Assembly (NCBI GenBank): GCA_030704615.1
Contig: CM060734.1
Coordinates: 10,292,001-10,356,000, forward strand
Source: Takakia lepidozioides
Lineage: Eukaryota > Plantae > Bryophyta
Reading direction: 5' to 3'
Length of the DNA stretch: 64,000 nucleotides
Below, in pieces: positions 1 through 64,000 of this stretch. The position numbers and the translations under genes are program-made. How positions within the stretch are numbered: position 1 is the stretch's first letter; each line of letters opens with the position of its first letter. Below the pieces are notes generated by a model. The model saw only the letters and a list, made by a program, of their open reading frames with translations. It made no database searches and had not been told where the DNA came from.

Positions 1-230
1 CCCCCAGCAACGAAATGTCTGCTGGCAAGGCCTGCTGATATCCACAAACTGCAGACACTGGCAACAACTCAAGGGTACTGCTGCACCAACTGAGCAACAT
101 GACGGAGTGAGACGCGTCGTGCGGTCTCATCCCTCTCCACATACAAGTAACGCCGTACTCATACACCTGCCTGTAGAACAGCAACCAACCCGGTGCTGAT
201 CCCGCCAAACAAGTCGGCAAATGCCTTCAT
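1..230 (-). pseudogene. Cytosine-5 DNA methyltransferase catalytic domain, N-terminal part (motifs I-III), within the retroelement polyprotein
   Basis: Manual translation: PDEGIC/(fs)DLFGGISTGLVAVLQAGV*VRRYLYVERDETARRVSLRHVAQLVQQYP/(fs)ELLPVSAVCGYQQALPADISLLG. This matches SAM-binding motif I (FxGxxxG), motif II (E) and motif III (DI) of DNMT3/DRM-like enzymes. Confidence 0.8.
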
Positions 231-612
231 CCGGACACTACCACACGATCGGTGTGGTGTCCAATGGTGACAACTGAGGTGGTCTTGGTGCAATCCCCGC
301 ACTGTCTTCCTCTCCTGACGGTACAAAAGCCTCTACCTAGGCTTGTGGCACACGACAATCAGTAACCCGCTGCAAATCCTTGCTCGAGCCCCACAATGGA
401 GTGTGAACAACCATGGCAAGCAACTCCGCCATACCATACATGTCATCCTGCTCTCCCAGAGGTGACACATCCTGCGAATGAGTGTTGTCATCCAACAACT
501 CTCAAGTCACTGCAGCTGTGAATGCTGCCAGTGTTGGCATCTTGCCTCGCTGGACAACCGCAACTCCTCCTATGAACATCATAGGGAGCTGCATACGCCG
601 GCCCTCCCCTGA

Positions 613-3224
613 CTACCATCCAGGCCTATAGGAAGCTGACTCCTCCCAAAAATCCAGGGTGAAGCCCATGGGGTACAACATTGCCCCACCAACAAGGACA
701 TCGTACGAGACCGCGTCTGTCACAATGGCCTTGGCTCTCATCACTGAGCCATCTGTAGGATGATCCGGCTGTAATCTGATAGCCAACTCACGCCGTGTCA
801 TGCCCCGAGCCTGCTCTGATCCTCCCAGAGATATCTGTATCTGGAAAGGGCACGGCTCCATATCCGCCTCCGTGAGGCCCAAGCCTGCAATAGCAGCTCT
901 GCCCAGCATCAATGGCTGAGCTCCCGAGTCCAACAAGACTCGCAGTGGCCGGTACCTCTTGCTTGTCGGTCCACTCAAACAGAAAATGTCATCCTAGTTG
1001 TCTAACATGACAACTTCAGGTGTCACCATGGCGCGCTCAATGGCTGGCCTAGCTGACAGCTCCATCAACCTGGCAGCTGCAGCTTGCCATGGCGCCGTCG
1101 TGGCAGTCTTGACCCTCACATCCGAGGATCCCTCCGGCACTACACCTCCCACTATCTCCGCAGAAGATGAAGTAACCTCCCCACTCTCACAGAGTGTAGC
1201 TGCCAGCCTGAACACCTCAGCTGGTCTTACCCCCGACGTCGCAATCATGGTAGTCGAGAACAATGGAGCCTGGCACACAGCTGTGGCCGCCCCCAGCAGC
1301 ACACTAGCTGCCGTAGCCTTGGCAACACTAGGTAGTGGTGCTGCCCGTGTAGCTCTCCCCAATGGCATAGTAACCTCCGCCTCGGTAACAGTAGGGCGAG
1401 AACTAGGTGCCATGGACGGCGTCGACACTGTCTCCGCCAATGTGAATGACTGAGGAAGCCTGGCCTGACGGCTTGCCTCCCCACGCTGTGGATCCAACTC
1501 CACCTCCACACCCCGTGGCTCAGGAACTCGTGCCGCTCCTCGAGTCACTGCCGCAGCTGACTCCACTTGCACTAGTGGTAGTGGTGCCCCGCTCATAGTG
1601 GTAGTGGTAGTGCTGCTTGACACTAGTGGTAGTGGTGCCCCACCCATAGTGGTAGTGGTAGTGGCACCCCTCACTAGTGGTAGTGCTACCCCGCACATGA
1701 ATCCCATGCCTCCCATGTCTCCTCCCTCAGGAGCAGGAGGTGGACCATCTGGCCTTAGAGCCGGTACCACCTGAGCTGTGGCCATGGCAGTGAGCCTCTG
1801 CTCTAGCTGCTGAAGCCGGTTGGCCATGCCTTGGTCACCACCCTGATCTCCGCGTCCTTGGCCATGTTGAGCTTGCCCTTGGCCTGCACCTCGTCCGTTC
1901 TGGGCTGCTCCACCTCGCCCCCGGCCACCATTGTTCCCTTGGAACTGGCCTGGGCGCAACTCAGGATGCAAACCATAGCACTGGGCTTCTCCATGCCCGT
2001 ACTTGCCACAATGCCCAAACTGCAACTGTGCAAGCTGTGCCGGTGCCAAACCATTGCCTTTCTCTGGGCAATTCTTCTTGACATGGGGTCCTCCACATGT
2101 CCAGCACACCACATCCGCCCGTTGTTGGCTTGCAAATGAAGGGAGAGACCCCTGCATCTGAGGTCCTCTCTATCATTCCCTGGGCTTCACCTGAGCCCCA
2201 TGACTTGAGCACGTTGAGGTAGTGGCTGGCTAGGAGCACCACTACCCCATGGTGCCTCCTTAGCAAATCCCACCATGACCACTCGTTCTTCCACCATGTT
2301 GAGCTCTATCCGCTCTGCCAGCAAAAACACATTTGCTAAGGTAGGTTGGGCCGCTTGTATGAGAGTTGCATCCCGCACCCTTCTCCTCAGCTCCTTGTCC
2401 AATATCTCATACCAGAATTGGACTGCCTGAGCCTCCGTAATCCCTTGGGTTACATTAATCAAGTGCCTCATGCGAGTGAAAGCCTCTCTCAAGCTCTCAG
2501 TAGGCTTCCGTTGGAACTCTTGCAAGCTCCTCAACTTCTTTGTCCTCACCCCTTGGTAGTTCCTTCTCAACTCTTCGAAGAACTCCACAACAAGATTGAA
2601 GGCAGGCACTGCCACTGGTGCTGGTGCAGCAGTAGCTTGGGTGGACGTCGTAGTTGTTGTACCACTAGTCCCACTACTGCTCGTGGAAGCTGTTGTTGTA
2701 GCTGTTGCTGCTGGTGCAGCTGCCGGTGTGGTTGATGCCCTTGTGCCTCTAGTGCCTCTAGTGATGGAGACATAGTCGGGTGACCAGTACATCCTCCACT
2801 CCTCGATCTCAATATCGTGCCCCCGCCTAAACTCATGGTAATCATCCATGGGCGGCCCCTCAAGGTGCTGAAACAGCCCCTTCTATGCCATCAAAGGCGT
2901 AAACAATTGTGGATTGCGCATTTGCTGCAAGTCACACCAACTATCAAACTCTTGAATGAAATCATCCAACTCAATGGTGCCCACCGCCCCAGAGTACCTT
3001 CGTGGCCCCTTGTTGGCTCCATACATCTCCTCCATCGTGTCCCACAACAATGGCAATGAAACAACTTGCACCGCCGGTGTGAGTCCTCCTGATTCACAAT
3101 CCGAATCAGAACCTTCCGTAGAAGACACAGGAGGTGAAGGTGGCCTAAACCACACACCTCGTCTTGTATACCCGCTAGTATCGCTAGTGCTCGTACCGGC
3201 ACTTTCCCCATCAACTAGTGGCAC
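613..3224 (-). pseudogene. Retrotransposon gag + aspartic protease (disrupted)
   Basis: Gag capsid-like region (FQRKPTESLREAFTRM), two Zn knuckles (one degenerate) and DSG protease. In-frame TAG/TGA stops and one frameshift near 2160-2186. Confidence 0.85.
1570..1690. repeat. 51-bp tandem repeat (~2.4 copies) inside gag
   Basis: CACTAGTGGTAGTG recurs at 1570, 1621 and 1672; it encodes the repeated PLPLV..TTTTTM segments. Confidence 0.85.
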
Positions 3225-5132
3225 CTCCGTGCTGACAAACTGACACTCAACCGGTCATGAACCTGTCTCTAACCCCCTCTCCACAAGGTAACCGGGTAGA
3301 GAACCTGATGCGGCTTATGGTCTGGAATACTAGGTTCCTAACATAGCCTGCACCTGCACCTGCATCCACCGCAGGCACTCCTATGGTTGGCTGGTCATCA
3401 CCTCCAACCTCACCATAGGAGAAACAAAGATGGTCTGACGGGTCATCAACCCAGCCTCACCATCGACAGCATGCTCTAGGGTGGGATCGGCGATCAAGCC
3501 CGAGTCCACCACCTATAAAATCAAGTGCCCACACAAAACTAGCATGGCGCATAATCAAGCATGCAGGTGTGGAGGGGATCCAAACACAAGAATGAAAACA
3601 ACAACTCCCCCACACCAAAAATCTCTCACGAAACGAGTGAAAAAAGATTTTTATTTTTTTATTTTTTTATTTTTTTTATTTTTTCTCTGCCTGTTCGCGG
3701 CCTTCCGTGGCTCTAACCGCCACTACTCCTCACGGCCCACCCTAGGCACTCGTTGGCCACGGGCTGCCCAGTGATACCCCGTGGTACCACTCCCACGAGC
3801 CTTCACGGCCCGCCATCCCCACGATATGGTCACCGTGCCCACCCGTTGTGTCCACACCACGACTTCCAACGGTCACGGTCAACCATCACGACCTGGGCTC
3901 GTGGTATCTCGTGATACTGCCCCAACGGCCCATCACGGCCACTATTCCCTGCGTTCCCTGGAACTCCCAAGGAGTTCCCATGCGTTCTCGAGGCGTTCCC
4001 ACGCGTTCCCGAGCTCTCCCCGAGCTGGGGTTTGCTCCTGCACCTGCTGCCGACGAGCTATGGCTTCTGCAAAGCCATCAGCCCCGTCGCCCTGCACTCC
4101 TGAGCTCTCACGGCCCACTAGAAGTGCCTCCAACTCAACAAGCAAGCTATATGCTGCCCAACAAGCTCCCTTTTCTTCATGAAGCTCACAAAAACAAATC
4201 TGAAAATACACACATTTACAAACTTGGTGCACCTGCACTTCTCATGCATCTCCCTTGGCTCTAGGACGCCTCGTTGCTGCCCTTCCAGCCCCGCTCTTGC
4301 CACTCCAAGAGCCCTTACACTGCTAAGTTTCAGATTGAAACTCCAACTCAGCACATGTTTCACAAGTGCACTGATTTGCACACAAGAGGGACCAGCCCCC
4401 TCTCTTCATTCATACCTCTTTATGAGCTTGGAGCTGAAGCTCCCAACGGGCTGCGATGCATCCCCTCGCAGCTCCACCATTTGGCTGCTCCTCATCTACC
4501 CGCAACAACTAGTTTCGAGCAGAAATACCTGGAGCTCATCATGTCATCTCCAACCTACAACATGCTAGATGTCCATGCGCAGCCCACATTTCTGTAGCTC
4601 CTTAACTCGGCCTGCAGCTGAAGAAGACGACCACCAGTTCGCCCATTCGTGGCCAGCATCTCCTCCGCTTCACACTAGAAGCCCAAACTTGGTTGTCATA
4701 GCGTTGAGCTATGCAACGCCGCTCTTCAACATAGGCTACCCGCCTCTCTATCCATTGCAAACCTGCAATTTGTTCGTCTTTGCACTCTATCCACTTTGGA
4801 TAGGCTCATGCACGGATCCCTACACTCTAGGCTGAACCGTTTTTCATGAAAACACAAGTGCTACAAAACAACTCGAACCTGGCACTCACAGACTCGAGCT
4901 CATCTTTCTCGAGTGATAAGGAAAAGAATGATACAAGCATACAAGCTCTCTCAAACTCACACACTTGCACATGAAAACATCACTCATATATTAAGTCGAG
5001 CCAAGTGCACCCCACGCCATGGGGAATCCACACTACGGCGCCATAGCTAGACGCGGTGAGGCTCAACTCGAGAAAGATGAGCCCACCGCGATCTGCCGTG
5101 AAGATAACAACGCGTGGTAAAATAACTTGACA

Positions 5133-5490
5133 TAGATGACAAGTTGCATCCCAGAATTAAGGAAATCCATGCTGAGCTGAGAAGATTGTCTGGGCAAATG
5201 AAGGAGACGAGGTATGTGCCTGACTGGCGCTTTGTATTGCATGATGTGGGGAGGCGGAAAATGAATTCTCTCTTTGCCACCACAGTGAGAAGCTGGCCAT
5301 TGGTTTTGGGCTGATCAGCATGACCCCTAGGACGCCTCTCTGTCTCATCAAGAATCTTCGAGTGTGTGGTGACTGCCACACCTCCACCAAATTTATCTCA
5401 AAGATTGTAGACCGAGAAATTGTTGTATGAGACGCTAACCGCTTTCACCACTTTGAAGATGGGATTTGTTCTTGTGGTGATTACTGGTGA
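5133..5490 (+). pseudogene. PPR-DYW RNA-editing factor, E+/DYW deaminase domain (truncated, disrupted)
   Basis: Translation DDKLHPRIKEIHAEL..YVPD..VLHDV/(fs)..[53 protein letters not shown], with HxE and CxxC zinc motifs and a terminal DYW. Confidence 0.95.
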
Positions 5491-6679
5491 AAAGATGTCT
5501 TCTTGGAAAGATGCGAGTGTCTTGCTTCATTCATTGATCTGTGACGTAGCTACTCAGACCATCCACCATTTCCTGAGAGTATTGACCATGATGTACTGTT
5601 GAGTGCAATTCCTGTGGCATAAATCCACAAGAAATGAAAGTGCGGTCTACTTGGCATAGGTGGGAAGTCAGCCCATAATTGCACTTGACTGAAGGGCTGA
5701 TTTTTTATTGATTTTGGTGACAGTGGATGGAAATCAGAGTGCTTTCCTAATTCTGGGTTTGGGTGGTGGAGCTTCTCCAAAGCTTGAAGATGGAAGTGAA
5801 TACGAATTTTAATGAGCTTGATGAGAGGGGCAGCCCTGTGCACAAGTTTGTTCAACATCTTAAATTTGGACATGTTCGTTTGTTTCTCGTGGTGTGGCTT
5901 TGGATGGAGCCCTTGACGAACTTGCATGAATATTGTCAAAAGTTAGCCTTTAACCCACCAAGATCCAATCCCATGGTGGCTGCTTGAAAGTTCATATAGT
6001 GATTGTAAGGATGTTGTTATTGATTGATGCGGCTTGACTCCCTCACACTATAACATCGGTTTGTGCGTGTTGGAGTTCAAGGTTGGGGGTAACTACTTGA
6101 GCTGCATTGCTGTTTTGACATGATAGCTTCGGCAACACTCCGCCATTTTTCTTCCGAAAAACAATGAAATACTGGATGTTTGTATATAAAACCATGCGGA
6201 TGACCCACCCCTTTTTGTGTGAAAATTGAACGTAGTTTTCAGAATTCGTCGCTAGTAGTGCGGAGCAACGCAAAGCCCTAATATACATTATAGTCACATT
6301 TGCTTTCAAGATAGCAGGTATAGCTTGGTGGTAAGAATGTTGCTTGATCCTCCGGTGGGTGCTGGGTTCAAACCTTTATGCCACGAAGCACATATATTTT
6401 TCAACAGGTCATGAATTTGGATGAAGAAATTCACAACAAATGAAGAAGGTGGCCTGTGAGGGGGATGATAGGGTGGCCGCGGAGGAGGATGCAATGTGTA
6501 CAATTTCCACATTGCCTTAAGATTCTTCAGGATTGTTTAGGGTTTTGCATTAATTTTCGAGTTCATCTTCTTCGTTTTTGCTCTCGTCTTCTGCAACATC
6601 TTGTCGTCTTTCTCCATGACCTGCTCGTAAAGTAGGTGGCGCACTAAGTAACCTGTGGAGTGGCACAGTTAAGGCACAC

Positions 6680-8098
6680 ATGGGGCGGTCTCATTCTTCC
6701 AAAGGCATTTTCTTGAGGTCATCCAGAAGCGCTCCAAAACGGATTCCATAGCTACATTTGGCGAAGGTGCTGAACAGATATGGCACCTTTGAGCGGATTG
6801 TCAACAAGACCATGGAAGATCCAGGTTATGCTTACTTGCACTATGATTTGCTACAAAAGACAGCCTTGACCACAGTCACTTTGAGAGTGAAGTCGCATTT
6901 TATAGAAATGCATGAGTAGTCTTTGCAAAAAGGAATGTATGTGAGGGTGGAAAATTTTGGGATGGACTCAAAATCCAAAAGAGGTTTTGAGAAAGACGAC
7001 ATGTATGTCGTCATAATAGTTGAGTCGATCACAACCGTGTCTTCAATTCCTGCCTTTGAACCTGAGTTGGTTCCCATGTTTTTCCACACGGATTCCATAA
7101 GAGAGTTCCGAGCCTCTCTTCAGAGTTGGGCATGTCCACCCTTGCTGTCATTGGTACTGCAGTAAGGGGGGATGACAAGATACGAAGGGTGAAAATTAAC
7201 TAATGATTGCAGATGGAGAGGGAGAATTTGACCAAGATGTTCTTGTCATGGGGAGGAATTTCAAAACAAATTATGATCAAATGGTGGAAGCATACAATGC
7301 TGGCCAATATGTTATGGTCTTAATCAAGAATGTTGCAACAACGTCCAAAGGAGATCGACATTTAAGAACACAGCCCCACACAATTTTTCAGCAGGGATGT
7401 TGATGAAAGCGAACGAGCTCGTCTTCTTCATCTGCACAACAAATTTACCAGTACTCAGCCCGCAGTAAGAGAGGTAAGTCATTATATCTTACTTTGACTT
7501 GTATTGAATTTTTTTGCTATCAATTTTAGTTAATCTGTACCTTATTCTAAAATAATGTAATCCGGGATTTTTCCAGGTAATCGGGGTGCTGTCCATACTC
7601 AGCCATGCTGCTTCTCCATTTCAGAAAGTATGTGAGCACTGTCGTGTATCAGATATCACCATCTCTCCGACTGGCGATGTTCATTGTAACGACTGTCGTT
7701 TGAAAACAATGGACAAGTCAGGTTTTCTCTGTGCCTCCATTGCAACCGACGCTGAACTTGTGTTGCTGACCATTGAGGGCAAATGGCTCGAAACAATCAT
7801 GCATATGGCAGAATCTGAATTCCTCAATTTCTCTCGTCCAAAACAGGTTCAGCTCCTCAACACAATTCGTCTTCGTGGTAAATTTCAATTGGACCCCACA
7901 TCTGCCCTTGTTGGTTTTCAAGAGGACATTCAACAATCAATCCCTAAAACGGAATTTCCTGTGGATTTGAGTGTAACCCCTTTGACAGTTCGTCCTGGTC
8001 CATCGAAATCAGAACCATCTGATGATGTGCAACACAGTGTGAAACGCAAACTTCACTTTGATGATCTGGAATCAGTTTCCAATCAGAAAACCTCCTGA
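6680..8098 (+). pseudogene. RPA70-like OB-fold ssDNA-binding protein (Helitron accessory gene), 2 exons
   Basis: OB-fold-like segments (AKVLNRYG..LQKGMYVRVENFG; LMIADGEG..VLIKNV) and a C-terminal CxxC..CxxC ribbon (CEHC..CNDC). A phase-0 GT-AG intron at 7474-7576 joins ORF 7586-8098 in frame. Confidence 0.65.
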
Positions 8099-8538
8099 AC
8101 ACTTGGTGTGTTTGAAAATAATATTTAGTGCATCATCTTTGTTGTTGTCTTCTCTTTGAGATAAGCAGCTTGTGATGTGAAAAACTTTTATATTACAATT
8201 TTCTAGCCCTTACTATAGTATTTTTCCCATTGTTGTTTTCAAGGTACAAAGAAAGGTTTCGTATTACATCTAGTTTTCATACGGAAATCAGGTTCTTTGT
8301 ACATGGTGATTTTCACATCATCATATGTGATCAGTTTTCAACAATGATATTCTAAGCGGTTTATATGTAAGCAGTTTCTATTATGCGATCTTTATTGACA
8401 AAATACAGTTCATATTTGCAATCATTTTTTAATTGGTGACTGGGCAATATTTCAGTTCTCAGTCTAGTATCCAGTTTTCAAATCTAGTTTTTAAATTTAA
8501 ATCTAGTTCTTACATCTATTTAATTAACATTCATAATA

Positions 8539-11500
8539 ATGGACACAATTACATAATATCTTCTTCTTCATTCTTCATTTGACCATGTCTTACATTCATC
8601 CGGACTTCGTCTCGTTTCAACATATAAATATGAAGTAGGCAATTGTCTATTTGATTCTATTTGTTATCTATTACATAATGAATTGTCGTCTTTTCAATTG
8701 AGGCAAAACAGTATGACATATTTAAGTCAATATTATTAAATAAAGAGAAAGCCCAACAATGTCGCATTCGAGAATTGAATCCAGATTTTTTGTTTGATTT
8801 ACTCAAGGTGCAGTCTTAAATGAACATGAATATGTGACAAAAATGTCACAAAGTGCTACAATTGGAGGGCTATGGGGAGATTTCACTACAGTTTTTTGGA
8901 TAGCAGAATATTTACGAAGGCCAATTTACATTTGGAATAAAGTATCAAAAGCGTACAATGTCTCGATGTGGAATGGATTTTCAATCTATCCCCTTACATA
9001 TAGCTTACAATGCTCAACATTTTGAACCAATTGAGTACGCCAATGATACACCTACGTCTCCACCTTTTTCTCAAACAAATGATCATAAAGTAATCATTAA
9101 TTTGGATGAATTTCCATCTCTCTCAGAATCAACAACACAACAACCATCTAGTCAATCTCCACAAGCAAATTTACGTTTCAATTGGAATGAAAAATTAGAC
9201 TCTGCATCGATGGACCTTTTGGGAAATAATTCTACTTCACAATTGGATTCTATTGCCTCATTATTCAACACTTTTTGCAATACAAGTATTACCCAAAAAC
9301 AAGTTAAAAACCGTATTCAATACATTTAAAAAAAATGAAACGGGTTGCAAATAGCGGTGTCCCTCAGGTTTCATCTCCACCCATTACAATTTCCATTCCA
9401 ACAAGTCAACAAATTCCTAATATGTAATTGTCACACTCCTCTCCAACCATTACTTCCAATCCCACACAAGAAAAAAAGAAAAAATTTCGATTGGATACTT
9501 TATGACAACAATTTTTTTTGAATTATTACAAACTTGTCCAAATCTACCTTATTCTACAAAAGCATCCAAATTCATTAACATGTTTCCAAATATTAAAAGA
9601 ACAATGTCACAAATTATTAATCACATGATATATATATATATTACAAATTCAAGTAAATTTTGTCACAAATATCAGTGTCCCTCAGGTTTCATCTCCACCC
9701 ATTACAATTTCCATTCCAACAAGTCAACAAATTCCTAATATGCAATTGTCACACTCCTCTCCAACCATTACTTCCAATCCCACACAAGAAAAAAAGAAAA
9801 AGAAATTCGATTGGACACTTTATGACAACAAAATTTTTGAATTATTACAAACTTGTCCAAATCTACCTTATTCTATAAAAGTATCCAAATTCATTAACAT
9901 GTTTTCAAATATTAAAAGAACAATGTCACAAATTATTAATCACATGATATATATATATATATATATATATTCTAGTAAATTTGTCACAAACAAGAAAGTT
10001 CAATCACCATATATTGAATGCACTTCGGATGAGATCGACAAACAACCAATGAACATGCACATAAATCAATCTACATTGATATCTTAATGAACAAATTCAA
10101 GATGTTCCTATAATTCCCTGTTTTTATTGTGAAAGGTTGTGCTTTTTAAAACAACTAAAACTTCTTTCAAAAAAATTGTCAAAACAACTTTCCGTATACT
10201 TTCAAATTCAAATAGACCCTACCTTAACATTATACATATGTACAAGTTGTTTATGTAACATTAATGAAGATAAACCGCCTTTGTATCAAGTACCAAATAA
10301 AATTTCTAGAAATAAAATCATTCCATCAGTCCAAAAACTACCACAATTAGAAGAACGTCTTATTTCACCACGTCTTGCTTTTGCTCAAATTTATAAACTT
10401 CATGGTTATGGACAATGTAAAATACATGGCAGTGTTATCAATGTTCCTGCAAATGTGGATCAAACTCAATCTACATAACCACGTCTACCATATGATGAAG
10501 CAACAATAGGTCTATTCCTCAAGCGACATCTTGAATACAAATCACCTTATATGTCGGGAAATATTCATCCAAACTTGGTTATGCTCGCTCTACGAGATTT
10601 AATTGAAACGCCATTGTACAAAGATTTAAAGGTTACTATTCACAATTAATGGGAAAGTTTGTTTGCCTTGCATATACACTCAGAATCAAACTCATATTCA
10701 ACATTTGATAATTCCGAATCTGACAACGATGAAAGAAATTGTACATCAACCAACTCCATGATACATAATTTTTTAGATGCTCCAAAAATAATGGACTACG
10801 AAAATGATGTATATTCTGTTGTTCCAAGTCAACACTTTCATCCCTTAGGTTTATTTAAAGACAAACACTTGGAAGAACTAAACTTTCCAACGTTATTTTA
10901 CGGCCAGCCTCGACTAATTTCTAGAAGGTTTTCATATCAACAAATAGCACAATAGGAGTTGCTCCACAAATCCGGTGATTTTTCGACCAATATTTCAAAC
11001 TTTTTTTTCAAAGCCGCTAAAGTCTCAATCCAATAGGTCATAGGTTTAGGCTGGGTGCGAATACGAAAAAGGAAACTAAGTGGAAGAACATTAAAAACTT
11101 CTCAAGTACGAAATAAACCAAACTTGGATCAAATTTTTAGATCATACTTAGGCTATCGTGATTTGGAAAGCTTGCGCACTTCACCTGATTACTTAGAAGA
11201 CTTGCGTAAGAATTTATTTGCAATGATTCGACAGCTCGGTCCTCCAACATTCTTTGTGACTTTTACATTTGCTAAAACATTATGGGATCCTCTCATTAAG
11301 GCTTTACACACTTTACATGCTAGAAGACTAAATCTCCCAAATAAAATGGAAGCCTCCAATCTGCTCACATAGTACAATTGAACCGAACCGACCCCATAAC
11401 ATGTGCAAGATACTACGATCATAAAATGTCTTCATTTCGTAAACTTATGACAAAAGATGAGACTCTTTTTGGGTTCGTTTCTGATTTTTTCTTTGTCACA

Positions 11501-13772
11501 TAATTCCAAAATCGCGGTAGTGAACATGACCATGGACTTTTATGGATTAAAAATGCGCCTATGTATGGAACACACACCAACAAAAAAATTGAACAATTTG
11601 ATGATATGTATATTTCTTGTGATGTATCATTATTACCAAATGCACTACAAAATGCCCAACAACATCAACACACACGTACATGTAAGAAAAAAAACCATGT
11701 TGTTTGTAGATTTCATTATCCATTACCTCCTATGCCCGAAACAAAAATCCTAGAACCACTTGAATTGAATGATAATTCTCCATTTTCAAAAGAATATCTA
11801 CTACAAACACAAATAGAAAAAATATTTCAATCTTTGAAAGATTTAAAAACAAATGATGATATAACATTTTCAGAATTTCTAAAAAAATTAAACCTCAACG
11901 AAAGCACATATATATTAAGCTTAAGGAGTAAATTAACAAAACCACACATTTTCTTAAAACGAACTCCGGCAAACATAAAAACCAATGCATTTGGTATACG
12001 TGCTGCTCATTTGTGGTTTGCAAACACCGATATCCAATTTATCTTGGATCCATATGCAGCTGCAACATACTGCACGTCATATATGACAAAAATAGATAAG
12101 TCAGTAACATCGGAATTACATTCTATCATACAAAAATGCATCGCAGATAAAACAGATGCAAATATAAGAATTCAAAATTGGGCAACACTTTTTTTAATGC
12201 TCAACAAATGTCTGCTCAACTTGTTGCTTATCTTGTGCTTTCTTTCCCGTTATATCATTCATCTCGAACTTTTAAATTTATCAACACTTCTCCTTATGAA
12301 GACCGTGCTTTTGTGTTAAAACCACAAGCCGCATTGAATCAACTAGAACCGGATTCAACTGATATTATGTGTTCATCAATCGTAGATAAATGTATTAATC
12401 AGGCTACTCATTATGAATCATTGTCATTAGCTGAGTTTGCCTCTTTTTTAAAATAAAAAAATAAAATCTCGAAATGTCACAAACCCAAAATTATCAGGTT
12501 TGTTAACTATAACAAACATAAAGATATTGAAAATTGGTCAAGAGAACAACTTCTATTATATTCACCATTCAGAGACTCAGAAAATTCCCAACTTCAAACC
12601 AATATCACATGGCATGATGCATATTGTCAAGTGCAAGATGAAATCTCTAAAATTATATCTATTTTCAGCTACAAAATGTCACATCCAGATATAGAGGAAG
12701 TAGATGATTTAAACGATCTAGCAAAACCTAGATCATCGCATACATCTAATATTCGGAATGACAACATGGATTGTGAGTTGAATAATTTACATGCTTCAAT
12801 CCCCATTACAAACACAATCAATATTGAACAATATGATTTACGATCCGATTTTGTAATTCAATCAACCACTGGATTAAATAATAAAAAGTCACAAACGTCG
12901 GAAGATGACATTTTCACAAAAACCGACTATTCCATGATGATGGACGAATATGAATATCGGAGTTTAGTTAGACAATTAAATGAAGAACAAAGACTAATCT
13001 TTGATGATATTATGCATAGGAAAAAAATTGTACCGTGATTCACCAATTTGCTTGTTTCTCATTGCGGGTGAAACTGGTAAAACTTTTACATTAAAACTTA
13101 TAATTCAAGGCTCATTGTGATTATACAACAAAGATATATCCTTAGACCTAACGAAAACCAAAGCTCTGCTCATGGCATCCACAGGTAAAGCTGTATTCAA
13201 TATGGATGGTTTGACTATACATTCCGCATTAAACATACCTGTTCAACAATCATTATCAAATTTGCCAACCTATCATCAGACTCATTAAATAGACTTACAT
13301 GTCGATATGAACAATTACAACTTGTTGTGATAGATGAAATATCTCTTGTTGGTGCTAGAATGTTAAACGTTATAGACAATCGACTAAGGTCCATAAAACA
13401 TTTACAAAATAAATTCTTTGGTAATCTTGATCTGATCATGACAGACGATTATTATCAAGCACCCCATGTGAAAGATAGTTGGATCTTTGTAAACGTAAAT
13501 GACAATGTTAAAGCATTAGCACCAATTTTTTGGCAAACAAATGCCCAATGCTATGAACTAAACAAAGTTATGAGACAATCTGATATGCCTTTCATAGAAA
13601 CTCTGAATAGATTCCGTACATCAGTACAAACTATAGAAGATATACAATTCATAAATTCAATTTGTTACCGACAGCCACCCAAAGATCTCACCATTCCATA
13701 TTTGTTTTATACAAATATATTCGTACGAAAATACAATGAAACTGTGTTCGCTAATACATCAGGTCCCACATT
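8539..13772 (+). pseudogene. RepHel transposase (OTU, Myb/SANT-like repeats, DUF6570-like region, HUH Rep, Pif1 helicase), many frameshifts and stops
   Basis: OTU: GNCLFDSI..WGD..HFEP. Rep: LEERLISPRLAF, NFPTLFYG, SPDY..MIRQLGPPTFFVT, FQNRGSEHDHGLLW, HTRTC..CRF, DIQFILDPYAAATYCTSYMTK. Helicase: LNEEQ, TGKTF, ASTGKA, TIHS, IDEISLV, ELNKVMRQSD. Confidence 0.92.
9357..9990 (+). repeat. ~319-bp tandem duplication inside the RepHel frame
   Basis: GTGTCCCTCAGGTTTCATCTCCACCC at 9357 and 9676; the two units are near-identical, each ending in a (TA)n run plus AGTAAATTTGTCACAAA. Confidence 0.95.
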
Positions 13773-13933
13773 TGTTGGCTCCTCCCTATAAGGGAGAGAC
13801 CACGCATTGGTGCCAGAAATGAGTAAGATCATGATATACCTCCACTAGATAATACCTACATGAAGCAGATAATCCTCCCCCACTTAGATATTAACTTGAA
13901 TGTACCTTGATTGGATAAGACCCACATGTAAAC

Positions 13934-14370
13934 CCTAAATTTTCATGTTGAATTCTTCAAGTTAGTTGGTTGAGTGAATCTAGTTTGGAGTGACTCTTGA
14001 CACGATACTGCCAATGTGACAACAAAAAAATATCCAAAAACAGGTAGCAGAATTAAGGAGAAGCTGTGAATACTTTTCTGACCCCAGCCAATGGTGGGAC
14101 AACCGAGGCAAAAAGGTGAATGCCTGTCAGATTACCAGAAGTCATTCTGAACACTGCCCTGGTGGACATGTATGCCAAATGTGGGTGCAGCGGATGCAAA
14201 GGGAGTGTTCAACACTATGCAGGCTGAACGAGATGTGGTGTAGTGGAGTGCGATGCTTGCAGGGTATGCAGAGCAGGGGCGCGGGATGGAGGCTTTAGAG
14301 ACTTATGAGCAAACGATGGGGGAAGGGGTGAAGCCCGACCTCATAACGTTTGTGTGCATTTGCAATGCTG
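13934..14370 (+). pseudogene. PLS-class PPR fragment with upstream non-coding repeat
   Basis: NTALVDMYAKCG..DAKGVFNTM..ERDVV*WSAMLAGYAEQGRGMEALETYEQ..GVKPDLITFVC. The upstream sequence is homologous to 47610-47820. Confidence 0.85.
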
Positions 14371-15308
14371 AGAGCCATGGTGGCTCCCCTGACTACATTG
14401 TAAGTGCTGCAACGGTTCTCTCTTCCATCTGTTTATCAAGTGTGCATCTTTTGTCATCACAAAAACAGTTTGGACTTGCCAGGTTACTAAAGCTTCCCTT
14501 CATTACATCTTATGAGTACATTCTCCCCCCCCTCTCTTGTATCTTACTTTACATTGTCCAGGGTATTCTCTCTGAATACAGGAAGTTGCGAGTGATTGGA
14601 GTACGGGGTAGGTCTTATGTACATAGTCCCCAATGGTTGATGTTCCTCTTCAGATTTCAAGGTTGCCAACAGTTCCTCCATTTTAAGGCATGAAAATCTT
14701 TGTAGCCACTCACTCCATAAGGGACTGCCATACCAGGGATTGGATGGTAGGCGCCCCCTCTCTCCCTCTCTCTCCCTCTCTCCAATTATCTGTTTGGGAT
14801 TAACAATTTTTTTCCTAAGCCTACCTGGTTTGGAAATACCTTCTTTCTAATCCCTAATGGAATATGTTTTGAATTTCATCCATACCGGATGAAAAAATGC
14901 CAAGTATAATCCCTAATTGGATGAATTATTGTCTTGAGCTTTACCACTAAGGATGTAGCTTGCAATTTTTCATCCACGACGGATTACATCCATCCTGGAT
15001 GTTACCCTAATGGATGTAAACCTAAGAGGATGTAACTCTAATGAAGTGCAAAATTTCATCCCAGTGGATGAAATCACGGGATGGTTTGCTAACCGCCTCT
15101 CTGCCCTAAGCACGGCACGATACTCGTGCTTGTTTTCTCTGGAGGATGGCGATGGCGGCTGAGCTGAGTGCTCGAGCACCACGATCCGCGTGCATTTTGT
15201 TTTTTCTTGCGCGATGGCGGCAGGCTCTTCCATTTCCCGCACTGGCAAATGACCTACTGTTGTGTTTGCCTGCAATCTTTCTTATTCATGAAGCAGCGAC
15301 GCTCATAA

Positions 15309-16039
15309 TGTCGCGCACCTCACTTCGGTAAGCTCCCCTTCAAGTCATAGTTACTCGCTCCGATGCGCGCGCCTGACTCCCAACCTGGCCGCCCGGGCCA
15401 ACTTGGAGCTTCCGCTGCTCACCGGGACGTAACAGTCCCCCCTTCGCTTCCCACTAAACCCTCCACCTATTTGGGCCCAGGAGAATTCCCTTTGGTAGAT
15501 GGCAGTCCAGAACAGCTCCCCACTCTTTGGTCGCTTTCCGGCTCGCTCGCTTACTCACTAGTTTTTGGTCACCAACGGGCTTGCACCGTTCTCGGGGTCA
15601 CTACTCCCCTTATATATACTTCTGTAGTTGTCCGCGGGGGTTTCACAACCAGCCATGCCATTTTATGGCGAACCACCACGAAAACCCTCGACTCCCAGTG
15701 GTGAGTCGCGGTGAGTCTTGGCCCACTCACCACGGCCCCTATGGACCGTGATGAGTCCCAAGACTCCCCACGACTCCCACCACGAGGTCTCCGCCCCCAT
15801 GGTGAGTCCTATGCCACCCCCACTAAGTCCCGCTACGCTACCACCACCCCTTGTGGAGCCACCCCCACCGCAACCCGGTGTGCGGGGCTCCACCTAGTGA
15901 GCGCCTCCGCCTCCTTGAGTGCCTTGGGCACTCCAGGGTGCTTCAGCCCCCCGTACCTATCGCTGCCGCTGCCCCCACCACAGGGGCAGCCCCTCATGTG
16001 TCCCGACCCCCCCTGCCCTCAAGGCAAAGGGCCGCGACA
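15309..16039 (-). repeat. 3' LTR of copy B
   Basis: TGTCGC...GCGACA termini; homologous to the other family LTRs. Confidence 0.97.
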
Positions 16040-16945
16040 CACACCCCTACCAACAGGGAGTCGATGTCCTCATCGACTTGTCCATTTTGTAGAAACGAAC
16101 ATCCAAGTTGTGGCGTCCCACCTCAAGGAGTTTGTTTCCGCACCATGGCATCCCATGGCAAAGAACCAAACCCCACACTTGACTCTACTCTCCACTAGCT
16201 AGTTCGGCCGACTTCCTCCAAGTCCCGGCCAAGGGTGGAGCCTCTCCAGCTCCTCCCAGTGCACTCTTCTTGGCCTACTTCAAGGCCAAGGAACGATCCT
16301 CCCCGAGGATCGAATCGCCTTACTACAACAACATTGCTTGCGACCGCTCATGATGCCGCTTTTGGCATCACCTTGAGCAAGGGTTTCCCTGGAACCCTCT
16401 TTGACTAGGAAGATAACCTTGAACCAACAGTGCGCCCCAATCACTACAATTGGGTCCGCCTTGGAATGCTGGCCTGAGGTACGGGAACACGCCGAAGCTG
16501 CACTACGACTTCGTCCCGAGGCTACACGATTATAGTACGTGAACGGAAACACGTGGCTTCCGCGTTAGCCCGCACTACAAGGCAACCCCCTCGGTAGCGC
16601 AGTTATAGTACGCGCACGCGCCAGGTGCGCACTAGCACGTGAACTCCCAAAGAAGGCGCAAGTTTCCTTGCCCCTCGGATGGGGGTCACCCGATTTCGGC
16701 ACTACGCAAACACACGATTAACCCAATTTACCTCTCCCACTTTTATAAGCTAGCATGCATTCTACACACTAGCCAACCATACCATGCATCACCATTCCAA
16801 ACAAAATAGGACGCACAACATTTGGAACCCATTTCTTTTATAACAAATTTTTGTACAATACAAGTTTTTGTAATCGGATTCCTAAGCTAGCTAAGCTAGG
16901 CTAAGCATGCATTTCCTCCCCCACGCTCCAAGGTTGATGTCCCCA

Positions 16946-19900
16946 TCAACGTTTCTTCCGCTTTTGAGGTCGCCCTTCGAAAGCTGCAACCGCCTCGGAT
17001 GCGTTTCCCATTTCTGAGGCACGCACCCAAGATGCCTCCACATGATGATAGCCCTTCCATTTGACGAGATACTCCGTTTCTCGGTTCTTGAACCTCCTCG
17101 ACTTAAGTATTGCCTCCACCTCGTACTCAGGTTCATTTTCATGATCCAACAGCATAGGTGGCAGACGCAACACTTGATGCCGATTCGGACGCGTTTCATC
17201 TTTGAAGTAAGGCTTCAAAAGGGAGACATGGAATACTGGGTGCACCTTGCTGTTTGCCGGCAGTCGTAGGTCGGAAGGCGGTGCTCATCTTCAGCCTCGT
17301 CCCCATCTTCTTCCAAAGTGCCCTCCAAAATTTACTCGTAAACTTTGGATCGCGGTCCGAGACAATATCCTTCGGGACTCCATGATGCTTTAAGACGTGG
17401 GCGAAGTAAAGTCGCCCTGTCTCATGCGCCGTTGCCGTCTCCTTGGTGGAGATGAAATGGCCCATTTTACTGAACCTATCCCCCACCACCATGATTGCAT
17501 CGAATCCTTTTGACAGCGGCATAGCAGTCTTGAAATCCATCGAGACGCTTTCCCAAGTCCCCTCTGGAATCGGCAAGGGTTGTAACAGCCCCGCTTGCTT
17601 TTTGTACTCGCTCCGGTTTTGTTGGCATGTGGTGCATGTCTTGACATACTCATCTGCCTCCTCCCTCAGTTTGGGCCAGAAATACTCTTTCTTCAAGAGT
17701 GCCGCAGTGCGCTTGGCTCCGCCGTGGCCCGCAAGCGGGCTATCATGGCATTCTCTCAAGAGACTATCTCTGATCCCTCCCTTCGGCACGTAGAGACGCT
17801 TTTGCTTATACCGGAGCAGTCCATTTTGCAAGTGAAATTGCGATTTAACCCCCATCCTCAAGTCCTGCATCACGGACTTCACCAGCTCATCCTTCCGGCA
17901 AGCCTTCCGGATCTTCCTTTGGAGCGTCGTCTCGCCCTTGTACACCAACAAGAGCTGCTGCTTTCTACTTAAAGCATTGGCCACCACGTTGTCTCGTCCC
18001 GGTTTGTACTGGATATCCACGTCGAACACCGCCAAAGTATCTTGCCACCTAAGTTGTTTTGGGGACAACTTGGGCTTGCGTGGAAAAATACTTCACTGTG
18101 ACATTGTCCGTGAACACCTTCACTGGGTTGGAACCAACATAGTGGCGCCAAAGCTCAAGACAGTGCACCACCGCCTTCATCTCTTTCTCGTGCGTCGGCC
18201 ACCGTCGCTCCACTTCATTTAGTTTCTTACTTTCGTAAGCCACTGGGACGTCCATCTTGCATCAGTACACCCCCAATCGCGAAGTCCGACGCATCTGTGT
18301 GTATCTCGAACAGACGATCGAACTCCGGGATTTTCAAGACTGGAGCTTCCGCCATCCGCTGCTTCAATTCAGCAAAAGCTTGGCCACAAAGGTGTTCCAT
18401 GCCCAGACTTTAGATTTACACAGAAGGTCTGACAGCGGCCCCGCAATCTTGGCGAAATTTCTCACATACTTCCGGTAATAGGAGGCGAGTCCTAGGAAGG
18501 ATCGCACTCCCGGGACCGAAGTCGGAGGCTCCCAGTCCAAGATCGCCCTCACCTTTCTGTCATCCATTTTGACCCTATCTTGTGTAATCACATGCCCCAG
18601 GAACTCCACTTTTGTGACCCCGAATTCGCACTTTGAAGCTTTGGCATACAGCTTCCCTTCCCGCAATTTTTGGAACACCCTTTTCAGGTGCTCCAGGTGC
18701 TCCTCCTTTGTTTTCGAGTACACCAAGATGTCGTCGATGTACACGATCACAAAGTCATCCAACCACTCCTGGAAAAGGCTGTTCATCAGCGTGCTAAATG
18801 TTGCTGGTGCAAAGGTGAGCCCAAAAGGCATCACCAAGAACTCATATGAACCATACCTTGTCTTGCACGCGGTCTTCTCCTCATCTCCTTCCGCCACCCG
18901 AATTTGGTGATAGCCGGAGCGCAAGTCGATCCGGCTGAAATACTTCGCTCCTGCCAACCGATCGAAGAGGTCGTCGATCCTTGGCAAAGGGTACCGGTTT
19001 TTGATAGTCACCTTATTTAGAGCCCTGTAATCGACACACATCCGCAGCGTCCCATCCTTCTAGGCTGCAAATAGCACCGGGGCTCCGTAAGGTGACTTAC
19101 TCGGCCGGATGTACCCCTTTGACATTAGATCTTTGAGCTGAGTCTTCAGCTCGACCAACTCCCTGTGGCTCAACCGGTAGGGCGCCTTGGCAGGCGGTTC
19201 CGATCCCGGTATCACCTCAATCTTGTGGTCAACTCCTCTTCGCGGTGGCAAGCCGCTTGGCAAATCCTCCGGCATCACATCCTGGTATTTCTCCAAAATC
19301 CCCTTGATCCAATCTGGGCTCGGCTCTCCATCGCCTTCTCCCTTGACTTCTCTAATGTAGAGCAAAAACTGGGGCTCGTGTGCCTCCTCCACGGCCCACT
19401 CCCTTGCTGACATAAGGTTTATTCGCCCTCCCACGGGTTTGGGCGTTTACGAAACTCGTAAGACCTCGCCACCATTCCAACATGGCAGTGTGACTACCTC
19501 TTGCGGCCATCTATGACCGCTCCGGATTTGCTCAAAAAGGTCATCCCCAAAATGAGATCCACTCCATCGATCTCGCAGACGGTGAAGTTCTCACGTCCCT
19601 CCCAACTCCCCAGTTGAAGAGGAACATTGAACGCCAATTTCGTCGCCAATTGCGGTTCTCCTTTGGCAGAACGCACCTCAATAGAGGCCCCTACGTCAGT
19701 CGTCGGGAGTCCCAGCTTTTGTGCCGTTGCCGGTGTCATGAAGGAGTGCGACGCTCCTGTGTCCACCAACAATGACACGTTAGTTCCGGATATTATCCCA
19801 TCCACGAACAATAAGTGACTCCCTTTACGCAATGCGCCAGTTTCCTGATACAACTCACAAGAATATTTGCCTACCTTGCAAGTCCTGGCGACCACCGCTT

Positions 19901-21026
19901 CCACCAAGCGACTGATGGTATCTTCCGACAGCTCCGTGGTTGCCCGAGTCATGTTCAATTGTCGGGGTTTCGTGCACTTCTTGGCCATGTGCCCGGGCTC
20001 TCCGCAATTGAAACACACTCCATCAAAGGTCGCCTTATGTCCGCCATAAGCCGCTCCACCCGCTTTTCCTTTCGAAGCACCGGGTGTCGCCTTGACGTGT
20101 AAAGGCCCTCCCTTCGATTTCCACGTGCCATTGTCGCCGCATGGCCTATCCCACTTCTTTTCCGGTCGGAAGGAGTCACCTTCCCGCCGGGTCTTCTTGT
20201 GGTTCAGCTCCGTACGGCCTTGTCTTTCACCCCTAGAGACATCTGAGAAACATTCGGCCCTCTCAATTGCCTCGTTCAAAGTCTTAGGTGGCTTCTCCTC
20301 CAACTTCCGCCTGGCCCATGGGGCCAGTCCCGCCACGACCATTTCCGGTTCTGCCATGTCCGCGACTTCGAGCAAAAGCACATTGAAAGCCTGGACATAT
20401 CCCCGAATGTCGTCTGTTTGCTTCAAATTCCTCATCTTGTCCCGGGCAAGCCAGGACGCGTTGAGGGGCACAAACTGTCTCTTCATCAATTCCTTGAACC
20501 CACTCCAGTTCAAGGTTTCCGGGCTTGGACCTCGGTCGTGAAGGCATTTCTGCCACCATTGTTGAGCATAGCCCCTCAAATAGGTGGGAGCCACTTCCAC
20601 CCGATCCTCATCACTCAACTTGGCCGCCCGGAAGTACTGCTCTAGCTCCAAGAGCCAGGTGTTGAGTGCCTTCCAATTTCGGACGCCCTCGAAGGTGCCG
20701 GGTTCCTTAGGCTTCACCTTAAACTTTGCCTTAGGGGAAGTGGCATTAGCCGCCCTCAACACGTCTTTCAGCGTCCCGCCAAACTGCGCCAACAACCCTT
20801 CCCAAAAGGCTGCCGGCATGGGAGGCATCTGTTGGTCGGTCGGAGCTCTCACGGATTCCTCGGGCTCCGACTCCTCGGATTCCTCCCGCTCTTGGGCGGC
20901 CTCGTTTTCAAAAACCTGCGTTGCTTCCTCAAATGGCCGCTTCGGTGACACGTCGCCCCCATCGGGCTCACCAGGATCATCAACTTTTGGGCCGTTCCGC
21001 TTTCGCTTTGGCTTGCCCGACCCCAT
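16946..21026 (-). pseudogene. Copy B gag-pol (gag, protease, RT, RNase H, integrase, chromodomain), disrupted, with a ~470-bp integrase deletion near 17262
   Basis: [37 protein letters not shown] and chromodomain. Relative to copy A it lacks ~25846-26318. Confidence 0.95.
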
Positions 21027-21295
21027 GATGAGGCCAATCCCAAGGACGATCGCGTACTGAACTCTAAGCTCTGATACCAAGTGACGCGCACCTCACTTCG
21101 GTAAGCTCCCCTTCAAGTCATAGTTACTCGCTCCGATGCGCGCGCCTGACTCCCAACCTAGCCGCCCGGGCCAACTTGGAGCTTCGGCTGCTCACCGGGA
21201 CATAACGGTCCCCCCCTTCGCTTCCCACTAAACCCTCCACCTATTTGGGCCTAGGAGAATTCCCTTTGGTAGATGGCAGTCCGGAACAGCTCCCC

Positions 21296-22019
21296 TGTCG
21301 CGGCCCTTTGCCTTGAGGGCAGGGGGTCGGGACACATGAGGGGCTGCCCCTGTGGTGGGGGCAGCGGCAGCGATAGGTATGGGGGGCTGAAGCACCCTTG
21401 AGTGCCCAAGGCACTCAAGGAGGCGGAGGCGCTCACTAGGTGGAGCCCCGCACACCGGGTTGCGGTGGAGGTGGCTCCACAAGGGGTGGTGGTAGCTTAG
21501 TGGGACTTAGTGGGGGTGGCATAGGACTCACCATGGGGTGGAGACCTCGAGGTGGGAGTCGTGGGGAGTCTTGGGACTCATCACGGTCCATTGGGGCCGC
21601 GGTGAGTGGGCCAAGACTCACCGCGACTCACCACCGGGAGTCGAGGGTTTTCGTGGTGGTTCACCATAAAATGGCATGGCTGGTTATGAAACCCCCGCGG
21701 ACAGCTACAGAAGTATATATAGGGAGTAGTAACCCCGAGAACGGTGCAAGCCCGTTGGTGACCAAAAACTAGTGAGTAAGCGAGCGAGCCGGAAAGCGAC
21801 CAAAGAGTGGGGAGCTCTTCCGGACTGCCATCCACCAAAGGGAATTCTCCTAGTCCCAAATAGGTGGAGGGTTTAGAGGGAAGCGGAAGGGGACCGTTAT
21901 GTCCCGGTGAGCAGCCGAAACTCCAAGTTGGCCCGGCGGCCAGGTTGGGAGTCAGGCGCGCGCATCAAAGCGAGTAACTATGACTTGAAGGGGAGTTTAC
22001 CGAATTGAGGTGTGCGACA
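21296..22019 (+). repeat. 5' LTR of copy A (TATA-like TATATATA at 21714-21721)
   Basis: TGTCGC...GCGACA termini, immediately followed by the PBS. Confidence 0.97.
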
Positions 22020-22021
22020 CT

Positions 22022-22033
22022 TGGTATCAGAGC
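22022..22033 (+). promoter_or_regulatory. Primer-binding site for initiator tRNA-Met
   Basis: TGGTATCAGAGC, 2 nt after the LTR end. Confidence 0.95.
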
Positions 22034-22074
22034 TTAGAGTTCAGTACGCGATCGTCCTTGGGATTGGCCTCATC

Positions 22075-25000
22075 ATGGGGTCGGGCAAGCCGAAGCGAAA
22101 GCGGAACGGCCCAAAAGATGATGATCCCGGTGAGCCCGATGGGGGCGACGTGTCACCGAGGCGGCCGTTTGAGGAAGCGATTAATGTTTCCGAAAACGAG
22201 GCCGCTCAGGAGCGGGAGGAATCCGAGGAGTCGGAGCCCGAGGAATCTTTGAGAGCTCCGACAAACCAAGAGATGCCTCCCATGCCGGCAGCCTTTTGGG
22301 AAGGGTTGTTGGCGCAGTTTGGCGGGACGTTGAAAGACGTGTTGAAGGCGGCTAATGCCACTTCCACCAAGGCAAAGTTTAAGGTGAAGCCTAAGGAACC
22401 CGGCACCTTCGAGGGCGTTCGAAACCGGAAGGCACTCAACACCTGGCTCCTGGAGCTAGAGCAGTACTTCCGGGCGGCCAAGTTGAGTGACGAGGATCGG
22501 GTGGAAGTGGCTCCCACCTATTTGAGGGGCTATGCTCAACAATGGTGGCAGAAACGCCTTCACGACCGAGGCCCAAGCCCGGAAACCTTGAACTGGAGTG
22601 AGTTCAAGGAATTGATGAAGAGACAGTTTGTGCCCCTCAACGCGTCCTGGCTTGCCCGGGACAAGATGAGGAATTTGAAGCAAACAGATGACATTCGGGG
22701 GTATGTCCAGGCTTTCAATGTGCTGTTGCTCGAAGTCGCGGACATGGCAGAACCAGAAATGGTCTTCAACTTTGTGGCGGGACTGGCCCCATGGGCTAGG
22801 CGGAAGTTGGAGGAGAAGCCACCCAAGACTTTGAACGAGGCAATTGAGAGAGCTGAATGTTTCTCGGATGTCCCTAGGGGTGAGAGACAAGGCCGTACGG
22901 AGCTGAACCACAAGAAGACCCGGCGGGAAGGTGACTCCTCCCGACCGGAAAAGAAGTGGGATAGGCCACGCGGCGAAAATGGCACGTGGAAATCGAAGGG
23001 AGGTCCTTCACACGTCAAGGCGGCACCCGGTGCTTCGAAAGGAAAAGCGGGTGGAGCGACTTATGGCGGACAGAAGGCGACCTTTGATGGAGTGTGTTTC
23101 AATTGCGGGGAGCCCGGGCACATGGCCAAGAAGTGCACGAAGCCCCAGCAATTGAACATGACTCGGGCGACCACGGAGCTGTCGGAAGATACCATCAGTC
23201 GCTTGGTGGAAGCGGTGGTCGCCAGGACTTGCAAGGTAGGCAAATTTTCTTGTGAGTTGTATCAGGAAACTGGCGCCTTACGAAAAGGGAGTCAGTTATT
23301 GTTCGTGGATGGGATAATATCCGGAACTAATGTGTCGTTGTTGGTGGACACAGGAGCGTCGCACTCCTTCATGACGCCGGCGGCGGCGCGAAAGTTGGGA
23401 CTCCCGACAAGTGACGTGGGGGCCTCTATTGAGGTGCGCTCTGCCAAAGGAGAACCTCAGTTGGCGACAAGGTTGGCGTTTGATGTTCCTCTTCAACTGG
23501 GGAGTTGGGAGGGACGTGAGAACTTCACTATCTGCGAGATCGATGGAGTGGATCTCATTTTGGGAATGACCTTTTTGAGCAAATCCGGAGCGGTCATAGA
23601 TGGCCGCAAGAGAGTAGTCACGCTGCCATGTGGGAATGGTGGCGAGGTTTTACGAGTGTCGGAAACGCCCAAATCCGTGGGAGGGCGAATAAACCTTCTA
23701 TCAGCAAAGGAGTGGGCCGTGGAGGAGACACACGAGTCCCAGTTTTTGCTTTACATTAGAGAAGTGAAAGGAGAAGGCGATGGGGAGCCGAGCCCAGATT
23801 GGATCAAGGGGATTTTGGAGAAATACCAGGATGTGATGCCGGAGGATTTACCAAGCGGCTTGCCACCGCGAAGAGGAGTTGACCACAAAATTGAGGTGAT
23901 ACCGGGATCGGAACCGCCTGCCAAGGCGCCCTACCGGTTGAGCCACAAAGAGTTGGTCGAGCTGAAGACTCAGCTCAAAGATCTAATGTCAAAGGGGTAC
24001 ATCCGGCCGAGTAAGTCACCTTACGGAGCCCCGGTGCTATTTGCAGACAAGAAGGATGGGACGCTGCGGATGTGTGTCGATTACAGGGCTCTGAATAAGG
24101 TGACTATCAAAAACCGGTACCCTTTGCCAAGGATCGACGACCTCTTCGATCGGTTGGCAGGAGCGAAGTATTTCAGCCGGATCGACTTGCGCTCCGGCTA
24201 TCACCAAATTCGGGTGGCGGAAGGAGATGAGGAGAAGACCGCGTGCAGGACAAGGTATGGTTCATATGAGTTCTTGGTGATGCCTTTTGGGCTCACCAAT
24301 GCACCAGCGACATTTAGCACGCTGATGAACAGCCTTTTCCAGGAGTGGTTGGATGACTTTGTGATCGTGTACATCGACGACATCTTGGTGTACTCGAAAA
24401 CAAAGGAGGAGCACCTGGAGCACCTCAAAAGGGTGTTCCAAAAATTGCGAGAAGGGAAGCTGTATGCCAAAGCTTCAAAGTGCGAATTCGGGGTCACAAA
24501 AGTGGAGTTCTTGGGGCACGTGATTACACAGGATGGGATCAAAATGGATGACAGAAAGGTGAGGGCGATCTTGGACTGGGAGCCTCCGACTTCGGTCCCG
24601 GAGTGCGATCCTTCCTAGGACTCGCCTCCTATTACCGGAAGTATGTGAGAAATTTCGCCAAGATCGCGGGGCCGCTGTCGGACCTTCTGTGTAAATCCAA
24701 AGTCTGGGTATGGAACACATTTTGTGGCCAAGCTTTTGCTGAATTGAAGCAGCGGATGACGGAAGCTCCAGTCTTAAAAATCCCGGAGTTCGATCGTCCG
24801 TTTGAGATTCATACAGATGCATCGGACTTCGCAATTGGGGGTGTACTTATGCAAGATGGACGTCCAGTGGCTTACGAAAGTAAGAAACTGAATGAAGTGG
24901 AGCGACGGTGGCCGACGCACGAAAAAGAGATGAAGGCGGTGGTACATTGCCTTGAACTCTGGCGCCACTATGTTGGTTCCAACCCAGTGAAGGTGTTCAC

Positions 25001-26634
25001 GGACAATGTCACGGTGAAGTATTTTGCCACGCAGCCCAAGTTGTCCCCAAAACAACTTAGGTGGCAAGATACTTTGGCAGTGTTCGACGTGGATATCCAG
25101 TACAAACCGGGACGGGACAATGTGGTGGCCGATGCTTTAAGTAGAAAGCAGCAGCTCTTGTTGGTGTACAAGGGCGAGACGGCGCTCCAAAGGAAGATCC
25201 GGAAGGCTTGCCGGAAGGATGAGCTGGCAAAGTGCGTGATGCAGAACTTGAGAATGGGGGTTAAATCGCAGTTCCACTTGCAAAACGGACTGCTCCGGTA
25301 TAAGCAAAAACGTCTCTATGTGCCAAAGGAGGGATCAGGGATAGTCTCTTGAGAGAATGCCATGATAGCCCGCTTGCGGGCCACGGTGGAGCCAAGCGCA
25401 CTGCGGCACTCTTGAAGAAAGAGTATTTCTGGCCCAAACTGAGGGAGGAGGCAGAGGAGTATGTAAAGACATGCACCACATGCCAACAAAACCGGAGCGA
25501 GTATAAAAAGCAAGCGGGGCTGTTACAACCCTTGCCGATTCCAGAGGGGACTTGGGAAAGCGTCTCGATGGATTTCATGACTGCTATGCCGCTGTCAAAA
25601 GGATTCGATGCAATCATGGTGGTGGTAGATAGGTTCAGTAAAATGGCCCATTTCATCCCCACCAAGGAGACGGCAACTGCGCAGGAGACAGGGCGACTTT
25701 ACTTCGCCCACGTCTTAAAGCATCATGGAGTCCCGAAGGATATTGTCTCGGACCGCGACCCAAAGTTTACGAGTAAATTCTGGAGAGCACTTTGGAAGAA
25801 GATGGGGACGAGGCTGAAGATGAGCACCGCCTTCCGACCTACGACGGACGGCCAAACGGAAAGAGTGAATTCCGTAGTGAAGCAATTCTTGCGGAATTAC
25901 GTGTCGGCAGACCAATCAGACTGGATGGAACACTTAGACGCGGCAGAGTTCTGTTATAATAACACAGAACACTCCGCGACGGGAGTTTCCCCTTTTGTGT
26001 TGGTCTATGGAAAAGCACCTCTGGTGCCGACAAGTTGGGCCGCCCAGGACGTTGAGGAACCGGCAGTAGCGGCGGTACTGGAAGAACGCGAGCGTTTGTT
26101 GAAGCTCGCAAAGTACAACATTGCCAAAGCTAGGAAACGGTATGAAAGGCAGGCGAATCGGAAGCGGAGGGAAGTGAAGTTTGAGGCAGGCACAGAGGTC
26201 TGGTTGAACATCAAGAATTTTCGACTACCTCCGGAAATGAGTCCGAAGTTCGTACCTCCGTATGCGGGTCCCTTTCGCATTCGGAGGGTTATGAATGAGG
26301 ATGTGTATGAATTGGAGCTGCCAGCAAACAGCAAGGTGCACCCAGTATTCCATGTCTCCCTTTTGAAGCCTTACTTCAAAGATGAAGCACGTCCGAATCG
26401 GCAGCAAGTGTTGCGTCCGCCACCTATGCTGTTGGATCATGAAAATGAACCGAGTACGAGGTGGAGGCAATACTTAAGTCGAGGAGGTTCAAGAACCGAG
26501 AAACGGAGTATCTCGTCAAATGGAAGGGCTATCATCTTGTGGAGGCATCTTGGGTGCGTGCCTCAGAAATGGGAAACGCATCCGAGGCAGTTGCAGCGTT
26601 CGAAGGGCGACCTCAAAAGCGGAAGAAGCGTTGA
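22075..26634 (+). CDS. Copy A Gag-Pol polyprotein (gag, Zn knuckle, protease, RT, RNase H, integrase, type I chromodomain); three single-base frameshifts as assembled
   Basis: ORFs 22012-24618, 24603-25352 and 25349-26689 join if one base is restored at ~24600, ~25326 and ~26452, as seen in copy B. RNase [25 protein letters not shown] resembles Galadriel. Chromodomain [18 protein letters not shown]. Confidence 0.92.
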
Positions 26635-27540
26635 TGGGGACATCAACCTTGGAGCGTGGGGGAGGAAATGCATGCTTAGCCCGGTTTAGCTAGCTCAGGA
26701 ATCCGATTGCAAAAACTTGTATTGTACAAAAATTTGTGATAAAGGAAATGGGTTCCAAATATTGTGCGTCCTATTGTGTTTGGAATGGTGATGCATGGTG
26801 TGGTTGGCTGGTGTGTAGAATGCATGCTAGCTTACAAAAGTGGGAGAGGTAAATTGGGTTAATCGTGTGTTTGCGCAGTGCCGAAATCGGGTGACTCCCA
26901 TCCAAGGGGCAAGGAAACTTGCGCCTTATTTGGGAGTTCAAGTGCTAGTGCGCACCTGGCGCGTGCGCGTACTATAACTGCGCTACCGAGGGGGTTGCCT
27001 TGTAGTGCGGGCTAACGCGGAAGCTACGTGCTTCCGTTCACGTACTATAATCGTGTAGCCTCGGGACGAAGTCGTAGTGCGGCTTCGGCGTGTTCCCGTA
27101 CCTCAGGCCAGCATTCCAAGGCGGACCCAATTGTAGTGATTGGGGCGCACGGTTGGTTCAAGGTTATCTTCCTAGTCAAAGAGGGTTCCAGGTGAACCCT
27201 TGCTCAAGGTGATGCCAAAAGCGGCATCATGAGCGATCGCAAGCAATGTTGTTGCAGTAAGGCGATTCGATCCTCGGGGAGGATCGTTCCTTGGCCTTGA
27301 AGTAGGCCAAGAAGAGTGCACTGGGAGGAGCTGGAGAGGCTCCACCCTTGGCCGGGACTTGGAGGAAGTCGGCCGAACTAGCTAGTGGAGAGTGGAGTCA
27401 AGTGTGGGGTTTGGTTCTTTGCCATGGGACGCCATGGTACGGAAACAAACTCCTTGATGTGGGACGCCACAACTTGGATGTTCGTTTCTACAAAATGGAC
27501 AAGTCGATGAGGACATCGACTCCCTGTTGGTAGGGGTGTG

Positions 27541-28261
27541 TGTCGCGGCCCTTTGCCTTGAGGGCAGGGGGTCGGGACACATGAGGGGCTGCCCCTGTGG
27601 TGGGGGCAGCGGCAGCGATAGGTATGGGGGCTGAAGCACCCTTGAGTGCCCAAGGCACTCAAGGAGGCGGAGGCGCTCACTAGGTGGAGCCCCGCACACC
27701 GGGTTGCGGTGGAGGTGGCTCCACAAGGGGTGGTGGTAGCTTAGTGGGACTTAGTGGGGGTGGCATAGGACTCACCATGGGGTGGAGACCTCGAGGTGGG
27801 AGTCGTGGGGAGTCTTGGGACTCATCACGGTCCATTGGGGCCGCGGTGAGTGGGCCAAGACTCACCGCGACTCACCACCGGGAGTCGAGGGTTTTCGTGG
27901 TGGTTCGCCATAAAATGGCATGGCTGGTTATGAACCCCCGCGGACAGCTACAGAAGTATATATAGGGAGTAGTAACCCCGAGAACGGTGCAAGCCCGTTG
28001 GTGACCAAAAACTAGTGAGTAAGCGAGCGAGCCGGAAAGCGACCAAAGAGTGGGGAGCTGTTCCGGACTGCCATCTACCAAAGGGAATTCTCCTAGTCCC
28101 AATAGGTGGAGGGTTTAGAGGGAAGCGGAAGGGGACCGTTATGTCCCGGTGAGCAGCCGAAACTCCAAGTTGGCCCGGCGGCCAGGTTGGGAGTCAGGCG
28201 CGCGCATCAAAGCGAGTAACTATGACTTGAAGGGGAGTTTACCGAATTGAGGTGTGCGACA
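27541..28261 (+). repeat. 3' LTR of copy A
   Basis: Near-identical to 21296-22019. Confidence 0.97.
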
Positions 28262-28901
28262 TCCCCACTCTTTGGTCGCTTTCCGGCTCGCTCGCTTACT
28301 CACTAGTTTTTGGTCACCAACGGGCTTGCACCGTTCTCGGGGTCACTACTCCCCCTTATATATACTTCTGTAGTTGTCCGTGGGGTTTCACAACAGCCAT
28401 GCCATTTTTGGCGAACCACCACGAAACCCTCGACTCCCGGTGGTGAGTCGCGGTGAGTCTTGGCCCACTCACCACGGCCCCTATGGACCGTGATGAGTCC
28501 CAAGCTCCACCACGACTCCCCCACGAGGTCTCCGCCCCCATGGTGAGTCCTATGCCACCCCCACTAAGTCCCGCTACGCTACCACCACCCTTGTGGAGCC
28601 ACCCCCACCGCAACCGGTGTGCGGGGCTCCACCTAGTGAGCGCCTCCGCCTCCTTGAGTGCCTTGGGCACTCAAGGGTGCTTCAGCCCCCCGTACCTATC
28701 GCTGCCGCTACCCCCACCACAGGGGCAGCCCCTCATGTGTCCCGACCCCCCCTGCCCTCAAGGCAAAGGGCCGCGACACATAAGGTGATGGGGGAAGTAT
28801 CATGCACTTTATAAATATGCAACTTGTCCTCAAGTATCCCAATTTGTTGCATTCTGCTGTGATCTCTTGAGATTCAGGTGTTCAATGCCGCAGCGTCCCA
28901 C

Positions 28902-30347
28902 TCCACAAACGATGAAAGTTCTTTGTGTTGTCGCATCTATGTTTTACTTTTGATCAATTTGCTCACTGTAGAATGCATGTTTGACATGGATAGCAACTGT
29001 GAAGACCTGCTACTCACCCCGTGCATCCTCACTAACACACATCTTGATGTGGTGGTTTTTGGGACAGGCACAGGTGAGGGTCGTCACTCGATGTGTATTT
29101 TTTCAGTTTGCAGATGATCAAAGGACTTGGCGATGGTGATGAACGATTGACGCTACATACTGCTTCAGTGGGGCATCTGATACGCTTCGGCCTCTCAACC
29201 TTAATCCTTTTTGGTTTTTATGGGTTGTAACCTGATTATAAGTCAGTATATGATACCAGTCTGAACTTTGGCACCATATTAGTGGGGGTTTCAACCTGAT
29301 TGTAAATCAGTTTTCTGGCACGATACCAGTCTGAGCTTCGGCTGCATTTTGATATGGTGCTGGAGTACCATCTCCAGACCTTATAAGGCTATCCAATGAT
29401 GCTTAAGATAGGCCTTCTTATGCTGATTTAGCACGGTAAGTACCAAGCGGTACTTTTTGAACATTGAGGTCAGAGTTCTAAATTTAAAACAGCCCTGGTT
29501 ACACTGTTTTAACTTAGAGATTACCAAGCAGCTGGCGTGATGGGCTTTTCATATTACATAACACCTGTTTTAAGGTTGCCAAGCGATGCCATTGGAACCA
29601 TCCTTTGAATTTGAGACAGGTTCAGTTTTACTATGTTAACTTGGAAAGTACCAAGCTGTACTTGACTTGGAAGAATACCAAGCGGTGGTCTTGTTGGGCT
29701 TTTTCAAAATACATAGGGGCTGGTTTAACTTATCAAACTAGCCTTTTGGAATACCCTTTGAGCTGGTGTTGTCTGATTATGCTCATTGTAGCATTCCACT
29801 CTGATTGAGTTTTGGAGAGAGGATTGGAAAACCAGATCCAGACCTTTGTGCATTCGTGGAACATGGACATAGCATGCTGGCTGGTCTACATTACCAGGCC
29901 GGGCTCTTGGAATTGCAACACCTGCAACTCATTCTTAAAGGCTCAAGTGTTTATGCTGATCTGGTTGTACCAAAGGTGGTGTTTGTCCCGATTTTTTATA
30001 AGAAAAACAAGACTCCTTCAATGATGAATGACATCTGAATCTAGGGTGATGGTTGTCTTGGAAATCCCACCCTCCCACCCTAATTTTTCATGTGTTTTCA
30101 GGAAGATGACATGAGTTTTTATCAGGTAAGATACTGCCTATGGAAGGTGAAGTTATATAGTGCCTTGTTATGAGGCTGATTTGTCGTATTCCACAAACGA
30201 TGAAAGTTCTTTGTGGTGTCGCATCTATGTTTTACTTTTGATCAATTTGCTCATTGTAGAATGCATGTTGGACATGGATAGTAACTGTGAAGACCTGCTA
30301 CTCACCTCGTGCATCCTCACTAACACACATCTTGATGTGGTGGTTTT
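28902..30347. repeat. Pair of ~158-bp direct repeats (28902-29059 and 30190-30347)
   Basis: TCCACAAACGATGAAAG...CTTGATGTGGTGGTTTT occurs twice with few mismatches. Confidence 0.9.
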
Positions 30348-30351
30348 GTCG

Positions 30352-30922
30352 GACAGCTTTTACTCACCCATCCCTTCGCTATTCGAGGTGGAAACTCCAA
30401 GATAGAAGAGTTGGATATCTCTAAGCACTCAGCCCGCTCAGAACAATCAGTCATGACACTAGTGAATCATGGTTGTGCTTCCTATTTGTATTCATTCTTG
30501 CCTTCATGTTATCAATTTACCCTTTCGTGTATACTGAAGCATCAGATTGCTTCAGTATCTACTAAGTTCCAGTTAATCATGCATTCATTCCACAGCTTCA
30601 CTCATGTCTCTCTACACAGTGTGATTGTATCGAATAAGTATCAGATTATGATTTATCAGGTATCAGGCCAATGCCATGGTGACTCTAATCTGCCCTACAG
30701 TATCACTACAGCTTTGCATGTACAAGCATCTACTGTTCATCTCTCCTCCTTCTCCATGCTCTCGTTCTTGTTCTCCGCCTGATCTCCTCTCATGCATGAC
30801 CAAGAACCACTCCCCGTGAAGTGCCCCCTTCCTGTTGCCGCTCTCCTTAATCTACCCCCAAGCTGTTCTAACCACCCAACTAACTAACCGTCACCCTGAA
30901 GTAACACGTTCCCCTTGCAGAT
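30352..30922 (-). repeat. Diverged inverted paralog of 41714-42230 (leader and first codons of the ParB-like gene)
   Basis: The reverse complement encodes MTDCSERAECLEISNSSILEFPPRIAKGWVSKS, matching the start of ORF 42128; upstream sequence is also homologous. Confidence 0.9.
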
Positions 30923-30971
30923 GTCGTTCCCACACAGTCGTTCCCTGTCAATGATAATTGTTCCCCATGTA

Positions 30972-31200
30972 CTGTGACAGGTTGTGTCAAGCTGTGCCGA
31001 GCTGTGACTGGCTGTGTCGGGCTGTGACTGGCTGTGACGGGCTGTGTCGGGCTGTGTCGGGCTGTGCAAAGCGGCTGTGACTGGCTATGACGGGCTGTGT
31101 GAAGCTGTGCGAAACTGTGGCGGGCTGTGACTGGCTGTGTGAAGCTGTGTGGAGCTGTGTCGGGCTGTGTACAGCTGTGCAAAGCTGTGGCGGGCTGTGT
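30972..31200. repeat. 10-bp minisatellite (GGCTGTGWCG-like), ~22 copies
   Basis: GCTGTG recurs with a ~10-bp period. Confidence 0.95.
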
Positions 31201-34200
31201 AACCCCCCTAAAGCCTGCTACTGCCACCCCTAAGGCTCCTGTTGGTCTCAGTCTGCGCAAAAATTAAGGGTACCCCACAGAACCCGTAAAAGTGTCTAAG
31301 TCCTAAGCAGCCCTCTAATATTACCCCTCTCCCTCTCAAAAAGCCGTGTCCTCACGGTTTACTGTTTGGGATTAGCAAACCTTTGTGAGCGAGCACCCTT
31401 CTGACGGTGAGAGTCTCGTGAAGAACTCTGTGTGCGAGCCCGAGTCCTGTCACTGGCGGATGGAGATGATTGAGCACTACCTGGAAATGTTTGACCCTCC
31501 TTTGGCTGTTAACGAGGTAACCTCTCAGGCATAGGAGATCCCCGTCGCTCTGCCATCTGAAGTGCATAGTCCTCTGCCATGTCAAAAGAGTCCGCGGAAG
31601 AAACAGTAGTATCAGAATCCTCGTCCCCCCTTAGGTGTTTTAACGGCCGAACTTTAAGTGGAATCCTGTGTGGCATACAATGTGGTCCCACCATGTCTGG
31701 AAGTTTAAACTGTACAACTTGTTGTAAGCGTTTGCAAGCAAAATTAGTGAACGTCCTGAACTCCTTATCTGTATAGGTAAGAGGTGTGTCAATGACTTTG
31801 GAACAGTGTAAGTATTTCCAGGCTTAATGTCCCTTAAAGAAAATATCCTCAGGGCCAAATTTCTGTGTTGTCAAGCACCAACTTCATTCACAAATGGAAA
31901 ATGGCTCCAAGGCCTACAAAGCTAGGACTCATACCTTTCTCAAACACTTTCCTAAACTAGGGAGCTTCAAGCTCCACTCCCTAGGACCTAGGCCTCCTCA
32001 AGCAAAACTAACAAAGCAACTATGCAACAAGCAAGAGGAAACTAAACAAATGAACTAGGTGAAGAACAAGGAGGGTCTTGCTCTTCTTTTATACCGTTTT
32101 TGGGCCTAAAAAACTAATGAGAAATAACATTAAACTATAATAACCTTGAAGGGTTTATAGTTTAGAATCCATAGATTGAAATAAACTAATATTTTGGATG
32201 GAAAACCTTAGAGGCAAATGATATATGCCATTTCATCCATCCTTTGGATAGCTAGTTGGCGCTAGCTGTCATTTTTCATCCATCCAGCCTCCATGGCGAA
32301 TTTGTCATTTTCATCCCATGGATGAAGTAGAAAATCAAATAATCGGCTTCCGTCAGTGCCGTTGGCTTGATAATTTGATGCCGTCACTAATCTCTTCTAT
32401 AAATCACCAAACTTGGTGAAAAATTATAATTAGACATCCCATAGATGCTCACAAATTCTCAGGGTGATCGGGGATGAAAGGATATTTCAATCGTCGGTTT
32501 TCGCAAATTTGCCATAAAGGAAGTTGCTCCTTCCTGGAAAATAAATTACCGATGGTGCCCCAGGGGGTCTTTAGCCCTGCCACTGGGTCACAGATCTTTT
32601 GGAGTCCTCTCCTACTAGCTTTGAATTGCTGGGGAGTCCAAACTTCACCGTGAGGCTACTAACCCGCCGTTTGCTCCGATGCAGCATTTTGCTTTGTTGC
32701 GATATCTCATTGTTGTACAAGTTTGTTTCTTCCAATTGCCAAACCTCCTCGCTGTGTGTTTCTACTAGATTTGAAAGACGGGAGAACAGAGAGATCGCAA
32801 TCATGTATTCAAACAGCCGCCCTGTATGTCCGAACATGTTCACCTTGCCGTTACCAGTATCAATTTGGCAGCCTATTCTACTGTCGATGCAGCTTCATAT
32901 GGTCATCTTGACGCCAGAGCTCCTCCCATGGTTGTCGCAGACTCTATCTAAGTTCTTAAGTGCTGTAGTAATGATTCCCAATTAACTAACAAACTGTCAC
33001 GTTTTGGCAGTACAATCCCCAAACTGCCTGTCTTAAGATCAAAAACGATCTGAAAATGAAAATGTACCAATATATGTATCTACATATATTGGTGACCAAT
33101 GGGGAACACTCGACCCGAGTGTAAGAGAATCCAGAATCTTTGGTTCATACAATCTTCCTACTAGGGTATCCCTGATATCCCTTGGAGTCAACGACTCACT
33201 TAAAAGATGAAGAATAATTTCCTTTGGGCTCTTCCTCTTCGGAGAGAGTTCAAGTCTCCCGGGAATGAGGAGGGCAAATAAAAGCAAAAGACTGAGGCAA
33301 GCCCTCACCAAGTTGTCCTCGTATGTTGATTCACTGGTGCTATTTAACATCAGTTATGTACACTTTCAAAGCCACCCGACTCGCCCTCTTTGGAGAGAGT
33401 TGGAGTTCCCAGATAAAAAATACTTCAAAACCGCCATTTTCCCCACCGGACTGGGTTTGAATCCCCTAGATAATGAAAGAAGATATGCGCGGTGCCATTT
33501 TGATGATCCTAATCTAAAATAGTCTTGGAAGGACTTGGGTTCTACGCTACTTGGTCATGGCTTACAGGGACCTCTCATGGATTTGCAAAGTTCTTGCGAA
33601 AGACTCGATGTGAAACTAAGACCTCGACTCGAATCCAGAAGGGCCAAATGCTCTTGAATAGGATGCTTCTGGGGGTTCTAATCACTACCTCCCGTAACAA
33701 CAGAAAAGATTGGATACCCGAGGACCCTCCTCATGAAACAGGCGGACCATTTCTATCCTAAGATTCTAACTACTTTCATGGCTCGCAGGGACCTTTCATG
33801 GATTTCGCAGAGCTCATGGTGAGATTCTTGACTTTGGAAACGATTGGATACCTTCTGCACCTCAGAGGACCATACTCTGGACTAACTCACCATTCATACC
33901 TATCTACTGAAAAGAGGTCACAGGCCCTTCTGGGTTTTCCTATGCCTGACATCCTCCACTCATGTGAGGGAAGCAGCAACCGCTTCTCTACAAGCTCTCC
34001 TTTTTACCCCTCACTGCCTTGCTAACTTTTCTCTCCCTGGGAGAACACTGCAGCGGGGTGGAGAAGACAAAACACAGGTCGCACCATTCTACTGGTCCAT
34101 GCCTGACAGAGATGCGCCACTTGCTCGCCACTTGGTCGTCATCTCGAAAAGGTTTGAAGGGTTAGAATCCCCGTGCGGGAAGTCGCAGTGCTCCATGTAG

Positions 34201-35594
34201 GGAGCATCGGTATACTGCAGAATATTCCACCAGGCTTACCATAGTGGTCCTGGTCATTGTTTCTTCTTGGTTGGGTTTGCACCTGATGCACCCTCACCTG
34301 TCTTGGTTCCCTTGTTGCTGTCTTTCTGTTGTAATAACAATTCTCAGTAGAATGGTTATCCATTTTACAGATTGTACAGTGTTTCTCCTTCATGTGGCAT
34401 TCAGCCGTGGTATGGCCTTCATTTTGGCACTTTGCACACAACAACCCTTCCCTCCATGTGTTGCAGCCTCTATGGCATACTTTTTTCAAGATTTCTTCCA
34501 ATCTTTTTTTATAGTTGTCCCTCTTCAACTTTTCCTTCTTCTTGCTCTTCTTCCTCATCTGACTCATCCTCAGAGTCATCATCATCCTTTTTATCCTTCC
34601 TGAGCAATTTCCTTTGCTCAATTCTGTTGGCTGTTTCAAATGCCTCCTCCACTGTATTATGGGGTAACATATCCACTTTCTATTTTAACTCAGGTCTCAG
34701 TCCACTTACAAACCAAGTCTTTTGTAAACCTCCTGGTGGCACATCAGGCAACTTCTTGACCATTAACTCCATCTTCTCTAGATATTCTTCAACTGTTTCA
34801 TGCTTCTTTTGTCTCAACTGTTGTAGACTACCGTACACTTCATCCTCAGTTTTGCTTGTCCTGAACCTGTTTCGGAATGTTGTACTAAGGCCATTCAGGT
34901 TTTAAATGATTATCAGGAAACCTTGCATACCACTCACTTGCTTTCTTGATAAGTGAACAAGAAAACAATCTCAGTTTGGCATCATCACCATTCTCATTGT
35001 TCACTATATACATGTGCTCAAATTGGTTGATGTGTACATCCGGATCCTCTTTTCCTGCATATATTGGAAAAGGTGGTTTTGCCCGTGTTGGAGGTACTGC
35101 CATCTGTGGCCCTACTCCCTGCCCTGTGGCAGGTGCTAGTCTTCCTGTAGGTGCTGGTCCCTGAGGACCTGTTGTGGTTGTGGTTGAACTCCCACCAGGT
35201 GTTGGCCCCTGAGCACTTCCTGCTACTGCCCCCCCTGTATTTGCAGTACCCCCAGCTCCAGTTGCACTACTTCCCATACTCCCTGTCCCCCCAGAGCCGG
35301 ATCCAAGCTGCCCGCCTGATCTCCCTGAGCCGACACCTGTGTTGGCTTGTGATCCAAGTGCTCCACTTGATCCAGGTCCAACAGGTTGGAATATCCTGGT
35401 TGTAGTCTCAACCGCAATTGTTGCATCTACGTCTTCATACTCTTCGTCTTCCAAGTTTTTCTCTCTGTTTTCATCTTCCAAGTTCTTATCAGCTTGGATT
35501 TCTTCTTCCTCACTCATGTAACTCAATTGAGTGGTGTTGGAGAGTCTGAACTCTCCGTTGGCTCTACCTCATCTTCCTCTCCTTCCTTGGCTTG
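31198..35594 (-). mobile_element. Degenerate LTR retroelement D with gag and accessory ORFs but no recognisable pol; 5' part lost at copy C
   Basis: Gag (PPFPIYAGKEDPDVHINQFE..ASEWY; knuckles CAKCQNEGHTTAEC and CTICKMDNHSTENC). PPT GAGAGGGAGAGGGG (31324-31337, minus) precedes a short putative LTR at 31320-31198 ending GGGGTTACA. Confidence 0.65.
34139..35594 (-). pseudogene. Retrotransposon gag with two CCHC zinc knuckles
   Basis: ORFs 34885-35526 and 34139-34639 are linked by frameshifted capsid sequence. Confidence 0.85.
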
Positions 35595-38500
35595 TGTTGT
35601 GCACCTCACTTCGGTAAGCTCCCCTTCAAGTCATAGTTACTCGCTTTGATGCGCGTGCCTAACTCCCAACTTGGCCGCCGGGCCAATTCGGAGCTTCGGC
35701 TGCTCATCGGGACATAACGGTCCCCCTTTACTCTTCCAAGGAACCCTCCACCAATTTGGGCCTAGTGGAAATTCCCCTTGGTAGATGGCAGTCCGGAATA
35801 GCTCCCCACTCCTTGGTCGCTTTCCGGCTCGCTCGCTTTACTCACTAGTTTTGGTCACACCAACGGGCTTGCACCGTTCTCGGGGTTACTACTCCCTATA
35901 TATACTTCTGTGACTGTCCGCGAGGGTCTCACAAACAACCATGCCATTTTATGGCGAACCATCACAAAGACCCTCGATTCCCGGTGATGAGTCGCGGTGA
36001 GTCTTGGCCCACCCACCACGGCCCCATTGGACCGTGGTGAGTCCCAAGACTCCCCACGACTCCCACCACCAGGTCTCCGCCCCATGGTGAGTCCTATGCC
36101 ACCCCCACTAAGTCCCATTAAGCTACCACCACCCCTTGTGGAGCCACCCCCACTGCAACTCGGTGTGCGGGGCTCCACCTAGTGAGCGCCTCCGCCTCCT
36201 TGAGTGCCTTGGGCACTCAAGGGTGCTTCAGCCCCCCGTACCTATTGCTGCCACCGCCCCCACCACAGGGGCAGCCCCTCTGCGTCCCGACCCCCTGCCT
36301 CAAGGCAAAGGGCCGCGACACACACCCCTACCAACAGGGAGTCGATGTCCTCATCGACTTGTCCATTTTGTAGAAACGAACATCCAAGTTGTGGCGTCCC
36401 ACATCACTAGATAACCTTGAACCAACCGTGCGCCCCAATCACTACAATTGGGTCCGCCTTGGAATGCTGGCCTGAGGTACGGGAACACGCCGAAGCCGCA
36501 CTATGACTTCGTCCCGAGGCTACACGATTATAGTACGTGAACGGAAGCACGTAGCTTCCGCGTTAGCCCGCACTACAAGCAACCCCTCGGTAGCGCAGTT
36601 ATAGTACGCGCACGCGCCAGGTGCGCACTAGCATGTGAACTCCCAAAGAAGGCGCAAGTTTCCTTGCCCCTTGGGTGGGAGTCACCCGATTTTGGCACTG
36701 CGCAAACACACGATTAACCCAATTTACCTCTCCCACTTTTGTAAGCTAGCATGCATTCTACACACTAGCCAACCATACCATGCATCACCATTCCAAACAA
36801 AATAGGACGCACAACATTTGGAAACCATTTCATTTATAACAAAATTTGTACAATACAAGTTTTTGCAATCGGATTCCTGAGCTAGCTAAGCCGGGCTAAG
36901 CATGCATTTCCTCCCCCACGCTCCAAGGTTGATGTCCCCATCAACGCTTCTTCCGCTTTTGAGGTCGCCCTTCGAAAGCTGCAACCGCCTCAGATGCGTT
37001 CCCCATTTCTGAGGCACGCACCCAAGAAGCCTCCACATGATGATAGCCCTTCCATTTCACGAGATACTCCGTTTCTCGATTCTTGAACCTCCTCAACTTA
37101 AGCACTGTCTCCCTCTCGTACTTAGGTTCATTTTCATGATCCAACAGCATAGGTGGCGGACGCAACACTTGATGCCGATTCGGGCGCGCTTCATCTTTGA
37201 AGTAAGGCTTCAAAAGGGAGATGTGGAATACCGGATGCACCTTGTTGTTTGCCGACAGCTCCAATTCATACACATCCTCATTCATAACCTTCCGGATGCA
37301 AAAGGGTCCCGCATACGGAGGTACGAACTTCGGACTCACTTCCGAAGGTAGTCAAAAATTCTTGATGTTCAACCAGATCTCCGTGCCTTAAACTTAACCT
37401 CCCTCCACTTCCGATTCACCTGCCATTCATACCATTTCCTAGCTTTGGCAATGTTGTATTTTGCGAGCTTCAACAAACGCTCGCGTTCTTCCAGCACTGC
37501 CGCTGCTGCCGGTTCCTCAATGTCTTGGGCGGCCGAATTTGTCGGCACCAGAGGTGCTTTTCCATAAACCAATACGAAGGGGGAAACTCCCATTGCGGAA
37601 TGTTTTGTGTTATTATAACAGAACTCTGCCGCATCCAAGTGCTCCACCCAGTCCGATTGGTCTGCCGACACGTAATTCCGCAAGATCTGCTTCACCATGG
37701 AATTCACCCTTTCCGTTTGGCCGTCCGTCGTAGGTCGGAAGGCGGTGTTCATCTTGAGCCTCATCCCCATCTTCTTCCAAAGTGCCCTCCAAAATTTACT
37801 CGTAAACTTTGGATCGCGGTCCGAGACAATATCCTTCGGGAGTCCATGATGCTTGAAATGTGGGCGAAGTAAAGTCGTCCCATCTCCTGTACCGTTGCCG
37901 TCTCCTTGGTGGGGATGAAATGGCCCATTTTACTGAACCTATCCACCACCACCATGATTGCATCGAATCCTTTCGACAACGGCATAGCAGTCATGAAATC
38001 CATCGAGACACTTTCCCAAGACCCCTCTGGAATCGGCAAGGGTTGTAACAGCCCCGCTTGTTTTTTGTACTCGCTCCGGTTTTGTTGGCATGTGGTGCAT
38101 GTCTTGACATACGCCTCGGCCTTCTCCCTCAGTTTGGGCCAAAAATACTCTTTCTTCAAGAGTGCCGCGGTGTGCTTGGCTCCGCCGTGGCCCGCAAGCG
38201 GACCATCATGACATTCTCTTAAGAGACTATCTCTGATCCCTCCCTTCGGCACGTAGAGACGCTTTTGCTTGTACCGGAGCAGTCCATTTTGCAAGTGGAA
38301 CTGCGATTTAACCCCCATCCTCAAGTCCCGCATCACGGACTTCGCCATCTCATCCTTCCGGTAAGCCTTCCGGATCTTCCTTTGGAGCGCCGTTTCGCCC
38401 CTGTACACCATCATGAGCTGCTGCTTTCTACTTAAAGCATCGGCCACCACATTGTCCCGTCCTGGTTTGTACTGGATATCCACGTCGAACAGTGCCAAAG

Positions 38501-41500
38501 TGTCTTGCCACCTAATTTGTTTTGGGGACAACTTAGGCTGTGTGGCAAAATACTTCACCGTGACATTGTCCGTGAACACCTTTACCGGGTTGGAACCAAT
38601 ATAGTGGCGCCAAAGCTCAAGGCAATGCACCACCGCCTTCATTTCTTTCTCGTGTGTGGGCCACCGTCACTCCACTTCATTCAGTTTCTTACTTTCGTAA
38701 GCCACTGGACGTCCATCATGCATCAGTACACCCCCAATTGCGAAGTCCGACGCATCTGTATGGATCTCAAATGGACGGTCGAACTCCGGAATTTTGAGGA
38801 CTGAAGCTTCCGCCATCCGCTGCTTCAACTCGGCAAAAGCATGGCCACAAAAGGTGTTCCCTACCCAGACTTTGGATTTACACAGGAGGTTTGACAGCCG
38901 CCCCGTGATCTTGGCGAAATTTCAAACATACTTCCAGTAATAGGAGGCGAGTCCTAGGAAGGATCGCACTCCCGGGACCGAAGTCGGAGGCTCCCAGTCC
39001 AAAATTGCCCTCACCTTTCTGTCATCCATTTTAATCCCATCCTGTGTAATCAGATGTTCCAGGAACTCCACTTTTGTGACCCCGAATTCGCACTTTGAAG
39101 CTTTGGCATACAACTTCCCTTCCCGCAATTTCTGGAACACCCTTTTTAGGTGCTCCAGGTGCTCTTCCTTTGTTTTCGAGTACACCAAGATGTCGTCGAT
39201 GTACACGATCACAAAGTCATCCAACCATTCCTAGAAAAGACTGTTCATTAGTGTGCTAAAGGTCGCGGGTGCGTTGGTGAGCCCAAAAGGCATCACCAAG
39301 AACTCATATGAACCATACCTTGTCTTGCACGCGGTCTTCTCCTCGTCTCCTTCTGCCACTCGAATTTGATGGTAGCCGGAGCGCAAATCGATCCAGCTGA
39401 AATACTTTGCTCTTGCCAATCGATCAAAGAGGTTGTCGATCCTTGGCAAAGGGTACCGGTTTTTTATAGTCACCTTATTTAGAGCCCTGTAATCGACACA
39501 CATCTGTAGCGCCATATCATTCTTGTCTGCGAATAGCACCGAGGCTCCGTAAGGTGACTTACTCGGCCGGATGTACCCCTTTGACATTAGATCCTTGAGC
39601 TGAGTCTTCAGCTCGACCAACTCTCTGTGGCTCAACCGGTAGGGCGCCTTGGCAGACGGCTCCAATCCCGGTATCACCTCAATCTTGTGGTCAACTCCTC
39701 TTCGCGGTGGCAAGCCCCTTGGTAAATCCTCCGGCATCACATCCTGGTATTTCTCCAAAATCGCCTTGATCCAATCTGGGCTCGGCTCCCCATTGCCTTC
39801 TCCCTTCACTTGTATTACATAAAGCAAAAACTGGGGCTCGTGTAACTCCTCCACGGCCCACTCCCTTGCTGACAGAAGGTTTATTCGCCCTCCCACGGGG
39901 TTGGGCGTTTCCGACACTCGTAAAACTTCGCCACCATTCCCACACGGTAGCGTAACTACTCTCTTGCGGCCATCTATGATCTGCTCAAAAAGGTCATCCC
40001 CAAAATGAGATCCACTCCATCGATCTCGCAAATGGTGAAGTTATCACGTCCCTCCCAACTCCCGAGCTGAAGAGGAACATCGAACGCCAATCTCGTCGCC
40101 AATTGTGGTTCTCCTTTAGCAGAATGTACCTCAATAGAGGCCCCCACATCACTTGTCGGGAGTCCCAGCTTCTGTGCCGTTGCCGGTGTCATGAAGGATT
40201 GCGACGCTCTTGTGTCCACCAACAACGACACGTTAGTTTCGGAGATTATCCCACACACAAACATTAACTGACTCCCTTTACGCAAGGCGCCAGTTTCCTG
40301 ATACAACTCACAAGAGTAGTTGCCTACCTTGCAAGTCTTGGCAACCACCGCCTCCACCAAGCGGCTGATGGAAGCTTCGGACAACTCCATGGTTGCCCGA
40401 GTCATATTCAATTGTTGGGGATTCGTACACTTCTTGGCCATGTGCCCGGACTCCCCACAATTGAAGCACACTCCATCGAAGGTCACCTTTTGTCTGCCAT
40501 AAGGCGTCGCACCTGATTTTCCTTTCAGAGCACCGGGTGTCGTGTTGGCGTGTGAAGGCCCTCCCCTCAATTTCCACGTGCCATTGTCGCCGCGTGACCT
40601 ATCCCACTTCTTTTCCGGTCGAAAGGAGTCACCCTCCCGCCGGGTCTTCTTGTGGTTCAGCTCCGTACGGCCTTGTCTTTTGCCCCTAGGGACATCCGAG
40701 AAACATTCAGCCCTCTTAATTGCCTCGTTCAAAGTCTTAGGTGGCTTCTCCTCCAATTTTCGTCTGGCCCATAGGGCCAGTCCCGCCACAAAGTTGAAGA
40801 CCATTTCTGGTTTCGTCATGTCTGCGACTTCGAGCAACAGCACATTGAAAGCCTGGACATATCCCCGAATGTCGTCTGTTTGCTTCAAATTCCTCATCTT
40901 GTCCCGGGCAAGCCAGGACGCGTTGAGGGGCACAAACTGCCTCTTCATCAATTCCTTGAACCCACTCCAGTTCAAGGTTTCCGGGCTTGGACCTCGGTCG
41001 TGAAGGAGTTTTTGCCACCATTGTTGAGCATAGCCCCTCAAATAGGTGGGAGCCACTTCCACCCGATCCTCGTCACTCAACTTGGCCGCCCGGAAGTACT
41101 GCTCTAGCTCCAAGAGCCAGGTGTTGAGTGCCTTCCGATTTTGGATGCCCTTGAAGGTGCCGGGTTCCTTAGGCTTCACCTTAAATTTTTCCTTAGTGGA
41201 AGTGCCATTAGCCGCCTTCAACACGTCTTTCAATGTCCCGCCAAACTGCGCCAACAACCCTTTCCAAAAGACTGCTGGCATGGGAGGCATGTGTTGGTCT
41301 GTCGGAGCTCTCAGAGATTCCTTGGGCTCCGACTCCTCAGATTCCTCCCGTTCTTGAGTGGCCTTATTTTCAAAAGTATGCATCGCTTCCTCAAATGGCC
41401 ACTTCGGTGACACGTCGCCCCCATCGGGCTCACCAGGATCATCATCTTTCGGGCCGTTCCGCTTTTGCTTTGGCTTGCCCGACCCCATGGTGAGGCCGAT

Positions 41501-41713
41501 CCCAAGGACGATTGCATACAGAACTCTAAGCTCTGATACCAAGTGTCGCGTACCTCACTTCGGTAAGCTCCCCTTCAAGTCATAGTTATTCGCTTTGATG
41601 CGCGCGCCTAACTCCCAATCTGGCCGTCGGGCCAACTCGGAGCTTCGGCTGCTCATCGGGACATAACGATCCCCCTTTACTCTTCCAAGGAACCCTCCAC
41701 CAATTTGGGCCTA
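35595..41713 (-). mobile_element. Chromovirus copy C (older; 5' LTR broken at 41713; ~290-bp deletion in the 3' UTR)
   Basis: 3' LTR 35595-36320; disrupted gag-pol 36941-41488; PBS 41530-41541; partial 5' LTR 41544-41713. Confidence 0.95.
36941..41488 (-). pseudogene. Copy C gag-pol, multiple stops and frameshifts
   Basis: Colinear with copy A; protease DTG mutated to DTR; YIDD retained. Confidence 0.95.
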
Positions 41714-42127
41714 ATCTGCAGAGGGAACATGCATTCTGTCTTGGATGACAGTTAGTTAGTTAGGCGGTTAGAACAGCTTGCAGGTAGAATAGGCAGAGTA
41801 GCGACATGGAGGGGGTCACTTCTTGGAGATCAAATTCGACGAGATGATGGTGGATTCATGCAAGCTGTAGAGATGCACTCTAGAGCAGATTAGAGACACC
41901 ATGGCTTCGGCCTGATACTTGATAGATATTAATCTGATACATATTTCATACTCACACTGTGTAGAGAGACCTGAGGGAAGCTGTGGAATGAATGCTTGGG
42001 TAGATGGAACATGGAAGATTGCAGAAGCAATCTGATACTTAATCATAGACAGTAAGATAACTTGCTAACATGAATGCGAGAAGGAATACAAATAGGAAGC
42101 ACCCCCATGATACACTAGTTATAGGTC

Positions 42128-44770
42128 ATGACTGATTGTTCTGAGCAAGCTGAGTGCTTAGAGATTTCCAACTCTTCTATCTTGGAGTTTCCACCTCGGA
42201 TAGCTAAGGGATGGGTGAGTAAAAGCCGCTCGACAATGAACCACACAATGAGCTCTATTTCGCATTTGCTGAGGAATGGGGCTCCGCCAAAAATACCATT
42301 ATGCAGGATGAAGCCCCTCCCGGCTGTGCAGATGGCTGAGCGCCCTGGCATCAACAAGCTGAAGTTGTATTTTGAGGCGGACAGGTATAACGATGCTCTT
42401 GCATCACTTTTGCTTTCTACCAATGACGACGGTGGACAGAGCCAAGAAATCCAACAGGCAAATCGGGATGCATGGTCTCTACATTGGCAGGCAGCGGATG
42501 CGGCATTTGAGGAAGATATAAAGAACACGGAGTGGGAATTTCTCTCTAACAAATGGCTGCACGTCTACGACGGGAATCACAGGTGGTACGCCTGGATGGA
42601 GGTCATATCCGAGCAGCATCCAGACGAAGCGAGCTGGCACTACCGGGTGAACGCAAAGATTATGGATGTGAAGAGTTCGGATTTGGGGCTCATACGACGT
42701 GCAATGAATTGTATGAATGTGTGAGTTTCTATCCCCATTTCTGCTCACATGAGCATGGGTGTCATGTGAGCATAAGAGCTTAGCATTTTGGGGATCTCCA
42801 TTAGAAAGGGTTGTAGGTCAAGCATAAGCAGTCGTTGTGGGTGACTGAGGCAGTGGGTGTAATTTAGCAAGTTGCAGCGGTGTAGCTTCATTGACTGATT
42901 TTTGGATGTGATCGTCTTCCCTAGCAGTTATAGTCGGAGTCGACTATAACTGCGGGGGTTGACTTCTTCCGAACCTCCACTACATTCCAATTTATTAAGT
43001 AGAAGTGCAGGGTGAGAGGGACTCAGAAGTAGTGTCAGGTGAGAGGGAGTTGTGAGAGTGGAAGGTGACTATTCTTCTTATGAGGCCTGCCTTATTACAA
43101 CAGTTATGGTCTGCACCGACTATGGCAGTTTAGGTGCAGTGACTGTGGTACCATTCAGCCCACAATAAACCCAAAAACGATGCTAAGGTTGAAGGTAGGT
43201 AAAGATGAGACAAATTTCAATAAGGTCCATGGACACTTAAAGGCCATGTACTATGCATTTTGTAGCGTTACAGATCGCGGAAATGTGTCAAACAAACTTC
43301 CACACAAGCTATTCTACTTCCAGAAGTGCGCAACTACACCTGTTGAGGAGTATCAATCAGCTCTTCCACCGGACGTCTACGAGAAGTGCTTGAACAAGCG
43401 GGATGGGAACTGGATGACTATGCCGCGGGACGCCCTCATAGAATATATGGGTCAGGAGGGATTCCATAGAATTCAAACACCTTCTTGGATGCCCATGCCC
43501 ACCTGCCTGCCACCGCTAAGAACACCGACCTCATCTGGAAGAAACTTGCTAGCGATTTCCAGGTGCACAGGACGAAGTGGTACACCAAAATTGCCAAGTA
43601 TTCTTCCATTTGCGATCTTGCTCTGGGAACTGGCTTTCTTTTTTAGATAACCACGCATTACCACTTGCCGTGAATCAGAAGCCGGAAATGACTCTAGAGA
43701 AGTTACAGATGTTGGCCACGAGTGAGATCAGCCCTGCAGAGAAGGTTTCATGATTAAAGCTGTGGAATTCTGACTCCACAACCCGCAAAAAAGGGAAATT
43801 TCCCCATGCTCCCACAGATGTGGTGTTTGGCTTGTGGTGTGACAAAATGACATGGTGGTTCCAGGTAAGAACCATCCAATATTCGCGGTGGCTTCATGTT
43901 TGAGTTATTGTTGCAACCCTGCATTCTAAAAATTGTCGTGGACTCGCAGCAAAAAAAGGAAGCAGAGCGGCAGTTGGCCATGCTGGTTCAGAAAGAGTTC
44001 CTGCAGCTCCCAACCCCAGAAGAGGCCCCACGCTCCATCAAGTACTGGAAGGAGTTGTTTTGGTGCGAGATGAAGGATGGGCCTGGCCGAAGTTGGCCGA
44101 TTACCGAGCAGCCTGGTGGATCTTTACCAGCTCGGAGGCTCGTATATAGGTACATTATTATCATTGCAATTCCATGCATGCTTGGCATATGTCATACAGC
44201 AAATGGCGCACAGATACGTAGCGGGCATACTCATATCTGTAGCAAATGCACGTTATAGTCGGCAGACATTATAATAGTCGGCAGACTTGGTCTTTAGACA
44301 AATGGTCGGCGCCGACTACTGGGCTCAGACATGGTAGTCATAGTCGGCAACGACTATAGGGTGGGGCTGGGGTAGCCATGCATTATAGTCGGCAACGACT
44401 TTCGGAAAGGGCCCCGTTGGCAGCCAGGCGAACCCACAGTTAGGAGTCGTAGTCGGCACCGATTATGACACAGGCTTTGGCCCATTGGGTGTCATAGTCG
44501 CTGTCGACTATTGCATATGGGCAGGGACTACGGCCCGGGCATTTGAAAGTTTATTCTATGTCATTGCCATCAGGCTAAATGTCCATCCTGATTTCAAGTT
44601 TTGGTGCACTGGTACAAGTACATAAATTTTTATTTGCTCGCCAACAAGCATATCAGGTGTATGCCAGCCAGTGTCACACAGTGGGCCAACCTCCGGTTCG
44701 ACTGCACAATGTACAACGGCAGGCAGTTAGGCGAGTACGTGAAAGTCACACATCTGCCCTGCTTATGGTG
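42128..44770 (+). pseudogene. Multi-exon gene for a ParB/sulfiredoxin-like domain protein (VYDGNHRWYAW), probably transposon-borne, degenerate after exon 1
   Basis: 198-codon exon 1; GT-AG intron 42721-43265 splices in frame (GT|C GTT ACA GAT); exon 2 has frameshifts and stops to ~44149; further coding-like sequence to ~44770. Confidence 0.6.
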
Positions 44771-44921
44771 GCTCCACCTAGTGAGCGCCTCCGCCTCCTT
44801 GAGTGCCTTGGGCACTCAAGGGTGCTTCAGCCCCCCGTACCTATCGCTGCCACTGCCCCCACCACAAGGGCAGCCCCTCATGTGTCCCGACCCCCTGCCC
44901 TCAAGGCAAAGGGCCGCGACA
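44771..44921 (-). repeat. Terminal 150-bp fragment of the chromovirus LTR
   Basis: GCTCCACCTAGTGAGC...GGGCCGCGACA matches the family LTR end. Confidence 0.95.
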
Positions 44922-45329
44922 GGCCGGCACCTGTCCGTCACATTTCAACCCCCGGACGGAAATTCGGCACCGAATATCCAGTAGGGGACGCCAGGACGAA
45001 GTCGCCTCGGGCGGAGAGGCCGGCACCTGTCAACGATGGTTGACCAGCGCGAACTCACCACCAAATAGTCTCCAGAATGACTTCTAATGCAAGCCTGGTA
45101 GCCAAAAGGTTAATTTAAAAAAAAAAATTGCTTATAGGGTTGCGCATGAGAGGGTTGGGACTTAGTTTTTCTTTTTCTTTTTCTCCTGTGCGGTTTCTTA
45201 GTATTGAGCTGTTGTGTTGGGTCATGGAACGCAATGATCGCTGGATAGGGGCGTGGGATGGAGGCTTTGCAGACCTATTCTTGAGTTACTGATGCAGGAA
45301 GGGGCGAAGCGCAACCTGCACCGTAACCG

Positions 45330-48300
45330 CAATGGGCTCTTGGCTCCTGTTAGTACCATGATTTGGTATTCTTCCTGATGTTTACAAGGATATTGGGAGA
45401 GACAGCTTGGTCTTAGCTGTCCGTGTTTCAATCGATGCCCGCTCAGCTGCACCGTGGTGGTTCTCACAGACCAATACGACATTACCTGACTACAGACAGA
45501 AGCAACACACACAAGAGGTCCTATTGTGTTCATGGTCAGTCAAATCCTCCATGGGTCATGACACAAGGTCGAGGACAATGTGGTGAGGGCACCTTCTTCT
45601 TCGACCTATTTCAGCCTGTTTTGACCTCTCATCAGACTCGGCCCTGAATTTCTTCATGATGGTGGGACAACCGCAATCACAAGGTGTGGATTTTTCTTAA
45701 TGTACCATGTAAAGTTTTAAGTTAGTCCATCCTGCAAATGTGGGCTCTTGGCTCTTGTTATGATTTGGTATTCTTCCTAATGTTTACAAGGTTCTGGTTC
45801 TTGGGAGAGTCAGCTTGGTCTTAGCAAGCTACGTTTCAATCTCTGCCAGTTCAGTTGTGGAAATCGCAGCAGCGGCACAATTGATAAAATCTGGCACTGC
45901 TACTCAAGGCACCTTCTTCAACACATTTCACCCTGTTTTCTCCTCTTATCAGAATCGGCCCTAAATTGGTGAGGGCACCTTTTCTTCAACATGTTTCAGT
46001 CTGTTTTTCCCTCTCATCATTTGGGTTGGGGTGTTTGCTGGAAGAGGGCCGGATTTCAAGCACAAGATTACCTATGATTCCCTGTGGATCCATTGCTACA
46101 AGAAACCTGCATGGGTAGATGGTGAACTGGAAGCCGCAGCAGCAGCGGCACAATTGATAAATTAGGCACTGCTAATGAAGGCAACCTTCTTCAACACATT
46201 TCACCCTATTTTCCCCTCTTATCAAAATCGGCCCTAAATTTTCAGGTTGAATTTCTGTAAGTTACTGGTTGAGTGAACCTTTGATAGTTTGCAGTGTGTG
46301 CAAGCCTGGCAGCTCTGGAGAAGGGCAAAGAGGTCCATGGCAACATTGTCAGAGCTGCAATTATACCACATGTCATTCTTAACAATACCCTCGTGGACAT
46401 GTATGAAGGGAGTGTTTGACAGTATGCCTGAACAAGATGTGGGTGTCGGTGCGATGATTGCAGGATATGCATAGTTACGGCGTGGATGGAGGGTTTTGAG
46501 AACTATGACTAAATGATGTGCGAAAGGGAGAAACCCAACCACTTTACATTTGTTTGTGTTTGCAATGTGTGTGTAAGCCTGGGAGCTCTAGGAAATGGGA
46601 AAGAGGTTCATTGGTGACATCATCAAAGCTGAATTTGTACCAGATGTCATTATGAACACTGCCCTGGTGGACATGTATGCCAAATGTGGGTGCAGCAAGC
46701 CTGATGCAAAGGGGGAGTTCGACAATATGGCTGAACAAGATGTGGTGTTTTGGAATGCCATGATTGCAAGGTATGTGCAGCATGGGTATGGGATTAAGGC
46801 TTTGGAAACCTAAGAGCAAATGATGTGGGAAGGGATGAAGGCAGACCGGGTCATGTTCATTTGTGTTTATAATATGCATATGCGAGCTTAGCAGCCCTAG
46901 GAATGGTCAAAGAGGTTCATGGTGACATTATCAAAGTTGGAATTGTACCAAATGTCATTATGAACATTCCCCTGGTCTATGCTCACCAAGTGTTCAATAG
47001 AATCCCTCAACGATCTTTGATCATGTGGAATATAATGTTGGCAGGATTTACCAAGCATGGGTTGGTAGGAATGCTTTGGAGACCTATGAGCAAATGTTGC
47101 GCGAAGGGTTGAAGCCCAACCACATCACATTTGTTTGTGTTTGCAATGCGTGTGCAAGCCTGGGAGCGTTCTGTTGTAGTGAATACTTTTCTGACCCCAG
47201 TCAACGGTGGGACAATCAAGGCAAAAAGGTGAATTCCTGTTGGATTACAGAGAGTAGAAGATGCAATTGAGCATAGGAACTAGTGTGATAAGTTGAGTTG
47301 GGTGTTTCCTAGAACAATTCGAGGCTTTCATTATCAGCTACTTGGAGCAAGGCAAGGGTAAATGCATGATTTTGGCAGAGGCATGGATAGCTGAAGGAGC
47401 AGGGATAGAGTGTGGGTCCAGATTCATCGAAGAGGGCCGGACTTCAAGCTCCTATGATTCCCTGTGGATCAATAGGTACTAGCAACCTGCATGGATAGAT
47501 GGTCAATTGGAAGCTGCAGCAGTAACGGTGGAATTGATAAATCAGGCACTACTAATGAAGGCACCTTCTTCAACACATTTCACCCTATTTTTCCTTCTTA
47601 TCAGAATTGACCCTAAGTTTCCATGTTGAATTCTGCATGCTAGCTGGTTGAGTGAACCTTTGATAGTTTGGAGTGACTTGACATGATACTGCCAATGTGA
47701 CAACAGGAAAGCATCCAGAAACAGGTAACAGAGATGAGGAGAAGCTGTGGAATGAATACTTTTCTTACCCAGTCAATGGTGGGACAATCCAGGCAAGAAG
47801 GTGAATGTTTGTCTGATTATAGAGAGTAACAGATGCAATTGAGCATAAGAACTAGTGTGATAAGTTGAGTTGGGTGTTTGCTAGAATAAATCTAGGCTGT
47901 CATCGTCAGCTGCTAGCAGCAAGGCAAGGATGTATGCATGATTTATGCATAGGCATGGATAGCTGAAGGAGCAGGGATAGAGTGTGGGTCCAGATTCATC
48001 CAAGAGGGCCAGAAAGAGGTCCATGGTGACATCGTCAAAGCTGGAATTGTACCGGATGTCATTCTGAACACTATCCTGGTGACATGTATGCCAAATGTGG
48101 GTGCATTAAGGATGCGAAGGGAGTTTTCAACACTATGGCTGAACGAGATGTGGTGTCATGGAACACGATGCTTGCAGGGTATGCACAGCAGGCCGGACGT
48201 GGTATGGAGGCTTTGGAGACCTATGATCAAATGATGGGGGAAGGGGTGAAGCCTGACCACATCACATTTTTGTGCATCTGCGATGCATGTGCAAGCCTGA

Positions 48301-48412
48301 CAGCTCTGGAAAGGGCACAGAAGTCCATGGCAACATTGTCAGAGCTAGAATTTTACCAAATGTCATTCTGAACAATACCCTTGTGGACATGTACATGCAA
48401 AATGTGGGTGCA
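45330..48412 (+). pseudogene. Mosaic array of PLS-class PPR fragments (46290-47170, 48010-48412) interleaved with duplicated non-coding blocks
   Basis: Repeated EVHGDI..PDVIMNTALVDMYAKCG..FDNMAEQDVVFWNAMI..GY..HG..ALET..KPNHITFVCV units. Duplicated blocks: 45330-45650/45740-46020, 46040-46290/47425-47670 and 47175-47440/47750-48010. Confidence 0.85.
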
Positions 48413-48819
48413 CCCTATCCTGCTGATTTGTTGTTATGCTGGAACAGTAGCAAACGTAGAAAGGCATACGCATTTTACATCTGTTGCTATCTTCAGTGCA
48501 TATGTAGTGTCCTTTGCACTTTGTCATACTATTGTTTGAGGAGCAGATTTTGGGACTCAGGTGCTATATTGTAAATTTGACTAGCAGCAGTTTAAGAGAA
48601 GCTCTTACATCTACTGCTGTCTTTATGTTCTTTCCTGTGATTCTTGCCTGTGAATAAAACATTCATTTGCAGAGTCATTTTTTGTGTCTTTGTTCTTCCC
48701 CTTGTTCTTCTCTTTGTTTAGTATTGAATAATACTAACCCTAATCTCTACTAACCCTAATGAGATAAGCATAGTCGTGGCTTTGCCTGTCCAATACATTT
48801 AAAAGTTCAAAACAACCCC

Positions 48820-49331
48820 TCATATGACACCACGTGTCCATATATCAGCATGTCATAGTCAGGATCATGACTGCAAGACCTCCTCAATACATGCCACGTG
48901 TCCACATATCAGGATGTTTGTAATCATGACAATGACTGCAAGACCTCCTCATTATATGCCACGTATCCATATATTAGCATGGTTGTAGTCAGGATAATGA
49001 TTGCAGATCCTCCTCATGGATATGCCATGTGGCAGTTTTGGGAGACGCCATATGGCACACATCCACAAAACCTCCTTGACTTATTAGAAAGAGACACGTG
49101 TACAGTTTGCAGTAGCACACTAAGTCATGTATGGTAGAAGTACGTATGACTGCCACATGACAGTGAGATATATCACTTGGTTCATCTGACTGCAGTCATC
49201 CATGACCGACCATACTGTACTCATTGTATTGACTTGGTTTGCACAACTTAAAGTCATAGAAGTCATATGTACCGTTTATGACTACGGGATAGTCATGTAT
49301 ACAATCATATATACCGCGATCTGTTGTAGTG
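48820..49331. mobile_element. One end of a CACTA (En/Spm) element with subterminal repeats
   Basis: Ends CTGTTGTAGTG (reverse complement CACTACAACAG) at 49331; dense GTCAT/ATGAC motifs; ~65-bp tandem repeat x3 at 48830-49030. No partner TIR seen. Confidence 0.65.
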
Positions 49332-49405
49332 GCGTTTGCATAAAATAAAAATAAAAAATCTCATTGGCGCATTCATCCTAGATGTTTTGAGAGCAAGTTT
49401 GTGTA

Positions 49406-50386
49406 TCATACCTCAGGTGTTGCCGTACCCTTGCCCTTTACCCCTTTAACCTCCGCCACAAGTTTGGGCATAACCTGCACAGCAGGGATTTCCTTGGGCA
49501 GACTCTGCATCTTTGGTACTATAGGTTCTCTGACCATGCTAGAGTTTTCATAGAGAAGGTCGCCCTTCTCAATTTCTGCCACTACTTGCTCTGTAGTGGG
49601 AATGTCCAACCCCTCTCTCTCCACAGTAAGAGGCTCCGGTGTAACAACATGTCCAATCTGAGTTACCCCTGGGGCAACCGGGTCAGCTTGCTGTGGTGGC
49701 TGTGGTACTGAGGTGACTTCTTCATCCCTCTCTGATGGCCGTGCTTCCAGTAATAACAGCCCATTGTGCTGCTGCTCCTCATCCTGCACAGGAGCTATGG
49801 AAACATCATCTTGAGGATTCCTTGTGGCCAGTGGATCTGCCACTACAGTTGCGTCCCTCTTCTGTCTCTTGGACTGGTGCTGCCCCTCCAATCCCTCTTC
49901 ACCTTGTGAAAAGCCTTGCTCCTCAACTGCAGTTGTGGCTGCCTCAAACACCCCCATTACTTTGCGTTCTCGCGCATCAAGCAAGCAAGAATCAAAGATA
50001 ATCTGTGCAATAATTGGGCCAGACACAATGATTGGGGACTTGGCAGTAGTATTCTGTAACCGTTTCATCTCCTCCACTAGAACATTGTACATCATCTCCG
50101 CCCAAGCTACATCCTCTCATCTCAAAGCTTTCAGAACCTCCTCCGTGAAAGATCTGCTAAGATACTGTTGGTTCTGTTTCATGGCAAACAGAATGTTTAG
50201 TATCTGGCCAATCTCCCTCAACCCTGGATACTCGGCTTTGGTGCAAGTGAATCCCCGGTTCCTGAATAAACTCGTTTCTTGGAAAAGATCCCCTATTTGC
50301 AATCTTGCCATGTGCTCATCCACGCTCACATTACCAAATGGTAATTCAAAAAGTTGTTGCAAGTACTGTGGAGTAACCTGTATATC
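49406..50386 (-). pseudogene. Fragment of a retrotransposon accessory ORF (plant transposon protein-like)
   Basis: One frame with a single stop: VTPQYLQQLFELP..VLKALR*EDVAWAEMMYNVLVEEMKR..SGPIIAQI, then a low-complexity tail; resembles 3' extra ORFs of non-chromoviral Ty3 elements. Confidence 0.5.
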
Positions 50387-51799
50387 TGGCATAGGACTCA
50401 CCATGAGGCTAAGGCCTTGTGGTGGGAGTCGTGGGGAGTCTTGGCCCCCACTACGACTCCCTAAGCTACCACCACCCTTCGTGGAGTCCCCCCAGCGCAA
50501 CCCGATTTGCGGGGCTCTACCTAGTAAGCGCCTCCGCCTCCTTGAGTGCCTTCGGCACTCGAGGGTGCTTCAACCCCCATCCCTATTTGCTGCCGCTGCC
50601 CCGATCAGTCTCTCTTGTGTCTCGACCCCCCGCCCTCAAGGCAAAGGGCCACGACACACACCTCTACCAACGAGGAGTCGATGTCCATTTTTGTGGAAAC
50701 TAACATCCAAGTTGTGGCGTCCCACATCAAGGGGTTTGTTTCCATGCCATGGCATCCCATGGCAAAGAACCAAACCCCCACTTGACTCTTACTCCCCACT
50801 AGCTAGTTCGGCCGACTTCCTCCAAGTCACGGCCAAGGGTGGAGCTTCTCAAACTCCACCTAGTGCATTCTTCTTGGCCCACTTCATGGCCAAAGAACGA
50901 TCTTCCCCGAGGATCGAATCGCCTTACTGCAACAACATTGCTTGTGACCGCTCATGATGCCCGACTTGGTATCACCTTGAGCAAGGGTTCGCCTTGAACC
51001 CCCATTGACTAGGAAGATAATCTTGAACGGACCGTGCGCCCCAATCACTACAATTGGGCCCGCTTTGAGATGCTGGCCTGAGGTACGGGAACACGCCGAA
51101 GCCGCACTAAGGCTTTACACGATTACAGTACGTGAACGGAAGCATGTAGCTTCCGCGTCAACCCGCACTACAAGGCAACCCCCTCGGTAGCGGGGTTATA
51201 ATATGCGCGCGTGCCAGATGCGCACTTGCATGTGAACTCCCAAAGAAGGTGCAAGTTTCTTTGGCCCTTAGATGGGAGTTTCGGCACTACGCAAACACAC
51301 GACTTGTCCAATTTACCTCTCCCTACTTTTGTAAGCTAGCCTGCATTCTACATACTAGCCACCCACGCCATGCATCACCATTCCAGACAAAATATGAAAC
51401 AACACATTTGGAAACCGTTTCTTTATAAACAAGATTTGTACAACACAAGTATTTTGCAATCGGATTCCTGAGCTAGCTAAGCCGGACTAAGCATGCATTT
51501 CCTCCCCCACGATTCAAGGTTGATGTCCCCATCAACATCTCTTCCGCGTTTGAGGTCGCCCATCGAAAGCTGCAACCGCCTCAGATGCGTTTCCCATTTC
51601 TGAGGCACGCACCCAAGTTGCCTCCACTTGATGATAGCCCTTCCATTTCACGAGATATTCTGTTTCTTGATTCTTGAACCTCCTCAACTTAAGCACTGTC
51701 TCCACCTTGTACTCAGGTTCATTTTCATGATCTAACAGCACAGGTGGCGGACGCGCCACTTGATGCCGATTCGGATGCGCTTCATCTTTGAGGTAAGGC
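50387..51799 (-). mobile_element. Chromovirus copy F: 3' fragment (chromodomain, 3' UTR, partial LTR)
   Basis: Chromodomain ORF 51532-51759; UTR 50657-51531; LTR part 50387-50656; the most diverged copy. Confidence 0.95.
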
Positions 51800-51930
51800 A
51801 GTTTGTTATGTGATTGTGTAACTCACATGCAATCTCTCTTCTATTTTGCAAACATTAGTGCAATGCTACTGCGTTTCTATGAGTGGGAGTTAAGATTTAG
51901 TCACATTGTGCCTTGTATTTAAGTAAAAAG

Positions 51931-52098
51931 TATGACGCCTCCTGAAGGGAGCGTAACTTATGGTGTTTCTTCACCACAAGGGCTACTGCCTTCCAGCTGA
52001 AAGGTGGACACCTTCATGACACACCAGACCATGGTTTGAACCCACAACCACATCCAACGTGGTATGTGCCCATTACCACTGAGCTACATGCTGGTTGT
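51931..52098 (-). mobile_element. tRNA-derived SINE
   Basis: 19-bp TSD CTTGTATTTAAGTAAAAAG (51912-51930 and 52099-52117); minus-strand A box TAGCTCAGTGG (52086-52076) and B box GGTTCAAACC (52042-52033). Confidence 0.9.
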
Positions 52099-53433
52099 CT
52101 TGTATTTAAGTAAAAAGATAAGCTCATGCGGCCACACTACAGATGGGGGTTAGCCCAAAGGGGAGGCTATGATGTAAAAGCTTCTGCTGTTGTTGCCAAA
52201 GGCCGGTAGTCGTAACTATTATGTCAAGGATATGTCATGAAAGATTGCTTTCTTCTCAAGTTCAATAGATACTTTTTTTACAGGTATTGCATCTATTGAG
52301 GATGTCGAGAACTTGATGGGGCGGTGGGACAGAGCGCTGCAAGCCTGCAATGGGCCAGAAACACATTGGGAAAGCCCAACTACAGAATGCAAGAAATGAT
52401 GTTACTACATGTGCGCCGGATGCTACTTCGTGCGAGGCCATCGCTCCTAGAAGTGGGCTTCCTCCATGGTTTTCTTACTATTGTGGAGACTCTCACAGGG
52501 AAGTTCCAACCGGAGGAAAATGCAGCTGATCAGTAGGACCCTTAGCATCCTGCAGTTCTACTGCTGGGCTGACACATAGGCCAAGCTCAGACTGTGAGCT
52601 CTAGATCTGTTCCCAGTCCAGCCGTTATGCAAAGTGTCCATTGCAAGTCTTTGATCCACTTCCCCTTTTTCTCTGTGACATTATCTCCTCTTGTATGGAG
52701 CGTACACCACCAGAGTCGATATCACTATGTTTGCCACAAGTTTCCACCACTTATGGACTAGGTAACCGGCGAGAGGGCACGGATTACCGCATGTAGCTGA
52801 GGCGCGGTAACGTCGAAGCTGCATGGGATAACCCGTGGCCTTGAGCCGGTTACCGGACATAACCGGGTTTTCGAAACATCGAGAGTGACAGTCATCCATG
52901 CGCAACCAGCTTATCTTTTGAGGGTCGCATGTTACCACCTATAACCAGCGTCCAGTGAGCCAGTCATTAGTAGACACGTACTCGAGATGCTTTGAAAAAC
53001 CGGTTATGTATATTGCATCTCACAGCAGCAATAAAAATTCCATATTGGCCACCTTGAACACCGACCCATTTCAAATTAGACCAGTAAATTGCAATTTCTG
53101 TTTTTAGTCCGGCAAACCTGATAGGAAAACACTTCAAAGTTCCATGTACAGTAATAGTCTTCAACCAAAAAAAAATAGTTGTCGTTTCTTTTCCTCAAAA
53201 GTTCAACCTATAATTATCTGCCACAAAGCACGTCTATGAAACCGTATCAATTACCTGCATGAAGGTATTTTGTGCAGTCTGTGCTTTCCCGAAACCTAAT
53301 CCGCTCCCCAGTAGCCACCTCGGAGGTTTGAAGGTTATGAGGGGTTGTTGCAGGCTGCACGAGAGCGACATCTCCCCAACATGTGAGGGAGATATGATGC
53401 TGCAACAGGGAAAAGAGTGAAGAAGAGGGAGCG

Positions 53434-56400
53434 ATGGATGGGTTGAAGAAGTTGGAGTACCTGTCCTTGGTGTCCAAAGTGTGCACAGAGTTAGACGCAC
53501 ATATAGGATGCTCGGACAAAACCCTTGCTGAGTACATCATAGATCTGGCCCAGAGGAGTGATTCTGTGGATTCCTTTGGAACGTCGTTAAAGAAAAATGG
53601 AGCTGAGATGCCAGAGTACTTTGTCAAGACTTTGCTCACGATTATCCATGCAATTCTACCGCCAAAGAGTAAGGCGGAGAGAGAGAAGCTGAAGGGTTTG
53701 GGGGGCGAGAAGGAGGAAAAGAAATCCGCGTTTCCGGGGCTTTCGGTGCCTGATGACAAGCACAGAGTGAAGGAGTTAGAGCATGAGCTGCAAAGGGATG
53801 GCGATGTGGGTGGGACTTGGCTTTCTGGGAGGGATGGCCGCCGGGATCCAGATCGAGAGACCGGACGAGAGAAGTCCACCAAAGACAGAGACGGTGAAAG
53901 AGAAAGTGATCGAAGACGGGATTCTAAGAAGGAGGATGGTATTCGGGACCGAGATGTGCGCAGGGAACGGGAGAAAGATAAAGATCGTGATAGAGACAGA
54001 GATATAGATGAGATTAGGGTTAGGGATAGAGAGTCAGGAAGGGAGAGTGATCGCAAGCGGGACGGAAGAAGTCACAGAAGTGATGAGCGTGATGGTGGAC
54101 GGCATAGAGATGGTAAGGCTAGGGGCTATGACAGAGATAGTGAGAAAGGTAATGGCAGAGTAAGGGATAGAGAGGAAGGGGGCGGCAGACCATCCAGAGA
54201 TGGTGAAAAGTGGAGAGAGAAGGATCGGTATGATCGTGATTTTGGGGGCAGAGACAGGCACGAAGATAATGAAGACAGGCAAAGAGATGTCTCCCCCAAG
54301 ACAGTTGGGCATCCCAGAGGTGGCCCGTTGGCTGAGCCTGAACTGTTTGGGATATATAGAGGTCGTGTTTCTCGCATCATGGACTTTGGTTGCTTTGTGC
54401 AACTGATTGGCGTGAAAGATCGGAAAGAGGGTCTCGTCCATGTGTCCCAGATTGCTTCCAGGAGGGTCGTGAATGCGAAAGAAGCGGTGGAGAGAGATCA
54501 GGAGTGTTGGGTGAAGGTCATTTCTCTCGCTGGCCAGAAAATGAGTCTGTCAATGCGCGATGTTGATCAAAAGACCGGGCGAGATCTTCTACCTATGAAG
54601 AGGAACGCCACAGAGGAGGAGAATCTCCATGCAAACCCTTCCAGCTCCAGCCTGGCTCGCATGACGAGGAAGGGACTGTCGGGCATTACCATAGTAGAAG
54701 AAGATGAGAACACATCGACCAGAAGACCCATGAAGAGGATGAGTTCTCCTGAGCGATGGGAGGCCAAACAGCTGATTGCATCAGGGGTCTTAGATGTGCG
54801 TGACTATCCCATGTATGATGAAGATGGTGGGGGCATGCTGTATCAGGAGGAGGGTGCTGAGGAAGAGCTTGAGATTGAGCTGAACGAGGATGAACCTGCA
54901 TTTCTCAGGGGCCAGACACGTTACTCTATTGATGTTTCTCCTGTAAAGATTGTGAAGAATCCGGATGGGTCCTTACAGAGAGCAGCAATGACACAATCAG
55001 CTCTTGCAAAAGAGAGGAGAGAATTGCGGGAACAGCAGCAGAGGACCATGCTGGATTCAATTCCCAAGGATTTGAACAGGCCATGGGAGGATCCCATGCC
55101 TGAGACTGGAGAGAGGCACCTTGCTCAGGAGCTTCGGGGAGTGGGCCTGTCAGCCTACGACATGCCAGAGTGGAAAAAGGATGCTTTTGGCAAAGCCCCG
55201 ACATTTGGACAGCGTTCGAAGCTCTCGATCCAGGAGCAGCGGCAGAGCTTGCCTATCTATAAACTGAAGAATGAACTCATCAAGGCTGTGAATGACAACC
55301 AAGTGTTGGTCGTGATTGGAGAGACGGGTTCGGGAAAGACCACTCAAATGACTCAGTATTTGGCAGAGGCCGGATACACGACGCGGGGAAAGATAGGATG
55401 TACACAGCCTCGGCGAGTGGCAGCTATGTCGGTCGCCAAGAGAGTTGCTGAAGAGTTTGGTTGTCGACTTGGGGAGGAGGTGGGGTACGCCATCCGGTTT
55501 GAGGATTGCACAGGGCCAGAGACTGTCATCAAGTACATGACAGATGGCATGTTGTTGCGAGAGATTTTAATTGATGAACAGCTTGTTTCTTATTCAGTGA
55601 TTATGCTTGATGAGGCCCATGAGCGTACCATCCATACTGATGTTTTGTTTGGTCTCCTGAAAGGACTGGTAAAGCGCCGGCCTGACTTGAGGCTGATTGT
55701 CACTTCAGCAACTCTCGATGCTGAAAAATTTTCAGGGTATTTTTTCGATTGCCCTATTTTTACGATACCTGGACGAACTTATCCCGTCGAGATTTTGTAC
55801 ACAAAGCAGCCTGAGACAGACTATCTGGATGCTGCTCTTATTACAGTGATGCAGATCCATTTGACGGAGCCCGAAGGGGATGTTCTCCTTTTCTTGACAG
55901 GGCAAGAGGAGATAGATACTGCTTGCCAGATTTTGTACGAGAGAATGAAGGGTTTGGGTCCTAATGTGCCTGAACTCATCATCCTGCCAGTCTACAGTGC
56001 TCTTCCAAGTGAAATGCAGACTCGGATTTTTGAACCTCCCCCTCTTGGAACAAGAAAGGTGGTGGTCGCCACCAATATTGCAGAGGCTTCTCTTACTATT
56101 GATGGGATTTACTACGTGGTCGATCCAGGGTTCGCAAAGCAGAATGTGTATAACCCAAAGCTGGGTCTAGACTCCTTGGTCATTACTCCCATTTCACAAG
56201 CTTCAGCACGACAAAGGGCGGGACGGGCAGGTCGAACAGGGCCTGGCAAATGCTACCGTCTTTATACAGAGAGTGCATACCGAAATGAAATGCTGCCTAC
56301 AACAGTGCCAGAAATTCAAAGAATTAACTTGGGTTTGACCACGTTGACGATGAAAGCTATGGGGATCAATGACCTTCTCTCATTTGATTTCATGGACCCT

Positions 56401-57213
56401 CCTCCACCACAGGCACTCATCTCAGCAATGGAACAGCTTTATAGTCTTGGAGCACTCGATGAGGAAGGGCTTCTCACAAAATTGGGAAGAAAGATGGCAG
56501 AATTTCCGTTGGAGCCCCCCCTCTCCAAGATGTTGCTGGCCAGTGTGGACTTGGGTTGCAGTGATGAGATTCTGACTATTATCTCTATGTTGCAAGCCCA
56601 GAACATCTTCTATCGCCCCCGTGAGAAACAAGCTCAGGCTGACCAGAAGAGAGCTAAGTTTTTCCAGCCGGAAGGGGACCATTTGACGCTGTTGGCGGTG
56701 TATGAGGCTTGGAAAGCCAAAAACTTCTCAGGACCATGGTGTTTTGAGAATTTTGTGCAGTCACGGTCGTTGAGGAGGGCTCAGGATGTGCGCAAGCAGC
56801 TGCTCACCATCATGGACAGGTATAAGCTGGATGTTGTGGGTGCAGGCAAGAACTTTACTCGTATAAGGAAGGCCATAGCTGCAGGCTTCTTTTTCCATGC
56901 AGCCCGTAAGGATCCACAAGAAGGCTATCGCACGCTGGTGGAGAATCAACCAGTCTATATTCACCCCAGCAGCGCTCTGTTCCAGCGGCAGCCCGACTGG
57001 GTCATCTACCATGAGTTGGTTATGACCACTAAGGAGTATATGCGTGAGGTCACTTTAATGGACCCCAAGTGGTTGGTTGAGTTGGCACCTCGGTTCTTCA
57101 AGGTGGCGGACCCCACAAAATTGAGTAAGAGGAAACGACAGGAGCGCATTGAACCTTTGTATGATCGATACCATGAGCCCAACTCTTGGCGTCTTAGCAA
57201 ACGGCGTGGTTAA
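53434..57213 (+). CDS. PRP22: Pre-mRNA-splicing DEAH-box RNA helicase Prp22/DHX8, intronless CDS
   Basis: 1259-aa ORF: PWI-like N-terminus, RD/RS-rich region, S1 domain, [24 protein letters not shown], and the conserved C-terminus [20 protein letters not shown]. Confidence 0.98.
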
Positions 57214-58604
57214 CATCTTTTTGTGCTGGTTCATGGGAGACCCTATCAAGCTGTCAAGGGTGCCTGACTCTGCAAGGCGAAGAACCTCATTCCAGACTTC
57301 CCCATCATCCATTTTCCCTTCTCTCCCGGGCCGCGGCCCCGCTGCTCGCTTAGCTTCTCCTCCCGAGCCCTCTGATGCCTCCTAGTGGTGTAAAGCTGCG
57401 GAATACAAGCAGATATATGTGAGGCAGAGGCAAAATGGAGCAGTTTTTTCACGTCCACATGTAGTGTGCATGAGTTTGCAGGCAATCTGCACATTGTAAT
57501 CTATTTGACCAGTCTTTTTCTCTTTCTGGATCCTTTAGTGAAATTGTTGGGGTTAGAGCATAACATTGAGAAACTCCTGGGGAGTATCAGTCCTTATGTA
57601 TAAGAACTAAGCCAGTAGAACTCTCTGCAACTCAGTAGGAGGAAATGTTGAGGTCAGGGATCTGTAGATGATCTATTTCCTTCGGTCTATTATGGCTTTC
57701 CCAAATGAGGCCCCAGCCAGTCCGACTTATGGATCCACACAAAATGTTGTTACAGAGATTTTACGGAGGTGCTTGTGAAATGGACTGCTATTGTCTGATT
57801 GGCAAAGGCTGAATCTTGTTTAGGCAAATGAAATACTTGGCAAGGCAGGTTACTGATGCATCACATTTGCTGGGTATTCTTCTGATCAGATGATATGCTT
57901 AGCACAGATTGGGCCATTATGCTTTCAGGACATTAGGTCCTGCATTAGGTTGACCTTTGGTCTCATAGAGTAATTTGTTTCTAATGCAAATGTGAATGAG
58001 ATTGAATTTAATCAGTCGTTCTCAAAGTGACCAGTTGCAAGGTGAGCCTGGCCTTCAGACTAGCCCAAGGGAATACTTGAGTTTCTTCATATTGTCACGC
58101 GGCGAGGACTACGCTTACCCAATGAGTTTAAGGCAAGCATATGAGGTGGTGGGGCCGTGCTGGCCGGAGCTCCTCACACTACCAGTCAAATCTCATTCCC
58201 CAGTGGGGAGGTGGGGAGTGCTCCACACCTCCTGTTCTCTCCTCATGCTCCCCACCTTTAAGAACATGTTCCCAAATATTCTCCAATTTTGCTCCCCTGT
58301 GTTCCCACTCCTTGCTCCCCATTGGGACAGGGGAGCGAGGAGGGGAATGGGGACTAGGAGGAGGGGAGCGGGGACTAGGAACAGAGGAGCAAGCTGCATT
58401 CCATAGGGCTAGGCGAGGAGGGGAGCGGGCCTGGGAACAAGGAGGGGATAGAGGAGCGGACATTGGGAATAGGGGAGCGGAGCGAGATCTTGGACTTAGA
58501 ATTATTTTGGGGATGAAAAAGTACAATAATGTGCAACCAATCATTGTGTGTAGACAACAACGATCTGAACCTGAGACCTCACCATTGTACCACACAGCAC
58601 CTAA

Positions 58605-59026
58605 GAGCACCCCCAATGCATGCCATTTCCAACGCCATTTTGGCATGGCGTTTCCGGATTCGTGACCCACCGTACCCCGCCAACACTATATTTGGTGCGG
58701 AGGGACCTACGCCAAGGTCCCTCCGCCAAGGGGAGGGGGTGCGCCATATTTTCCATCTTTGGCGTACCTCGCCAAACCTCCACCAAGCATGCATGTGCAC
58801 TAGGGAGCAAATATGGTGCGTGCACTCGTGCAGAGTTATGAAGAACGCGTGCTCCTGCTTTTGGGGATAGGAATAGGAGGTGTGGCGTAGCCTGGAGCTA
58901 CCATGTGGCTCCCGCAGATTGGCCAGCCCACTGGATTTAGCGTGACTCCGATGGATGTCCTTCCGCCAAACTCCACGCCATGATCAGCTTGGCGGGGCCA
59001 ATGGCAGGACACCGTTGGAGATGCTC
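58605..59026. mobile_element. PIF/Harbinger (Tourist-like) MITE
   Basis: Imperfect TIRs GAGCACCCCCAA / TTGGAGATGCTC, flanked on both sides by TAA (58602-58604 and 59027-59029). Confidence 0.8.
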
Positions 59027-60102
59027 TAATCACCACACTACCACCGGTTTCTTACCACACCTTCGAGTTTTTAGTGCTTTATCCTAAAATACAGGCTCGC
59101 AGGTGAAAAGGTGGGGATTTGATAGCGCGCCCTGCCGGAACTTCACTGGTACGGCCATCCCTGGCGACCGTACCGGCAGGGCTCCCACGCTTGCATTCAA
59201 CTCGTTGGGTAAGGGTAATCTTCTCCAGTGTTGGTCTGGTATATGGGTTTCACCGGGTATCAACCCGGGTATCTCCTAACCTAACCTACTGTTCTCTGTT
59301 CCCGTAAACATTCGCAGTACCTTACCAGAAGGTTCTCGAATTCCCTGGCGGCCCCTCGAATTCCCTGGCGGCCCCCCAAACCCTAACAGGCGGCGGTTAG
59401 GGTGCTCATTTCCCCGCCCCCTACCAAAGCTCGACTCGTCACTGCAAATCTGTTCGGGTATCATGTTGATATGCACATATAGACTATAGACATTATGGAT
59501 GCATGTTTCATGTATAATTGTATTAGGGTTGGTATCCTATGAGATGAGCATGTTTCCTTGTGCTCACGGCACCCAACCTCTATGATGTAGGAGGGCTATG
59601 CAAATGGCCATTTCAATATTGAATTTGAACTGTAAATAAATAAATAAATTGAATACTGGTACCATTTTTATTTTGTTATTAAAAAAAAACCATGTCCAAG
59701 TTCATATTTCCAGGTTATTGACATTCAGATACCATTGCTCATATCCGGATTGATTTTGTTTTGAAAACCACCTATGCATACCAGATTCATACTTGAAATT
59801 CAGAGGCTGCATTATTGGAAAAACCTACCTGCCTTAAAAAGAAATAGCACTGCATACCAGGACCCTTCTGGTACTTCCAATTCAAGGTACCAGACCAACA
59901 CCTACTGTCACTGCCCCCTGTCAGTACATATGCTTGTTATGGCAGCAGGGTGCAGTGATAACACTTTAACACTGGGACAAGACTCTCATGGGTTGACTCA
60001 GTTTGGTTGCCATACAATGTGCGTCTCTCCTAATCGCCTGGATTTGGCATCTGTAACCCAGGGACGTTATTAACTTTATTCCCCTTTAAGCCACTGGATG
60101 TG

Positions 60103-60433
60103 GAGCGGTTTTGGCCTTACAATATGGCCAGAAGGTGCTACAGATCTGAGTGGACATGGCGGGCGTAGGGCTTCATTGAAGACAACCGGAAGACAACAAG
60201 ATTGCGAAGCTGAGCGGTTTTGGCCTTACATTATGGCCAGAAGGTGCTACAAACCTGAGTGGACATGGCGGGCGTAGGGCTTCATTGAAGACAACCGGAA
60301 GACAACAAGATTGCGAAGCTGAGCGGTTTTGGCCTTACATTATGGCCAGAAGGTGCTACAAACCTGAGTGGACATGGCGGGCGTAGGGCTTCATTGAAGA
60401 CAACCGGAAGACAACAAGATTGCGAAGCTGAGC
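60103..60433. repeat. 109-bp tandem repeat, 3 near-identical copies
   Basis: GAGCGGTTTTGGCCTTACA starts at 60103, 60212 and 60321. Confidence 0.97.
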
Positions 60434-61669
60434 TGCTTCTGCTTGCACCGCACCTTAATTTAAAACTTGGTCCATGGTGTATCTGTCGCTTTGAATACTT
60501 GCTGGGCTGGAAACTTGTAGTTCATGCTGATCTGCTCTCACATGGTAAACGTACATACCACATCTGCACACAACAGCACAGGGCCCAATTGCTGCATGGG
60601 AGCAATTGTCGTTATGTTTGAAAGAGTGACAAATCACTTGTGTTGTTTCATCTCTCAGAGCTGCCAAGGAAAGAGACTTCGCATTGTGTTCCATCTTCCT
60701 GTTCGAAGGTGCTTGAGAGGCATTGGGAATATGTGTGACAACATGAAAACCACGGAAATTGAATGAGTTGAAGGGAGGGATGGCCTGTGAGGCTTTGAGG
60801 AGTGGGAGCATTTGAAGGTGGCAGGAGCTCCAAGAGGGATCTGGAAGAAGAAGCATGGGTTGTGTATAGGGTAAGGCCCGAGGACGGGGGCCTTACCCGG
60901 CGTAAAGACACAGCCAAGGATCTCCTTTACCATCGACGGCTGGGATCATCTAAATCGGACGGCTCACAAGAGCAGGAACCTTACGCGACGTAAGGTGCCT
61001 TCCTTTTGAGGAGAGGAGGAACCTTACGCGGCGTAAGGTGCCATGAAAATTCCTCCGTGTAAGGCGCCATCCTCTCTAACTAAAAAATCCTGGCCGGGTC
61101 TTTACGTGCAGGTGTCACACCATCTGCACCAACACATATGAAGGGACGAACGAGGATGAACGAAAGGGGACCCAGACGGACGAAAAGTGAACGTGAGGAT
61201 GCGGATGAGGGAGAGGAGAGAAACATTGTTTCTTTGTTGACTCGTGCTCGCCCTCGTGCTCGACTTGGCTTCTTCCTCATCTGCGGTCGTTGCTCTCCAG
61301 TCAGCATCCTGGCCCTGTGTGAGAATAGTCTCTTTGACTTTGAGTCTGTTTTCCCGTGTCTTCCGTCTTCATTGTTTCTCTTACTTCTCCTGGCAGCACC
61401 CGGGAAGTACACTATTAGCTCCCGGTGAAGGTCTGTTCTTTTCTCTCTCGAATTTTGTGGGTCTTCTTTTTCGTAGGTTCATCACCTTGCATAAGTCTTT
61501 TACGGTTCCTCTATCTCTCCAGTATCACTTACGATCTGTCGAGCCCTCTTGACGTTCATGTTCTCCTGGGAAGCGGGTTTTGTTTGAATTCGGAGAGGAA
61601 GTAAGTTCTGGAAGAGATTTCTACACGTAAGAAACAGGCCTTGGAGGCCAGAGTGGGGCGCCCATAGCC

Positions 61670-62782
61670 ATGAGCAGCAACGGCCACGGTGCCAGCACGT
61701 CAGACAACGGCAACATGGGAGCCGGAGGAGCATCCATGCCGAAGAAGGAGTCGAAGAAACCAAAGTATACCAAGTTCACGCAGCAGGAATTGCCAGCCTG
61801 CAAGCCCTTGTTAACGCCAGGATGGGTGATTGCATCGTTCATGCTGGTGGGTGTGATCTTCATCCCCATCGGGGCAGTAACCCTGCTTGCATCAAGAAGT
61901 GTGGTTGAAATTGTCCATCAGTATGAGACAGCGTGCCTAGATTCCCACATCCCTGGCACGACCAAAGACGCACGCGTGCATTACATACAGGATCCAACTA
62001 CAGCGAAGTATTGCACTGCAACCCTGTCCATTTCAAAGAAGATGAAGCAGCCAGTGTTTGTGTACTATGAGTTGGATAACTTTTACCAAAACCATCGCAG
62101 ATATGTCAAGAGCAGGAGTGACAAGCAGCTGCGGGGACAGACAACCTCTACCTCTGACCTGGATTCCTGTAAACCAGAGGCCTATATTGATGGTCGTCCA
62201 ATTGTTCCTTGTGGTCTCATTGCCTGGAGTTTGTTCAATGACACTTACAACTTCTCCACGAGTCAAGGTCCCCTCACCGTAAACAAGACGGGGATTTCAT
62301 GGAAGAGCGACCGGCAAGACAAGTTCAGTTCCAAAGTATACCCTTCAGCATACTTTCCAAACAATAATCTGTCTGTAGGTGCAGGGATTGGAGGTGGCCA
62401 GCTCGATCCAAGCAAGCCCTTGAGCGAAAACGAGGATCTGATAGTCTGGATGCGCACTGCAGCGCTCCCTACTTTCCGCAAATTATGGGGCCGTATTGAG
62501 ACAGACTTAGAGGCAGGCCAGACGATTTCAGTGAATATCAACAACACCTATAACACCTACAGCTTTGGGGGAAAGAAGAAGCTGGTCCTTTCTACCACGA
62601 GTTGGTTGGGCGGCAAGAATGACTTCCTCGGTTTGGCCTATCTCATTGTGGGCATTCTATGTTTTTTTCTAGCCTTTGTTTTCTTTGTTATCCACTTAAG
62701 AAACCCGAGGCCCCTTGGTGATACCTCATATCTGTCTTGGAACAAGAAAAGTCCTGCGATGGGGGCAAATATTTCACGGTAG
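61670..62782 (+). CDS. ALIS: CDC50/LEM3-family P4-ATPase beta subunit (ALA-interacting subunit), intronless CDS
   Basis: 370-aa ORF: KFTQQELPACKPLLTP, TM1, FYQNHRRYVKSR, PCGLIAWSLFNDT, VWMRTAALPTFRKL, WLGGKNDFLG, TM2. Confidence 0.97.
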   Translation: MSSNGHGASTSDNGNMGAGGASMPKKESKKPKYTKFTQQELPACKPLLTPGWVIASFMLVGVIFIPIGAVTLLASRSVVEIVHQYETACLDSHIPGTTKDARVHYIQDPTTAKYCTATLSISKKMKQPVFVYYELDNFYQNHRRYVKSRSDKQLRGQTTSTSDLDSCKPEAYIDGRPIVPCGLIAWSLFNDTYNFSTSQGPLTVNKTGISWKSDRQDKFSSKVYPSAYFPNNNLSVGAGIGGGQLDPSKPLSENEDLIVWMRTAALPTFRKLWGRIETDLEAGQTISVNINNTYNTYSFGGKKKLVLSTTSWLGGKNDFLGLAYLIVGILCFFLAFVFFVIHLRNPRPLGDTSYLSWNKKSPAMGANISR

Positions 62783-64000
62783 TTCATATTTCCATGGTTC
62801 TAGCTCACTAATCCAAAAGTGTACCATCACGGGCCACATATCACCACATGAAAAAGGTGTTATTGATTTAGAGATGACAGGTGCATCTTGCTCTTTTGAG
62901 GCCTTCTATGTATCCATACTTTGATGGAGGAGAGTGTTTTCTGTAGTCTATGTGAGCTTATGGAGGATTCACAGAAGCTCTGCACCTGGTAGGATTCCAG
63001 GTGTGGGAGTTACCTTTGATAGATATACTCCAATCAGATTTCCTCAAGAAGGCTATTTAGATTAGGAAGATTTTCACATATGTACCGGGCTCACCCCTAT
63101 GGAGTGTTTTGATCGGGCTCCACCAGAAGGTAGAAACTATGCACTCAGTTAAAATATCATAATGTGGTGCATTTTTTTACCGCGGTGTTCTCAATACGGG
63201 GGGACTGCCGCCTCACTGTCCAAATTAGTTTCTTGGAATCACAGCATTGTAGCAGGTCTCATGTGAATGTCACAGCCCTTAGATCTACTGATACTTTCTT
63301 CAGTTGCTTTCTGGAAGCTTTTTTCTTCATCGGTGTAAGCTTTAGTGTGGTCAAGTGCACAAAGGGAATGGTGTAGTAGTTCTGCAGATCAAGTCAAGGG
63401 CAACACTATCGTAAGTGCAAGTAAAAAAGATTCTGGTAGACTTGAGTATCCGAGAACTGTGCGAGGTTGGCTATGTTTGTTATGAGGCATTGTTTGTAAC
63501 TGGTGAGTTGGGTGGCAATGTAAGGCCTCAATCGACGCCTCAATCGACACCTCAATCGACGTTGTCCTAGGTTTGCAAAGAGCCAGTGTTTGACCACTGG
63601 AAGCAAAGCAATTGATTCTCATTTTGGTGACATCATTTGTTGGTTCAGTGTCTTCTTTCTGACTTAGGGGTCAAGGGAGGGCACTAATGTGGTTTGGGAT
63701 CCTGGGTTTCAATGTTGATACAGCAATGTCACCTTCAGAGCTACAGCAAGTAAATGTCATGCCACCAACTTTAAGAGGGATGGCAATCCCATACAACAAC
63801 TGTCGATGTTGGGAAATCAGAAGAAACATACATTCACCCGGTTTCTTCAGCGAGAAAATTCTGATGGTTTCACTCTCCAGGTTTCTCCCTAGAAGATCTA
63901 TTCCAGGTCAAACCCTCTTTGCCCCACATCCATTGAGAATTGTAGTAATAGCAAAGCTTCAGTGTCATACCAGCAAAAAAACCTAAATATTGTAGGGTTC

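Follow-up and report, generated by a model that had tools for sequence, protein, structure and literature searches.

A spliced ParB/Srx-fold gene of a land plant whose relatives carry a methyltransferase-like domain, likely an accessory gene of a giant Mutator-like transposon

Transposons of brown, red and green algae are known to carry passenger genes that combine a ParB domain with a DNA modifier, and the role of these genes in self-marking is putative. The Ectocarpus element Sola1-1_Ec32 (21.5 kb) carries, according to the accessible text of its description, the gene for a 1104-aa protein with a ParB-like and an N4C/N6A methyltransferase domain, which is transcribed opposite to the transposase gene (PMC12477816). 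For this accessory protein, binding to and modification of its own element have been suggested, and the same text reports similar proteins in green and red algae, with reference to Iyer 2011 for the green algae (PMC12477816). Plavaka elements of 17-19 kb in Bostrychia and further red algae carry PAG2 and PAG3 with a ParB-like domain and a PF01555 methylase, as described in the accessible part of that report; there, two genes are involved, one for a fusion of ParB with a 2OG oxygenase and the other for a fusion of the methylase with SET, the ParB gene adjoins inverted-repeat arrays, the accessory copies are mostly decayed, and the cassette is also found on Mutator, Zisupton and other elements (10.1101/2025.02.11.637652). 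Eukaryotic writers of 4mC that are encoded by host genes have been described as well, namely MpDN4MT1 of Marchantia (10.1101/2021.02.12.428880) and the rotifer N4CMT (PMC8885841), and the accessible texts state that both keep SPPY.

The gene studied here was found in a 64-kb stretch of Takakia lepidozioides DNA, hereafter the window. A preliminary description had regarded it as probable cargo of an unclassified transposon, and cargo of this type turns out to have been described already, in the texts accessible to us, from algal transposons (PMC12477816; 10.1101/2025.02.11.637652). We estimate a probability of about two in three that it is a multicopy, spliced ParB-methyltransferase gene which likely serves as an accessory gene of a giant Mutator-like transposon, and whose product would bind or mark the DNA of its own element. 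The relatives of the window gene resemble Sola1-1_Ec32 in joining ParB and an amino-methyltransferase in one protein (1207 aa in Riccia) and in lying opposite to a transposase-like gene. They differ from it in belonging to land plants, in having a GCM-like/DDE/SWIM (MULE-like) gene instead of Sola and in an altered catalytic motif; a putative kinship with this class is drawn from the architecture and the described layout. With Plavaka PAG2 and PAG3 they share the ParB and methylase domains, repeat arrays next to the ParB gene and the decay of most copies, but in the plants both domains form one gene. Like MpDN4MT1 and N4CMT, they would represent a prokaryotic-type amino-methyltransferase in a eukaryote, but one that is joined to ParB and lacks SPPY; the word 'ParB' does not occur in the accessible text of either paper on these enzymes.

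The window gene and its predicted fold

The open reading frame at 42125-42724 on the forward strand contains every exon 1 motif quoted in the preliminary description. Within it, HVYDGNHRWYAW has the form G-x-x-R, which in ParB/Srx proteins is the nucleotide-binding motif that follows a hydrophobic strand. The remnant of exon 1 spans 42237..42720 (+), and its ParB/Srx-fold domain (approximately 42290-42718, with DGNHR) matched the family profile with an E-value of 1e-48. When an alignment of 39 sequences was used as input, this exon was modelled with a pLDDT of 90.5 and a pTM of 0.84, compared to a pLDDT of only 40.6 upon single-sequence folding. The matches at Foldseek ranks 1-10 were all Noc, ParB or sulfiredoxin (probability 0.89-1.00, with weak E-values of 0.03-0.1), and among the 13 of 48,161 chains with Z≥2 in VIA-align, 12 belong to the ParB/Srx superfamily. 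The top eight of these had Z-scores of 5.5-7.5, the first unrelated chain had a Z-score of 2.3, and the best match (92 aligned, rmsd 2.9) reached a Z-score of 7.5, which is under 8. Both comparisons thus agree with the earlier assignment to ParB/Srx-like proteins. Pfam gave no match for six window ORFs, and sequence searches of the PDB returned nothing meaningful. The plant domain shares its fold with the bacterial ParB/Noc/KorB CTPases and sulfiredoxin, but shows 8-20% identity to them and has a helical insertion and introns. On the basis of the model, we regard the reading frame as part of a real spliced gene with a predicted ParB/Srx fold. All 82 xDGxHR matches in 156 relative proteins read DGNHR, and this uniformity suggests a working nucleotide site; in alignment A2, the invariance of the motif stems from the selection of its members.

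The in-frame GT-AG intron noted previously was recovered at 42721..43265 (+), in phase 2. Its donor is GTGAGT at 42721 and its acceptor ends at 43265; splicing onto 43266 gives a stop-free join, whereas each of three other acceptors tested yields a stop. This position is common to the relatives, since a GT donor was present at the identical phase-2 position in 38 of the 40 relatives with a recognisable exon end among the matches listed. Exon 2 (43266..43864, +) encodes a helical middle region that was matched by tblastn from the relatives with E-values down to 1e-14. In three-frame translation, exon 2 of the window copy shows two frame changes and in-frame stops, and read contigs place indels of other copies' exon 2 at 43474, 43661 and 43735/43738. 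A likely exon 3 (43950..44149, +) is a candidate based on splice signals (AG/GT bounds) for which the profile search gave no match; a contig of run X7 (presumed RNA) that aligns to 44040-44151 and ends there is a weak hint for its presence. It is followed by an intron at 44150..44656 (+) and by a remnant of exon 4 at 44657..44769 (+), which is cut off, the exon profile of the relatives matching 44592-44981 with an E-value of 6e-4. In the layout of L057 and L028, about 0.8 kb of DNA lies between exon 4 and the start of the methyltransferase domain, and the window gene ends at an LTR fragment at 44770, ahead of any methylase.

The gene proper covers 42237-44769 (2,533 bp). The window copy is a pseudogene, truncated at its 5' and 3' ends, and the true 5' end of exon 1 is lost from it. 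It would make no product because LTR retrotransposon sequence cuts both sides. Its scarce coverage in runs X6 and X7 (presumed RNA) has no bearing on expression either way. No methylase or transposase was detected in the 64-kb window by tblastn from the relatives or by profiles, and the same is true for the relatives' neighbour genes (a transposase-like gene and a third gene).

Palindromic motifs are found in two of the introns, as ATAGTCG/CGACTAT in intron 1 and as a cluster of ATAGTCGG-N(2-5)-CGACTAT repeats at 44150..44656. ATAGTCG or its complement, a motif that was picked after being seen in the window, has 10 occurrences in the gene (2,533 bp), every one in an intron, compared to 3 in the remaining 61,467 bp of the window. 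A blind hairpin count revealed an upstream excess in only 11 of 47 loci among the matches listed, and none in the window gene. Tandem arrays with units of 107, 64 and 75 bp lie directly upstream of the gene in L203, L029 and L070, respectively, and the palindromes in these arrays differ among the three loci.

Upstream of the gene lies LTR-B (41714..42236, +), the 3' part of a very high-copy LTR that ends with CGACA and is located outside the ParB gene. The end of LTR-B supplies the first 36 codons of the exon 1 reading frame in the preliminary description. We identify 41714-42236 as the 3' part of an LTR because the summed contig depth drops from approximately 7-8e5 to approximately 1e3 at 42235/42236, because 62 read contigs diverge from the window at this same point, and because another copy of LTR-B (30352..31200, -, about 850 bp including a minisatellite) follows, in its own orientation, a purine tract and an internal region that resembles gag (34107-35593); the junction sequences point the same way. 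The X1 consensus of the diverging ends begins with TTTGGCGACC, which we take to resemble a primer-binding site.

The region 30352-30922 had been proposed as a second, inverted copy of the gene next to a minisatellite. The inverted similarity is indeed present (78-87% identity between 30340-30922 and 41714-42244, with 87% for 41714..42236 against 30336-30720 reversed), as is the minisatellite at 30972-31200. A second gene copy at this position was nevertheless ruled out, as the region is LTR-B and the sole match of the ParB-domain profile in the window is at 42125-42721 (E-value of 1e-48, compared to 0.5 for the runner-up).

On the other side, the gene is truncated by LTR-A (44770..44921, -), the first 152 bp of a Ty3/gypsy LTR with 96-98% identity to 36171-36320 and other copies, and from 44770 on the contig depth climbs to approximately 1e6. 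The Ty3/gypsy element A (35594..41713, -) has a 5' LTR that is reduced to its last 171 bp (41543-41713). The segment 41714-44769, which comprises the LTR-B piece and the gene fragment (3,056 bp), sits between collinear parts of one gypsy LTR, about 405 bp of which are missing at the insert. The flanks of this insert showed no match to each other that would represent a target duplication.

The window as a whole is transposon-rich plant DNA; besides several copies of Ty3/gypsy elements, it includes a stretch that resembles a Helitron and two long host genes, each with a single ORF. The stretch at 8900-13800 contains Helitron-like Rep/helicase fragments and is AT-rich (about 32% GC against a background of 45-55%). 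The element at 30352-35593 is a very high-copy, possibly non-autonomous LTR element in which a gag-like region but no pol was noticed; its 850-bp LTR contains a 10-bp minisatellite, and a lower-copy insert is located at about 31970-34100. We take the intronless genes at 53398-57213 and 61631-62782 to encode a PRP22-like DEAH helicase and an ALIS/CDC50-like protein, respectively. Degenerate repeats at 45200-48400, presumably resembling PPR motifs, have a high coverage by contigs of runs X6 and X7 (presumed RNA).

Copies in the window species and relatives in other plants

Several read contigs were 85-90% identical to the gene, that is 10-15% different. In run X2, a contig with a depth of 264 covers 42236-42727 and continues with other sequence, which indicates that other copies lack the LTR-B junction; the exact-match contig at this position has a depth of 29. 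Judged by the read contigs, there are roughly ten or more diverged copies in the window species, a rough figure since contig depth does not equal copy number. The gene is therefore multicopy, as had been claimed, although the evidence offered at the time (30352-30922) was LTR sequence.

A motif scan of metagenome contigs yielded at least 120 loci, of which at least 55 are non-redundant; an earlier, first metagenome scan had found no relative. Tblastn on the first 80 loci separated 66 relatives from 14 chance matches, and 40 short loci were excluded from the neighbourhood work. The copies in these contigs are spliced plant DNA, perhaps from mosses; among the matches listed, they lie dispersed, have identities of 64-90% and are for the most part decayed. 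A profile of the ParB exon matched 1028 protein clusters at E≤0.001, and the ten long matches that were looked up belong to Riccia sorocarpa (six) and to two Adiantum species (four). Word-based protein searches returned one relative, and none among the longer proteins. The survey thus places the relatives in a liverwort, in ferns and in spliced plant DNA within metagenome contigs; in Riccia, four or more scaffolds carry at least nine of the genes. In a tree of 30 ParB exons, the window copy groups with L068, L011/L120 and L203 with a support of 0.86, and the deeper nodes are unsupported.

No close relative was found in prokaryotic genomes, where the sole match was L203 (GTDB contig CADCWO010000058.1, 552-4155), an intact-looking ParB-methyltransferase gene inside a cyanobacterial MAG. 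Since L203 has GT-AG introns at the positions typical of the family, it is likely a plant contamination of the MAG assembly. A prokaryotic ancestry of the gene, as previously suggested, would follow from the type of domain only.

The Adiantum capillus-veneris protein KAI5065344.1 (P0151) has a ParB-like domain at 213-353 and a NIF/FCP1-like phosphatase domain at 955-1129 (Pfam E-value of 2e-12). As it ends in the latter domain, either the C-terminus varies or this protein is mis-annotated, and it may represent another fusion or a merged gene model.

The methyltransferase-like C-terminus of the relatives

In the intact copies L057, L028 and L203, the ParB domain is followed by a helical region and a methyltransferase-like domain, which in spliced L057 and L028 reads open and has common intron positions. 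The Riccia sorocarpa protein KAL3677308.1 (1207 aa) contains the ParB domain at 174-321 and a methyltransferase-like domain at 965-1169. A beta-methyltransferase profile of 14 phage methylases, whose seed was chosen from weak matches to the L057 exon, scored 30.6 bits for L057 and 24.6 bits for L028, whereas the best of the controls (1000 shuffles and 2 reversals) scored 5.7 bits. With hhalign, the match to this profile had a probability of 95.7% over 191 columns. Pfam N6_N4_Mtase matched single exons with E-values of 0.004 and 0.02, which is below the curated Pfam cut-off, and PADLOC likewise pointed to a methyltransferase. L057, L028 and KAL3677308.1 combine a profile match with the motif order of the beta class (PF01555), IV...X-I. 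Of the 22 non-redundant loci among the matches listed that extend 3.4 kb or more downstream, 15 contained methyltransferase parts, as counted with profiles that, like those for the transposase parts, were built from the same loci. Judged by their sequences, the intact relatives join the ParB domain to what is predicted to be a beta-class N4C/N6A-methyltransferase-like domain. A missing C-terminal methylase had been anticipated for the window gene, and such a domain does exist in the relatives, but with an altered catalytic motif.

The weak best matches of the methyltransferase exon are phage methyltransferases, and phage ParB-terminase loci hold pairs of ParB and beta-methyltransferase genes (PMC4738411). 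This would fit a gene that belongs not to a cut-and-paste transposon but to an integrated element of a giant-virus-like or Polinton-like type. We consider such an origin highly improbable, because several scans found no relatives in viral contigs, the genes are intron-rich, and no capsid or polymerase was noticed in the recurring neighbour clusters that were viewed.

The canonical catalytic motif (D/N/S)PP(Y/F/W) is absent from the domain and reads DYPE, DIPE, DVPE, DLPT, DMPS or DVPF instead. Motif IV thus has the form D-x-P-E/T/S/F compared to DPPY, the first Pro being lost and the aromatic residue mostly lost. With this replacement, the domain may bind rather than methylate DNA. Motif I (FxGxG) is intact in Riccia (DFAGGWG), and altered in L057 (DCHAMTG), L028 (DWNASTG) and L203 (DITASTG). 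In the extreme case, the gene would reside on a giant DNA transposon with both domains catalytically dead, and its product would act in DNA binding or as a silencing decoy, with neither an NTP clamp cycle nor methyl transfer. Besides the motif IV variants, this is favoured by the requirement of rotifer N4CMT for the catalytic Ser and Tyr of SPPY, as stated in the accessible text (PMC8885841), and by the description of DIRS1-borne methyltransferases as inactive (PMC4738411). It seems unlikely, however, given that the motif IV Asp and second Pro are kept in liverwort, fern and metagenome copies, that motif I is intact in Riccia, and that the uniform DGNHR suggests a working nucleotide site.

Neighbouring genes and the proposed carrier

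Among the matches listed, 19 non-redundant loci extend 5 kb or more upstream; 10 of these have transposase-like parts upstream of the gene and on the opposite strand, and one further locus has them in inverted orientation. The remaining 8 loci had no transposase part in the neighbourhood count, although one of them, L079, has such a part by other analyses. The motifs follow the order of a GCM-like KCLGH finger, MFD, FMxDGAQAN, CFFHW, NLxExxH and a SWIM-like CxC..CKH. From these motifs, read by eye in decayed copies, and from their order, we presume that the gene is MULE-like. According to the accessible text, MULE transposases consist of a WRKY-GCM1 finger, a DDE core and a SWIM domain (PMC1702500). 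Pfam and NCBIfam gave no match for the transposase-like gene. A third gene, located downstream on the opposite strand and therefore convergent, was present in 7 of the 16 non-redundant loci among the matches listed whose downstream flank reaches 6 kb or more. It was noted in L058 (4600-8200 downstream of the motif), in L076 (4800-8600) and also in L003, L024, L062, L073 and L079, and it had no family match in Pfam. In L062 and L073, the three genes together span about 17-20 kb. In the relatives, the ParB-methyltransferase gene is thus linked to a divergent gene with a putative DDE motif as well as GCM-like and SWIM motifs.

Mutator/MULE elements have terminal inverted repeats and a target duplication of about 9 bp. 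A search of 11 loci, each at most 20 kb long, found neither; these are decayed copies whose ends may lie beyond the flanks. The proposal that the gene is transposon cargo accordingly gains from the DDE-type gene linked to it in the relatives, and not from termini, target duplications or a transposase in the window. The missing termini, the position of the window fragment between two collinear pieces of one gypsy LTR, and the intact, intron-conserved copies L057, L028 and L203 could also reflect a family of host genes in seedless plants whose members were duplicated or passively captured (Pack-type; here trapped in a gypsy LTR), in which case the link to a transposase would be one lineage's capture. 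We regard this as quite unlikely. Most copies are decayed and at least 55 loci are non-redundant; Riccia has its genes on several scaffolds; the depth-264 contig of run X2 shows copies that lack the LTR junction; and the divergent layout equals that of Ectocarpus Sola1-1 in the accessible description (PMC12477816).

Our preferred reading remains that of an accessory gene carried by Mutator-like DNA transposons of giant size (about 17-20 kb) that form a family in seedless land plants. The ParB domain would bind a nucleoside triphosphate, and the protein may load at the palindromic repeats of its own element, like ParB at parS. In a next step, the element's DNA would be marked or bound through the methyltransferase-like domain, and this may tune the silencing or transposition of the element. 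It is doubtful whether this extends to a widespread, undescribed giant Mutator-like family of mosses, liverworts and ferns with a working ParB-type NTP clamp, family-specific parS-like palindromes and a methyltransferase of new motif that writes a 4mC/6mA anti-silencing mark, and to Starship DUF3723 as the same class of cargo.

DUF3723 (PF12520) is a conserved cargo of fungal Starships according to the accessible text (10.1101/2021.12.13.472469). Among the language-model clusters nearest to the ParB exon (ESM Atlas), it is annotated on 31% and 47% of the members with a score of 0.95, and other nearest clusters are unnamed and eukaryotic, with Cnidaria commonest. This hints that DUF3723 may hold a ParB-like domain and that animal relatives may exist. 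As none of 39 family members had a Pfam match to PF12520, the likeness to this other giant-element cargo, as far as the Starship text describes it, is one of the language model without a Pfam match and serves as a lead only.

Searches of the openly accessible literature yielded no report of ParB-methyltransferase transposon genes in land plants; relatives from plants may already be listed in the TE tables for Ectocarpus and Bostrychia or in Repbase. What appears to be new is therefore a land-plant variant of the algal class of ParB-methyltransferase accessory genes, the class itself having been described already. Land plants thus likely have self-marking transposon passenger genes of a type that earlier descriptions place in algae. 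In addition to MpDN4MT1, the family is a possible source of plant 4mC and 6mA, and it offers a lead on the uncharacterised Starship cargo DUF3723. With the intact Riccia copies and the candidate palindromes, the notion that a transposon binds and marks itself becomes testable in transformable bryophytes.
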